64,000 bases of DNA from an uncultured Clostridia bacterium (GTDB lineage: Bacteria; Bacillota; Clostridia; TANB77; CAG-508). Of the stretch, positions 1 to 64,000 are shown one piece after another (positions within the stretch are counted from its first letter, which is position 1; each line of letters opens with the position of its first letter). The notes beneath the pieces were generated by a model. The model worked only from the letters and a program-made list of their open reading frames with translations, was not told the DNA's origin and ran no database searches. The stretch spans positions 116,334-180,333 of the forward strand of contig CAKMVZ010000003.1 in assembly GCA_928721915.1 (NCBI GenBank), read 5' to 3'. Made by a program: the position numbers and the translations under genes.

Positions 1-582
1 CTCTCCTGCAAATGTAGAAAGAGGTATAGGAGCTATTGCTGTGTACATATATAATTTAAAAAATCTTCCATAGACTGTTAATATCATAATAAAAGAAAGC
101 ACTGTTACAAATAAACTACCTAATATTGTAACTGCACCAAGTGGAATCTTATCCCAAAAACTACAAGCTTCTATTGCATAGAAAATGCCATCAGGTATTT
201 TTGCTATTTGAAATGCTCCATCTCTTGCAAAATATGCTGAACTTGCAACTCCTTGTACAATTCGTATAATTGCAGTTAATAATTCCATTCCATAAGTTAT
301 GATACCTTTTGCAATAGCAAATCTTATAAATAATTTTAATGCTTGTTCAGGTCTTTTTATTTCTGCAAAATTGCCGCAAGTTTTCATTACTCCAATTACA
401 AAAAATAATACCAATAAAGCTAATGCTATTGCTTGCATTGCTCCATTGATATTTACAATTACTTTCCATACACCACCTTCATTAAACATTTCAGGTGGCA
501 TTAAAAGTAAGCCAACGATTTCAGAAAATTTATTGTTCCATGTACTTACAGTATTGATTAAATTACTTGATATCCAACTCAA
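1..582 (-). CDS. VirB6/TrbL-like T4SS membrane protein (N-terminal part; gene runs off the window edge)
   Basis: Absent from the ORF track because there is no stop in the window. Hand translation of the minus strand is open from TTG at 582 (GGAGGTG 7 nt upstream) to nt 1: LSWISSNLINTVSTWNNKF...YTAIAPIPLSTFAGE. It has several hydrophobic helices and lies next to Maff2/T4CP genes. The + strand ORF 299-604 is its antisense shadow. Confidence 0.6.
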   Translation of the reverse strand, partial: MSWISSNLINTVSTWNNKFSEIVGLLLMPPEMFNEGGVWKVIVNINGAMQAIALALLVLFFVIGVMKTCGNFAEIKRPEQALKLFIRFAIAKGIITYGMELLTAIIRIVQGVASSAYFARDGAFQIAKIPDGIFYAIEACSFWDKIPLGAVTILGSLFVTVLSFIMILTVYGRFFKLYMYTAIAPIPLSTFAGE

Positions 583-600
583 ATTTAAGCACCTCCTATC

Positions 601-900
601 CTAATTTTTTCTCGAATATGCTATATATTCTTTTTGCTTTTTATCTCTAAAGTTGGCTACTTTATCATTTTTTAATTCAGGATATTTGTTTTGTATTTTT
701 CTTCTAGCTCTTGTAATTGATTCAAAACTTAATCCTTTTTTGCTTACATTTGTCATTGCTTCTTCAAATCTTTTTCCAACTTCATACGGATATACTTTTG
801 TTATATATTTCAAAATAAGATAAATATCATTATTTCTTGAATATTTATCTTGTCTTAATATTTGTTCTACAACTTCTTCAACTTTGATTAGTTTTCGCAT
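601..900 (-). CDS. small conserved-looking hypothetical protein of the transfer region
   Basis: 99-aa ORF, tightly packed with its neighbours; its stop abuts the RBS of the next gene. No motif recognised. Confidence 0.5.
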   Translation of the reverse strand: MRKLIKVEEVVEQILRQDKYSRNNDIYLILKYITKVYPYEVGKRFEEAMTNVSKKGLSFESITRARRKIQNKYPELKNDKVANFRDKKQKEYIAYSRKN

Positions 901-921
901 TTTAAATCATTCCTTTCAAGG

Positions 922-947
922 CAAAAAAAGTAGGATTGCTCCTACTT
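922..947 (-). terminator. Rho-independent terminator after the Maff2 gene
   Basis: Minus strand AAGTAGGA-gcaa-TCCTACTT followed by a T7 run. Confidence 0.7.
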
Positions 948-951
948 GTTC

Positions 952-1302
952 TTAACCACCTGTTATTAAAGATAATATTTCTTTTGCAAATGTTATAACT
1001 GTTCCCCCTGCAAGTGTCATTATTCCATTTGCTCTTTGTGTTGGATCATGAGATTTTAAACTCATACCTACTTGCACAATACCAAATCCTAAAATAATCA
1101 TTCCAACAGCTCTAATTAAACCAAATATAAAATTTGATAAATTATTTACAACTGTTATTGGTTCATCTGCTGCAAAAACATTTGATGCTTGTATAAAGTT
1201 TAATGCTACTACATAGCCTATAATAAAAGCTCCTCTTGTTAAAATTTTCTTTCCTAAATTTTCTTTTTTACTTTCTTTATTTAAAACTAATTCTTTATTC
1301 AT
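952..1302 (-). CDS. Maff2-family small membrane protein (pilin-like T4SS component of Firmicutes elements)
   Basis: 116 aa with an N-terminal signal/TM and a second glycine-rich TM (GMIILGFGIVQVGMSL). Typical position beside the coupling protein. Confidence 0.5.
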   Translation of the reverse strand: MNKELVLNKESKKENLGKKILTRGAFIIGYVVALNFIQASNVFAADEPITVVNNLSNFIFGLIRAVGMIILGFGIVQVGMSLKSHDPTQRANGIMTLAGGTVITFAKEILSLITGG

Positions 1303-1338
1303 AATACTTAAATCCTTTCTTAATTTATTTTTTGCAAC

Positions 1339-1383
1339 AAAAAAAGGGCTATAATTAATTAAGAAACTTAATAACTATAGCCC
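1339..1383 (-). terminator. Rho-independent terminator after the T4CP gene
   Basis: Long imperfect hairpin GGGCTATAgTTAtTAAG...CTTAATTAATTATAGCCC, then a T run on the minus strand. Confidence 0.65.
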
Positions 1384-1403
1384 TTAAAATGTTATTATAT
1401 TAT

Positions 1404-3233
1404 TTACTCTTTATTTTTATCATCTGTGTTATTTTCTAATTCTTCAATATAGTTGTCCAATTCTTCATCTGATAATAATTCATAATCTGATTCTGTAATT
1501 GGTATATCTATAATCTTTTCATTAGTTAAATCTATATCTTCAAGATTAAATGATATACTTCCAGTCGAATTATCAACATTACCATGAATATATGCTTTTG
1601 CTCCACCTATTGGTGTTCTACTTGCATTTGGATGTTCTTTTAAATTATATTTTAAATCTTTCACTGGTCTTTCTCCTCTTATAAATAATAATGCAAATTG
1701 ATTATCTAACATTCTTACTTCATCAGGTGTCAATAATTCTCTTCCTGCCATTTGGTCATTTGTCGAATAACTACCATGACTTCCATAAGAACGACCATAA
1801 GTATTTGTATCTATAGTAGCTTTACCTAATAATTCACTTACATACTTATGTGTACTCTGCTCATTGCCACCTAAATAAAGAAATTCATCACAATTTCCAA
1901 CAATACTTTCCCATTGTTTTTCAAATAATGCTTTTAATTGCGCTAAATTTTGCAGAATTATACTAACAGATACTTCTCTACTTCTCATTACTGATAAGAT
2001 TTTATCAAAATCATCAGGTAGAGAAACATTAGCAAACTCGTCCATTACAAAATGTACATGAACTGGTAAGCTACCTCCATATTTATAATCTGCAATGTAA
2101 AATAATTGTTGAAATAGTTGAGTATATAATATACTTACTAAAAAATTGAATGATGTATCATTATCAGGTATTAAAGCAAATAAAGCAACTTTCTTTTCTC
2201 CGAGAGATGGCAAGTTTAATTCATCAGTTTGTGTCATTGCAGCCAAACTATCTAAATTAAATTTTTCAAGTCTTGAAGCTAATGTTACTTGAATGGATTT
2301 TAATGTTTTAGCTGAACCTGAATGATATGCTCTATAATATTTTAAAGCAATATGTTCAGGATTTTTTGTTTCTAACCTATTAAATAACATATCTAAAGGA
2401 GAAACATAATCATCATCATCTTCTTTAACATCTCCAGCTCTTAATAACTCCATAACCATTACAAAGTTTTGTTCATCTTCAGGTGCTTCATATTTTAGGT
2501 AAAATATTAATGCTAATAAAAGCATAGATGCTGCCGTATCCCAAAAAGGATCTTGACTTTGACTTCCTTTAGGAGTAGTAGATTTAAAAAGATTTGTTAC
2601 TAATTTTTGTACATCATTATCTGTTTTGAGATATACAAAAGGATTGTAACAATGAGATTTATTCATATTTATTAAATCTAAAACCTTAATTTCATATCCT
2701 TCATCTTCTAATAAATAACCTGTATCTCTTAATATTTCTCCTTTAGGATCTAAAATTACATAAGAAGTATTAGCTTGTAACACATTCGGCTTACAATAGC
2801 TAAAAGTTTTACCTGCACCGCTTCCACCTACAACTAAAACATTGACATTTCTTCTGTGCTTTTTTCCATTTAAACCTAATGCAACATTTTTAGTTAATAA
2901 CTTATTCATATTTGCATTCTGTTTATATTTCTTATTAACTTGTCCTGCATTACCCCATTCAGCAGAACCATATTCTTCTTTTCTTCTGTAATTTTTTCTT
3001 GTAGATTCATAAATCATTATTCCTAAAATATATATAATTAAAAAAATAAGAATAGTTCTTATACTATTCTCACAAAAACTTATATTTAACATATTATTAA
3101 ATATATTATTAGAATTTTTTATTATTTCAATTAATCCACCACTTAAATAAGGTGCTATTAGTAAAGCAAACCATATTATAGGAATAATGCCTATAATATA
3201 TATGATTTTTCTTGTTCTTTTATCATCTTGCAC
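1404..3233 (-). CDS. VirD4/TraG-type conjugative coupling protein (T4CP)
   Basis: 609 aa with N-terminal TM helices, Walker A VVGGSGAGKT and Walker B-like HFVMDEFAN. Confidence 0.85.
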   Translation of the reverse strand: MQDDKRTRKIIYIIGIIPIIWFALLIAPYLSGGLIEIIKNSNNIFNNMLNISFCENSIRTILIFLIIYILGIMIYESTRKNYRRKEEYGSAEWGNAGQVNKKYKQNANMNKLLTKNVALGLNGKKHRRNVNVLVVGGSGAGKTFSYCKPNVLQANTSYVILDPKGEILRDTGYLLEDEGYEIKVLDLINMNKSHCYNPFVYLKTDNDVQKLVTNLFKSTTPKGSQSQDPFWDTAASMLLLALIFYLKYEAPEDEQNFVMVMELLRAGDVKEDDDDYVSPLDMLFNRLETKNPEHIALKYYRAYHSGSAKTLKSIQVTLASRLEKFNLDSLAAMTQTDELNLPSLGEKKVALFALIPDNDTSFNFLVSILYTQLFQQLFYIADYKYGGSLPVHVHFVMDEFANVSLPDDFDKILSVMRSREVSVSIILQNLAQLKALFEKQWESIVGNCDEFLYLGGNEQSTHKYVSELLGKATIDTNTYGRSYGSHGSYSTNDQMAGRELLTPDEVRMLDNQFALLFIRGERPVKDLKYNLKEHPNASRTPIGGAKAYIHGNVDNSTGSISFNLEDIDLTNEKIIDIPITESDYELLSDEELDNYIEELENNTDDKNKE

Positions 3234-3417
3234 TTATACAATGCTCCTTTTTAAATCTTTCTTTTTCGATTGGGGCTTGTAGTAATTTCATCAATAATTC
3301 ATCAATGATTTCTACATCGATATTTTCTTTTAATTTTTGATTTCTAAATTCATTAAGAGCATTTACAAGTAACTTATAATCATATATATCCATTTTTAAT
3401 ACTCTTGTTTCTTCCAA
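3223..3417 (-). CDS. small helical protein, paralog of the micro-ORF at 30718-30864
   Basis: 64-aa ORF. The core YDYKLLVNALNEFRNQKLKENIDVEIIDELLMKLL aligns at about 50% identity with the 48-aa ORF at 30718-30864. Confidence 0.5.
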   Translation of the reverse strand: MEETRVLKMDIYDYKLLVNALNEFRNQKLKENIDVEIIDELLMKLLQAPIEKERFKKEHCISAR

Positions 3418-3431
3418 TGTACTATACCTCC

Positions 3432-4187
3432 CTATTTAGTTTCTTTTACTTTTGGTGCTTTTACTTTCGGAGCAACCTCTTTTACATCTTTTACTAAAGA
3501 TTTCTTTTCCGCTTCTTTTCTAACCTCTTCTTTAATTTCTTTTAATTCTTTTCTAACAGATTTTTTTCTATTTAAAGGTTTAGCTACCCCTTCGGCTTTG
3601 TTTGAGGAAAGCTCTGACTGAGGGTTTTTTACAGTCATTGCTAAATTGAAATTTTCCACTTGATTATTCTCCTTTTGTATAGGTTTTTGTGATAGTACAT
3701 CTTCTAACATTTCTTCTTTAGTTTTTGTTTGTACACCTTTTTCATGACTTCTTTGCTCTTTTCTATCATCAATAGATTTCTGAACGATAGTTTGAACTTG
3801 AGCAGTATCAATTGTAATAAGTTTAAATCTTTCTACTATTCTATTTATTCTTGGAGCATCTTCATCACGAACCATAATATCTACCATACCATCAATGTTT
3901 TTATGCTTTCTATCTACTAAAGCTGTATATAGTATTCCATATCTTTTTGCTTCTTGAGTAAATGTTTTTAAGTCTTCTTGTTTTACAGAAAATATTTTAA
4001 GTGATTTTCCTGATTTAAGCATGTTATTTATTCTAGTCTTTCCTTTTGTTTGCTTTTGGTCTTTCATTATTGTATAAAGTAATGCAGCAATATTTTTTGC
4101 TCCACTACCAGTTAATTTAGCTATTACTTCAAAACCTTCTAAACTTAATCTAACAACTTGTTCTGCTGAATCTCCTGATACACTCAT
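3432..4187 (-). CDS. PcfB/DUF3801-like relaxosome accessory protein
   Basis: The N-terminal region SAEQVVRLSLEGFEVIAKLTGSGAKNIAALLYTI is typical of PcfB-family proteins. K/E-rich tail. Lies between the relaxase and T4CP genes. Confidence 0.6.
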   Translation of the reverse strand: MSVSGDSAEQVVRLSLEGFEVIAKLTGSGAKNIAALLYTIMKDQKQTKGKTRINNMLKSGKSLKIFSVKQEDLKTFTQEAKRYGILYTALVDRKHKNIDGMVDIMVRDEDAPRINRIVERFKLITIDTAQVQTIVQKSIDDRKEQRSHEKGVQTKTKEEMLEDVLSQKPIQKENNQVENFNLAMTVKNPQSELSSNKAEGVAKPLNRKKSVRKELKEIKEEVRKEAEKKSLVKDVKEVAPKVKAPKVKETK

Positions 4188-5557
4188 TATTTATTTTTCT
4201 CCTTTCTTTTTGATTTTTCATTTTCTTTATTCTTCTCTTGTTCTTCTTGATAGTCTAATTCTATTAAATTATCTTCTATCTTCGGTAATCTTGTTTCTAT
4301 ATCTTTCGCTAGTTGCACCTCCTTCCTTAAATTATCTATTTTTTTATTGAGAACACCAATATCAATAGCTATTGATTTTCTCTCATTATCATCTTTGCTT
4401 AATCTTCTTTTAGTCCATAATCTTTCTCTGTCGGAGCTTAATGTTCCGATTTTAAATAAATGTTCATTTTCAAAATCTTTTAAATCTTCTAAAGTTTTTA
4501 TTTTATAATTTGAAAGTAGTTTTGCTTCTTCAGATAATTCATTCATTCTTGCAACATCTGCTCTTATAGATAAAGGTAATCTTTGTTGTGGTATATCAGG
4601 AAATACTTTAAGAAGATAGCAATAATGATAATATAAAGCAATAAATCCTTTTGCTTTGGCTCTTTTATGCCTTTTAGCAAAAGGATATTTAACTTTTCTA
4701 TAATAATCTTCTATAAAAGGAACTCTTACTGATTCCTCTTCTAAAATTCTTCTTTTAATACTCTCTATGGAATATTCTTCTCCGAATCTTCTTTCAATTC
4801 TAATATTACGATTATAATTCTTATGTCTTAAACTAATTTTATTTGCTCTATATATAATTTCATAATCTAATTTTTTCATTAAGTATTCAAAATCATTATA
4901 AGAATATGCTTGTCTAATTGCTAAATCTAAATCTCTTTTTGCTTTTATTTCATAATTATTTGTATATTTAGATTTCTCATAAAAATTAGCATAATTTAAA
5001 TGAGTTTTCTTTGTTGGTTTTTCTTCTATAACACTTAACCCATATTCTTTACATAGCTCATCTGACATGTGTCTTATTCTTGAATAACTTGTATGATTAT
5101 CGTAATATTTATAGCCATCTTTAAAAGATACAGAATTAATTACAAAATGATTATGAAGACATTTAGTATTAAGATGTGTTGTAACGACTACCTGAAATCT
5201 ATCTCCCCAAATTTCATGAGCTAATTCAACTCCAATTTTATGTGCAATTTCTGGAGTAGTTTCTCCTGGTGCAAAAGATTGATACCCATGAAATGCTAAT
5301 ATCTTATCATTTTTCTTATAATACAATTTTGTATCTTGCATTTCTTCATAAGCAGATTGTGGTTCACAATTAATTCCTGTAACAAAATATTCTTCCTCTG
5401 TTTTATCTGAATTTCTTGCATAGTCAATTACATCTTTTAAATCTCTAGCATACATTCCATTTGGAGACATTTGTATTTTTGTTTTCTCTTTATTAGTTGC
5501 ATAATCTACAACATGATCTACTCGTTTTATAACTGCCCAAATTTTTGTTACTGCCAA
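4187..5557 (-). CDS. relaxase/mobilisation nuclease (MobA/VirD2-type)
   Basis: 456 aa with the histidine triad HLNTKCLHNH. Immediately downstream of mobC, with a coiled-coil K/E-rich C-terminus. Confidence 0.8.
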   Translation of the reverse strand: MAVTKIWAVIKRVDHVVDYATNKEKTKIQMSPNGMYARDLKDVIDYARNSDKTEEEYFVTGINCEPQSAYEEMQDTKLYYKKNDKILAFHGYQSFAPGETTPEIAHKIGVELAHEIWGDRFQVVVTTHLNTKCLHNHFVINSVSFKDGYKYYDNHTSYSRIRHMSDELCKEYGLSVIEEKPTKKTHLNYANFYEKSKYTNNYEIKAKRDLDLAIRQAYSYNDFEYLMKKLDYEIIYRANKISLRHKNYNRNIRIERRFGEEYSIESIKRRILEEESVRVPFIEDYYRKVKYPFAKRHKRAKAKGFIALYYHYCYLLKVFPDIPQQRLPLSIRADVARMNELSEEAKLLSNYKIKTLEDLKDFENEHLFKIGTLSSDRERLWTKRRLSKDDNERKSIAIDIGVLNKKIDNLRKEVQLAKDIETRLPKIEDNLIELDYQEEQEKNKENEKSKRKEKNK

Positions 5558-5568
5558 TTAAACACCTC

Positions 5569-5880
5569 CTATAAAAATTTACTTTTAACTTGTCTTGAAA
5601 ATTCTAACCATTCATTTGCAAGTTCTTTATAATAACTTTTATCTATACTATTAGTTTTATTTGCTCTATATGCAATTTGATTAAGATTAACCCCAATTTT
5701 AGAAAGCTCTTTCATAACTTCATAAAATTCATAACCAGGTTTTTCTTTAATCTCCTTTTCTAATATTAAATTTCTAATTACATCTGATTTCGTCATTTTA
5801 GATTTTAAAGACATTTCTTCTAATTTGTCATATTCTATGTCATTAAATCTAATATGAAACTCTAAATTTCGTTCTCGCAT
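5569..5880 (-). CDS. mobC: MobC-family relaxosome protein
   Basis: 103 aa with the motif IGVNLNQIAYRAN typical of MobC. Lies directly upstream of the relaxase. Confidence 0.75.
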   Translation of the reverse strand: MRERNLEFHIRFNDIEYDKLEEMSLKSKMTKSDVIRNLILEKEIKEKPGYEFYEVMKELSKIGVNLNQIAYRANKTNSIDKSYYKELANEWLEFSRQVKSKFL

Positions 5881-5897
5881 GTTTTACTCCTTTCTAA

Positions 5898-5962
5898 AAT
5901 GGGGATTGGGGCTTGCCCCATTGTATAGAATTTGAAGGCTCGAATTTCGAGTCCCCAAATTC
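5898..5962. promoter_or_regulatory. candidate oriT (nested inverted repeats upstream of mobC-relaxase)
   Basis: AATGGGG(5898-5904)/CCCCATT(5916-5922) encloses GGGGCttGCCCC. GAATTTG(5928-5934)/CAAATTC(5956-5962) encloses the palindrome CTCGAAtTTCGAG. A third CCCCATT lies at about 6006. Confidence 0.45.
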
Positions 5963-6014
5963 AGTGCTTGCTAGGACAAGAAATCAATCTTTTTTTAAAA
6001 AACAGCCCCATTTT

Positions 6015-7007
6015 TTATTCTCTTATCATACTTTTTTTAATCTTATATGTTTTATATTTTTCTACATCTTGTCTATTTTTTAACCCTAAAGAATAACATA
6101 AATAGTCATTTATATCTTTACCATAAGGAGCAGGTATATCATATATATCGTATTTACTATCAAGAGCAAAAATGAATGCTTTTGTTGCATCTCTTCCTGC
6201 TCTATCATTATCAAAATGAATAACTATTTGATTTATACTAGGATTATTTTGTAAAAAATTAAGTACCGTTAATGGTACTTTACTTTGTTCTATTTTGTTT
6301 GCAGGTTGATATACACCTGCTAGTGCTATAAGATTTTGATTATGCCAATCATAACCCTTTATTTTTAATAATGTTGCATAAGATAATAAATCTATTGAAC
6401 TTTCAAATAAATGAACAGATTCCTTATTCGTATCTGATAACAACCTAAAAGAGAACTCTTTTGAACTACCTTTTGCATCTCTCATAATTCTATTTACTCC
6501 AGTGGATCTACATCCTGCATATTTAATATTATGATTATTATCGTAACCTATAAAAACAACATTATTTGTTTTTTGTTCCTGATATAAGAGTTTTTTATCA
6601 ATACAATATTTTATTATATCTTCATCTATACCACGATTTTTTAGGTACTCAATTGCAATTTTATTATCATTATTTCTAATAGGAATAACTATTGTTTTAG
6701 TTGTTTTAATCTCTGTTTTAGGTACTTGTTTTAACTCAATATTTTGATTATTTAGTATAATTCTTGCAGCTTCTTGAAGACTATAACCTTCTACTTTTAT
6801 TAAGTAATCAAGAGCTGTTTTTCCACCTTCATTAGTTGAAAATCTATGCCATAAATTATTACTTATAATCAAACTATCATGTGTTTTAGTTGAATAAGTA
6901 TCTTCTGTTATTTTTACTAATTCACTTGGATTAAAGTTCATTAGGTAAGTTAATAAGTCCATTTCTTTTGCTTTCTTTAACAATTCAGGTGGTATATAAT
7001 CTCTCAT
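6015..7007 (-). CDS. DUF3991/Toprim-domain protein (TraC-like conjugative primase)
   Basis: 330 aa. Toprim acidic motifs HLFESSIDLLS and HFDNDRAGRDA. Confidence 0.7.
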   Translation of the reverse strand: MRDYIPPELLKKAKEMDLLTYLMNFNPSELVKITEDTYSTKTHDSLIISNNLWHRFSTNEGGKTALDYLIKVEGYSLQEAARIILNNQNIELKQVPKTEIKTTKTIVIPIRNNDNKIAIEYLKNRGIDEDIIKYCIDKKLLYQEQKTNNVVFIGYDNNHNIKYAGCRSTGVNRIMRDAKGSSKEFSFRLLSDTNKESVHLFESSIDLLSYATLLKIKGYDWHNQNLIALAGVYQPANKIEQSKVPLTVLNFLQNNPSINQIVIHFDNDRAGRDATKAFIFALDSKYDIYDIPAPYGKDINDYLCYSLGLKNRQDVEKYKTYKIKKSMIRE

Positions 7008-7016
7008 ATAACCACC

Positions 7017-7358
7017 TTACCTTGCTTCTTTATTAGCTTTTATTTTATCTTTTCTATAATCATCTGTAATATGATTTACAGATTTATCTACACTATAATT
7101 TAAATGTTCTCGTAAATTACCATCAGTTTTTAGCCATTCACCATAGCAATCATCAAGAACACTATCAAATTTTAATAGAGCCTTTATTTGCTCTTTTGAT
7201 AATTCATTATCATACATTAAGCAATCAATTACTTCTTGTTTAACAGTTAATTCGTATGCTTTATCAATAGCAAAATCAACACCCTGTTCTCTTACATAAG
7301 ATTTGTAATCTTTTAATTCTTGTTCTAATTTTTCTAGCAATTTATCTTTTTCTTGCAT
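7017..7358 (-). CDS. small acidic hypothetical protein
   Basis: 113-aa ORF, E/D-rich, with an RBS-proximal start. Lies on the leading side of the candidate oriT. Confidence 0.5.
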   Translation of the reverse strand: MQEKDKLLEKLEQELKDYKSYVREQGVDFAIDKAYELTVKQEVIDCLMYDNELSKEQIKALLKFDSVLDDCYGEWLKTDGNLREHLNYSVDKSVNHITDDYRKDKIKANKEAR

Positions 7359-7390
7359 TTTAAATTACCTCCAATCTATCTTTTAATATA

Positions 7391-7430
7391 AAAAAAGAAC
7401 CCAAATTATTGCTAATTCAAGTTCTTTTTT
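7391..7430 (-). terminator. Rho-independent terminator
   Basis: Minus strand AAAGAAC...GTTCTTT stem followed by a T7 run, just after the stop at 7432. Confidence 0.55.
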
Positions 7431-7431
7431 A

Positions 7432-7734
7432 TTAAGTTAAAGAGTTAAGTTTTTCTCTAATTTGTTCTCTTACTCTTTTTATAGTTCTTACTGGTATTAT
7501 AGGAGTACCCTCAATAAAATATTCGGTAAACATTCCAAAGAAATAATCATAAGTAGCAAGTGGTTCGTTTTCATTTACATACTTTTCATATTCTTCAGCT
7601 CCTAATCTTTCCATTAATTCGCTTATCAATACTTCTGTTTCATCTAATTCCTTCTGATACATATCAGGAGTATAGATTTTTAACATATCATCAGTTTGCA
7701 TTGCATTATATTTTGCGATATTAAATGATGCCAT
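7432..7734 (-). CDS. small acidic hypothetical protein
   Basis: ORF-track ORF 7432-7755. I prefer the Met at 7734 (MASFNIAKY), preceded by GAAGGTGG. Confidence 0.5.
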   Translation of the reverse strand: MASFNIAKYNAMQTDDMLKIYTPDMYQKELDETEVLISELMERLGAEEYEKYVNENEPLATYDYFFGMFTEYFIEGTPIIPVRTIKRVREQIREKLNSLT

Positions 7735-8023
7735 TTTTCCACCTTCTTTCTGCACAACATTATAGCATATATTCCTTGCTAATGAACAAAATATATTAAA
7801 AATTAAACATATTTTTTACTTATCACTTTTATTTGAAAGTTTTATATGTTTTATCTTAATTTATCTTATTATTCTATTATTTGACAGACATGTTATAATA
7901 TAGCAAAGGAAGAGAATATTGATTATCGTAATATATATAGCTTTTTAAGTGAGGATATATTCGTAATCGTCTGAAATTATTATGGGAGATTTATTATAAT
8001 GATCTCCTTTTCCTATTCCTTTT

Positions 8024-8353
8024 TTATATATTAAGCATTCCCTGTTCTTCAAAAAATATGTATGCTTCTTTTCCACCTAGTTTAAATGCTTCAAGAAGTT
8101 CAATGATTTTTAAACTATCATATAATCCTAACCATTCACAAAAAGCATCTGTTTCTTCTACATTAAATGAAGTTGGCTTTTCATCCTCAATAAATTCTCT
8201 TAATTTTGGATATTTTTCATATAAAGCATGGATTTTATCCATTATTCCTTTATAATCTTCTCTGTTTGATAGTTTATCTTTAACATAAAAATTAAAATGT
8301 TCATTAAAAGCATCCTTATGCTCATTAATAAAACTATTCATCACTTTTTCCAT
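8024..8353 (-). CDS. small acidic hypothetical protein
   Basis: 109 aa, net charge about -12. Overlaps the upstream partner ORF by 20 nt, suggesting translational coupling. Confidence 0.5.
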   Translation of the reverse strand: MEKVMNSFINEHKDAFNEHFNFYVKDKLSNREDYKGIMDKIHALYEKYPKLREFIEDEKPTSFNVEETDAFCEWLGLYDSLKIIELLEAFKLGGKEAYIFFEEQGMLNI

Positions 8354-8666
8354 TTCTTAATTCCTCCAGTTCTATTTCTATGTCTTTTTTTACATTCATT
8401 CCGTCTATAAAACCTATTTTATAAAATTTAGAATTCCAGAAATTACTTAAAAATGAAACATGTTCAAATAGAAAATCTTCTATTTCTCCTTCTAATTCTT
8501 TATAGAGTTCTCCAGGAATATAATTTAAGAGTTCTTTTAATTTGTCCTCCATTTCTTTTAATGATTTTTTATACTCTGGACATTTTTTTATAATAATATG
8601 AGATATATCTTCATTTCTATCTTCATATAATTTTTCCAGTAAGGAACAATTTAATAATCTTTCCAT
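8334..8666 (-). CDS. small acidic hypothetical protein
   Basis: 110 aa, net charge about -12. First gene of an overlapping pair. Confidence 0.5.
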   Translation of the reverse strand: MERLLNCSLLEKLYEDRNEDISHIIIKKCPEYKKSLKEMEDKLKELLNYIPGELYKELEGEIEDFLFEHVSFLSNFWNSKFYKIGFIDGMNVKKDIEIELEELRNGKSDE

Positions 8667-8789
8667 ATATACTATACCTCCTATGGCAATAGTATATATA
8701 TAATTTTATTATTTGACAAATGTGTGAAATTTTTCAAATAAAAAGAACCGATAAAATTAATTATCAGCTCTATATATTGTAATTTATTA

Positions 8790-9542
8790 TTACCTTATAT
8801 ATCTTTTATTTATATTTAAAATTAGTATTGATACTATTATTGTTACAATTAAAGTTATACAACAACTTAACAAACTATAATTAAATACAAATATTGCAGA
8901 TAACCCATTTATTAAGCAATGAGTTAATATACAAGGAAATACACCTTTCGATACCTTTCTTATTGATGCCAAAGCATAACATAAGGTTAAACACATTATT
9001 CCAAAAAGAAAATAGTTCATATTTGCATTTGCTGTTCCTCTTATAAAAAATATTGGTAAATGCCATAACCACCAAATAATAGAAGTAAAGATTGTTGCTA
9101 TATGAAATCCAAATTTCTTTTCCAATTCAGGTTGTAAAATCATTCTCCATCCAACTTCTTCATTGCCACCACCAAATAACATCATTGGTAAAATTACTAT
9201 AAGCATGAATATAGGAGCACCAAATTCAAATCCATTTATTGCACATCCCAAAACATAATAAATCACTACAAATAAAATTACTAAAACATAAGTCCAAATG
9301 TTATGTTTTATATCAAATATATTTTTTAACCATTCTTTTAAATTCTTAACTTTGTTATTTCTCTTTAGAGATATATAAGAGGCAATAGTTGGAGAGAAAC
9401 CCCCGATAATGTGCATAATCCTTAAAAATATATTATTTATTGTCAAGTTAAAAATTTGACTAATTAAAGCACAACCACCCCAAAATATTAGCATTATAAC
9501 AAATGTTATTATTAAAAATTCTTTCACTAACTTTTTATTCAT
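8790..9542 (-). CDS. CPBP-family intramembrane glutamic protease (Abi/CAAX-like)
   Basis: Polytopic membrane protein with motifs EEVGWR and HCLIN. Start moved to the Met at 9542, which has an AGGAG RBS. Confidence 0.7.
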   Translation of the reverse strand: MNKKLVKEFLIITFVIMLIFWGGCALISQIFNLTINNIFLRIMHIIGGFSPTIASYISLKRNNKVKNLKEWLKNIFDIKHNIWTYVLVILFVVIYYVLGCAINGFEFGAPIFMLIVILPMMLFGGGNEEVGWRMILQPELEKKFGFHIATIFTSIIWWLWHLPIFFIRGTANANMNYFLFGIMCLTLCYALASIRKVSKGVFPCILTHCLINGLSAIFVFNYSLLSCCITLIVTIIVSILILNINKRYIR

Positions 9543-9643
9543 AAATACTCCTATCATCTCTACAACTTACTATCTTTTGTTACGATTATATAATAAATGA
9601 CAGATAATTTCAACTAATTATCTGCCCTTCTAATTGTAATTTG

Positions 9644-10159
9644 TTATTTATTCCTTTTTATAAATAGTATCCCTAATATTGAAGTAATTAGTATAACCAT
9701 AATTGGTGCAACTTTAAAAAATACCCATTCAAATGCATGCCATATAGTTCCTATAACAGCCCACTCGGGATGACTATAATCCCAATTTTGATACGAACTA
9801 CCTAATACTGTTAATAATATAAAAAGTAATATGATACATACATCCATAATTATTAAGAAGTTTATTGTCCTTTTTCTTTTTTGTTTTTGTTGCATAGATA
9901 GTTGTTCATTTATAACTTCTAATTTTTCTGATATTACTTTTAAATCATTCTTTTCCTTTTCATCGATATTTTCTCCCAAAATCGTACTAACAGGAGTATC
10001 AAATACCTCTGATATAGATATTAACATTTCAGCGTCTGGAACAGATAATCCTTGTTCCCATTTTGAAATTGTTTGTCTAACTACATTTAATTTGATAGCT
10101 AGTTCTTCTTGTGAAAGTCCTTTATTTTTTCTTAAAGTTTTTAAATTATCTTTTAACAT
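9644..10159 (-). CDS. XRE-family HTH regulator with C-terminal membrane anchor
   Basis: N-terminal LKTLRKNKGLSQEELAIKLNVVRQTISKWEQG, and two C-terminal TM helices. Confidence 0.75.
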   Translation of the reverse strand: MLKDNLKTLRKNKGLSQEELAIKLNVVRQTISKWEQGLSVPDAEMLISISEVFDTPVSTILGENIDEKEKNDLKVISEKLEVINEQLSMQQKQKRKRTINFLIIMDVCIILLFILLTVLGSSYQNWDYSHPEWAVIGTIWHAFEWVFFKVAPIMVILITSILGILFIKRNK

Positions 10160-10404
10160 ATAAAATTCACTCCTTTCTTTAAGTAAATTTTATTATAAAA
10201 GTTTCGTTGCTACAAGCAATGTGTTTTAACATTTTGTCAAACTACTGCTACTCTAATAATTCGCTAAATTGACTATCTAATTTTTGTCAAGTCTTTTTAA
10301 CGAATTTATTATATTATTTTTTTGTATGACAAACAAGCGAAAACGATATATTTTTTAAAAAATTGTATCTTTTTCACTTCTTTTATGATAAAATTCAATT
10401 ATAG

Positions 10405-11610
10405 TTAGTTTTCTAAGAATTGTTTATTATTTTTGCACATTGAATATAACATTCTTAGAATTTTAGTTGAACAAGCAGTTAGGCTTTCATAATAATGTTT
10501 GCCTTCTGCTTTTTTGTTTTGGTAATAAATATATACTGGATGTTCTGGATAATTTGAAGCACCTAATTTTACTACCATTTGACTGCAATTAAACAATATA
10601 TATCTTGCATATTTGTTTCCTCTTTTTGATATTGCTCCTTTTACATTTATACTTTTTCCAGACTGTTTGATTGTTGGATCAAGTCCACAGAAAGCTATTA
10701 CTTCTTTTGGACTATTAAATCTTGTTATATCTCCTAATTCTCCAAGTATTTCAGCTGTTAATATTTCTCCAATCCCATAAAATGAATTGATTATTTCATA
10801 ATATTGAGATTGTTTTGCTGTTTCTATCATTTTACTTCTCAATTCATTTATAATATTATTGTTATTTTGCACTATTTGAGCCATTTTTGAAAGATTATTT
10901 ACATCGGAGTGTTCTTTATCAACTCCTGGATAAGAGTTAGCTGAAACTGTTTTTATTGTTGTGGCAAGTTTTTTATAAAAGTTTAAGTTTCTTCCATTTG
11001 TTTTGTATAAATTGTTATACAATGCATCAATTCTTTTTTCTTTTACTATTTCTGCGTGTGGAAATTCTTTAATAAAATTTAATGCTGTATCATCATAAAT
11101 TCTTGTTGATTTAAAGATTTTCTCTAGTTCTGGAAAACATATATTTATCAATCTTTTGTATCTATTTTTACAACTTACATTGTTCTGTAACAAATAAAAA
11201 TATTGTCTTGTCATTGCTTTTAAATTAGCATATAAGTCTTTTTTAGATAAATCGTGATATTTTACTTCGTTTACAAAAAACAACTTTGCTAACCTATAAC
11301 AATCTTCTTTATCTGTTTTTGTTTTTCTAATAGTATCATAATTATTTTTTGTCGTTAAACTATTGATAACTAAAGTATTAAATCCATTTTCTTTAAAGTA
11401 TCTTTCTACTGGTAAATGGTATGTACCTGTTGATTCCATAAATACTGTTAAGTTTTCTGGGTTAATTTCTTTAATTTCTGCTTTTACTTTTTCAAAATCT
11501 TCTAAATTGTGCTTTATCTCTTTTGTGTCAATAAGTATTTCTCCATCATTATTCATAAGCATTATCATACTCTTATTTTTAGCAACATCTACACTTAATA
11601 CTGTTTTCAA
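10405..11610 (-). CDS. IS110-family DEDD transposase/recombinase
   Basis: 401 aa. N-terminal VLSVDVAKNKS...FMESTGTYH, and C-terminal GIGEILTAEILGELGDITRF...CGLDPTIKQSGKS. TTG start with an AGGTG RBS. Confidence 0.85.
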   Translation of the reverse strand: MKTVLSVDVAKNKSMIMLMNNDGEILIDTKEIKHNLEDFEKVKAEIKEINPENLTVFMESTGTYHLPVERYFKENGFNTLVINSLTTKNNYDTIRKTKTDKEDCYRLAKLFFVNEVKYHDLSKKDLYANLKAMTRQYFYLLQNNVSCKNRYKRLINICFPELEKIFKSTRIYDDTALNFIKEFPHAEIVKEKRIDALYNNLYKTNGRNLNFYKKLATTIKTVSANSYPGVDKEHSDVNNLSKMAQIVQNNNNIINELRSKMIETAKQSQYYEIINSFYGIGEILTAEILGELGDITRFNSPKEVIAFCGLDPTIKQSGKSINVKGAISKRGNKYARYILFNCSQMVVKLGASNYPEHPVYIYYQNKKAEGKHYYESLTACSTKILRMLYSMCKNNKQFLEN

Positions 11611-11812
11611 AATTATTCACCTACTTTCTTTTTGAACTTAAGTCTTTTACCTCTACTATTATTTCATCAGGCTTGTTATATAGAGTCGATGCCCTCACTA
11701 TCTAAAACTAAATTAATAATAGGAATAAAAGCCGAACTGTCAATTTCTTAGATTCAAAGACCTCTGTAATTTGATGTTCTAACTTAAATTCTAATGTAAA
11801 TAATTTTACAAC
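11611..11812 (-). ncRNA. candidate IS110 bridge-RNA/5' leader region
   Basis: About 200 nt of non-coding left end upstream of the recombinase. It contains a near-consensus promoter and imperfect stem-loops (e.g. TTAGA-aca-TCAAA...TTTGA-a-TCTAA). Inferred by analogy to IS621/IS110 elements, and I could not fold it reliably by hand. Confidence 0.3.
11716..11743 (-). promoter_or_regulatory. sigma-70-like promoter inside the IS110 left end
   Basis: Minus strand TTGACA (11743-11738), 16-nt spacer, TATTAT (11721-11716). Confidence 0.5.
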
Positions 11813-11813
11813 C

Positions 11814-11848
11814 AAAAAAATTAGATGTAAACTCTTTTATTTACATCT
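11814..11848 (-). terminator. Rho-independent terminator of the nuclease-like gene
   Basis: AGATGTAAA-8 nt loop-TTTACATCT, then aaTTTTTTT on the minus strand. Confidence 0.7.
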
Positions 11849-11873
11849 AACAGTATACCTGTAATTTGTAGCA

Positions 11874-12819
11874 TTAATATCTATAATATTGTTTTACTCT
11901 TTTATCTAGGCTATAATTTTTAAAAAGTTCTTGATATGTTAATACTGAATTCATAATTCTAAAATTATTTGGTTTATTCTTATCCTTATTTAAAATTTGA
12001 ACAATTTTTTTGTATTCTTCAGCATAATTTCTTAAAAAATCTTGATCTTTCCAACCATCAAATAGAATAGTACCTAAAATCACTTCAAAATCCTCTCTAA
12101 GTTTTATTTTTTCATTAATATCCTTTTTATTATATATAAAGTTTTTTATTCCTAAATAATGTGATATCATTTGTTTAATACCTGCAATATAATGTTTAGT
12201 GTAATCCTTTGAAATTAACATAATTTTATCTGTTTTTTCATCAATCATATACTCATTATTAATATTTAATTCTTCATATATATTTTTATATTCTTTTTTT
12301 ACTATATAATGATTAGTCATAGAAAGATATTCTGAAAATTTCGCCTCCAAAAATAAAATTTTTTTGCTTTTATTTGATATTAAAACAATGTCCATATTTG
12401 AAGGACTATGATTTTTAAATACTTGGTTTTGAACTTCAAAATGCACTTCATCATATACAACATTATTTATAATTATTGGTTTTTTTTCTCAAATTATAAA
12501 AATGTAAAAAAGCACATAATGATGATGAATGAAGAACACTAATTCTTGTTTCTTCATTTCCAGAGCCATTTATTGCTTCATTATATTTATCTTTTATATC
12601 GCTATTATCTTTTATTTCGAAAACATTTTCTATAATTGTCAATTTATCTTCATTCGTTACTGGTTTATTTTTTTCTTTTTTTATAGAAAACATAAATGAA
12701 TTTTCCGAATCCCTTTTCCATCTTGTATTATATGTATTTCTTATATACTCGTCTTTTATAAAACTATAATCTATTGCTTTATATATTAATTTCATTTTTT
12801 TACTTTTAGGTACTTTCAT
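11874..12819 (-). pseudogene. PD-(D/E)xK nuclease-fold gene split at an A8 tract (frameshifted or phase-variable)
   Basis: ORFs 12463-12819 and 11874-12446 join if the coding-strand A8 run (plus-strand T8, 12480-12487) is A7: ...FYNLRKK-PIIINNVVYDEVHFEV... The C-terminal part carries D...E-x-K (MDIVLIS...ILFLEAKFSEY). Confidence 0.55.
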
Positions 12820-12913
12820 TTAATTTTTTCCTCTCCAAATTACTGTTTTTAATATAATATCATAAAAAGACAAATTGCTCTATACTTTCGCATAAAGTAA
12901 TTAAAATTGTAAT

Positions 12914-13531
12914 TTATATAATAGAAAACATTGCTATAATTGAAGCGAATATGTTTGATAATGCATGTATAAACCAACTAGGCAAAATTGAGCCATTTGC
13001 TTTTTTTTCGTTTACATATCCCATAGCATAAGCAATTATTCCTGTAAGTAATATAATAATCATTGCTTTAACAATTCCAACTAAACTAAAAAACATTATT
13101 CCATGTAGTAGTCCAAATATTATACTTTGAATTACATTTGCAACTCTAAATCCAAATTTATTTGATAATCTTTTTAATAAAAACCCTCTAAAAAATATTT
13201 CTTCAGGTAAGGAAGTATTAAATATAGCATATATAAGTGCTGGTAGTAAGGCACTTATTCCTAATCCTTTGAATTCAGATGTAGCTGTTTCAATATCTTT
13301 TATCAAATAAAGAGTAATAATAGATACAGTCATAAAAACTAATGATATTATGATTGTATTTATCAATGTTTTTTTTGTATTTTCTATTTTTTTTAAACCA
13401 ATCCAACTAAAAAAATTTTCTTTTTTCTTTGCTGATATTAGCCACCAAATAAATGGTAAAGAACTAATTAAAATTATTTCTATAATGCTACTTATTATTT
13501 TACTTACTAACATATAAATTTTCCATCCCAT
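12914..13531 (-). CDS. CPBP-family intramembrane protease (second copy)
   Basis: Motifs PEEIFFRG, FGLLHG and HALSN in a polytopic membrane protein. Confidence 0.7.
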   Translation of the reverse strand: MGWKIYMLVSKIISSIIEIILISSLPFIWWLISAKKKENFFSWIGLKKIENTKKTLINTIIISLVFMTVSIITLYLIKDIETATSEFKGLGISALLPALIYAIFNTSLPEEIFFRGFLLKRLSNKFGFRVANVIQSIIFGLLHGIMFFSLVGIVKAMIIILLTGIIAYAMGYVNEKKANGSILPSWFIHALSNIFASIIAMFSII

Positions 13532-13546
13532 CTTTTCAACAAATTA

Positions 13547-13957
13547 CTATTTATTTAACTCTTTTTCTAAATCTTTCATATATCTTTTCTGTTGACTCTT
13601 TAAATAAGACTTTGCTAACAGTTTCATAATAAAATTATTTACTTCTATTTCTTCTGTAAAGTCTAGTTCAATATTACCATTTGGAAGTTCTTTAAAAATA
13701 CCAATCCATTTACCTTTTAAATTAGCATTTTCTAAATCAAATTTATACTCTTTTAACTTTTCTTTTGCAGTAATAGTAAAATATGTAGGAAAGTTATTTA
13801 TAGTATATTCAACAAAATGTGTTTCATCTATTATTTCTATTTTAGATAAATCTGTTCTCCATTTATAATTTGAATTATCTGTAATAATATTCCACAATTT
13901 ATTTTTATCACAAGAAAATTGCTTTTTTATATTTGATTTAATCATCTTAACCTCCAT
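13547..13957 (-). CDS. SRPBCC-like small protein
   Basis: 136 aa. The length and beta-rich pattern resemble the SRPBCC/AHSA1 fold. This is a weak call made from memory. Confidence 0.35.
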   Translation of the reverse strand: MEVKMIKSNIKKQFSCDKNKLWNIITDNSNYKWRTDLSKIEIIDETHFVEYTINNFPTYFTITAKEKLKEYKFDLENANLKGKWIGIFKELPNGNIELDFTEEIEVNNFIMKLLAKSYLKSQQKRYMKDLEKELNK

Positions 13958-14003
13958 AAATTACTATTTCTCTTGTTTCCTATTATATTACAAAATCATT
14001 TTT

Positions 14004-17000
14004 TTAGCAACGCTCTGGAGAGTTCTTGTTTGGAGATTTCTCCTGTTTTTCTTCTTGTTCATCTCCTAATAATTCTTTATCTTGTTCAATTAGTTTTAAC
14101 TCAATATTCAATGCTTCTAGTCTTTTTTCTTTATCTTTTAATTCTTGTTCTTGAGGAAATTCTTTTTGAACTTCTATTTTAGCATTTTCTAATTGATGAT
14201 TAAGATTATCAATCCAATCTCTTTCGCCTGGAATATCTTTTTCTATACTTTCTAAACAATTATTGATTCTTGTTATATTTCCAAAAGTATCTGTTCCAAG
14301 TTCAACCATATAATGATATTTATTTTTTAAAGTTAATTGAAAATTTTTTGAAAAGCTATTAAATGCTAATTTCATTTTAAATCCACGATATTCTCCTATT
14401 TCTTTTTCTTCCATACTCTTTAATTCTTTACAACATTCAAGTAATTTTTTACCTGCATTTTCTTTATCAGAATATGTTTGATTATCAAATTTCATTGGAG
14501 AAAAACCATCTGCATTCGGTTTAGTATATTCTTGTAATTTCACTATATCTTCTTCCATTGCAGCAATTCTTTCATTTGATTTTGCAATTTCTTGAGGAAA
14601 ATACTTTAATGTCTTATCTTGCAAATCATATTTTTGACTCATGAAATTTTGTTTTAATAGCTTAAGTTTTGCAACCTCACTATCTAAATTTGTTTTTTCT
14701 AGTATTTTAGGATTACCAGTAGCTAGTGCTTTTATTTCTCCATAAGATAATGCCTTTTCATCAATATCTTCCATAGTTCTCATTGGAGTCTTACTTGTCA
14801 TTATTTGAGATATAAATTTTTGCTTTTGTTCTACTAATTGGTATAAATAAGCATCAAAAGTTCCTTCTGTTACATAAGAATAAACATGTACTTTTTCATT
14901 TTGATTTCCTTGTCTTATCATTCTCCCATTTCGTTGAGTTAAATCACTTGGTCTCCAGGGACAATCTAAATGATGTAAAGCAATTAATCTATCTTGTACA
15001 TTTGTTCCTGCACCCATTTTTTGAGTAGAGCCTATTAAAACTCTAACATCTCCAGTTCTAACTTTACTAAATAACTCTTTCTTTTTAGCTTCACTATCTG
15101 CTTCATGAATAAATGCAATTTCATTATCAGGAATACCTTTTTCAATTAATTTCTTTTTAATATCATTATAAGCATCTAAAAAGCCATCTTGCTCATATCC
15201 TTTATTATCTTTAGGAGTAGATAAATCGCAGAATACTAATTGAGTAAGTTTATTATCCTGTCCTTTAGTATAAATATCATATATATTATCTACACAAGTT
15301 TTTACTTTACTTGTATCTGCATCTTCTAGAAGCGGATTGATTAATCTTTGATCTAATGCTAATTTTCTACCTTCATTTGTTATTTTTAGCATATTATCAA
15401 TGTTTGCATCTACAGAACCATTTCTAATTCGTTCTGCTCTTTCTCCTAATTCTTTAACCATATCTTTTTGTATTTCACTTGGTTTTACTACAATATTATG
15501 ATTTTCTACTTCAGGAGTTGGAAGATTTAATGTATCTGCTGTTTGAATGTCTGCTACCTCTTTGAATAAAGCTATAAGTTCAGGTAAATTATGAAATTTT
15601 GCAAATCTCGTTTTACTTCTATAACCTGTACCTTCAGGAGCAAGTTCAATTGCAGTAACAGTTTCTCCAAAAGTAGATGCCCAATTATCAAAGTGTTCTA
15701 GTCCTTGATTTCTTAATCCATCATATTGTAAATACCTTTGCATTGTATATAACTCTACCATTGAATTACTTACTGGAGTTCCTGTAGCAAAAACTGTACC
15801 TTTTCCATTAGTAATTTCATCTAAATATCTACATTTCATGAAGAGGTCAGAACTTTTTTGTGCTTCCGTTTGAGCTATACCTCCAACATTACGCATTTTA
15901 GTATATAAAAACAAATTCTTATAGTTATGTGCTTCATCGACAAATAATTTATCAATACCTAATTCTTCAAAAGTTACTACATCATCTTTTCTATCTTGAG
16001 TATTTAATTTTTCTAACTTATTTTCTAGTATTCTACGGCTTTTCTCTAATTGTTTAATTGTAAAGTTTTCTCCTCGTTCTCTTTTAGCGATATCTATACC
16101 TTTTAAAATATCAGATATTTGTTGTTCTAATTGTTCCCTTTGCCTTTCTATGCTCATTGGTATTTTTTCAAATTGAGAATGTCCTATAATTACTGCATCA
16201 TAATCTCCTGTTGCAATTCTTGAACAAAACTTCTTTCTATTTTTAGTTTCAAAGTCTTTTTTCGTTGCAACTAATATATTAGCACTTGGATATAATTGTA
16301 AAAATTCACTTGCAAATTGCTCTATGATATGATTTGGCACAACAAATAATGATTTATTACATAAACCTAATCTTTTACTTTCCATTGCAGAAGCAACCAT
16401 TTCAAAGGTTTTTCCTGCACCTACTTCATGAGCTAACAATACATTATTACCATATAAAACATGAGCTATAGCATTTACTTGATGAGGTCGAAGTTTTATT
16501 TCAGGATTCATTCCAACAAAGTTTAAATGTGAGCCATCATACTCTCTAGGTCTTATTGAATTAAATCTATCATTATAGAGTCTAGTTAGTTTTTCCCTTC
16601 TTTCAGGTTCTTGCCATACCCAATCTAAAAAAGCTTGTTTAATACTATCTTGTTTAGCCTGTGCGATTGCAGTCTCTTTTTTATTTAATACTCTTTGCTT
16701 TCTGCCTTCTTCATCTATAATAGTATCAAATATCTTTACATCTTTTAAGTTAAGAGTTTGCTCTATTATTTTATAAGCATTTATTCTTCCTGTACCATAA
16801 GTAGAATATGCTTTTACATTACTTCTATCAGAACTTTTATTATCTATATACCATTCAGATGTAAAATCATTATATCTAACCTTTATATCATATCTATTAT
16901 AGGATGGTGTATCTAATAATTCGAACATAAATTGTCTTACAATATCTGTTGGTATCCATATAGCACCCAATTTTATACCTATCTCACTTGCTGACAAGTC

Positions 17001-20000
17001 TTTTGGCACTACTTCTTTTAGCCTGTCCACATTTATTTGATATGAAGAATCATCTAATAAAGCCTGTTCTGCTATTTTTAGTTTTTCTCTAACATTTCCT
17101 GACAAATACTCATCTGCTGCAACATATTTATCTTCATTTGGTATTTTAAATATAATACCTTCTAAATCTTTTATAATATCTTCTTTAGATTTATCAGTTA
17201 ATTCAGACATATAATCTAAATCTACAACAGCTTTTTCAGATAAAGAAAGTATTAATGCTTCTTCAGATGTATCTACTTTATCAACTTGCTTATATGCTTT
17301 AATAGTTCTTTTAGTAAATATATCAGCTTTTCCTTTAAAGTTACCTTCTCCATCTAATTTTTCAAGAGAACACAATAAAAAATAACTGCTATCATTTTGA
17401 AAAGCAGTTGCATTAGCTCTTGAATTTATTAAGCCATATTCTTTTGTAAATCTATCATATAAATCATTTAATTTTGTTTGAGATACATGTATTTCTTCAT
17501 CAGAATAATCTTCCATTTGCAAGTCAATTAATTCTCTTACTTGTTCTCTTAATCTTATCATTCCTTTTATTCTATTTTCACTTGTTAGAGGAATATCTTG
17601 AGGATGCATTTTGCTATTTTCTCTAAAGTATATTTTTCCATCTACAATAGTATAAGAAAAGTTTTTAACATTTGGATCTGCAGGAATAGATTTGTCTGTA
17701 TCTTCATATTCATTTTCTACCTGATAGTCTTTAATAGTTGCATTTAAGTTAGGAATTGCTTGTTCTAAAGCTTGTTCCAATGTTCTATCATCATAAGGTT
17801 TACAAGTAGAATCATAGCCAAATTGAGTAGATGTCATTTCCATATTACCTAAAATCATGTTAGGATTATCTACAAAGTATTTATTCATTGTAATATTGTT
17901 TTCATCTTTATCTAAATAAACCCAATCAGGCATTATATCTGTCATATTATCTCTTTTTTGTAAAAAGATAATATCTGATGTTACTTTTGTACCTGCATTT
18001 TTAGTAAATGTATTTTCAGGAAGTCTTATAGCACCTATTAAATTTGCTCTTTGTGCGATATATTTTCTAACTTCAGGATTTTCTTTATCCATTGTTCCTT
18101 TTGAAGTTATAAATGCAATTATTCCTCCAGGTCTAACTTTATCAAGAGTTTTTGCAAAGAAATAATCATGTATCATAAATTTATTTTTATCATATCTTTT
18201 ATCTAATACAGGAAAATCTCCAAAAGGTACATTACCTATTGCAACATCATAAAAAGAATCAGGAAGATTTGTTTTTTCATATCCCATAACTTTTATATCT
18301 GCTTTTTGATATAATTGTTTTGCTATTCTTCCTGTTATGCTATCTAATTCAACACCATACAATTTAGAGTTTTGCATTTCTTGTGGTAATAATCCAAAGA
18401 AATTGCCTATACCACAAGATGGCTCTAAAATATTTGCATCTTGTAAGCCCATATTAGATAATGCTTGATACATTGATTTAATTACAATTGGTGGTGTATA
18501 AAATGCAGTCAAAGTCGAAGCTCTTGCATTGCTATATTCTTCATCTGTAAGCAATGATTTTAATTCCATATATTCTTCATGCCAATTGTCTTTTGTTTCA
18601 TCAAATACATCAGGAAGTCCACCCCAGCCAACATATTGAGATAACACTTCTTGCTCTTCTTTATTAGCAAGTCTATTTTCATTCTCTAACTTATTTAAAA
18701 GTTTTATTGCTTCAATATTTCTTAATACTTTTTGTCTTGGAGTTCCTTCTCCTAAATTATCATTATCAATATGATAATTTATTTTTTCTTGTTGATTTTC
18801 CTGTTGTTTATAATATTCTTCTCTATCAAGTGGTTTTCCGTTTTCTTCTCTTGCTTTAAATAAATCTGTTACTTTTTGAGCTTGTTTTATATCTTCTTGT
18901 CTGCTTAATACTTCATCAAATTCTTCTTGTGATATTTCTTTAAGATTTTCATTTGCAAGTTCTTCAATATCTGTAAATTCTGCAAGTCTTTTTCTAATCC
19001 TCATTAAAGTTTCATTTTCTTCATTATCAGAGTATTCTAAAAGTCCACCATCTTGTTCAAATCCAAATTTATTGTATATCTCATAGTAATAGCCTTCTTC
19101 ATTTGTATGGAAGTGAAATATATTCCCATCATTTAGTCTATAATTCTTGTCTAAATTTGAAATATCTTCTTCACTATCTTCTAAAGTATTAGCTGAATTA
19201 TTTCCTTGAGCTCTTTCAAACATCCACTTTTGATGAGGATATTCATTTTGTTCCCATTCAAGATATTTATCTACTTCGTCTATACTTAAATATCTATCAG
19301 TCATAATAAGTTCTTTAATTCTTTTTTCTACTTTTGCCCAACTTAACAAGATTTCTTTGCTATCAGCTTTATAACCATTATTTAGTGTTATACCTTTAGC
19401 ATTAAAATCAATTCCTATATCTTCAAAACCTTTTATAGAAGAAGCTCCACCAATACCATATTCATATTTTAAGAATTTTATATTTTCTTCAGATGACATA
19501 CTTTGCATAAACTGCTTATAAATTCTAAATTTACCATTTTCAAAATGACTGCCTTCTGTTAAAGCATTATCAATCATTTCTTGGGTAAAAGTAAAGACAG
19601 AGCTTTGCTCTGCCTCTAAATCATTTATAAGTTCTTTTTGCTGTTCCTCTGTTCTATTATTAGTAAATAAGTTTAATTGTAAATTAACTCCTGCATCACT
19701 ATTTCTTGTGCTTGATTCTTGAAGTTGTTCATGTATCCCACCCAAGTCATTTGGTCTTGAGCTTTCATTTGTTCGTCCACTTTGTTTTGTTTCGCCAATT
19801 GATTGATTATTAGTTCCATTCTGTTCAAAGCTGATTTCTCTATTTCCACTAGATGTTGTGTAAGAGTTCCTTTCATCATTAGTTCTGTGTATAGTCCCCT
19901 CTTGTTTTCCTTGATATATTTCTCCCTCATTCTTGCGAATGTCCCTAGTTGAACTTTCTTTTGTTCTGGCATCACTAGGTCTGGTATCTGATAATCTCCC

Positions 20001-20870
20001 TCTTGGTGGTATGTTATTTGTTCCCTCATTTCCATTACCCCTTTCAATTTGATTTTCATTTTCTTTAATTTCATGATACACTTCATTTTTATTATTAACA
20101 AATGTGTGAGATTTATTTTTTTCTTTCTTTAAATCTAATACTGTAGTATAAATTTCATGTAATTCTACTTCTGCAATATCACTTGTTGCAATACCTAATC
20201 TTGATATAACTTCAGTTGTATTAAAATTTACAATATTTCTAAAATCTTCTACATCAAAATATTCTTTTGGATCAATACCACATCTTTTTAATACCATATA
20301 AGAAATAGAATTTTTAATCATATTTTTGAAATATAATTCAAGATTTAGCTCATCTAATTCTTCAAGATAACTATTATTTACTATTGAAGTAAAGTCAGAA
20401 TAATAATCTTGAAAATTATCTTCTACAAGATTTGTTACAGAATTAATAATACTATCTGCTAGATTATTTTTATTTTCTAAATCTCCAAATCTATTTTCTA
20501 ATGTTTCTATTATTTCATTTTGCATATCATCTTCTACTTGCCAAACATAAACATTCCTATTAAATTTATCGTAAGTATCAGATATATCAAAAATATGTCT
20601 TAATCCTTGAACACCATTATCATTTGTAATTAATGCTATACCTTTAGAACCTTTTTTAATCCATCTATGAAGTCTTTTATTCCAAGTATCTATATCAGTA
20701 CAGACTGTTGCATCAGGTCGTTGAGCATAAATCAATATTTGCTCATTAAAAGAATATTTGTAATTATTAGAAGCGGTATCTAGAAAAGACAACCAATTTT
20801 CAGGAGTATTTGTAATTTCTTTTGTTACATTATTTGATAACTCTGTTATCAGTTGCATTTTATTAGGCAT
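14004..20870 (-). CDS. polyvalent protein: ArdC-like N domain + linker + N6-adenine DNA methyltransferase + SNF2/DEAD helicase + C-terminal coiled coil
   Basis: 2288 aa. N-terminal YSFNEQILIYAQRPDATVCTDIDTWNKRLHRWIKKGSKGIALI (ArdC-N-like). MTase motif I ILEPSCGIGNFFG and motif IV GNVPFGD. Helicase motifs AHEVGAGKT, VDEAHNYKN and QRNGRMIRQG. Confidence 0.85.
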   Translation of the reverse strand: MPNKMQLITELSNNVTKEITNTPENWLSFLDTASNNYKYSFNEQILIYAQRPDATVCTDIDTWNKRLHRWIKKGSKGIALITNDNGVQGLRHIFDISDTYDKFNRNVYVWQVEDDMQNEIIETLENRFGDLENKNNLADSIINSVTNLVEDNFQDYYSDFTSIVNNSYLEELDELNLELYFKNMIKNSISYMVLKRCGIDPKEYFDVEDFRNIVNFNTTEVISRLGIATSDIAEVELHEIYTTVLDLKKEKNKSHTFVNNKNEVYHEIKENENQIERGNGNEGTNNIPPRGRLSDTRPSDARTKESSTRDIRKNEGEIYQGKQEGTIHRTNDERNSYTTSSGNREISFEQNGTNNQSIGETKQSGRTNESSRPNDLGGIHEQLQESSTRNSDAGVNLQLNLFTNNRTEEQQKELINDLEAEQSSVFTFTQEMIDNALTEGSHFENGKFRIYKQFMQSMSSEENIKFLKYEYGIGGASSIKGFEDIGIDFNAKGITLNNGYKADSKEILLSWAKVEKRIKELIMTDRYLSIDEVDKYLEWEQNEYPHQKWMFERAQGNNSANTLEDSEEDISNLDKNYRLNDGNIFHFHTNEEGYYYEIYNKFGFEQDGGLLEYSDNEENETLMRIRKRLAEFTDIEELANENLKEISQEEFDEVLSRQEDIKQAQKVTDLFKAREENGKPLDREEYYKQQENQQEKINYHIDNDNLGEGTPRQKVLRNIEAIKLLNKLENENRLANKEEQEVLSQYVGWGGLPDVFDETKDNWHEEYMELKSLLTDEEYSNARASTLTAFYTPPIVIKSMYQALSNMGLQDANILEPSCGIGNFFGLLPQEMQNSKLYGVELDSITGRIAKQLYQKADIKVMGYEKTNLPDSFYDVAIGNVPFGDFPVLDKRYDKNKFMIHDYFFAKTLDKVRPGGIIAFITSKGTMDKENPEVRKYIAQRANLIGAIRLPENTFTKNAGTKVTSDIIFLQKRDNMTDIMPDWVYLDKDENNITMNKYFVDNPNMILGNMEMTSTQFGYDSTCKPYDDRTLEQALEQAIPNLNATIKDYQVENEYEDTDKSIPADPNVKNFSYTIVDGKIYFRENSKMHPQDIPLTSENRIKGMIRLREQVRELIDLQMEDYSDEEIHVSQTKLNDLYDRFTKEYGLINSRANATAFQNDSSYFLLCSLEKLDGEGNFKGKADIFTKRTIKAYKQVDKVDTSEEALILSLSEKAVVDLDYMSELTDKSKEDIIKDLEGIIFKIPNEDKYVAADEYLSGNVREKLKIAEQALLDDSSYQINVDRLKEVVPKDLSASEIGIKLGAIWIPTDIVRQFMFELLDTPSYNRYDIKVRYNDFTSEWYIDNKSSDRSNVKAYSTYGTGRINAYKIIEQTLNLKDVKIFDTIIDEEGRKQRVLNKKETAIAQAKQDSIKQAFLDWVWQEPERREKLTRLYNDRFNSIRPREYDGSHLNFVGMNPEIKLRPHQVNAIAHVLYGNNVLLAHEVGAGKTFEMVASAMESKRLGLCNKSLFVVPNHIIEQFASEFLQLYPSANILVATKKDFETKNRKKFCSRIATGDYDAVIIGHSQFEKIPMSIERQREQLEQQISDILKGIDIAKRERGENFTIKQLEKSRRILENKLEKLNTQDRKDDVVTFEELGIDKLFVDEAHNYKNLFLYTKMRNVGGIAQTEAQKSSDLFMKCRYLDEITNGKGTVFATGTPVSNSMVELYTMQRYLQYDGLRNQGLEHFDNWASTFGETVTAIELAPEGTGYRSKTRFAKFHNLPELIALFKEVADIQTADTLNLPTPEVENHNIVVKPSEIQKDMVKELGERAERIRNGSVDANIDNMLKITNEGRKLALDQRLINPLLEDADTSKVKTCVDNIYDIYTKGQDNKLTQLVFCDLSTPKDNKGYEQDGFLDAYNDIKKKLIEKGIPDNEIAFIHEADSEAKKKELFSKVRTGDVRVLIGSTQKMGAGTNVQDRLIALHHLDCPWRPSDLTQRNGRMIRQGNQNEKVHVYSYVTEGTFDAYLYQLVEQKQKFISQIMTSKTPMRTMEDIDEKALSYGEIKALATGNPKILEKTNLDSEVAKLKLLKQNFMSQKYDLQDKTLKYFPQEIAKSNERIAAMEEDIVKLQEYTKPNADGFSPMKFDNQTYSDKENAGKKLLECCKELKSMEEKEIGEYRGFKMKLAFNSFSKNFQLTLKNKYHYMVELGTDTFGNITRINNCLESIEKDIPGERDWIDNLNHQLENAKIEVQKEFPQEQELKDKEKRLEALNIELKLIEQDKELLGDEQEEKQEKSPNKNSPERC
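19673..20029 (-). CDS. TnpV-like protein encoded in the +1 frame inside the polyvalent gene
   Basis: ORF-track ORF 19673-20101 is on the same strand, shifted +1. The Met at 20029 is preceded by AAAGGGG with 8-nt spacing. The 118-aa product MREQITYHQEGDYQIPDLVMPEQ...DQMTWVGYMNNFKNQAQEIVMQELIYN matches my recollection of the TnpV family over its full length. Confidence 0.5.
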   Translation of the reverse strand: MREQITYHQEGDYQIPDLVMPEQKKVQLGTFARMREKYIKENKRGLYTELMMKGTLTQHLVEIEKSALNRMELIINQLAKQNKVDEQMKAQDQMTWVGYMNNFKNQAQEIVMQELIYN

Positions 20871-20873
20871 CTG

Positions 20874-21212
20874 CTACTCCTCCTTATTTTGTTTTCTTTT
20901 AAATGTTTCCTCTCTTAATTCTTCAAAATAATCTCTGCTAGGCATATAATTAACAAAATCCAATAACTGGTTAAGCAAAAACTTAATTTCTATTGGAAAT
21001 AAACTAACAATTGCTTTTTCTTCAGTGTCTTGTTCTCTTTTATCTAATACAGATGCATACTTTACTAATTTTTCTTTTAGTTCAGTAGCTCTTGTACTTT
21101 TTTCTTCATCATTTCTTCTTTCGTTTAGTGATAATACCTCACATAATTTGTTATATTCTTCTTTATTTAAAAATAATTTAGTTGGTTGTATTTTTTCTTT
21201 ATTATTGTTCAT
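20874..21212 (-). CDS. hypothetical protein
   Basis: 112-aa charged ORF; its stop lies 3 nt before the polyvalent gene start. Confidence 0.45.
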   Translation of the reverse strand: MNNNKEKIQPTKLFLNKEEYNKLCEVLSLNERRNDEEKSTRATELKEKLVKYASVLDKREQDTEEKAIVSLFPIEIKFLLNQLLDFVNYMPSRDYFEELREETFKRKQNKEE

Positions 21213-21438
21213 TATTATTTTCAGTCCTTTCTATAATATTTAAATCTTCATTAAAATAATCTAAAGGATTACCAGATTTTATACATTTTCTTAAAAATAA
21301 TATATTTTGAAAATCGACATTATCTATTATTCCTTCAAGATCTTCTAATTGAAGTTTAGTAACATCTTTTGAGTTACTCTTTTTTATCATTCTTAATTTG
21401 TTATATGTTTCTAATCTTAAATTCCTTTTTCTAGGCAT
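21202..21438 (-). CDS. hypothetical protein
   Basis: 78-aa ORF overlapping the next gene by 11 nt. Confidence 0.4.
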   Translation of the reverse strand: MPRKRNLRLETYNKLRMIKKSNSKDVTKLQLEDLEGIIDNVDFQNILFLRKCIKSGNPLDYFNEDLNIIERTENNNEQ

Positions 21439-21459
21439 TTTATCCCTCCCTTATAATAT

Positions 21460-22119
21460 CTAAAATTTTTCGTCTCGCCACATATAATCTTTTCCTTTAA
21501 TAAATTCAAAGGCGTTTTGTTTGTAGAACTTTATTAATTTGCTATGAAGTAGTTCTTTATTTTGATTTTTATCAGAAATATTTTGAAGTCTTCTTTGGTT
21601 TGTTAATACTCTAGATTTTGGTAATAGTATTGTTTTAGTAATTACTTCACTCGCATAATAAAATAAAATATCCTGTAATTCTGAAATAACATAGCTACCA
21701 ATTCCGCAATTTCTAAATTTCTTATAAATATAAAAATCTGAAACATAGCAAATACAATCCTCGTCATTTGCATATTCTTCTTTAAATTTTCTATTTTTTC
21801 CTATTAAAGAAGATGCCATATCAGATAATTCTTGACTATGTGCATCACACACATCAAGGAAATCAGAATATTCCATAAATTCTTCAGGCAAAATAAAGTA
21901 GCCTTCCATAAAACCTGCTTTTGTATCAATATCGTTTTCTAAATCCGAAACATATATATCAATAAAGAATTTGACTATAAATCTAGTATAATCTTCCATG
22001 TCATCAAGAGAAAAACGAATTCTATCTTGTAAATAACTTAAATCATTTTTTACAATATGGACTTTAAATGAAATGCTATCTCCATATCCTAACTTTTTTA
22101 ATTTTTTTATATTAAACAT
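21460..22119 (-). CDS. GNAT-like acetyltransferase-fold protein
   Basis: 219 aa. Candidate acetyl-CoA motif A FRNCGIGSYVISELQ (R-x-x-G-x-G). Confidence 0.45.
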   Translation of the reverse strand: MFNIKKLKKLGYGDSISFKVHIVKNDLSYLQDRIRFSLDDMEDYTRFIVKFFIDIYVSDLENDIDTKAGFMEGYFILPEEFMEYSDFLDVCDAHSQELSDMASSLIGKNRKFKEEYANDEDCICYVSDFYIYKKFRNCGIGSYVISELQDILFYYASEVITKTILLPKSRVLTNQRRLQNISDKNQNKELLHSKLIKFYKQNAFEFIKGKDYMWRDEKF

Positions 22120-22177
22120 TTAAACCATCCTTTCAAAATAATTAGAGAGCTAGAATAATCTAACTCTCTAATCTATG

Positions 22178-25100
22178 TTATTTATTATCTTTATTTTTCT
22201 TATATAGTTTTATAGCAAGTAAAATGATTCCTAAAATAGATAAAATCATTATTCCTGCAATTAATTCTATATGAGATTCATCTCCCGTATTAGGAGTTTC
22301 GATAGGAGCATTTTCAAACTCAAAATTATAGATGTTTTCTTTTTCTTCTATCTCTTTGTCATCTGCAAATACACCTTTATCATTAATCTCTATTTTAATA
22401 ATTTTATCTGATTTGTTATAACCTTTTGGTGCTGTTATTTCTTTAACATAGTATATTCCATATCTTAAATCGTCAAATAGAATTGTTCCATTTTCTTTAT
22501 CAGAATCTACTTGCATTATTAATTCTTTACATTCTTCATCTTTATATAAACCAAATGTAAATTTTTCTTTTATTACTTCTTTTGATTTACTATCTATTTT
22601 AGTAAGTTGAATATCTTTTAAAATTGGCATATCCTTCATTTCAACTTTTTGTGTTTCTTTATCAGTAGTTACTTCAAATTCGATTTTTTCTGTTAGTTCA
22701 AAACCATAAGGAGCTGTTTTCTCAATTAATGTGTATTTTTTACCTTCTTCAAGTCCTGGAACTTTATGTGGCTCTTTTGTTGAAGTCCATTCATCAATAA
22801 TATTACCTTCTTCATCTATTACTTGTAATTCAGCACCTTCAATTTCTTCTCCAGTTACTAAATCAGTTTTAACAATTTCTACTAACTTATCTATCATAAC
22901 AACTTTTTGTGTTTCTTTATCAGTAGTTACTTTAAACTCAATATCAGATGCTTTAACATAATCTCCAATAGCAACTTCTTCATGTAGTTTGTATGTTTCT
23001 CCTTCAGTAAGTCCTGTTACTTTATGTGGTTCTTTTGTAGAAGTCCATTCGTCAATTACATTACCATCTTTATCTAATACTTGAAGTTTTGCTCCTTCTA
23101 TTTCTTTACCTGCAATATCTTCTTTTGAGATTACAACTACTTTGTCTATTAATTCTATATGTTGATTTTCCTTATCAGTAGTTACTTCAAATTCAACATC
23201 AGTAGCTTTAACAAATCCATCAGGTGCAACTTCTTCATGTAAAGTATATTTTTTGCCTTCTTCTAACCCATTAATCTTGTGTTCTTCTTTACCAGATGTC
23301 CATTCATCAACAATATTACCGTCTTCATCAAAGACTTTTATTTCTGCACCTTCGACTTCTTCGCCACCAATATCAACTTTTGACATATCTACTATTTTAT
23401 CTTTCATTTGAACATGTTGTACCTCTTTAGTATTTTTAACTTTAAATGTTATTGAAGTAGCTTTAACATATCCATCTGGAGCTATTTCCTCTGTCATAGT
23501 ATATTCATTTCCTACAACTAATCCCTCGATTGTATGTTTATTTTCAGTAGAAGTCCATTCGTCAATTACATTACCATTATTATCTGTAACTTTTAATTTT
23601 GCTCCAGGTAATTCTTTATCTCCAGTAACATCAGTTTTAGAAAAATCAAATAAAGTTGTATCATTTGAAATATCTAATTTTACTTCATATACTTTTGTTA
23701 CTAAATCTTTTTGTTCAAACTTAACTTCATATACTTTATCATTTAAAACTAATCTATCAAGTGTTTTAGTTTCTTGTATTTCATATACTCCCATTGGTAG
23801 TTCTTCAACTTTTAATTTTCCGTCTTTATCAAGATTGTAAGTTTTAACTTCTTGTCCTTTTTTATAAATTATACTTCCATCTATTGGACTTATAATATTT
23901 TCTTTAGCAGATAACTTAAATTCAATACCTGATAAATCAGATGTATCTATTAATGAAGTATCTACATTTTCTCTTATAGCAATTTCTTTGTCTATAATTA
24001 AAGTACCAGTAGGTTGTCCATTTTTAACAACTACTTCTACAATAGGATCTCCATCTTGGTCTTTATCAAAATCTCTAATACCTTCAATTTTGAATTTAAC
24101 ACTTTTTTCTAATTGTAAAAATCCCTTTGGAGTTTTTATTTCATCTATTTCATAGCTTCCAACAGGTAATTGTAATGGAATAGTTATGCTTCCCAAATTA
24201 TCTAATTTATCATTATAGCTATTTTCAGGAACAATTATGTTTTGAGCATTTGTTGTAAATGAATCAAAAGTTGTTCTACCTAATTTTTGAGTAATATATT
24301 CTCCTTTTTTCCATAAGATTTTCTTTGTTGCTCTGTCATATATATCTTCTTGAGCTTTTATTTTAAATGTAGCACTATTCAAAACTACAGTCTTATTAGT
24401 TTTTAAATCTTTCTTTATTAATTTTACATAGCTTTCTAATTGCTCGTTGTTTACCACTAAATGTTTTGATTTTTGAGCAACTTCTTGTACTTCTGTTTCA
24501 TCTTGTGTAATTGAAAATGTAAAATCAACTGCTGTTTCATAATCTTTTGGAGTAACAGTCTCCTTTACAATATATTTACCATAAGGTAAGTTCTTTTGTG
24601 TATAAGCATTACCATCTTTATCAGTTGTAATTCGTGCATAAGTTGGAGCTATCGTTTGAGCTTCTTGTACTCTTTTGCTATCGACTTCAACTTTATTGCC
24701 CAACTCATCTACTCCATTCCATACCTCTGCATAAGTATATCCTTTTGAATATGCTTCTTCTACTAATCTATTTAATTTAATAGTAAATTCAGCGCCTTCT
24801 AATCCTGGAGTTTCTCCCGAATTAACTTTAATACCACTTTTGAAAATGTGAACTTGCATTTTCTTTACTTCTTCATTACTTATTACTTTATCAGAAATAA
24901 TAGGTGTAACTTGGTCTTTATATTTAAGTTCTACATTATAAGTAGTTTTATCTATTAAATAACCTTTTGAAGCTATTTTTTCTTTTACTATATATTTTCC
25001 TAAAGGTAAGTTTTCAACATCTTCTGTTGTTCCTTTTTCATTCATTGTTCTTGTAGCTACTAAATCTCCTTTAGAATAGAATTTCTTTGTTTTAGCAACA

Positions 25101-26701
25101 TTGTATATATCTTCATTTGCAAATACTTCATAAGTTGCATCAGTAAATACTGCATCTCCTTGAGGAATAGATCCTGTTTCTTTATCTTTCTTTTCAATAG
25201 TTATTTTTCCTCTTGGTTCTTTATCTAATACACCTTCTACTTTTATTTCAATAACAGGAGTTTTATCATCTTTATATTCTAAATTTGCAGGAAATTCTGT
25301 TGTATTTAACAAGTATCCTGTTGGAACTTTTACTTCTTTAACAATATATTTTCCTAATGGAAGTCCTGTTTTAGATGCTTTTCCTGTATTAATATCTGTA
25401 GTGATAGTATCTACAACTTGACCTTTTGTATAATATGTTTTGGTTTTAGCAACATTTGTAATGTTTTCATTTGCAATAATTTGAAAATCAGCTCCACCTA
25501 CTTTATCATTATTTTCACTTACTTTATATACATATATCTCTCCAGTAGGTTCATTGTTTTTAAATTCAACACTTGCAGTTTGTCCTGCAACTACATTAAC
25601 ACTTTTAACAGAATTATCAATTAAATATCCCTTTGGTACTGATGTTTCTTTTACAAAATAAGAACCAGGTTTTAATTTTTCAAATGTTATTGTTCCATTA
25701 CTATTACTATTTCCACTACCAACTTTTCGAGTACATGCTTGGTCTTTATATAATTCAAAAGTACAATTTGCAACTGGATTTCCAATTGTATTTGTTTTCT
25801 TTACTTGAACTTTACCACTTTGTACTTCTACTGAAACACTAAATGTTGATGGATCAATAAAGTTTGAGAACATTAAGTTTTGAACTGAACCTGATGTAAA
25901 CTCAAAATAAACATAGTTAGACATTGTACCACTATTATAAGTAGCACCATTTGGCATTAATTCATAAATACCATAATCTCTTGTATTAAATTTTGCATTT
26001 GTAGTAGATGCATTTTCAGATACATTTACTCTTAATTCATTGCTACCATTATCATGAGAATAAGTTACTCCTCCAATATCTTTACTAAAAGATGGATAAT
26101 GAGCTAAAACACCATTAGTATCTGATAATGTTGTGCTTTCTCCAATGTTTACTTTATGACTTGAACCATTAAATGAAACATTGCTATGATATTGATTATA
26201 ATAACTCTGTGTTTGATTTAACCAACTTTCGTATTTACTTGATGACATATAACTTGAGTTCCAGCTATCTCTTCCTGGAGCATTTCCTAATGTTTCCCAA
26301 ACATATTGTTGAGTACAAGCTGCTGCAACTTTAGCATCATGACTTCCAGGAAGTCCAATTCCATGATTCATTGCATAGCCAAAATAAATCATTTCAGCCA
26401 TATTTTGATATTCTGCTCTGTTCTCTTTAAATTGAGCTAAAAATTCATTACCATACTCATAATCTCTTCCTGTTGGAGATTTTTTACCATATTGAGTACA
26501 AAATAGTAAATATGTTGCACCATCATAATTTGCATAATGAAGTTCATGATTATATTCTCCTAAACTTCCACTAACAACTCCAAACTCTGCATTAGAGTTA
26601 ATATCTGTAATAAATGCAGCAAAAGCACTCATTGGTAATGAATTAATAATTAACAAAACTAGCATTATAACTGCTACAATTCTTTTAACTTTTACTTTCA
26701 T
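22178..26701 (-). CDS. cell-wall-anchored surface adhesin: signal peptide, putative thioester domain, many SpaA/Cna-B-type Ig-like domains, TPNTG sorting signal
   Basis: 1507 aa with an N-terminal signal peptide. FCTQYGKKSP and CTQQYVW resemble the Cys and Gln motifs of thioester domains. G.Y.VKE...P.GY modules recur. C-terminus is TPNTGD + hydrophobic helix + KKNKDNK. Confidence 0.8.
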   Translation of the reverse strand: MKVKVKRIVAVIMLVLLIINSLPMSAFAAFITDINSNAEFGVVSGSLGEYNHELHYANYDGATYLLFCTQYGKKSPTGRDYEYGNEFLAQFKENRAEYQNMAEMIYFGYAMNHGIGLPGSHDAKVAAACTQQYVWETLGNAPGRDSWNSSYMSSSKYESWLNQTQSYYNQYHSNVSFNGSSHKVNIGESTTLSDTNGVLAHYPSFSKDIGGVTYSHDNGSNELRVNVSENASTTNAKFNTRDYGIYELMPNGATYNSGTMSNYVYFEFTSGSVQNLMFSNFIDPSTFSVSVEVQSGKVQVKKTNTIGNPVANCTFELYKDQACTRKVGSGNSNSNGTITFEKLKPGSYFVKETSVPKGYLIDNSVKSVNVVAGQTASVEFKNNEPTGEIYVYKVSENNDKVGGADFQIIANENITNVAKTKTYYTKGQVVDTITTDINTGKASKTGLPLGKYIVKEVKVPTGYLLNTTEFPANLEYKDDKTPVIEIKVEGVLDKEPRGKITIEKKDKETGSIPQGDAVFTDATYEVFANEDIYNVAKTKKFYSKGDLVATRTMNEKGTTEDVENLPLGKYIVKEKIASKGYLIDKTTYNVELKYKDQVTPIISDKVISNEEVKKMQVHIFKSGIKVNSGETPGLEGAEFTIKLNRLVEEAYSKGYTYAEVWNGVDELGNKVEVDSKRVQEAQTIAPTYARITTDKDGNAYTQKNLPYGKYIVKETVTPKDYETAVDFTFSITQDETEVQEVAQKSKHLVVNNEQLESYVKLIKKDLKTNKTVVLNSATFKIKAQEDIYDRATKKILWKKGEYITQKLGRTTFDSFTTNAQNIIVPENSYNDKLDNLGSITIPLQLPVGSYEIDEIKTPKGFLQLEKSVKFKIEGIRDFDKDQDGDPIVEVVVKNGQPTGTLIIDKEIAIRENVDTSLIDTSDLSGIEFKLSAKENIISPIDGSIIYKKGQEVKTYNLDKDGKLKVEELPMGVYEIQETKTLDRLVLNDKVYEVKFEQKDLVTKVYEVKLDISNDTTLFDFSKTDVTGDKELPGAKLKVTDNNGNVIDEWTSTENKHTIEGLVVGNEYTMTEEIAPDGYVKATSITFKVKNTKEVQHVQMKDKIVDMSKVDIGGEEVEGAEIKVFDEDGNIVDEWTSGKEEHKINGLEEGKKYTLHEEVAPDGFVKATDVEFEVTTDKENQHIELIDKVVVISKEDIAGKEIEGAKLQVLDKDGNVIDEWTSTKEPHKVTGLTEGETYKLHEEVAIGDYVKASDIEFKVTTDKETQKVVMIDKLVEIVKTDLVTGEEIEGAELQVIDEEGNIIDEWTSTKEPHKVPGLEEGKKYTLIEKTAPYGFELTEKIEFEVTTDKETQKVEMKDMPILKDIQLTKIDSKSKEVIKEKFTFGLYKDEECKELIMQVDSDKENGTILFDDLRYGIYYVKEITAPKGYNKSDKIIKIEINDKGVFADDKEIEEKENIYNFEFENAPIETPNTGDESHIELIAGIMILSILGIILLAIKLYKKNKDNK
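22631..23650 (-). repeat. four tandem ~252-nt (about 84-aa) domain repeats within the adhesin gene
   Basis: Repeated units ...D..G.E.EGA.L.V.D.DGN.IDEWTS.KE.HK..GL.EG..Y.L.E..AP.G...A..IEF.VTTDKE.Q.... Confidence 0.75.
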
Positions 26702-26720
26702 TTCTAATCTTTCCTTTCCA

Positions 26721-26750
26721 CTAAAAAAAGAGCCTTTTACAGCTCTTTAA
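26721..26750 (-). terminator. Rho-independent terminator
   Basis: Minus strand AAAGAGC-tgtaaaag-GCTCTTT followed by a T run. Confidence 0.7.
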
Positions 26751-26765
26751 AAAATATTTATTTAA

Positions 26766-27356
26766 TTACTTTATAACCCAAAAATAATATAAACCACAAG
26801 CACATTGATCTACTTTAAATTGAGTTGAATCCCAACCTTTTGTATAATCTTCATAAGCCTTAAATGCTTCATCCCATGTTTTATAATAACCATGCTCATT
26901 AGCTCTATCTCCATATATATGAGTTTTTCCTCCATCAACACAATAAATTTTTTCTTCGTGTTTTTCTTCTTTTTTAGCAGGTGTTGTAGCAGGTTTTACT
27001 TCTTCTTTTGGTTCAGGTTCGCTTTTAGTTTCTACAACTGGTTGTTCTTGAACAGGAGTGGTTTTAATAGAATCACTTTTTAACTCATCCTTTTGAGTTT
27101 TATTTTCAGTAATTTTTTTTGAACTAATTTCTGGTTCTTTCTTTTCTTCTTGAATTTGAACACTATCATTTTCCTGTTCTTGCTTTTCATCAATTTGTTC
27201 AATTTTTTCAGCAATATTGTGATCTTCATTACTCGTTACTTGTTCAGATATTAGATTTTGAGTTACATCTTCATTTGTATTGTTTATATCTCCATCAATT
27301 GGTTTTGCAACTAAACTTGTTATAAGCATGATTAAAACTATAAATATTTTTTTCAT
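26766..27356 (-). CDS. secreted K/E-rich protein with Cys-containing C-terminal domain
   Basis: Signal peptide MKKIFIVLIMLITSLVA, a low-complexity linker, then C-terminal YCVDGGKTHIYG...CACGLYYFWV. The ATG at 27356 (GGAGAG RBS) is preferred over the track's TTG at 27362. Confidence 0.6.
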   Translation of the reverse strand: MKKIFIVLIMLITSLVAKPIDGDINNTNEDVTQNLISEQVTSNEDHNIAEKIEQIDEKQEQENDSVQIQEEKKEPEISSKKITENKTQKDELKSDSIKTTPVQEQPVVETKSEPEPKEEVKPATTPAKKEEKHEEKIYCVDGGKTHIYGDRANEHGYYKTWDEAFKAYEDYTKGWDSTQFKVDQCACGLYYFWVIK

Positions 27357-27558
27357 AATCAATCACTCTCCTTTAACCTTATTTTAACTGCATAAATCAA
27401 AAAATGGAAATGTGTCGATTAATTCATAAGCATCAACTCCTTTTATTAATTATTTTATATATTTAAATTATAAATATATATTCTCTTTTAGCTAGTAAAT
27501 AGCTAGTAATATAAAAGGGTTTGTAAGGGGAAAAATAGTAAAAGGTGTCCCCACCATC

Positions 27559-28515
27559 TTATCTTGACATTTCTTTATTCTTTTGCCTTTTTACATAGTC
27601 TTCAACACACTTAATAACAAAATCTTCAATGTCCCCACGCCTTTTAATACTTTCAGGAATATATTTATTTAATCTATCTGTCGATATTTTGGTATATTCT
27701 TTTTGATTAGGTTTTTCTTTTGCCATTAATTCTTCTACTTTTTCAAGAGTTAAAGTTCCTTCCTGTGCCATTTTCTTTAATTTTACTGCTTGTGCTACAC
27801 TTGGGGATATATCATCATACTCAATATCATTTAATATAACTATTTGAAAATCTTCAGGTAAGTATGAAATATCAACTGCTGGTCTAAATGCAATTCTTTT
27901 TTCATCAACTAGATTTAAAAGTTCAGGTATTAAATAAGTAAGACGAATATATCTTCTAATTTGTTCCCTACTTTCGTTGCTCTCATTTGCTAATTGTTGT
28001 CTTGATGTTTGCTCACAATTTGACTTCTGCTCCATTGGTGCAGAAGTTGTATCTTCTTCTAAATCTGTTCTTTTTCCCTGATGTTTTAATGCCTCTAGTT
28101 TCATTTTGTAAGCAAATGCTTTCTCACTAGGTAAAACTTCTTCTCTTTGAATATTACTATCAACCATAAGTATTGTAGCTTCATCATCTGATAAATCTTT
28201 TACAATACATTTAACACTATCAATGTTTAGTTTTTGTGCAGCTCTTTTTCTTCTATGACCTGATATAAGCTCATAAGTTCCATCACTTCTTGGTCTTACA
28301 AGTAATGGATATAACACTCCTCTATCTTTAACACTCTCAACTAAATCATTCATCTTTTCATCATCTTTTACTTTAAAGGGATGATTTGGAAAGTCTTTGA
28401 TTAACTTAATGGGGATATCAACTAATGTATCATCTTTATCAATTTTAATCTCTCCATTTGGCATTAAGTAATCATCTAGAGTAGGCAATTTCATTTTTGG
28501 CTTTTGTTCTGTCAT
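27559..28515 (-). CDS. parB: ParB/Spo0J-family partition protein
   Basis: ParB N-domain motif [11 protein letters not shown]. Start moved to the Met at 28515, preceded by GGAGGTG. Confidence 0.8.
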
Positions 28516-29296
28516 TGAATAACACCTCCTTTGCAAAGTTTTCATAAGCTTTTGCAACAGGACTATTCTTATCATACTCAAATATACTCTTTCCTGTCGA
28601 AGAAGATTTTGCAGTATTTATAGCTTTTGGTATTTCGGTTTTATAAGTATCAACATAACTACCATAACTTGCTTTTAATACTTCTTTTACATCTTTTGAT
28701 AAAGTAGTTCTTTTATCTACTAAAGTAAATAAAACTCCATCAACTTGTAGTTTAGGATTAATTTGTTTTTGAACTCTTTTTATAGTTTTTAGTAGTTGTC
28801 CCATTCCTTTTGCAGCTAAATATTCTGCTTGAACAGGAACGATTACTTTATTACTACAAGCTAAAGCATTTATTGTAATCATACCTAAAGATGGCATACA
28901 ATCAATTAAAACATAGTCATATTTGTTTTTTATATCTGCTATACAATTTTTCATTGTAAACTCTCTACTCATAGCATTTACAAGCGAAAATTCAATTGCT
29001 GATAAATCCAAATTAGCAGGAATTAAATCTACTCCTTCAGAATGATGTAGAATACTTTCCTCAACTTTTAATTCATTATCATACATTGTATCTGCCATTA
29101 ATGTACCAATGGTATGTTGTAAATTATCTTGGTCATAATAACCTAAACAAGTTGTTAAATCTCCTTGTGGATCTGCATCAATTAGTAAAACTTTCTTTCC
29201 TTCTTTTGCAAGTGCTACACCTAAATTAAGTGCTGTTGTTGTTTTACCAACACCACCTTTTTGATTAACTATTGAAATTACTTCACACTGCGACAC
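28472..29296 (-). CDS. parA: ParA/Soj-family partition ATPase
   Basis: Deviant Walker [15 protein letters not shown] start at 29296 preceded by AAGGAGGAGGTG is likelier than the upstream track start. Confidence 0.85.
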
Positions 29297-29768
29297 AATT
29301 CTGCACCTCCTCCTTAAACAACTTGTCTTTAATTGCATATTTGTAAACTATACAATTAAAATAGTTTGCTATATCTTTTAATTCATCTTCGGTAACATTC
29401 ATCTTTTTTGATATTTCTTCAAAAGGTAAATCATTAAAATACTTTAATTGCAAAAACACAAAATATTTAGATGATTCAAATTTCTCAAGTATAGAAAAAA
29501 GATTTCTTAAAAAATCTTGCCAATGTCTATATCTTCTTATTTTCCAATCATCATCAAATCCTGCAATAACATCTTCAAAAGTATTTGAATCTTGATTTAT
29601 ACCTCTAAGCCAAGCTGCTGTACTTAAATTCATATTATCAATCAACTCTTCTTTTCTTTTATCAATCAACTCATCTATTTTGTAATAGTTATAAAGCATA
29701 TATTTAATTTCTTTTATTGCTCTATTTCGAAGAGATAAAAGTTCATAATTAGTTGTAATCATTTGCAC
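29283..29768 (-). CDS. sigma-70 region-4/ArpU-like transcriptional regulator
   Basis: 161 aa. C-terminal [20 protein letters not shown] looks like a region-4 HTH. First gene of the par operon. Confidence 0.4.
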
Positions 29769-29780
29769 TCCTTTCCGAGA

Positions 29781-29818
29781 AACAAAAAAAGAGCCAATTG
29801 TTTTTTAACAACTGACTC
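29781..29818 (-). terminator. Rho-independent terminator
   Basis: Minus strand GAGTCAGTTGTT-aaaa-AACAATTGGCTC (12 bp including 2 G-U pairs), then a T7 run. Confidence 0.7.
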
Positions 29819-30117
29819 TATCTTGCATCTCTATTCTTTTTGTTCCTTTTTTTCATTTCTAATCTGACTTTTGAATATATTTCTAATGCTTTATCTCCAT
29901 CAAATTCTTTATCTATTGTTACTTTACCTTTTTCTATAAATTCTTTTGTTAGTATAAATCTTCCAGTATCTAAAAAATTATATCTATTATTTGAATCTTT
30001 TCCCATATACATTACTGTTACTGGAATAACATCATCTCCCATTAATGGAATATTCACAGTCATATATTGACCTTTTTCTAATGACTCCAAATACTCTATT
30101 GCTTCATGTTCTTTCAT
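29818..30117 (-). CDS. hypothetical protein
   Basis: 99-aa ORF. No motif recognised. Confidence 0.45.
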   Translation of the reverse strand: MKEHEAIEYLESLEKGQYMTVNIPLMGDDVIPVTVMYMGKDSNNRYNFLDTGRFILTKEFIEKGKVTIDKEFDGDKALEIYSKVRLEMKKRNKKNRDAR

Positions 30118-30120
30118 GTT

Positions 30121-30666
30121 TTAGTCCTCAATTCTTGATTCATAGTAATCTTTAAATTCATCATTTAATAAATCTAAAAACTTTCCTTTTGACTCATCAT
30201 AGGAAATAATATTAATCCATTCTTCAAGATAGTTAGTAATGTCATCTAAATCTGCAATTTCATCTTCATCTTGTCTGACAACTCTTATAATTTTGTGAAG
30301 ATATGGGAGATCATCTTCAAATAATCTATCAAAATCATTATTTATTATAATTTCATCTATAAAATCTTTAAAAATTATAGCAAACATATCTCTATGATTT
30401 TCTATCATTTTATCTAATTCATTACAATTTGATTCAAACATAAATAATGAATATCTGTTATCTTCAAATAATTCAGAATAATATTCTTTTAAATAAGAAA
30501 CATCTCCTAGTGCATCATTTGATTTTGCAATCTCAATTAAAATAAATTCTAAAATTTTAATTGTATCTTCTATTTCGTAACCTTTTCTTAATTTAAAGTT
30601 ATTATCCTTTACTATTGATTTTAATCTATTTTCAATATCTTTTAAATTCAATTTATTTACCTCCAT
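30121..30666 (-). CDS. hypothetical acidic protein
   Basis: 181-aa ORF, D/E-rich. No motif recognised. Confidence 0.45.
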   Translation of the reverse strand: MEVNKLNLKDIENRLKSIVKDNNFKLRKGYEIEDTIKILEFILIEIAKSNDALGDVSYLKEYYSELFEDNRYSLFMFESNCNELDKMIENHRDMFAIIFKDFIDEIIINNDFDRLFEDDLPYLHKIIRVVRQDEDEIADLDDITNYLEEWINIISYDESKGKFLDLLNDEFKDYYESRIED

Positions 30667-30680
30667 TTCATATCGAAGGC

Positions 30681-30708
30681 ATAAAAAAATAGCATAAACA
30701 TGCTATTT
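30681..30708 (-). terminator. Rho-independent terminator after the micro-ORF
   Basis: Minus strand AAATAGCAT-gttt-ATGCTATTT followed by TTTT. Confidence 0.6.
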
Positions 30709-30717
30709 AGATTTAAT

Positions 30718-30864
30718 CTATTTATTTAGAACATTAATATATTTCATTAAGACTTCATCTACAATTTCAAAATCTTTATTTTCTGCTACAAGATTATTTC
30801 TTAATTCATTTAATGAATATATAATAAGTTTTAATTCATAATTATCTAATTTTATTTTTTTCAT
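30718..30864 (-). CDS. 48-aa micro-ORF, paralog of 3223-3417
   Basis: Below the ORF-track size cutoff. Hand translation: MKKIKLDNYELKLIIYSLNELRNNLVAENKDFEIVDEVLMKYINVLNK. GGAGAG RBS. About 20 of 39 core residues are identical to the 64-aa ORF at 3223-3417. Confidence 0.5.
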   Translation of the reverse strand: MKKIKLDNYELKLIIYSLNELRNNLVAENKDFEIVDEVLMKYINVLNK

Positions 30865-30876
30865 AATCAATCACTC

Positions 30877-30942
30877 TCCATATTCATTTTCTAAAATGAT
30901 TATAAAATACTTTTTTAAAAAATACTAATCTATGAATATGGA
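30877..30942. promoter_or_regulatory. 11-bp perfect inverted repeat upstream of the micro-ORF (operator candidate)
   Basis: TCCATATTCAT (30877-30887) and ATGAATATGGA (30932-30942), separated by a 44-nt spacer. Confidence 0.4.
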
Positions 30943-31419
30943 TTATTATTATAAATGTACCATCTTTTGACCTAAAGGGTGGTACAAAAAATAGCCCAGT
31001 ATCAAAGTTTTGTGCAAAAGGAGATAGGAGCATAATATAAAACAGCCATAAACCTCTACTTTTACTATTTCAAGGCTTTTGACTGCTTTATAGCCTATTA
31101 ATATTCTATTATATATATTTATTTCTATATATTATTTATATTATATTCATTATTGTTATAATCTTTTATATTACTTTCTGTAGCTATATTTATTTGAGTT
31201 TCTAAAATCAATTTTAAAGCATTTTTATATTTTACTTATATAATTTCATTACTATAATTATTTTCTTATTATAATATAATTTTATATCTATAATTTTTTC
31301 ATCTTATATATTTTTTATATCTTGATATATAATTTTGTATAAATTTTTCTAAAAATCTTCAAAGAGCCTATTTCTCTGTATTTGCCTTATTTTAAGGACA
31401 ACAAACTATATGACTTCAA

Positions 31420-31616
31420 AATAAAAATGGCTTAAAATCGATTCTCGTGCGTCGTTTTTTACCACTTTTTAGGCATTTTTCATATATCTATATATAATAG
31501 TAATTTCTGCAGAAAAAACTACTTTTTAATAATAATTTTCTAAAATTAATATTTAGGCTTAAATTTTAAACAAGTAATTTGTTGACCAAAGAATAAAAAC
31601 GGCTTAAAATCGATTT
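31420..31616. repeat. 24-nt direct repeat pair AATAAAAA(T/C)GGCTTAAAATCGATT
   Basis: Copies at 31420-31443 and 31593-31616 are 23/24 identical. A partial third copy, GGCTTAAATTTTA, lies at 31556-31568. The second copy contains the 14-bp palindrome TAAAATCGATTTTA. Confidence 0.6.
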
Positions 31617-31967
31617 TAGAAGGTAATTATTATATAAATTCTATAAAAAATTACTAAATAACAAATGTTCGTTTTTTGATATTACAATGTTTGCATTACA
31701 AAATTATAATTTTAAAATTCTAAATATTTATAAATTATAATTTAAAATTTTTTATAAATTTCTATAAATTATTTTCAAATCTTATTTTAAAATTTATTTT
31801 TTATATTAAAAAATTTTTTATTTATAAAAATTATTATTAATCTAACAGAAGATTGCACAAAATTTTATTTAATATATTTTCATAATTTTTATATATTAAA
31901 AAATGTGCTATCCCCTACTCTACTATTTTTTTACTCAAAAATTAAAAGTCTATAATTTTTTATTAAT

Positions 31968-32390
31968 TTATTCTTCATAATTTTCTACTTCTTCTTGTGT
32001 CTGTATTACTGTTGTTTTTGAATCACTATCTGTTTTAGTTTTATTAAATGCTACAAATCCTATTATCATAAGAAATACATATAATATTGCTACTATAAGA
32101 ATGAATATTCCTATTCCCTTTAGAATTTTAATTATCATTCCTGCTAATTTTTGTGAATTTGTATTATTAGGATCATTTATAACTTTTCCTTCATTTTCCT
32201 CTTTTATCAACTCATCTAATGTAATATTGTATAATTCACTTATCATAATTAGTTTGTCCATTTCTGGTGTTGTTTCTCCTAACTCCCATTTAGAAATAGT
32301 CTGCCTTGCTACTTTTAATTTTTCTGCAACTTGTTCTTGTGATAAATTGTGCTTTCTTCTTAAATTTACTAATTTTTCATTAAACTTCAT
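31968..32390 (-). CDS. XRE-family HTH regulator with C-terminal TM helix
   Basis: LVNLRRKHNLSQEQVAEKLKVARQTISKWELG plus a hydrophobic segment. Start at the Met at 32390, after GGAGG. Confidence 0.7.
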   Translation of the reverse strand: MKFNEKLVNLRRKHNLSQEQVAEKLKVARQTISKWELGETTPEMDKLIMISELYNITLDELIKEENEGKVINDPNNTNSQKLAGMIIKILKGIGIFILIVAILYVFLMIIGFVAFNKTKTDSDSKTTVIQTQEEVENYEE

Positions 32391-32568
32391 ATTACTTTCC
32401 TCCATTATTAAAATTTTGATTGAAATTTTTACTTTTGCTAATTAAATTTTAATAAATTTTCGCACTTTTTTCTACCATTTATAGCTGGAAGTTACGCACT
32501 TAAATATAACATCTATTAAATTTATATATTTTATAACTAAATTTTGACAGCCAAATTTTCATTCTTGT

Positions 32569-33408
32569 TTACAATATTTTCCCAATCTGATTTAAACTCT
32601 CAATTAAATCTTCATATTTAATTTCTTTAGCATAAAAATTATTTTTTTGGTATCTTTTCCATTGCTTTTTCATAATATCACTATTATTAAGTTGTTCAAT
32701 AATTTTTGACCAATCTTTAATAATATTTATTGTATTTCTGTGTTCAGCAGTAGAATAAATAGCATCTTTCAATGTATTAAAATCAATATTTTTAGCTTGA
32801 GTATTTAATAACATATATATATCATAAAAATCCCTAATTCTTGTTCCTAAAACACCTCGTTTTAAAATTGATTCAAATTTTTCAGCAATAACTGTTTCGA
32901 GATTATATGACCAAATTTGAATTTTTCTATCTTCAAGCATTAAATTAAAACTATATCTAATTTCCTTATATGTAATTTTATCTCCTGTAGTAATATCAAT
33001 TTTCATAATAACAGGCATTGATTCGTTATAACTAGCTTTAAAAGTTATTCTATATCCACCATAATCATCATCTTCTCTAATTAGTTCTATTTTTTGCACT
33101 TCAAATGTAACTTCATCATCAATTTTTATATTGCAAATTTCGCTAATTATATTTGAAATATTTTCTTCTGTTAATTTAAATCCTTTAATTGTTGTGTCCA
33201 TATCCATAGTTGTTCTACTATCAATTCCGAGCATAGCAGAAATTAACATTCCACCTTTTAGAATAAAGTTGTCTTTATATTTTGAAATAGAAATTCTTTC
33301 AAGAAATCTTTCAAGCATATATGTTTGTAATACAGATTGTGCTGAAATTTTATTTTCTTTTGCAATATTATTGATTATTGCTTTTAAACTCATAGCATTT
33401 CTTTTCAT
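32569..33408 (-). CDS. AbiEii/AbiGii-family nucleotidyltransferase toxin (type IV TA)
   Basis: 279 aa. The N-terminal region SLKAIINNIAKENKISAQSVLQTYMLERFLERIS...FILKGG is characteristic of AbiEii (DUF1814). Confidence 0.75.
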   Translation of the reverse strand: MKRNAMSLKAIINNIAKENKISAQSVLQTYMLERFLERISISKYKDNFILKGGMLISAMLGIDSRTTMDMDTTIKGFKLTEENISNIISEICNIKIDDEVTFEVQKIELIREDDDYGGYRITFKASYNESMPVIMKIDITTGDKITYKEIRYSFNLMLEDRKIQIWSYNLETVIAEKFESILKRGVLGTRIRDFYDIYMLLNTQAKNIDFNTLKDAIYSTAEHRNTINIIKDWSKIIEQLNNSDIMKKQWKRYQKNNFYAKEIKYEDLIESLNQIGKIL

Positions 33409-33980
33409 CCAAGCACCTCCATATATTGAAATAATATTTTTTTTATTTTAAATTTTTCTGCATATTCTGATAATAAAATAAGGTTTTTATCTTTTCTTTT
33501 CATATATTCATTTATTGCTGTATTAAAAATTTGTAAATCTATTTTATTCCTATCTCTAATAATATCACAAATTGTTCTTTCAACATTATAAATTCTTATT
33601 ACAAATCCATCATCCAATTTTAATTCTGTTAAACCAATGTCATGAAATTCTTTTTTTATATAGTGAACATTTAATAAATCATTTTTTACTCTGTTATTAT
33701 TAGGAAAAGTCATATCCATCTGTAATGGAGTACGATCAGTCATTCCATAAAAATATAGAGCTGTATTATGTGAATATATGCCATTTTTATATTTTTCTCC
33801 CATTAACCAAAATTCATTTATATTTTTATCTGGCTTTGCATATATTCCATGTGCTATTCTTTTTAGTAAATTTTTTTCAACTAATGAATTTAATATATGT
33901 CTGTTCATTTTATAATCTTCTAATTTATAAGAATATATAATCCCATTATTTTTATCTATAATCTTTTCATAATTATCCAT
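33405..33980 (-). CDS. AbiEi-family antitoxin/transcriptional regulator
   Basis: Overlaps the toxin start by 4 nt. N-terminal wHTH-like region and the expected length. Start at the Met at 33980, after GGAGGTG. Confidence 0.65.
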   Translation of the reverse strand: MDNYEKIIDKNNGIIYSYKLEDYKMNRHILNSLVEKNLLKRIAHGIYAKPDKNINEFWLMGEKYKNGIYSHNTALYFYGMTDRTPLQMDMTFPNNNRVKNDLLNVHYIKKEFHDIGLTELKLDDGFVIRIYNVERTICDIIRDRNKIDLQIFNTAINEYMKRKDKNLILLSEYAEKFKIKKILFQYMEVLG

Positions 33981-34179
33981 ACTACACCTCCGACATTTCA
34001 TATACATATTATAATTCAAATGTATATGAAATGTCAAGAAACAGCGATTTCCATCATAAAAAGGATGAATGCTTTCAAAATAAAAATATAATAGTCAAAA
34101 TTTTCAAAATCAATTTTTTGTTTTTAGAAAATTGATATATTATATTGCAAACTAAAAATTTTATTTATATACAATAACA

Positions 34180-34599
34180 CTATTTATTTGCTCTAAATTG
34201 GATTATTTTCTTTATATCTTCATATTTCTTGTCATTATCCTCTAAATCTATCATTAACCATCTTTGGTTATTTCCTTCAGGTGTTTCTTTATAAATTTTC
34301 TTTATATCATTACTAAAAGATGAAAACATATTTTCAAAAAGTTTCTTTTCATTTTTTCCAATAACAATTAATATAGTAAAATAGTTTTCTCTTGGATATA
34401 TAGTACATAATGATTTGCTACCTTTTTTTAATTTTATATTCCAACCATATTCCCAAGTACATTTACTAAATTCAAATTTAAGTACTACATTATACGTATT
34501 TTTCATATATTCACAAAAATCTACCCATAAATCGTTATTTATATATTCTTTTATTTCATACTCAGTAGGAACATGATTAAAATTTTCTTTCTCAAACAT
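34180..34599 (-). CDS. DUF3788-like protein
   Basis: 139 aa; ...LWVDFCEYMKNTYNV...WEYGWNIKLKKGSKSLCTIYPRENYF resembles DUF3788. Confidence 0.45.
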   Translation of the reverse strand: MFEKENFNHVPTEYEIKEYINNDLWVDFCEYMKNTYNVVLKFEFSKCTWEYGWNIKLKKGSKSLCTIYPRENYFTILIVIGKNEKKLFENMFSSFSNDIKKIYKETPEGNNQRWLMIDLEDNDKKYEDIKKIIQFRANK

Positions 34600-34633
34600 T
34601 ATTATATCTCCTTTTCAAATACTCTCCTATAAT

Positions 34634-36211
34634 TTAAACTCTTAACTTAAATGTTTTTGGTGCATATTTATATGCCAAAAATAATGAAATCAAACTATAT
34701 GCTATACAAAATACTATTGTTGCAATTCCAAAGCCAAATATAGGCATCTTTATTTGTATCATATACCAACTAATAATATAAGTTAAAGCTTGCACAACTT
34801 TATATGTACTACTTTTCATTTCTGTACTAACATTATAAGGTTGTAATAAATAATACATTACCAAATAATGAACTGAGAAGAATATACTCATTGCTATAAT
34901 TGATATGAATAATATAGCATAATTAAAAGGATTATCTGTTCCTCCAGATAAATATAATAATAATGCTAGGCCTCCACCTATAAGAAATGCTGGTAATAAA
35001 TTTATTGTTATTAATGTTTTTAATCTTTCTTTAAATATTCCCAAAATAACTTTTGGTGTTCTATATATTCTATATGTTAGCATACTATGATCGCAATTCA
35101 TAAACATTGCCCCAGTAACAGATGAACTTCTATTTATTAGGTACATAATAAAAACAAAGTATGGTAAATATACAAGTAATATTTCATTTGTTTGTTTTTT
35201 AAAATCGCTATTTATTCTAATTCCAATAATCATTGCTACAATTAGTATCAATATAACTACAGATTGTTTTTTTACTGCTTCCGTTAATATTTTTTTATGT
35301 CTTTTTACAAATAAGTCATGAAAATATGCAAATCCTGTTTTATTACTTGTATATTTTGTATCTAATTCTATTTGCTTTAAGCTATTATCTTTAATTTGCT
35401 GAGTTCCATTTACATTTTCTTGCATATATACATTTGATTCTGTTAAAATTTGTTTATACATTTTTCTATAATCTTCAAAGTTATGTATTTTTATTAAACT
35501 ATATATCCCAAATAATATTGCAATTATAGAAATACCTAAGAAAATTGTACTATTTATTGTTATTCCTAAAAAAGGTAATCCATAGGCAAGTAATAAGCAT
35601 ATTCCTACAAAACTCCACACAATTTTTGTTGGTAAATTCTCACTTGTCGCTTTATTTGTCTTTTTAAATTTATATATCATATAATTCATTACAATTAGTT
35701 TTACTGCTACTACAAAAAATGGTAATAAAATTTGTACCCATAAAGGAACACCTGCTATCGTTCCAAAAAGTATTGTAAATGGTAAAAATCCAATTACTAA
35801 TTTCACTAATTGATAATAGTAATTAGAAAGTCCATATTCTCTTGCATTTACATTCATTAAAATAATTGCATAATATTTATCCTTTGTTGGATTTAGCATA
35901 TATGTATTTAAAACTCCACCTGCAAAAGTTAAAAATATGAATAAATGTATAAATGTTTCTGCTTGATTTGTTTTATACCAAGATAAAGCCATAAATATCA
36001 TTGCTGCAATATAAATAACTTTTCCTATAAATATGCTTAATATTTCCAATAAAATACTGATAATACCAGCAAATGTCTTTAATCCTTTACTTTTGTATAA
36101 ACTATTTGGTAATATTTTTCTTATTATAGGTAATTGTTTTATAGAATATATAATACTATTCGTTCTATATGTATTTTGAAGTTTAAAGGAAGTTATAAAT
36201 GTCTTTAGCAT
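34634..36211 (-). CDS. polytopic membrane protein, putative ABC exporter permease partner
   Basis: 525 aa with more than 10 predicted TM helices. Its start lies one nt after the ATPase stop. Confidence 0.6.
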   Translation of the reverse strand: MLKTFITSFKLQNTYRTNSIIYSIKQLPIIRKILPNSLYKSKGLKTFAGIISILLEILSIFIGKVIYIAAMIFMALSWYKTNQAETFIHLFIFLTFAGGVLNTYMLNPTKDKYYAIILMNVNAREYGLSNYYYQLVKLVIGFLPFTILFGTIAGVPLWVQILLPFFVVAVKLIVMNYMIYKFKKTNKATSENLPTKIVWSFVGICLLLAYGLPFLGITINSTIFLGISIIAILFGIYSLIKIHNFEDYRKMYKQILTESNVYMQENVNGTQQIKDNSLKQIELDTKYTSNKTGFAYFHDLFVKRHKKILTEAVKKQSVVILILIVAMIIGIRINSDFKKQTNEILLVYLPYFVFIMYLINRSSSVTGAMFMNCDHSMLTYRIYRTPKVILGIFKERLKTLITINLLPAFLIGGGLALLLYLSGGTDNPFNYAILFISIIAMSIFFSVHYLVMYYLLQPYNVSTEMKSSTYKVVQALTYIISWYMIQIKMPIFGFGIATIVFCIAYSLISLFLAYKYAPKTFKLRV

Positions 36212-36212
36212 T

Positions 36213-36914
36213 TTAGTTTTCCTCCTTTAGCGCATTTATTATTTTATTTTTTAAATGTTCATTATCTAAATTATTTTTGTCTATTTCTTCTAATATTCCT
36301 TTATTTAGAATAACGATTTCATCACATAGATCAAGAGCTAGTTCCATTATATGTGTTGAGAAAATTATAATGTGATTTTTCTTTATTTCTCTTAACATTT
36401 GTTTCATTTCTTCTGCAACTACAACATCGAAAGATGTTAAAGGTTCATCTAATAATAAAACATTTGGATTTGCTATTATATTTACAAGCATTTGCATTTT
36501 ATTTTTCATACCATGTGAAAAGTCTTTCAATAATCTATCTCTATCTTCTTTTTCTATTTTCATAAATTCAAAATATTCATCTATTGTTTTTTCATTTTTT
36601 ATTCTTTTTTTGTTTATATCTATAAAGAATTTCAAAAACTCTCTTGCTGTTAAAAATTCTGGAACATTTGGAGTTGATAATACATAACCAATATCCTCAG
36701 CTTCCATTTTTCTTTGTTTTCCGTTATCTTCAATAAAAAATTCTCCTTCATCTATTTCTATGTCTTCATTTAAACAATTGAAAAATGTTGTTTTTCCTGC
36801 TCCATTTCTTCCAAGTAGCCCATAGATTTTCCCTTTTTCAAATTCAAAATTTATATCTTTTAATACTTCTTTTTTTTCAAAGTTCTTTTTTAGATTTTTT
36901 ACTACTAATTTCAT
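36213..36914 (-). CDS. ABC transporter ATP-binding protein
   Basis: Walker A GRNGAGKTT, signature-like FSHGMKNK and Walker B LLLDEP. Confidence 0.85.
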   Translation of the reverse strand: MKLVVKNLKKNFEKKEVLKDINFEFEKGKIYGLLGRNGAGKTTFFNCLNEDIEIDEGEFFIEDNGKQRKMEAEDIGYVLSTPNVPEFLTAREFLKFFIDINKKRIKNEKTIDEYFEFMKIEKEDRDRLLKDFSHGMKNKMQMLVNIIANPNVLLLDEPLTSFDVVVAEEMKQMLREIKKNHIIIFSTHIMELALDLCDEIVILNKGILEEIDKNNLDNEHLKNKIINALKEEN

Positions 36915-37073
36915 AACTATTCCCTTTCAAATTTATTTTTTGTAAATACTTTGGTATATTATCATAAAACGATAAAAATTTCTACTATTCGACTGTATGT
37001 TTTAAAAAAATTAAAGATTATTAATCCAACACAACATTTTCTGTTACGCCAAGTTGGTTGATTTATTTATTTC

Positions 37074-38099
37074 CTATATTTTTTTACTTTTATAAGATAA
37101 ATCAAAATTATGCAATTTACTTTTCGGAAAAGTTATAACTAATTTTGTAAATTCAGTTTCTTTTGACTCTATTTGTAACTGTAATCCTAATCTATCACTC
37201 AATTTTTTTGATAAATACAATCCCATACCTGTTGAATGTTCTTTTTTTCTATTTGTTCCTGTAAAGCCTTTATCAAAAACTCTTAACAAGTCTGATTCTT
37301 TAATTCCACACCCATTATCTTTAATAAATAATCTCACATTGTTATCATTATTCTCTCCCCATATTTCTATTTCTTTTTTTTCTTTATCTAAATATTTTAT
37401 TGAGTTTTGAATAATTTGAGATATAATAAATATAAGCCATTTTTCATCTATAAATACTGTATAATCTATATCATGAATATTCAAAGTTATTTTTTTATCT
37501 AACATATAATATCTATATTTTAAAATAACAGTATGAATAAGCTCTGCTAAATCTATTTCTTTTACAAAATAATCTTTTTCTGTATTACCACTTCTTGCAT
37601 AATATAGCATTTGCTCTACTAATTGATTTATTTTATCAATTTCTTGTTTTAAACTATAATCTTTATTATTATCTAATGTGAGTGATATAGCTGATATTGG
37701 TGTTTTTATTTCGTGAGCAAAACTCTCAACATATTCTTGATAATCTGCATTTTCTTTTTCTAACTCACTAATTTTATCGTTCATAGCTTTGCAAGCCTGT
37801 TTTAGTGCATAATAATAACTTTGACTTTCTATATCTGTTGGTTTGTCTATAATTTCAGTTATTAAATATTTTTCTTCTAAATTATCTACTAATGATATTA
37901 TTTTTTTATATTTCCTTTTTTGTTTGCTATACTCTATAATTAAATATAGAAACATAAAAAATGCTAATATTACTATTGTTAATGCTATATATACACTTTT
38001 AATTCCTATCATTGAAAAGATAAATGCAATTACAATTAAAAAAGCTATTTGTTCCAAAACTAAAAATATCTTTTCTTCTAAAAATGTTATAAATTTCAT
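37074..38099 (-). CDS. sensor histidine kinase (BceS-like, intramembrane sensing)
   Basis: Two N-terminal TM helices, H-box FAHEIKTPISA, G1 DNGCGI and G2 STGMGLYL. Confidence 0.8.
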   Translation of the reverse strand: MKFITFLEEKIFLVLEQIAFLIVIAFIFSMIGIKSVYIALTIVILAFFMFLYLIIEYSKQKRKYKKIISLVDNLEEKYLITEIIDKPTDIESQSYYYALKQACKAMNDKISELEKENADYQEYVESFAHEIKTPISAISLTLDNNKDYSLKQEIDKINQLVEQMLYYARSGNTEKDYFVKEIDLAELIHTVILKYRYYMLDKKITLNIHDIDYTVFIDEKWLIFIISQIIQNSIKYLDKEKKEIEIWGENNDNNVRLFIKDNGCGIKESDLLRVFDKGFTGTNRKKEHSTGMGLYLSKKLSDRLGLQLQIESKETEFTKLVITFPKSKLHNFDLSYKSKKI

Positions 38100-38755
38100 A
38101 GTTTATAACCCTTTCCTCGTACATTTTCCAATAAATCTTTTATTCCTATTTCTTCTGCTTTTTTTCTTAACCTATTTATATTTACAAGTAATATATTTTC
38201 ATCTAAATAATATTTATCGTTCCATAGTTTTTCCAATAATTCTTCTTTTGAAATTATCCTATTGTCATTCATAAAGAAATAATATAATATTCTAAATTCG
38301 TTACGAGTAAGTTCTATTTCTTTATTATCATACTTTAATAAAGACAAATGTAAATCTAATGTATATCCTTTTTTAGTAATTTCCTTAAAATTCATTGGAT
38401 TACTTAAATTTATTGCTCTTTTTATTTTTTCTAATAATATTATTGTATCATAAGGTTTTGTAATAAAATCTATTCCACCTACTTTTATACTCATTATTTC
38501 ATCTCCTGTACTATCTCTACTTGTAACAAATATAATTGGAATATTATTGTTTTCTTTTATTTTTCTACATATTTCATAACCATTTTCAAATGGTAAGTTT
38601 ATATCTAAAAGGACTAAATTTACTTCACTATTTTTAATTAGTAATGGTATATTTTCAAACTCATTAAATGCTACTATCTCATAACCATTATTTTTAAGTA
38701 ATTTTGATAATTCTTCACGAATTTTCATATCATCTTCTACTATTGCAATTTTCAT
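38096..38755 (-). CDS. OmpR-family response regulator (BceR-like)
   Basis: Receiver domain MKIAIVEDD...LLDINLP, and C-terminal wHTH ending RGKGYKL. Start at the Met at 38755, after GGAGG. Confidence 0.85.
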   Translation of the reverse strand: MKIAIVEDDMKIREELSKLLKNNGYEIVAFNEFENIPLLIKNSEVNLVLLDINLPFENGYEICRKIKENNNIPIIFVTSRDSTGDEIMSIKVGGIDFITKPYDTIILLEKIKRAINLSNPMNFKEITKKGYTLDLHLSLLKYDNKEIELTRNEFRILYYFFMNDNRIISKEELLEKLWNDKYYLDENILLVNINRLRKKAEEIGIKDLLENVRGKGYKL

Positions 38756-38812
38756 ATTTTCCTCCACTTTTAATATTATACTATATTTTGTCAAAAGAAA
38801 GCTAGTTTAATG

Positions 38813-40792
38813 CTAGCTTTCCTTTAAGTTTCTTTTAAATTCAAAATATGTTGCTATATAGTAAATCATATAAATTACTAAAAATACTGCTAAACCTCCC
38901 AAATAATATGATAAATATATATAATCATTTTCTAACAATGTTTTATAAATATTATTTATTGATGTTATTAAACAAAAACTTATAATTATTGGATATATTA
39001 TAGGTAAGCCAAATAATACTAATAATTGTTTTCTTATAGTTTTATATATTTTTTCTTTCCTTACACCTAATCTATTTAATACATCATACCTGTATTTATA
39101 TTTTGTAGAATCTGTTAAACTTTGAATTGCAAGTATAGTACCAACCGTTGCAACAAATATAAATGCCATATACAAACATATTGAACATATAATAGTTGTC
39201 ATTGTATTTGTTTCTTCTATAAGAGCTCCTCTAACTGAAATTTTGTAATGCTCTATAACTTTTCTTCCATTGTCATTTATGTAACTTATATAATCTTCCA
39301 TTTTTTCTTCTATTTTTGTTTCAAACTCTACACTTGTATCTTCTTTTGTATTTACAACTAAATGACTATCTTCTATTTCAAGATTATTTATTTTATCGTC
39401 TAGCACAATAATTGTATAAGTCGAATTTGCAAGACTTAACCAATATCCCTCTGTAAGTAATTCTTTTTGTTTTAATTTTACTCCATTTGACATTGTTATT
39501 TCTTTTGCTGAATCAAGTTCATTTATATATGCTTTTCCTGCCTCGTCCGTTATTATACTATATTCATCATCATTTAAAGTAATTGTATCTAAGTTTCTCA
39601 ATTCCTGTAATTTATTATAATCACTTAATTTTATTACTGGATCATACCTATTATCTTCACTTGTATAATCATAACTTGCTTCGGTGCTTAATATAGTTGC
39701 TGTTTTATCTGTATATATATCATAAATATATTCATTTTCTATTGTATAATCTTCTTTTATAACTTCTAAAAATTTTGGTAAATTTTCTTTTTTATTTGTA
39801 ACTGATACATCATAAGGTGCTTCTACATTTATCTGATAATCATATAATCCCTTATTTATACTTGATACATTTAAAAAGAATATGGTTAATGTTATTAGCA
39901 TTGCCAATGTTCCTAATGTAAATCCCATAGTTTTTGTCTTTGATGAAAAACACCTTGCTACAAATAAATTATCTTTACTATATTTTATTTTTTTATTGTT
40001 TAGAACTAATGATAAAATGAAATCTGCTACACTTATCATAACTCCATATATACTCATTATAATTAAAACCATACTTAAAGCCAAATAATTTGGTGCTGTT
40101 TGATTTGACATTTGTTCTAATTTGAATTGAGAGTTCCAAATGAATAATCCTAAAATTCCTAAAATAACACTTACAAAAAATATAATTGTACGGTGTTTTT
40201 TCTTTTTCATTATCTTTTCTTCATTTTGTTTTTCTAAATAAAGTAATTCGTGTATGTTAATTTTTTTCATTCTTCTATTGGCTCTAAACAAAACCAATAT
40301 ATATATAATTGCAAAATATAATACTAATGAACCAATAGAAGTTAAATTTAATTCTATAAATATTGCTTGTGGTAGCCCTAGTAAACTAACAATTATCATT
40401 GACATAAACTGACTTGCTATAAAGCCAACAGGAATTGCAATTACTAATGCAATCAAGCCTATCAATAAGTTTTCTAATAAGAACATTTTAGTTATTTTCT
40501 TCTTTTTTATACCTAATAACATATACATACCAAATTCTTTACTTCTCTTTTGAAACATAAATTTTGTTGTATAATTTATTAGATAACTAATAATTAATAT
40601 TACTATTGCATTTATTCCATATAATACATAAGCAAATGTATCTAAACCTTTCGATAGTTCTATTATTACCTCTGAACTTGATACTAAATTTAATGCAAAT
40701 ATTAAAGAGAATGATATAGTAATTGTTATTAAATAAATAATATAATCTTTTATACTTCTTTTTACATTTCTAAAAGCTAATTTACTTAACAT
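38813..40792 (-). CDS. BceB-type ABC permease (FtsX-like, 10 TM with large extracellular domain)
   Basis: 659 aa with TM clusters at both ends and a soluble loop of about 200 aa. Adjacent to a MacB-type ATPase and the TCS. Confidence 0.75.
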   Translation of the reverse strand: MLSKLAFRNVKRSIKDYIIYLITITISFSLIFALNLVSSSEVIIELSKGLDTFAYVLYGINAIVILIISYLINYTTKFMFQKRSKEFGMYMLLGIKKKKITKMFLLENLLIGLIALVIAIPVGFIASQFMSMIIVSLLGLPQAIFIELNLTSIGSLVLYFAIIYILVLFRANRRMKKINIHELLYLEKQNEEKIMKKKKHRTIIFFVSVILGILGLFIWNSQFKLEQMSNQTAPNYLALSMVLIIMSIYGVMISVADFILSLVLNNKKIKYSKDNLFVARCFSSKTKTMGFTLGTLAMLITLTIFFLNVSSINKGLYDYQINVEAPYDVSVTNKKENLPKFLEVIKEDYTIENEYIYDIYTDKTATILSTEASYDYTSEDNRYDPVIKLSDYNKLQELRNLDTITLNDDEYSIITDEAGKAYINELDSAKEITMSNGVKLKQKELLTEGYWLSLANSTYTIIVLDDKINNLEIEDSHLVVNTKEDTSVEFETKIEEKMEDYISYINDNGRKVIEHYKISVRGALIEETNTMTTIICSICLYMAFIFVATVGTILAIQSLTDSTKYKYRYDVLNRLGVRKEKIYKTIRKQLLVLFGLPIIYPIIISFCLITSINNIYKTLLENDYIYLSYYLGGLAVFLVIYMIYYIATYFEFKRNLKES

Positions 40793-41549
40793 TACCTACA
40801 TCACCTCCTAGTAGTGTAAGCATATCCAAAATCTCGTTAAAAAATTCTTTCCTTGTTTTCTCTCCTCTTATGATTTCATTAAAAATTTTTCCGTCCTTTA
40901 AGAATAATACTCTTTTGCAAAAACTTGCACTAAAAGAATCGTGTGTAACCATTAGTATTGTCGCTTTTAAGTTTTTATTCATTTCATCCATTGTTTCTAA
41001 TAAAAGCCTTGACGACTTTGAATCTAATGCTCCTGTTGGCTCGTCAGCTAGTATTAGTTTTGGATTATTTATCAATGCTCTGCTACATGCACATTTTTGT
41101 TTTTGTCCTCCTGAAACTTCGTAAGGGAATTTTTTTAAAATATCGCTAATTCCTAATTTATCGGCAATATTTTTTACTTTTTCATCAACCTTATTTGTAT
41201 TTTCATTATTGATTATAAGTGATAATGCAATATTTTCTTCAATAGTTAATGTGTCTAATAAATTGAAGTCTTGAAAAATAAAACCTAAATTTTCTTTTCT
41301 AAAATCTGCTAAGTCATTTTCTTTGACTGTTGTTATATCTTTATTATCTACAAATATATGTCCACTTGTTGCTGTATCTATTGTAGCAACACAGTTAAGT
41401 AATGTTGTTTTTCCACTTCCACTTGCACCCATTATTGCGACAAACTCGCCTTTTAAAACACTAAATGAAATACCATCTACTGCTTTTGTTATATTTGTAT
41501 TTACACCATAGTATTTTTTTAAATTCTCTATTTTTAACACTTCTTTCAT
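40782..41549 (-). CDS. BceA-type ABC ATP-binding protein
   Basis: Walker A GASGSGKTT, signature VSGGQKQ and Walker B LILADEPTGALD. Start at the Met at 41549, after AAGGAG. Confidence 0.85.
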   Translation of the reverse strand: MKEVLKIENLKKYYGVNTNITKAVDGISFSVLKGEFVAIMGASGSGKTTLLNCVATIDTATSGHIFVDNKDITTVKENDLADFRKENLGFIFQDFNLLDTLTIEENIALSLIINNENTNKVDEKVKNIADKLGISDILKKFPYEVSGGQKQKCACSRALINNPKLILADEPTGALDSKSSRLLLETMDEMNKNLKATILMVTHDSFSASFCKRVLFLKDGKIFNEIIRGEKTRKEFFNEILDMLTLLGGDVGNVK

Positions 41550-41778
41550 AAAGAACTCCTTTCTCAATTTTAGTATGAACTCTAAAATTTAAAATATAAT
41601 TTTTAATTACTTAAATTATAGCAAGTTTGTTTGTCAAATAAAATTACAGTTTTGTAATAAAAGTTCATACTATTATAAAGTGGAGGCAACTATTATTCAA
41701 TAATTACCTCCACGAAATTATTTAACCAGAACACTGTTGCTACATTTATATATAAACTGCTTTTTGTAGGTTATAAGG

Positions 41779-42453
41779 CTATTCTTCTTTATTTTTATAT
41801 ATTTTATATGCAATTTTATAAGATATAAAATACATAATTATTGTGCTTATAATTAATATCCATACACCAAATTTAGTTATAAAATTATTTAGCATTTCCA
41901 TATCAATATTGATATTTGTTTTATTTATTAAAAAGTAAATTCCTCCAAGCATAGCTACTATAATAAGCACTAATATAAACATTTGGATTCTTCCTTTTTC
42001 TGCTCCCCATTTATACATACTAGGAATTTGAACTGCTTGTAAAAAAGATAGTGCAAATATACCTCCAATTGTTGCTATAATTAAACTTTTGTAATCGAGA
42101 TTTATTATATTTTCAGGTCTTAAATAATTCATAATATTTACAACAATTACCGTTAGTATCATTCCTAATATTCCACCTAATACAGTTGCTCCTATTGCTA
42201 AAATATATTTTTCTGTTACTAATTCTTTTCTGCTGGTTGGTAATGTTAAAACATATCTATTTGCTTTTGACATTTCATCATAACTAAAAGTAGAAAGAGA
42301 AATCATACCTACTATTCCACAAATTATAGCAGGTGCAATATTAATTGCATCTGTTCCTATTATTGCAATACCACAAAATAAAATTATTATAATTAATGAT
42401 GCCTTATAGGTTGCTAAATTATATAAATCTTTTTTTAATAATCCTTTTATCAT
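41779..42453 (-). CDS. ABC-2-type membrane protein
   Basis: 224 aa, six TM helices, immediately downstream of an ATPase. Confidence 0.6.
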   Translation of the reverse strand: MIKGLLKKDLYNLATYKASLIIIILFCGIAIIGTDAINIAPAIICGIVGMISLSTFSYDEMSKANRYVLTLPTSRKELVTEKYILAIGATVLGGILGMILTVIVVNIMNYLRPENIINLDYKSLIIATIGGIFALSFLQAVQIPSMYKWGAEKGRIQMFILVLIIVAMLGGIYFLINKTNINIDMEMLNNFITKFGVWILIISTIIMYFISYKIAYKIYKNKEE

Positions 42454-42455
42454 AA

Positions 42456-43313
42456 TTATTTTTCCCCCTTAATATAAAATAACATTATATCTTCAATAGA
42501 TGGCTTATCAATAGTTGTAATATTATATTTACTTCTTATTATGCTTTTATCATTTGTTAATACTTCATATTGATATTTTCCTTTTTTGTAAGCAATATAA
42601 TCTTTTTTATCTAATCTAATAAAATCGTCTTTACCACATTTAATTATTCCATAGTTTTCAAGTAATTCATCTGTTGGTAAATCAAAAATTATTTTTCCTT
42701 TTTCTATAAATACTATATAATCTGATATATGCTCTAAATCTGTTGTAATATGTGTTGATAATAATATTGACCTTGTTTCATCTTCTTCAATATATTTTCT
42801 AAAAATATCTAGTATTTCATTTCTTACAACTGGATCAAGCCCACTTGTTGGTTCATCTAATATTAAAAGTTTTGGATTATGAGATATTGCTGTTGCAATT
42901 TTTAGTTTCATTTTCATACCACTTGAAAAATCTTTTATCAATTTATCTATTGGCAAATTAAATTCTTTTAAAAGATTTATATATTTGTTTTCATCCCAAT
43001 TTTTATAAAAATCTTTCATTATAGAATTGACTTGTTTTGCAGTTAAGTATTCTGATAAAAAGCTATCATCTAATACAACACCAATTTCTTCTTTAATTTC
43101 TTTTTCATTCTTTTTGCTGTCTTTTCCAAATATCTTTACTGTTCCTTCTGATTTAGTAATATTTAGTATTGATTTTATTGTAGTAGTTTTTCCTGCTCCA
43201 TTTTCTCCTATTAGCCCTACAATACTACCTTGTGGTACATTGAAAGAAATATTTTTAAGTTCAAAATCTTTATATTTCTTCGAAACATTTTGTAATTCAA
43301 TATTATTATCCAT
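42456..43313 (-). CDS. ABC transporter ATP-binding protein
   Basis: Walker A GENGAGKTT, signature SSGMKMK and Walker B LILDEPTSGLD. Confidence 0.85.
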   Translation of the reverse strand: MDNNIELQNVSKKYKDFELKNISFNVPQGSIVGLIGENGAGKTTTIKSILNITKSEGTVKIFGKDSKKNEKEIKEEIGVVLDDSFLSEYLTAKQVNSIMKDFYKNWDENKYINLLKEFNLPIDKLIKDFSSGMKMKLKIATAISHNPKLLILDEPTSGLDPVVRNEILDIFRKYIEEDETRSILLSTHITTDLEHISDYIVFIEKGKIIFDLPTDELLENYGIIKCGKDDFIRLDKKDYIAYKKGKYQYEVLTNDKSIIRSKYNITTIDKPSIEDIMLFYIKGEK

Positions 43314-43314
43314 T

Positions 43315-43692
43315 CTAAAATTCCTCCTTAAAAATCATATTAAATAATTCTTTTATTTCATCTTCCGAAATATTTGATATTTTTGAAATGTTATAAATCT
43401 TTTCTATGTAGTCCTGAATTTCTTTTAGTTTTACTTCTTTTATTATTTCTAAATTTTTTGGTGTAACAAAACTTCCCTTTCCTTGTACTGTTTTTATAAA
43501 TTCTTCTTGTTCTAGTTCATCATAAGCCTTTTTTACTGTGAGAAAACTTATTTTTAAGTCATTTGCTAAATTTCTGACTGAAGGTAACATTTCTTCTTCT
43601 TTTAATTCGTTTGAAATTATGGCATCTTTAATAGCATTCTTTATTTGTTCATAAATTGGTACACTACTATTATTACTTATTATTATATTCAT
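43315..43692 (-). CDS. GntR-family (YtrA-like) transcriptional regulator
   Basis: PIYEQIKNAIKDAIISNELKEEEMLPSVRNLANDLKISFLTVKKAYDELE. Start at the Met at 43692, after GGAGG. Confidence 0.8.
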   Translation of the reverse strand: MNIIISNNSSVPIYEQIKNAIKDAIISNELKEEEMLPSVRNLANDLKISFLTVKKAYDELEQEEFIKTVQGKGSFVTPKNLEIIKEVKLKEIQDYIEKIYNISKISNISEDEIKELFNMIFKEEF

Positions 43693-43715
43693 AGTTTTCC
43701 TCCTCACTGTTATTT

Positions 43716-43740
43716 ACTGTTATAATTATAGTATAACAGT
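43716..43740. promoter_or_regulatory. candidate GntR operator
   Basis: Perfect 9-bp inverted repeat ACTGTTATA-7 nt-TATAACAGT, 24 nt upstream of the regulator start. Confidence 0.5.
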
Positions 43741-43991
43741 TTCAATATTTTGTCAATAGATTTCTGAAAAAATTTTTACAAGCAAAAAGAGAGCTACTAT
43801 TTCTAGCAACTCTCTATAAAATAAAAGGGGATGTTTTATACTATAAAATGTATAATCACCCCTAAAACTATTTTTTTGGATCATTATAATGGACTATTTA
43901 ATAAAATTTAAACTACAAAAAACAACTATAATTAAACATAATGAGATTAACAACCAATGAATTATTTTTCTTCAATCATTACTTACAAATA

Positions 43992-44465
43992 CTATTTTAC
44001 TTTATCTATAAATCTATCAATATTCTCGTTTAAAATTTTAATTTCTCTGTCTTGTGCTATATTTTTGCTTACCATCTTAACTATGAATTTATCAAATCCT
44101 TTTTGTTTTTCTAATATCATTTCTCCACCAAAAGTATCATAAGTAATTGCTTTTTCCAATAATTCTTTTGAAATATTTTGTTCAAAATATTGCTTATAAT
44201 TTTCTGCAAAACCACAACAAATAAAATATGCTACTTTTTTACTTTTCAATATTTTTGCATTTTTATTTATAAATTCTTTTACTTTTTTATGTATCATTCC
44301 TATTCTAATTGGTGAGCCTATAATAATTTTATCATATTTATTAATATTTTCAATTTGTCTTGTTGATAAATTAATTATAGTTGTATCTTTTAAGTTTTGA
44401 CCTAATATTTCTGCACACTTTTCCGTTGTGCCTGTTTTACTTGCATATACAATTAATATTTTCAT
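43992..44465 (-). CDS. flavodoxin-family protein
   Basis: MKILIVYASKTGTTEKCAE N-terminus (FMN phosphate-binding loop). 157 aa. Confidence 0.7.
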   Translation of the reverse strand: MKILIVYASKTGTTEKCAEILGQNLKDTTIINLSTRQIENINKYDKIIIGSPIRIGMIHKKVKEFINKNAKILKSKKVAYFICCGFAENYKQYFEQNISKELLEKAITYDTFGGEMILEKQKGFDKFIVKMVSKNIAQDREIKILNENIDRFIDKVK

Positions 44466-44534
44466 TTATTACCTCACTTTTCACAAGTTAATTCGTTATT
44501 TTTTTCATATTTCTAATACTGTTATTTTATAATT

Positions 44535-45692
44535 TTATTTTGCAAATAATACTTTTTCTGATTTGTATTGTTTTATAATATGAGCAAATACTAAACTTAT
44601 ATAAATAATTGTAGATATTGCCATTAAACCAATATTTAATAAATTTATTGTTCCATTGTTTATATCTGTAAATATCAATGTAAAGTTTAAGAATGGTACT
44701 ATTGAAAGTACTGGTGTTGCTGTTATTCCCATCATAAATGCTATCATACCAGGAAAGAATGATATAAATGTTAATGGTGTTAATGCACTTTGAGCTTCTT
44801 TAAATGTTTTAGATGTACTTGCAATCGCAATACATAAACCACTTATAAAGAATGAGTATGCTATTATTACAATTACTGCAAATAGTATTGTAACTTTTGA
44901 ATACATTATATCAATTCCCTCATAAATACTAAACATATTCTTTGTAAGCATTAATGATATTATCGCTAAAGCTAAACTTATTATTCCTGTAATTATTGAT
45001 GATACTGTAACTCCTAAAAACTTTCCTACAATTATATCTTTGCTTTTTATTGGAAAAGTAAGTAATGTTTCCAATGTTCCTCTTTCTCTTTCACCTGCTG
45101 TTGTATCTGTTGCCGGGTAAGTTGCTGATACTGTTATCGCCATCATTATAAAAAGAAAAGCATAATTTTTGATATAGTCTGCAAAGTAATTATCTTGCTC
45201 TAATACATTTTCTTCAACTGTTATAATATTTAATACTTCATTTGGGTTTATATTGTTTTCTTGTAAATAGTTTTGTTGCATAAATTGTTTATATGTATTA
45301 AAATAGTTTTCCATTAAATTACTTGCAAATGTACTATTATCAGAACCGTCTGTATTTATAATGTATTTGCTGTCTTGTTTTGTTATATAAAGGTTAATCT
45401 CTCCATTATCATATTTTTCTTTTAATTCTTCTTCATTTCCATTTACAATTTCAATATTCATTTCTTCAGCAATACTTTTTTCTTCTTCTGTCATTTCATA
45501 AGCGAAACCAATTTTATTATATTCGCTTACATCTTTACTTACTTGTGATTCAAATAATGCTGACATACCAATTACCAAAAGTGGTATAAATATTGGTATT
45601 ATAAGCATCATTGCTAAAGATTTTTTATCTCTAAATAATTCTCGAAGTTCTTTTTTTAATATATTCCATAAATTATTCTTCAACTGAAACAC
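44535..45692 (-). CDS. natB: ABC-2 permease, NatB-like
   Basis: 385 aa with N-terminal KKELRELFRDKKSL, a large extracytoplasmic loop and five C-terminal TM helices. Overlaps the ATPase gene. Confidence 0.5.
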   Translation of the reverse strand: MFQLKNNLWNILKKELRELFRDKKSLAMMLIIPIFIPLLVIGMSALFESQVSKDVSEYNKIGFAYEMTEEEKSIAEEMNIEIVNGNEEELKEKYDNGEINLYITKQDSKYIINTDGSDNSTFASNLMENYFNTYKQFMQQNYLQENNINPNEVLNIITVEENVLEQDNYFADYIKNYAFLFIMMAITVSATYPATDTTAGERERGTLETLLTFPIKSKDIIVGKFLGVTVSSIITGIISLALAIISLMLTKNMFSIYEGIDIMYSKVTILFAVIVIIAYSFFISGLCIAIASTSKTFKEAQSALTPLTFISFFPGMIAFMMGITATPVLSIVPFLNFTLIFTDINNGTINLLNIGLMAISTIIYISLVFAHIIKQYKSEKVLFAK

Positions 45693-46434
45693 CTCCTATC
45701 AATGTAAAAAACGCATCTCTTAAATTTGTTGTATTGGTATCTCTCATTATTTCATCTGGCGTTCCAGTTTTTATAATCTTTCCTTTATTTATCATAATTA
45801 CTCTATTACATATATTTTCTGCTTCTTCCATGTAGTGTGTTGAATAAAGTATTGTTTTTCCCTTATCTCTTTCTTCTTTGATAAAGTTTAAAATTATTTG
45901 ACTAGATATAATGTCAAGTCCTGTTGTTGCTTCATCTAAAATATAGTATTTAGGATTATGTACTAAACATCTTGCTAAATTTACTTTTTGAGTTTGCCCT
46001 GTTGATAAATTTGCAATTTTGTTATATAAAAATTGCTCCATTCCTAATACTTTTGTAATTTCTTTTATTCTCTTTTCGCTATTTTCCTTATCTACTCCAT
46101 ATATATCACAACACATTTTTAATAATTCATAAGTTGATAATGTATCATAAATTTTTGTATTTCCTGATAGATAAGCAATATTTTGCTTAATTTCGATTTC
46201 ATTGTCTTTATAGTTCATTCCATCAAAACTTATTTTTCCTTGCGTTGGTTCTAATATTCCTGCTATCATTCTAAGTAGCGTTGTTTTTCCTGCTCCGTTT
46301 GGACCTAATATTCCAATTATTTCTCCGTCATTTGCCTCAAAGGTGATGTCATTGTCTGCATAAAATTCTTCTTTTTCTTTTTTATTTTTGTTTCTAACAA
46401 ACTTCTTTGTTATATGCTCTACTGTAATCATCAA
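45673..46434 (-). CDS. natA: ABC ATP-binding protein, NatA-like
   Basis: Walker A GPNGAGKTT, signature LSTGQTQK and Walker B ILDEATTGLD. Confidence 0.55.
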   Translation of the reverse strand: MMITVEHITKKFVRNKNKKEKEEFYADNDITFEANDGEIIGILGPNGAGKTTLLRMIAGILEPTQGKISFDGMNYKDNEIEIKQNIAYLSGNTKIYDTLSTYELLKMCCDIYGVDKENSEKRIKEITKVLGMEQFLYNKIANLSTGQTQKVNLARCLVHNPKYYILDEATTGLDIISSQIILNFIKEERDKGKTILYSTHYMEEAENICNRVIMINKGKIIKTGTPDEIMRDTNTTNLRDAFFTLIGGVSVEE

Positions 46435-46557
46435 TTTCTCCCTCCTCGTTTATTCTCACAGGCAAATATTAGCATATTTTTAAAATAAAAACAAGATATT
46501 TTACTAATTATATCAATGTTTTAAAATAGACCAGTTTTGAGAACTGATCTATTTTAA

Positions 46558-48219
46558 TTATATTATTTTCTCGGCTAATTCATATTGATTATTATACAGA
46601 TACTTATTTGTTATAACCGTTGCTATTATATATAAGATTCCTAATATTCCAACTCCTATATATACATTTATATCTTTTAGTAAATATACCAAGCCAACTA
46701 TTATCGCAATATTTATCATTGCAAATAATACTGGAAAAATTAAATTTAGGTTTTGTTTTGCGACTGCATATTCAGAATCCCAGTTTAATTTTGGCCTTTT
46801 TAAATCTACAATAATCATTGCTATACTTTGTAATATTCCCATTATAGTTGCAACTACAAATAAAGCGATTAAAGTTATAACTGGTAATTTTAAAAGATAT
46901 TCTGCCACTCCTAATGTAATTATAATTGTTACTATATTCATTATAATATTTGGAATTATTTTATACATATATTGCTTATATAAAGGTACAGGTATATATT
47001 TTATAAATACTGCGTTTTCTCCGTCCCTTGATACTGCTGTTATTGAAATATATATAAACATTGTGAAAAATTGTATAACTCCTAAAATGATACAAGCAAT
47101 AAAAAATGTATTTGTAGGCATTTGTTGTACCATTTGTGTTATTTGCTCTAATCCCATTCCATCACTATTTAATCCTGCATAAACTACTACAATCACTATA
47201 ATTGGTATTAAAACTGCCGGTATTAAACATTGCATTAAAAATACTGGATTTCTTGCCATATTTTTAAATTCTTTTCCAATATAACTTTTATATAGTTTAC
47301 TATTTTTATACTCTTTTTGATTTATTTTTTTATTTGTGTTAGAAGCTCCTCCTCCAAATAAATTTCCTACTAAACCTTTAAAATATATTTTTTGAGTAAT
47401 TAATATATATATAATAAATCCTATTATTGTAATTCCTAAAGTTTTTAATACCTCTACTATTGCTATAAATAAAGAATTTGTTGTTAATGCTTCCATTAAA
47501 TAATCTACTGTTGGAACATATCCTTTTACTAATTCTATCATTCCATTTGCCTTAACTACCATTTGTGCCATTTCTTCATTTGTTAAATCTTGTTTCATTC
47601 CACTTGTTGAAACTGAAATAACTATAATAATTGCTAAAAGTAATAGTGTGGCAAATAATTGAAATCTGTTCCTGTTCTTTGTAAGTTTTGCAAAACTCAT
47701 TATAAACATAACAATCATACTAATTAATAATACTGGTAATATTGGTACTAAAATAACTACTAAAGTCATTGTTAAATAATATACAATTCCTGCTTCAGTT
47801 AATACTCCATACATTACAAGCGGAATAAATCCTACTAAAAATATAATTAAATATTCAGCAATTAACATTACATTTGTTCTTGCAAGTATAATTTGGTAAG
47901 GTTTTAATGGTAGTGGTAATAAGTATTCGCTATCTTTTGTAAAATATAATATATTTATACTTGAAAAGATTGATTGAATAATTGCTAAACCAAATATCAT
48001 AAATAAAATCATACCAATAAATATTGTTTCTTGATGTATTGCAATTAGTCCATCTAATAAGTTATACCCCAGAAATATAATTAGTCCTGCAAAATATAAA
48101 AATAATAATCCATAAACTATAATTTTGCTCTTTGATTTTGACGAAATTCCCATTCTAGCATCCATATTAGAAAAGGAATTTTTAAGAAATATTTTTGTTA
48201 ATTTTATTACTTTATCCAT
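46558..48219 (-). CDS. polytopic membrane protein, putative ABC exporter permease
   Basis: 553 aa with more than 10 TM helices, downstream of an ATPase. Hairpin terminator at about 46526-46558. Confidence 0.6.
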   Translation of the reverse strand: MDKVIKLTKIFLKNSFSNMDARMGISSKSKSKIIVYGLLFLYFAGLIIFLGYNLLDGLIAIHQETIFIGMILFMIFGLAIIQSIFSSINILYFTKDSEYLLPLPLKPYQIILARTNVMLIAEYLIIFLVGFIPLVMYGVLTEAGIVYYLTMTLVVILVPILPVLLISMIVMFIMSFAKLTKNRNRFQLFATLLLLAIIIVISVSTSGMKQDLTNEEMAQMVVKANGMIELVKGYVPTVDYLMEALTTNSLFIAIVEVLKTLGITIIGFIIYILITQKIYFKGLVGNLFGGGASNTNKKINQKEYKNSKLYKSYIGKEFKNMARNPVFLMQCLIPAVLIPIIVIVVVYAGLNSDGMGLEQITQMVQQMPTNTFFIACIILGVIQFFTMFIYISITAVSRDGENAVFIKYIPVPLYKQYMYKIIPNIIMNIVTIIITLGVAEYLLKLPVITLIALFVVATIMGILQSIAMIIVDLKRPKLNWDSEYAVAKQNLNLIFPVLFAMINIAIIVGLVYLLKDINVYIGVGILGILYIIATVITNKYLYNNQYELAEKII

Positions 48220-48238
48220 ATTTTTTCCCTTTCTAATA

Positions 48239-48961
48239 TTATTTCTCTGTTATTTCTAAAAATAACTCTTCTAATGATGCATTTTCTTTGAATTTTTGCT
48301 TCATCTCTTCAAATGTTCCTACAAATACTAATTTTCCTTTGTTTATAATTCCAACTCTATCACATAATTTTTCTGCAACTTCTAATATATGTGTTGAGAA
48401 AAATACTGTTTTTCCAGATTTTGCATGTTCCCTCATCATTTCCTTTAAGTCATAAGAAGATTTTGGATCTAAACCTGTCATAGGCTCATCTAATATCCAA
48501 TTTTTAGGTTCCGAAAGTAATGCACCACATATAACTATTTTTTGTCTCATACCATGTGAATAACTTTGTATTTGATTATTTAATTCATTATATATTTCAA
48601 ACTTTTTTGTTAACTCTTCAATTTTTTCTTTTCTTTTATTTTGTGGTACATCATATACATCTGCCATAAACATTAAATACTCTATTCCTTTTAATTTTAA
48701 AAACATATCTGGACTATCTGGTACAAATCCAAAGTTTTTCTTTGCTTCTAATGGTTCTTTTTTTATACTTTTACCATCTATTAAAATATCTCCCTCATCA
48801 ATATTTAGAATTCCTGTTATCATTCTTATGGTTGTTGTCTTTCCTGCTCCATTTGGCCCCAAAAATCCAAATATCTCTCCATTTTTAATTTCAAGTTTCA
48901 AGTCATCTATTGATTTTTTTCCTTTTACATAAGACTTCGAAACATTTTTTATTTCAATCAT
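48239..48961 (-). CDS. ABC transporter ATP-binding protein
   Basis: Walker A GPNGAGKTT, signature YSHGMRQK and Walker B ILDEPMTGLD. Confidence 0.85.
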   Translation of the reverse strand: MIEIKNVSKSYVKGKKSIDDLKLEIKNGEIFGFLGPNGAGKTTTIRMITGILNIDEGDILIDGKSIKKEPLEAKKNFGFVPDSPDMFLKLKGIEYLMFMADVYDVPQNKRKEKIEELTKKFEIYNELNNQIQSYSHGMRQKIVICGALLSEPKNWILDEPMTGLDPKSSYDLKEMMREHAKSGKTVFFSTHILEVAEKLCDRVGIINKGKLVFVGTFEEMKQKFKENASLEELFLEITEK

Positions 48962-49034
48962 TTTTTACCTCCTAAATTTATACCTCCTTATTTATTAAAA
49001 TTATTTTACTATTTAAATTTTCTATCGTCAATAT

Positions 49035-49682
49035 TTATCTAATAGCTTCATTAATATTCCTATTAAACTGCACATCTGTAGCAATAAAGTAAATACCATA
49101 AACTAAAATTAACATTCCAAGTGAAATTTCCATAGTGTATTCTTCTTCCTCACCATTAATCTCATCTGTTATTGCTTTTTCTTCTTTTATAATAAAATTA
49201 CATAAATCATCATAAAATTTTTGATCTGTCATTTCTTTAGTTGTAACAACTAAATTATAAGGAAAATCAAAATAAATTGAATTACTTTCTGTATTTCTTA
49301 AATTTCTATCTTCTTTTTCAATGTCGTGTATTAAACTATCCGGAACAATAATAAGATAATAATAACCATTAAATCCAATTTGTGCTAAATTTTCTCCCCT
49401 TATTTCTTTAATAGTTAAATCTTTTCCTACAATATTAATGTTTCTATTATCCTTTATGTAGTTATCAAATGTTACTTTTACTGTTTTTAAACAATTAATT
49501 ATAATTTCACTATCTTGCAAATTTACTTTTTCATATCCTAAAATCTCTCTTAATTTGTTATAATCTGTAAGGCTAATTACAGTATCTGGTTCTTCTGAAG
49601 CAATAGCACCTTCAAATTTTGTTCCTTCAAATGCTTTTGAGATTCCAGTTTTATTTATATAGTGTTTATATATAGCTATCAA
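49035..49682 (-). pseudogene. remnant of a BceB-type permease (extracellular loop + last TM only)
   Basis: 215 aa. VISLTDYNKLREILGYEKVNL parallels VIKLSDYNKLQELRNLDTITL of the 38813-40792 permease, and the C-terminal GIYFIATDVQFNRNINEAIR parallels its YIATYFEFKRNLKES. The N-terminal TM bundle and a partner ATPase are missing. Confidence 0.55.
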
Positions 49683-49720
49683 TACCTTTTATAAAGTTTT
49701 TTAAAATAAGTATAAATTTA

Positions 49721-49766
49721 CTAAAAGAGTTAGCTAGCTATTGCGGTAGCAATAACCAGCTAACTC
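49721..49766. terminator. long hairpin (bidirectional terminator candidate)
   Basis: AAGAGTTAGCT-ag-CTATTGC-ggta-GCAATA-acc-AGCTAACTCTT. Confidence 0.5.
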
Positions 49767-50064
49767 TTAATTATTCACTATTACTATCATACTTTTGATC
49801 GCTATAATACGAACTGAATATCATCAAATATGACTCGCCAAAGAAATCAACAAATCCAACCATTTCGGCAGTCAAGATTCCATTAACAGTGATTGAATGT
49901 GAATCTTGTGATATAAAATGATAATCATCACCTGCGTAGGCAACTTCATTATCATTCTCATCATACAGTGTAAGTGGATCTGTTACAAATTTAAACAGGT
50001 TACCCTTTACAAAAGCAAAATCCTCATTATCTTTTTTTATATCAATTTTTGTTGAAAGACTTAA

Positions 50065-51910
50065 TTAATTATTCTTAACATTTAGAATTCTTAATGCATT
50101 TAAAATTGCTATTATTGAAACCCCTACATCAGCAAATACTGCTTCCCACATTGTTGAAATTCCAATTGCACTTAATATTAAAACAAGTATTTTTATAGAT
50201 ATTGCAAATATAATATTTTCTTTAACAATTCTCATAGTCTTTTTTGATATATTAATTGCATTTACTATTTTTGAAGGCTCGTCAGTCATTATAACAATAT
50301 CTGCAGCTTCAATTGCACTATCTGCCCCTAAAGCTCCCATAGCTATTCCTATATCAGAAATAGCTAAAACTGGAGCATCGTTTATTCCATCACCTACAAA
50401 AGCTAATTTTCCATTTTCGCTTTTTGATTTTAATAATTCTTCAACTTTTTTTACCTTTTCATCTGGTAATAAATCAGTATAAACTTTATTTATACCTAAA
50501 TCTTTTGCGACGCTTTCTCCTACACTTTTTTTGTCACCAGTTAGCATTACCAAATTTTTGATATTATTTTTCTTTAAATTTAAAATTGCATTTTTAGAAT
50601 CATCTTTTATCTTATCAGAAATAACTATATATCCTGCAAATTCTTGATTTATTGCTATATACAAAATTGTTCCTATATCATCACTTTTTGTATATTTTAC
50701 TTTATATTTATTCATTAATTTTTCATTTCCAACTAAAACATCTTTATCTCCAATTTTTGAAATTAATCCTAAGCCAGCTATTTCTTTTGAATTTATAATT
50801 TCATCTTCATCAATTTTTTTATTATATGCTTTTTTTAATGAAAGTGAAATAGGATGATTTGAATAATTTTCAGCAGTGGCAGCGATTTTAAGCAGCTCTT
50901 CTGAACTTATTGTAACAGGTTCTATTTTTTGAACTTCAAAAACACCTTCAGTTAATGTTCCAGTTTTATCAAATACTACTATTTCAGTTTTTGATAATTG
51001 CTCTAAATAGTTACTTCCTTTTATTAAAATTCCAATTTTAGATGCACCACCTATTCCACCAAAAAAGCTAAGTGGAATAGAAATTACTAATGCACAAGGA
51101 CAAGATACAACTAAAAATGATAAAGCTCTATATATCCAGTCAGAAAAACTTGCATTTTCTATAAATAATGGTGGCAAAATTGCAAGAAGTAACGCTATAA
51201 TAACAACTATCGGCGTATAATAAGAAGCAAATTTTGAAATAAAATTTTCAGATTTTGATTTTTTACTGCTTGCATTTTCAACTAAATCTAATATTTTACT
51301 AACAGTTGATTCTCCAAATTCTTTACTAACCTTTACTTTTATAACGCCACTTAAATTTATAGAACCACTTAATACTTCCTCACCTTCTATAACATCACAT
51401 GGCAAAGATTCACCTGTTAAAGCCTTTGTATCAATGCTTGTTTTACCTTCTGTGATTATACCATCTAATGGTATTTTTTCACCTGGCTTTATAACTATTA
51501 TATCTCCGTATATTTACGTCATCTGGATCTACTTTTTCTACTTTACCATTTTTTTCTAAATTTGCAAAATCAGGTCTTATATCCATTAAATCTGAAATTG
51601 ATTTTCTTGATTTGTCAACTGCATAACTTTGAAATAATTCTCCAACCTGATAAAAAAGCATAACAGCAACTGCTTCTGGAAATTCTCCTATACCAAAGGC
51701 CCCAATTGTTGCAACTGTCATCAAGAAATTTTCATCGAAAACTTTTCCTCTTATAATATTTCTAAAAGCTTTTCTTATAATTTCAAAACCAACAATAATA
51801 TATGCTATAATATATAAAACATTATTTATTAACTTATTATTAAAATTAATACATAAGGCTAATAAAAATATTATAAAAGATAATAAAATCTTAATTCCTT
51901 TATTCTTCAT
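50065..51910 (-). pseudogene. cadA: P1B-type Cd/Zn/heavy-metal ATPase interrupted by one extra C (in-frame CGG at 51506-51508), or +1 recoded
   Basis: ORFs 51479-51937 and 50065-51405 join as ...[23 protein letters not shown]... if the C at minus-strand 51508 is skipped. CPC motif SCPCALV and the phosphorylation site DKTGTLT are present. Start at the Met at 51910, after GGAGG. Confidence 0.8.
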
Positions 51911-51926
51911 TTTTGTAGCCTCCAAT

Positions 51927-52148
51927 TTATATTTCATTTATAATAACATCTGGTTCTTCTTTTTTAATAATTTTTCTAAGATTATTAATTAATTCTTCTT
52001 TTGAAACATTATCAAATTCAATTGTCATTATTTCGCTCATAAAGCTAATAGAAGCTGATATAATTCCATCTATCTTTTGAATTTCTCTTTCTAATTGATT
52101 GGCACAATTTGCACAATCTAAACCCTTTATTTTAAATTTAATTTTCAT
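51927..52148 (-). CDS. stand-alone HMA (heavy-metal-associated) domain protein
   Basis: GLDCANCANQLE (CxxC) ferredoxin-like metal-binding domain. It has its own stop and is followed by an RBS for the ATPase. Start at the Met at 52148, after GGAGG. Confidence 0.7.
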   Translation of the reverse strand: MKIKFKIKGLDCANCANQLEREIQKIDGIISASISFMSEIMTIEFDNVSKEELINNLRKIIKKEEPDVIINEI

Positions 52149-52169
52149 TAGTTTTTCCTCCATTATATT

Positions 52170-52533
52170 TTATTTTCTATGTTCAATATGTTCTACACCA
52201 ATTTCAAAGACTTTTTGAATATGTTCATCATCTAACATATAGAAAACTTCTTTTCCGAACCTTTCTACATTTTACAATTCCACTTCTTCTTAAAGTTCCT
52301 AACTGGTGGGAAATTGATGATTTGCTCATTCCAAGTACATTTGCAATATCACATACACACATTTCATTTTGATCTAATGCAAATAAAATTCTTACTCTTG
52401 TTGTATCTCCTAATATCTTAAAAAATTCAGCTAATTTATTAAATAAATCTGAATCAGGCATATTTTTTAGTGTTTTATCAACAATATCTTGATGAATTAC
52501 ATTACAATCACATATAAACTCATTTTTTGACAT
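52170..52533 (-). pseudogene. cadC: ArsR/SmtB-family metalloregulator (CadC-like) interrupted at in-frame CGG 52255-52257, or +1 recoded
   Basis: N-terminal CDC, CVCD metal site and HTH SKSSISHQL. The 0 frame ends ...CRKVRKRSFLYVR*, while skipping the C gives ...CRKV-G-KEVFYMLDDEHIQKVFEIGVEHIEHRK*, matching the family RK.GK.V.Y wing. Confidence 0.75.
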
Positions 52534-52558
52534 ATTATTTCCTCCTTTGATTTCTTAA

Positions 52559-52606
52559 TTGAATGTTTACTCAACTTTATTATATTATATATGAATATAT
52601 GCTCAA
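52559..52606. promoter_or_regulatory. two candidate CadC/ArsR operator boxes
   Basis: TTGAATGTTTACTCAA (52559-52574) and TGAATATATGCTCAA (52592-52606), i.e. TGAAT-N5-CTCAA twice, upstream of cadC. Confidence 0.4.
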
Positions 52607-52675
52607 TTGTCAATATGTTTTATATTTTTTACTAAAATTTTTAAATTACATTTTGAAGAAAGTTTTTAAAAATTT

Positions 52676-52720
52676 ATAAAAAAAGAACAAGCGAAGGGAT
52701 TCAAACCTCCGCTCGTTCTT
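52676..52720 (-). terminator. Rho-independent terminator after the FAD oxidoreductase gene
   Basis: Minus strand AAGAACGAGCG-loop-CGCTTGTTCTT followed by a T run. Confidence 0.65.
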
Positions 52721-52734
52721 TTTATGCTTTTAGT

Positions 52735-54168
52735 TTAGCATATTTTTTGTGCCAAGTACACTCCTGAGGCTGATGCCATCATCAGTCCTCTGGTAAGTCC
52801 ACAGCCGTCACCAATTGCGTATAAGCCTGAAATGCTTGTTTCTAAGCTATTACTTAAATCAAGCTTATTGCTATAAAATTTAAGTTCAGGTGCATATACC
52901 AAGTTATCGTCGTCTGCAAAACCAGGAACCACTTTATCAAGCATTTGGATAAATTCCAAAATATCAGTAAGTTCTCTATATGGCATTGCAAGACAGATAT
53001 CACCAGGAACTGCAGATTCAAGAGTGGGAACAACTTTATTTTTTCCCTTCTCTAAATCTTGTGGCAAAGTTGGAACACCAGCTTTAATGTCTCCAAGCCT
53101 TTGAACCATGACTTCACCTTTTGCAAGACGATTTACATTCCGTCCGATGTTTCTTGCGTATTCCAAAGGCGCAATAACATCTTTTTCTAATGCAACAGAA
53201 ACCAGCAATGCTAAGTTGGTGTTTTCACTTGTTTCCTTATCTGTTGAATGTCCATTTGCAACCTTAAGGCCATTACTATAGACCTCAGAGATTACAAAGC
53301 CAGAAGGATTCTGACAGAAAGTTCTAACCTTATCATTAAATGGATTAGGCTTTCCAACAAATTTTCCTTCATACATGAAAGTATTGATATCATGCATAAC
53401 AGAATCCGGAAGTTCATAGCGAATTCCAACATCGATAACTGCCGGCGAAGAATCAATTTTATGCTTATCGCACATCTTCTCCAGCCACTCAGAACCGTCT
53501 CTTCCAACAGCAATAATAACCTTATCTGAAAAAACTTTATGCACTTCATCTTTATTGTTATATTTATAAATAACACCTTTTATAGCATTATTTTCAACAA
53601 TAAGATCTGTTACTTCTGTTTCAAACAAAGTTACAATGCCCTTTTCTTCAAGATATTTCTCAAATCCTTTATACAGAATTTGTGCATCGTCAGTTCCCAA
53701 GTGTCTAATCGGAATACTTACTGAATCAACACCAACTGATTCTGCTTTTTTTCTGATTCTTGTGACTTCTGACTGATTGCCTGTTCCCTTAAGTTCGGTT
53801 GTTGCTCCAAACTTAAGATATATGCTGTCTGTATAGTCAACCAATTTCTTGGTTCTATCAACACCAGCATATTTATGAAGATTTCCACCAACATAGAAAT
53901 CATCATCTTTCGGATTGTAAAGTGATAACTTTCCGTCCGAAAAAGCACCTGCTCCTGATGAACCATTTGTTATATGACAAAATGGCTTACAATTTGCGCA
54001 GACACCGGTTTTCTTTTTGGGGCAAGCTCTCTTTTTAAGAGACATTCCTCTTTCAATGATTAACACCCGTTTTTCCGGATGTTTTTCAATCATCTCATAG
54101 GCAAAAAACATGCCTGATGGACCTCCTCCTACAACTACATAATCAAAAATACTATTGTCTTTAATCAT
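52735..54168 (-). CDS. FAD-dependent oxidoreductase (COG2509-like NAD(FAD)-utilising dehydrogenase)
   Basis: N-terminal dinucleotide fold DYVVVGGGPSGMF and C-terminal GLYAIGDGCGLTRG. Start at the Met at 54168, after GGAGG. Visibly GC-richer than its neighbours. Confidence 0.75.
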   Translation of the reverse strand: MIKDNSIFDYVVVGGGPSGMFFAYEMIEKHPEKRVLIIERGMSLKKRACPKKKTGVCANCKPFCHITNGSSGAGAFSDGKLSLYNPKDDDFYVGGNLHKYAGVDRTKKLVDYTDSIYLKFGATTELKGTGNQSEVTRIRKKAESVGVDSVSIPIRHLGTDDAQILYKGFEKYLEEKGIVTLFETEVTDLIVENNAIKGVIYKYNNKDEVHKVFSDKVIIAVGRDGSEWLEKMCDKHKIDSSPAVIDVGIRYELPDSVMHDINTFMYEGKFVGKPNPFNDKVRTFCQNPSGFVISEVYSNGLKVANGHSTDKETSENTNLALLVSVALEKDVIAPLEYARNIGRNVNRLAKGEVMVQRLGDIKAGVPTLPQDLEKGKNKVVPTLESAVPGDICLAMPYRELTDILEFIQMLDKVVPGFADDDNLVYAPELKFYSNKLDLSNSLETSISGLYAIGDGCGLTRGLMMASASGVYLAQKIC

Positions 54169-54305
54169 ACTGCTATTCCTCCATTTCTGCTTTTTGGTTG
54201 CTTGGTGTACTTTAATTAGTGTATAATTAGACACCAAATGCATAAATTTAAAGACACCTTTATATTTTACAATCTATAGAAGAAAAAGTCAACATAATTC
54301 GTATA

Positions 54306-54671
54306 TTATTGTTTTATAATTTCTGACCCAAATGGCATTAAAGCTAATTTTGCAATTTTAAAAAATTGTAATCCAAATGGAATACCAATTATTGTTATAC
54401 ACCATATACATCCAATTAGAAGATTCCCTAGTGCCATTGGAATTCCAAAAAATATTAACCATATTATATTTACAAATAATGAAATTATGCCTCCACCATA
54501 TTGAATCTCTTTTCCAAACGGAGCGAACGACATTGAAGCAAATTTAAAACATTGCAAACCATATGGGATTCCAATAATTGTAATGCACCAAATAATTCCA
54601 GATAATATCCAGCCAAGGCCACTAAAAAATCCTCCAAAAATAAACCATATAATATTTCCTAATAAGCTCAT
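54306..54671 (-). CDS. YccF-domain inner-membrane protein
   Basis: Duplicated motif W.ITIIGIP.GLQ.FK.A..(S/L)(F/L).PFG.EI. Confidence 0.7.
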   Translation of the reverse strand: MSLLGNIIWFIFGGFFSGLGWILSGIIWCITIIGIPYGLQCFKFASMSFAPFGKEIQYGGGIISLFVNIIWLIFFGIPMALGNLLIGCIWCITIIGIPFGLQFFKIAKLALMPFGSEIIKQ

Positions 54672-54769
54672 TTTTAAAAATCCCCTCTTCTTTTATTAAT
54701 ATTTAAATTTTATCATATAAAAATAAAATATTCTATATTATTTACATAAATATAGAATATCTTAATAAA

Positions 54770-55933
54770 TTATTTATAAAATTTTAATATTTTTAATAAC
54801 CGTTTTTCATTAATCGCATTTAATAAAGAGCCATTTATAAATTCAGCATTCATTCCTATAAATAAATCCTTATTTCCATCTAAGGTATTATATTTTAAAA
54901 TAGTATAATCTTTATATCTATATTCTATGCTGCCACCATCCATATAATAAGCTGTATCACATATTCCATATTTTTCGTCTAATTTTGCTTGTGTCATAAT
55001 ATCTTCTACTTTTAAAATCTTATTTTTTAAAGCCTCTTCTAATGAATAAATCATATCATCTTCTACAGTAATTGTAACATCTCCACCAATTGTATAAAAA
55101 CCATAATCTGTATTATCATATTGGTTTTTATATGCAATTTGTTCAATTCCTAAATCTCTTCTTTGGTTATATGTTAAATCTCCATAGATTTTTCTATATA
55201 ATGAACTATCCAAATCATACTTACAAATTATTGGAATCTCAGTTAAATCCAATAATTCTGCATTAAAGTATACAGTTACTATATTTTCTGTTACCTGTCT
55301 TTTAATTTTAAAATGATAATCGTCATATTTTTCTTTGGCTCCATTTTTAGTTAATATATAATAACCATAATACTTTTGATAGTCTTCAAAAGTCCAATTT
55401 TTATCTGGAGCAGTCATTATAATTTCTTCATTTTCATAAGAAGCCTTTAAATTAACATTTTCATAATTTTTACCAGGAACATATTCAAGCCTAATAGAAC
55501 TTAATTTTTCATCAGTAATAATATTTAATTCTAAAATCGCTGGTTGCTTATTATTAGCATTTTCAATAAAATTATCCAATAATTCTTCATTTTTTATTTT
55601 ATTATTTTCAATAATAATACTATCTTCTTTTATATTATCACTAATATCCTTTTCTTCAAAATCCGCATAATCAATTATTGTACCTGCAATATGCCTTCCA
55701 AATAAAAACATATCAATAGTTTCTATTTTTTCTGTATCATTATAATATTTTACTTTTATATTATATCCAATACCATCAAAATTTTCCTTATCAATTTTTT
55801 TAGCAAAAAAAGGTACTTTACCATTTGATACATTATTATAATCAATAAAAACTATAATTCCATATGTTATTAAACATAAAATAATTATAACGCCTAAAAT
55901 AATAAAAATTTTCTTTTTCATATTTTTTACCAT
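54770..55933 (-). CDS. membrane-anchored hypothetical protein
   Basis: 387 aa with an N-terminal TM anchor and a soluble domain with no recognised motif. An in-frame CGG at 54800-54802 lies 10 codons before the stop. Confidence 0.55.
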   Translation of the reverse strand: MVKNMKKKIFIILGVIIILCLITYGIIVFIDYNNVSNGKVPFFAKKIDKENFDGIGYNIKVKYYNDTEKIETIDMFLFGRHIAGTIIDYADFEEKDISDNIKEDSIIIENNKIKNEELLDNFIENANNKQPAILELNIITDEKLSSIRLEYVPGKNYENVNLKASYENEEIIMTAPDKNWTFEDYQKYYGYYILTKNGAKEKYDDYHFKIKRQVTENIVTVYFNAELLDLTEIPIICKYDLDSSLYRKIYGDLTYNQRRDLGIEQIAYKNQYDNTDYGFYTIGGDVTITVEDDMIYSLEEALKNKILKVEDIMTQAKLDEKYGICDTAYYMDGGSIEYRYKDYTILKYNTLDGNKDLFIGMNAEFINGSLLNAINEKRLLKILKFYK

Positions 55934-55988
55934 TTACCTTTCTATTATTTTGACGTAAAAACTATAAGTAAAAGTTGAAATATTTAAA

Positions 55989-56645
55989 TTATTTTTGCAA
56001 AACATATACAAGCCATTTATTATTATCTTCTCCACCTTCTGTATGATAATCGTAAATTTTAAAATTAGTTTTTGAAATAATATTGTCTAACTCGTCTTTG
56101 TCAAAATATTTATAATATCTTTCTGCTCCCATATGATATTCATTAGAAAAATCAACCCATTCACTATCAACACTTTTCGTTTTACGATTTATAACATTAA
56201 ACATAAATATTCCATTATCCTCAAGAGCATCATATACTTTTCTCATAGTTTCTAAAACATCTTCCCCTGTAAAATGAACGAATACTCTCCAGCAAAAAAA
56301 TGCAGAATATTTTTCATTAAATTTATCTTTTAAAATATTAAATTTAATCGTATTTATACCTTTTGATTTTGTTTCTGAAATAAAATCTGGAGCTACATCA
56401 CTTGCAGTTATATCATATCCTAAATCTTTAATGAATTTTGCATTTGCACCATCTGCACAACCAAATTCAAATACTTTAGAATTTTTTGGAAATTTTTCTA
56501 AGTTTGTTTTAATAAAATTTTCTAATCTTTCACGTTTATTTTTAGCTCTTTCAGGATCCAAATTATCATGATTAATACTAGAATTTAAATAAATACTTGC
56601 ATTTTCTTCATAAATTTTAACAGTTTTTTCATTTTCAATACTCAT
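55989..56645 (-). CDS. class I SAM-dependent methyltransferase
   Basis: Motif I VFEFGCADGANA. 218 aa. Confidence 0.7.
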   Translation of the reverse strand: MSIENEKTVKIYEENASIYLNSSINHDNLDPERAKNKRERLENFIKTNLEKFPKNSKVFEFGCADGANAKFIKDLGYDITASDVAPDFISETKSKGINTIKFNILKDKFNEKYSAFFCWRVFVHFTGEDVLETMRKVYDALEDNGIFMFNVINRKTKSVDSEWVDFSNEYHMGAERYYKYFDKDELDNIISKTNFKIYDYHTEGGEDNNKWLVYVLQK

Positions 56646-56828
56646 TTTAATACCTCAATTTTCATCTTTCTAACAATCTAATAATCAATTTACATGTATT
56701 ATATCAATTAAATTCATATATATCAATTAAAATATTATAAAGATAATTTAATATTTTCACTTTTGCAATAGCTAGTTCTATTATTCTTTTCTATTTTCAA
56801 CTGGAAAATATCTATATTTATTCTCTAC

Positions 56829-57551
56829 TTATTTTATATTAAAATCAATATTTGCAAGTCTTGCTTGTTTTAATTGATTTGCTCTATCTATTTTATATAA
56901 TCTTCCATTTTTAACAAAATTAGCACCAGTTTGTTTAAAATAAAATGGTATATTATATTTTATTGCATTTTCTCTTATTTTTAAAACCCAATCAAAATTA
57001 CAAATTCTAGCGTTTGGTCCAGATTCTCCACCACATGTTATATATTCAATTTGACCACTTTTTAAATAATTATCTATATCAATTTCTTCTAAAAGAGGTT
57101 CATGTATAATTTCTTTATGTTTAATTGGTAATTTTAAAAAAATAGGTAGTCTTTCATCTGCTACTTTTTGATTTTCAATCGTAGTACAAATTGTAACATT
57201 TTTATATCCGTCTTTCCAGTCATCTGGAATTGAAACATTAAATCTTTCAATTCTTTTTGTTATAATACAAAAATTTAAATCTTCTCTTATTTTAATCATT
57301 TTCCAAATTTCTTTTCTCCACTCATCAGCTTCTTCTATAAAAAAATCTGATGTCATGCATAAATAAACTTTTTCATCAGAATTTAATTTATAGCTTCCAT
57401 CTCTTTTTCTTTTTATACCTAAATCATAATCTTTGGTTTTAGTTACAATATTACTATCTTTTCCAAACTCAGCATCTCTTCTGTACATATAGCAATTAAG
57501 GCAACCTGCACTTTTTTTATGGCAACCATGCCAAGGGTTCCAAATACTCAT
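56829..57551 (-). CDS. DUF5131 (phage Gp37/Gp68-like) protein
   Basis: The N-terminal SIWNPWHGCHKKSAGCLNCY is characteristic of this family. Confidence 0.65.
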   Translation of the reverse strand: MSIWNPWHGCHKKSAGCLNCYMYRRDAEFGKDSNIVTKTKDYDLGIKRKRDGSYKLNSDEKVYLCMTSDFFIEEADEWRKEIWKMIKIREDLNFCIITKRIERFNVSIPDDWKDGYKNVTICTTIENQKVADERLPIFLKLPIKHKEIIHEPLLEEIDIDNYLKSGQIEYITCGGESGPNARICNFDWVLKIRENAIKYNIPFYFKQTGANFVKNGRLYKIDRANQLKQARLANIDFNIK

Positions 57552-57640
57552 ATAAATTCATCTTTTCTTTCAAATTCATTTTAAAACTATTGTTCGCATT
57601 ATATAACACACTTTTTATTTTGTCAATTATTTTTTTGAAT

Positions 57641-64000: not shown

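Follow-up and report, generated by a model that had tools for sequence, protein, structure and literature searches.

A complete tnpV gene nested in the +1 frame of a giant polyvalent-protein gene: evidence for a probable dual-coding region in a Clostridia conjugative module

Whether one stretch of bacterial DNA can be kept under selection in two reading frames of the same strand is the question raised by a 64,000-nt segment of an uncultured Clostridia bacterium (the window), in which a complete tnpV gene (19673..20029, minus strand; 118 aa plus stop, 357 nt) lies in the +1 frame of a giant polyvalent-protein gene (14004..20870, minus strand; 2288 aa). The giant gene, defined by ORF listing and translation, Pfam matches and homologues, encodes in order an ArdC-N-like domain (20046..20870, minus strand; aa 1–275), a linker, a LPD16-like region, an Eco57I-like methylase region, a SNF2/ResIII helicase core and Helicase_C (the last two at 14907..16502, minus strand; aa 1457–1988). 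The SNF2-rel_dom, ResIII and Helicase_C matches are all above the Pfam cut-offs, and those to LPD16 (25.9 bits) and Eco57I (21.2 bits) fall below them. An earlier sequence-only reading of the locus had named an ArdC-like N domain, and this name rests on a sub-threshold match to Pfam ArdcN (E = 0.007, 17 bits against a cut-off of 22.6) and on RefSeq, which labels the Listeria homologues "ArdC-like ssDNA-binding domain-containing protein"; a tblastn search with the N domain returned 126 plasmid records, many annotated in the same way. Full-length homologues of the giant protein occur at 19 genome loci and on plasmids. At the nucleotide level the giant gene has no close annotated relative, with a 277-bp helicase stretch in Campylobacter plasmids as the sole match among plasmids and nothing among phages. 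The gene sits in a conjugation module with ParAB, a SpaA adhesin, a relaxase and a coupling protein, and its product meets the criterion for a polyvalent protein, namely several conflict-related domains in one polypeptide of a conjugative element. Its ArdC-N-like, LPD16-like, N6-methylase-like and SNF2 helicase parts make up the architecture typical of polyvalent proteins of conjugative elements, methylase-helicase "dyad" proteins (Iyer et al., 2017).

The nested frame was first seen as a 429-nt ORF (19673..20101, minus strand; 142 aa from TTG) that lies wholly within the giant ORF. The offset of 841 nt between the giant start and the tnpV Met at 20029 places it in the +1 frame, and the stop-to-stop open run that holds it measures 151 codons, the next longest +1 run in the giant gene being 41. 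When the codons of the giant gene were shuffled 2000 times, the longest +1 run averaged 57 codons and never exceeded 141. The claims of the sequence-only reading concerning the ORF and its frame, the 118-aa product with its G-rich Shine-Dalgarno-like stretch 8 nt upstream, and the unusual length of an off-frame ORF therefore all held, and the translation is exactly as quoted there. The end-to-end TnpV match that it had proposed was also confirmed, since the 118-aa product matches Pfam TnpV (PF14198) over profile positions 1–111 of 111 (E = 1.3e-39; 135.1 bits against a gathering score of 27). It further matches PHROG 24764, a family of unknown function (E = 1e-34), and gene calls in public metagenomes include an identical 118-aa protein (P0001), while an NCBIfam scan gave no matching model.

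The AlphaFold2 model of TnpV is confident (pLDDT 90) and shows a hairpin-plus-helix protein, the composition of which is ordinary. A PDB sequence search and Foldseek searches against PDB and viral structures gave no meaningful relative, and with PHROG included no sequence or structural relative of known role was found; a functional call for TnpV was rejected on these grounds, and the "Xis-like" idea from the literature is likewise unsupported by the PDB and fold searches. By association, TnpV is inferred to be an accessory factor of DNA transfer or mobilisation, which we consider likely, with its biochemical role unknown. PF14198 proteins usually come from stand-alone genes carried by mobilisable transposons or IMEs that also have a serine recombinase or a MobQ relaxase; the present tnpV departs from this setting, lying as it does within a giant gene of a conjugative module, but the stand-alone setting is typical of the family rather than defining and therefore has no bearing on homology.

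In the giant frame, the same nucleotides (dual-coding stretch 19671..20030, minus strand; giant codons 281–400) read as the low-complexity linker EGTNNIPPRGRLSDTRPSD...NLQL, as the sequence-only reading had stated. This segment has no Pfam match, is 14% hydrophobic (against 37% in the N domain; 13% on average over relatives) and consists to 83% of disorder-promoting residues. In the overlap, third-position G+C is lower for the giant frame (0.21) than for the TnpV frame (0.42), as had been counted by hand.

Conservation of the nest was assessed in two separately collected sets of relatives, one found via TnpV and the other via the giant N-terminal domain alone, without reference to TnpV. In the TnpV-found set, 19 of 80 genome loci, together with plasmid and metagenome loci, carry tnpV in the same +1 register, ~840 nt inside a giant homologue; these loci range from 26 to 56% GC. 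In the set chosen by the N domain, 72 of the 74 metagenomic loci carry a full-length +1 TnpV together with an open giant frame, including loci at 27–30% GC; stops in the TnpV frame of homologues, which the sequence-only reading had named as grounds for refutation, do not interrupt it at these 72 loci. Seven plasmid homologues with N domains 25–41% identical were recovered from C. botulinum, C. perfringens, Listeria, Anaerococcus, Virgibacillus, S. suis, and Cohnella, and in all seven the longest alternative-frame run (113–151 codons) lies at the same place. Six of these, with N domains just 25–32% identical, have the +1 TnpV plus an open giant frame, and the seventh (Listeria) keeps the TnpV ORF in a giant gene truncated beside an IS6 transposase gene. 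The Pfam TnpV cut-off is passed by six of the seven ORFs, with that of Anaerococcus just under it. Taken together, the two sets comprise >100 related elements at 26–58% GC from several classes of Bacillota, and the nest is found across Clostridia, Bacilli, and Tissierellia on mobile elements.

One explanation that these data address treats the TnpV frame as a silent fossil: a tnpV gene would have been taken up as linker DNA and have ceased to be expressed, its ORF persisting by chance or composition. In its favor, there are no expression data, and long alternative-frame ORFs are common in GC-rich relatives. Against it, the frame is intact and full length in nearly all independently chosen loci, the AT-rich ones included, and the pattern of substitution is that of a coding gene. 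In the giant-frame codon alignment, the third position is the most variable outside the overlap (0.59–0.72), including the N domain, whereas across giant codons 281–395 it is the least variable (0.20–0.36) and the first position becomes the most variable, the flip falling at the TnpV borders. Such an alignment of homologous giant genes had been proposed as a check by the sequence-only reading, and it shows both the drop in third-position variability inside the overlap and the conservation of the open +1 frame. In the first set, the TnpV frame has an amino-acid identity of 0.51 and the giant frame one of 0.33, and TnpV scores higher in each of 136 pairs; similarly, the independent set gives 0.50 and 0.33 (TnpV higher in 595/595 pairs). 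Between lineages in which the giant-frame linker has diverged to 19–39% identity, TnpV keeps 43–55%. Among close pairs, substitutions that are synonymous in TnpV and nonsynonymous in the giant frame number 84 against 25.8 expected, and those that are nonsynonymous in TnpV and synonymous in the giant frame number 11 against 32.3 expected (chi-square p = 1e-34), corresponding to dN/dS values of ~0.18 for TnpV (dNN/dSN) and ~1.7 for the giant frame (dNN/dNS). TnpV is under purifying selection at the amino-acid level, and with the conserved start signals described below the fossil explanation is all but excluded.

A different kind of selection acts on the giant frame, for which no amino-acid-level constraint was detected in the overlap among close pairs (the dNN/dNS value above). 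The giant frame contains 0 stops in the overlap in 25 nested loci, against 9–25 (mean 17) in the same frame of AT-rich stand-alone tnpV genes, and the frequency of T at TnpV third positions is 0.11 in nested and 0.43 in stand-alone genes. This T depletion and the absence of stops are direct evidence for selection that holds the giant frame open, so that the giant frame in the overlap is subject to stop avoidance, i.e., to selection for openness only. The same figures bear on the possibility that the giant ORF is not translated across the overlap and that the real genes are a short ArdC-N protein, tnpV, and a methylase-helicase that starts downstream. RefSeq annotates the nested loci inconsistently, and in support of separate genes it gives the Monoglobus locus L088 as a "TnpV protein" and a "SNF2-related protein" starting ~1.9 kb downstream; public gene calls on L003–L006 do likewise, and PGAP and metagenome callers split some loci in this way. 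However, no stop lies between the parts in the loci that were checked for one, no stop codon ends the ArdC-N part, and the openness and T depletion of the nested frame would not be accounted for, which makes separate genes very unlikely. Both ORFs are intact in the window, and the option of the sequence-only reading that both frames are genuinely coding is supported by the comparative data, TnpV being under purifying selection and the giant frame being kept open; its second option, a tnpV gene recruited as a linker, is consistent with this and describes the same thing from the side of the giant gene.

How TnpV would be made from within the giant gene is indicated by its start region. The Shine-Dalgarno sequence GAAAGGGG (20038..20045, minus strand) lies inside the giant ORF, 8 nt 5′ of the tnpV ATG (20029–20027), and an additional ATG occurs at 20035, just 2 nt past the Shine-Dalgarno sequence. 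In the first set, all 24 nested loci with a placeable start have GAAAGGAG or GAAAGGGG, mostly 6–10 nt 5′ of the aligned TnpV ATG; among 35 distinct loci of the independent set, nearly all have one or the other a few bases 5′ of the ATG. The conservation of the Shine-Dalgarno sequence and ATG is shown by these alignments; actual translation of TnpV is inferred. A scan of 19500–21300 for promoters and terminators gave promoter-like sites at chance level and no terminators, so no internal promoter is claimed and TnpV would rely on the mRNA of the giant gene. In this view, TnpV would most likely be produced by independent internal initiation at the conserved Shine-Dalgarno sequence (20045–20038) and ATG (20029) on that mRNA.

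The third option of the sequence-only reading was a shift that yields an ArdC-N-TnpV product ending at 19673. As an explanation of the locus, this would be a programmed +1 ribosomal frameshift near GAAAGGGG, with TnpV made solely as a fusion and not as a free protein. For this explanation, the TnpV frame is indeed +1 relative to the giant frame and is open for 33 codons 5′ of the Met at the window locus; an upstream Shine-Dalgarno-like element can stimulate +1 shifting, as in prfB. Since the frame is open over these 33 codons, the fusion cannot be excluded at the window locus alone. Against it, several relatives have TnpV-frame stops 0–3 codons 5′ of the ATG (L070, TAG; L071, TGA; L080, TAG immediately before the ATG; L089, TGA TGA), the spacer that separates the Shine-Dalgarno sequence from the ATG is not conserved across nested loci and has no slippery motif in common, essentially all nested loci keep an ATG at canonical spacing, and stand-alone TnpV proteins start at the same residue as the nested ones. 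Internal initiation is favored because the Shine-Dalgarno sequence is conserved and stops lie just ahead of the ATG in several loci; the frameshift is unsupported and very unlikely.

The best explanation is therefore that 19673–20029 (minus strand) is a true dual-coding region, in which one 357-nt stretch would specify the folded 118-aa TnpV in one frame and, in the frame one base upstream, the disordered linker of the 2288-aa polyvalent protein. This is likely on sequence-level evidence, with no expression data, and both the translation of TnpV and the direction of origin are inferred. In the proposed history, a pre-existing tnpV would have been engulfed when an upstream ArdC-N-like reading frame read across it in the −1 register into the methylase-helicase frame, where any hydrophilic sequence without stops would have met the requirement for a linker. 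Of the two frames, tnpV is probably the older, because the giant frame yields a disordered linker over these bases; where overlaps have been documented, disorder usually marks the younger frame. The earlier wording that TnpV was overprinted on the polyvalent gene thus probably has the direction reversed, TnpV being folded, conserved and also found stand-alone, and the giant reading poorly conserved and disordered.

The converse origin would have TnpV arise de novo by overprinting in the linker of the polyvalent gene and escape later as the stand-alone tnpV of mobilisable elements. In support of it, the nested TnpVs cover a wider range of divergence than the stand-alone ones sampled, with very distant types in C. 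botulinum and Listeria, and a neighbour-joining tree of 59 TnpVs shows them as paraphyletic, the nested forms not being monophyletic with respect to the stand-alone ones. Against it, TnpV is confidently folded with ordinary composition and the giant-frame product is of low complexity; furthermore, the tree was judged unable to decide the direction, because it has no root, rests on only 118 aa and suffers from compositional bias, and the sampling of stand-alone genes stopped at the 80 best matches. Motifs such as GRLS, DEMG..DEQ, and DLQL in the −1 frame of a stand-alone tnpV (L087) were considered as traces of a decayed nested ancestor, a reading that was rejected because conserved TnpV residues force these motifs. 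No unfused intermediate with an ArdC-N gene, tnpV, and a methylase-helicase gene was found. The tree leaves the direction unsettled; engulfment of an existing tnpV is the preferred inference and likely, and de novo origin is unlikely.

Among known systems, Rz/Rz1 of phage lambda is similar in that a larger gene contains, on the same strand and in its +1 frame, a complete second gene with its own start signals that gene callers routinely miss, and an origin by an upstream reading frame extending past a downstream gene has been proposed (PMC6139136). Rz1 differs in that it is a lipoprotein of ~60 aa, acts as the functional partner of Rz, and belongs to phages that infect Gram-negative bacteria, whereas the nested TnpV has 118 aa, belongs to a family that also occurs independently, and overlaps merely a linker of a 6.9 kb host gene; a functional link between the two products of the TnpV nest has not been shown, and any partnership is inferred. 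Similarly, comS of Bacillus subtilis (Bacillota) encodes a small protein in a distinct frame inside the very large multidomain gene srfAB, with which it is co-transcribed (PMC12915044). ComS has 46 aa and is confined to close relatives of B. subtilis, in contrast to the 118-aa TnpV, which is conserved on mobile elements of Clostridia, Bacilli, and Tissierellia. TnpV of Tn4451/Tn4453 and the PF14198 proteins of MOBQ2 integrative mobilisable elements share family, length and start with the nested TnpV, the stand-alone relatives being 43–56% identical. They are encoded by ordinary stand-alone genes beside serine recombinase or MobQ relaxase genes (PMC3158075; PMC12084326), and they differ in the many stops of their −1 frame and in having no ArdC-N or methylase-helicase homologue within 10 kb. 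The embedded tnpV is absent from the published description of polyvalent proteins, which nowhere mentions TnpV, an overlap, a linker or a frameshift (Iyer et al., 2017), and no description of the arrangement was found in the literature searched on TnpV, PF14198, polyvalent proteins, and overlapping or nested genes.

For annotation, the nest means that pipelines drop tnpV or truncate the giant gene and lose its ArdC-N part (L001, L088, L089, and L003–L006), which skews the domain inventories compiled for anti-restriction polyvalent proteins. Outside phages, bacteria have few long same-strand embedded genes with good support, and many of those proposed are contested; the TnpV nest has strong evolutionary support from two separately gathered sets of relatives and is an unusually well-supported long overlapping gene pair, because >100 related elements show selection keeping both frames. 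It offers a test case for frame sharing, in which one frame carries amino-acid constraint and the other bears only the cost of avoiding stops, seen as T depletion at synonymous sites. Its origin is unusual, in that a fusion reading frame probably engulfed a gene that already existed, as opposed to de novo overprinting. A bolder reading, which is no more than possible, is that TnpV is an obligate partner of the polyvalent protein (e.g., as an adaptor or chaperone that helps deliver it through the conjugation channel, or as an accessory factor of the relaxosome) and that the embedding is adaptive, as it may lock both genes together against module shuffling of mobile elements and tie TnpV synthesis to ribosome traffic on the giant mRNA. 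If this were true, the nest would be a widespread, ancient and functional dual-coding device in conjugative elements of Bacillota, including plasmids of Listeria, C. perfringens, C. botulinum, and S. suis. The nest also links the unstudied TnpV family to the early-transfer/anti-restriction module of plasmids in tractable pathogens.

The tnpV gene nested in the giant gene of this window is real, conserved and under dual selection, although the expression of both products is inferred from sequence alone. The giant ORF (2288 aa; 14004..20870, minus strand) contains an embedded ORF on the same strand (19673..20101), whose Met at 20029 lies 841 nt from the giant start and hence in the +1 frame, with GAAAGGGG 8 nt upstream (20045-20038, minus strand). 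The TnpV frame is open for 151 codons from stop to stop, the second-longest +1 run of the giant gene being 41 codons, and the longest run in 2000 codon shuffles of the gene had a mean of 57 and a maximum of no more than 141 codons. Searched against Pfam, the 118-aa protein spans the complete TnpV profile (PF14198; positions 1-111 of 111) with E=1.3e-39 and 135 bits, the cut-off being 27, and the giant-frame reading over the same bases gave no match; this reading is 14% hydrophobic and 83% disorder-promoting, compared with 37% and 58% for the ArdC-N-like N domain (aa 1-275). A sequence-only reading had described this ORF as a complete TnpV, pending a profile search of both translations, and the observation was confirmed in all details, including the identical translation from Met 20029 and the lower third-position GC counted by hand for the giant frame (measured as 0.21, compared with 0.42 for the TnpV frame).

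The giant gene sits within a conjugation module, in a window of ~25% GC. ParA, ParB and a 1507-aa SpaA-repeat surface protein are encoded upstream, and Rce1-like proteins, an IS110-family transposase, an HTH regulator, a DUF3991/Toprim protein, a MobA/VirD2-type relaxase, DUF3801 and a type IV coupling protein downstream; the transposase gene (DEDD_Tnp_IS110 and Transposase_20; 10405-11610, minus strand) lies between the Rce1-like genes and the HTH regulator, within the module. The giant protein has SNF2/ResIII/Helicase_C domains and sub-threshold Pfam matches to LPD16, Eco57I-methylase and ArdcN, an architecture typical of polyvalent or methylase-helicase 'dyad' proteins, and its N-domain homologues are named 'ArdC-like ssDNA-binding domain-containing protein' in RefSeq. 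Three ENA metagenomes (L003-L005) carry near-identical elements, and a TnpV 92% identical to that of the window is present in an uncultured Clostridium MAG. In one near-identical element (L003, 13530-17630), the giant reading frame is broken near the helicase part; the gene immediately after it encodes a reverse transcriptase/maturase of a group II intron (RVT_1, Intron_maturas2), which suggests an intron insertion in or beside this giant gene. Elsewhere in the window, a single gene (52735-54243, minus strand), in the region of highest GC (0.32), carries three of the longest other alternative-frame runs (95, 83 and 65 codons, all +1).

Relatives were collected through TnpV by tblastn against plasmids and then a TnpV-profile scan of species-representative genomes, yielding 80 genome loci as well as plasmid loci. 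Of the 80, 19 have tnpV nested in a giant ORF, as do the metagenome loci and plasmids of S. suis, Subdoligranulum, Monoglobus and Cohnella. The register never changes: TnpV is read +1 relative to the giant frame and starts ~840 nt into the giant gene, over a GC span of 26 to 56%. In the remaining loci tnpV is an ordinary stand-alone gene whose other frames are closed, with neither an ArdC-N nor a methylase or helicase homologue found within 10 kb in this set. Their context agrees with the literature, where TnpV is encoded by Tn4451-type mobilisable transposons and postulated to act in excision (PMC3158075), and where 16 of 24 MOBQ2 mobilisable elements from Faecalibacterium encode PF14198 proteins of unknown function (PMC12084326). 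In Pusillibacter faecalis plasmid pMM59_01 (L087), an intact tnpV (5995-6339) with a GAAAGGAG Shine-Dalgarno precedes the genes for DUF3847 and MobQ relaxase, an unannotated 614-codon ORF in another frame ends at the tnpV start, and only a few stops interrupt the giant-equivalent frame; a decayed nest and an ordinary mobilisable-element context are both possible, and neither is favoured.

Since these relatives had been selected for TnpV similarity, a second set was started from the N domain of the giant protein alone. In all seven plasmid homologues examined, from C. botulinum, C. perfringens, Listeria, Anaerococcus, Virgibacillus and S. suis (25-32% N-domain identity to the window) and Cohnella (41%), the longest alternative-frame open run is in the +1 frame (113-151 codons), beginning 688-763 nt from the giant start in the six with a measured offset. 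Six pass the Pfam TnpV cut-off (106, 86, 82, 76.5, 54 and 29 bits), and the Anaerococcus ORF (24.9 bits) lies slightly below the 27 bits required. Similarly, 72 of 74 N-domain-selected metagenome loci with enough downstream sequence combine an open giant frame with a +1-frame TnpV of full length (HMM positions 1-6 to 112-117), representing 35 distinct TnpV sequences (<90% identity) at 27-58% GC. The other two (L154 and L164) each carry one indel within the overlap, putting both frames out of register at once, which might reflect assembly error or a pseudogene. Neither set yielded a giant homologue with an intact giant frame but a stop-disrupted TnpV frame. The Campylobacter peloridis plasmid pPEL1 (L175, NZ_CP007767.1) encodes a giant homologue without an ArdC-N domain (methyltransferase/helicase CDS, 1-5805), over whose ~200-aa low-complexity N-terminus the +1 frame runs 166 codons without a stop (68-565; next run 80) in AT-rich DNA; its product matched neither TnpV nor any other Pfam family, and it may be another embedded gene or due to chance.

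To examine selection on the two frames, 17 non-redundant nested loci were aligned by giant-frame codons. The third codon position varies most (p-distance 0.59-0.72) outside the overlap, while in giant codons 281-395, the exact span of TnpV, the third position varies least (0.20-0.36) and the first most (0.46-0.57). Read in the TnpV frame, variability at positions 1/2/3 follows the ordinary 3>1>2 pattern in both nested (0.38/0.28/0.53) and stand-alone genes (0.34/0.22/0.48). Amino-acid identity is higher in the TnpV frame than in the giant frame in 136 of 136 pairs of the first set (0.51 and 0.33) and in 595 of 595 pairs of the independent set (0.50 and 0.33). Substitutions pooled from four close pairs comprised 84 that were TnpV-synonymous and giant-nonsynonymous (25.8 expected), 11 of the reverse class (32.3 expected) and 49 nonsynonymous in both frames (85.4 expected; chi-square, p=1e-34). 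The OLGenie-style ratios, dNN/dSN ~0.18 for TnpV and dNN/dNS ~1.7 for the giant frame, therefore demonstrate strong purifying selection on TnpV, with no amino-acid constraint detectable in the giant frame within the overlap from these close-pair substitutions. The giant frame is nevertheless selected to remain open across the overlap, with no stops over tnpV in 25 nested genes compared with a mean of 17 in the same frame of stand-alone tnpV (9-25 in AT-rich ones). T occupies 0.43 of TnpV third positions in AT-rich stand-alone genes and 0.11-0.12 in AT-rich nested ones, where it would give rise to a giant-frame stop (TAA, TAG or TGA); its depletion accounts for the third-position GC difference that had left the sequence-only reading undecided as to which frame is under selection. 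Both are, TnpV at the amino-acid level and the giant frame for openness only.

Independent internal initiation of TnpV is favoured as the likely route of translation, an inference made from sequence alone without expression evidence. All 24 first-set nested loci with a placeable start have GAAAGGAG or GAAAGGGG a few bases before the ATG, mostly at 6-10 nt, as do nearly all 35 distinct second-set loci; this ATG aligns with the stand-alone TnpV start, and the Shine-Dalgarno element is read as E-R-[GS] in the giant frame. A conserved +1 frameshift yielding an ArdC-N-TnpV fusion, one of the options raised beforehand, is not supported and is very unlikely, since the Shine-Dalgarno and ATG are conserved, the bases separating them are not, and four loci (L070, L071, L080 and L089) have TnpV-frame stops between the two or right before the ATG. 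A promoter scan gave chance-level results (14 sites against 11.3 +/- 2.9 in shuffles), and TnpV is therefore assumed to be translated from the mRNA of the giant gene through its own Shine-Dalgarno and ATG.

A confident AlphaFold2 model of TnpV (35-sequence alignment; pLDDT 90) predicts an N-terminal beta-hairpin and five helices. Searches of the PDB and of predicted viral structures gave no structural neighbour, the PDB yielded no sequence relative either, and no function is known for the matching PHROG family. Because TnpV is predicted to be folded, has ordinary composition and is widespread as a stand-alone gene, as against the low-complexity, unconstrained giant reading, the more likely history is inferred to be engulfment, in which the reading frame joining an ArdC-N-like gene to a methylase-helicase gene would have overrun a pre-existing tnpV. 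A similar route has been proposed for the embedded spanin gene Rz1 (PMC6139136). The nested TnpVs are not monophyletic in a neighbour-joining tree, and no unfused ArdC-N / tnpV / methylase-helicase intermediate was found. The reverse origin, in which TnpV was born de novo in the linker and then escaped, appears unlikely.

The closest analogues are lambda Rz1 in the +1 frame of Rz (PMC6139136) and comS inside srfAB (PMC12915044); the overlaps of phiX174 are a further close analogue. The paper defining polyvalent 'dyad' proteins (PMC5512222) mentions no TnpV, overlap, linker or frameshift, and the arrangement was undescribed in the full-text literature searched on TnpV, PF14198 and nested or overlapping genes, which is only part of all literature. 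Nested tnpV is found in conjugative elements throughout Bacillota, plasmids of Listeria, C. perfringens, C. botulinum and S. suis among them, and is a new, well-supported form of embedded overlapping genes. Annotation pipelines resolve the overlap incompatibly, calling either TnpV with a truncated giant gene, the ArdC-N part being unannotated or under an antisense ORF, or the giant gene without TnpV. For example, RefSeq annotates the giant gene and omits tnpV in S. suis (L001, NZ_CP135064.1, 8073-15341), gives a 5'-truncated TnpV and an 'SNF2-related protein' shortened by ~3.1 kb in Monoglobus (L088, NZ_OY725736.1, 5154-12341), and gives TnpV with a spurious antisense ORF covering the ArdC-N region in Cohnella (L089, NZ_CP051681.1, 8956-15213). 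Public metagenome gene calls are similarly inconsistent, with conflicting annotation at L003-L006, and domain censuses of ArdC-N polyvalent proteins are probably distorted as a result.
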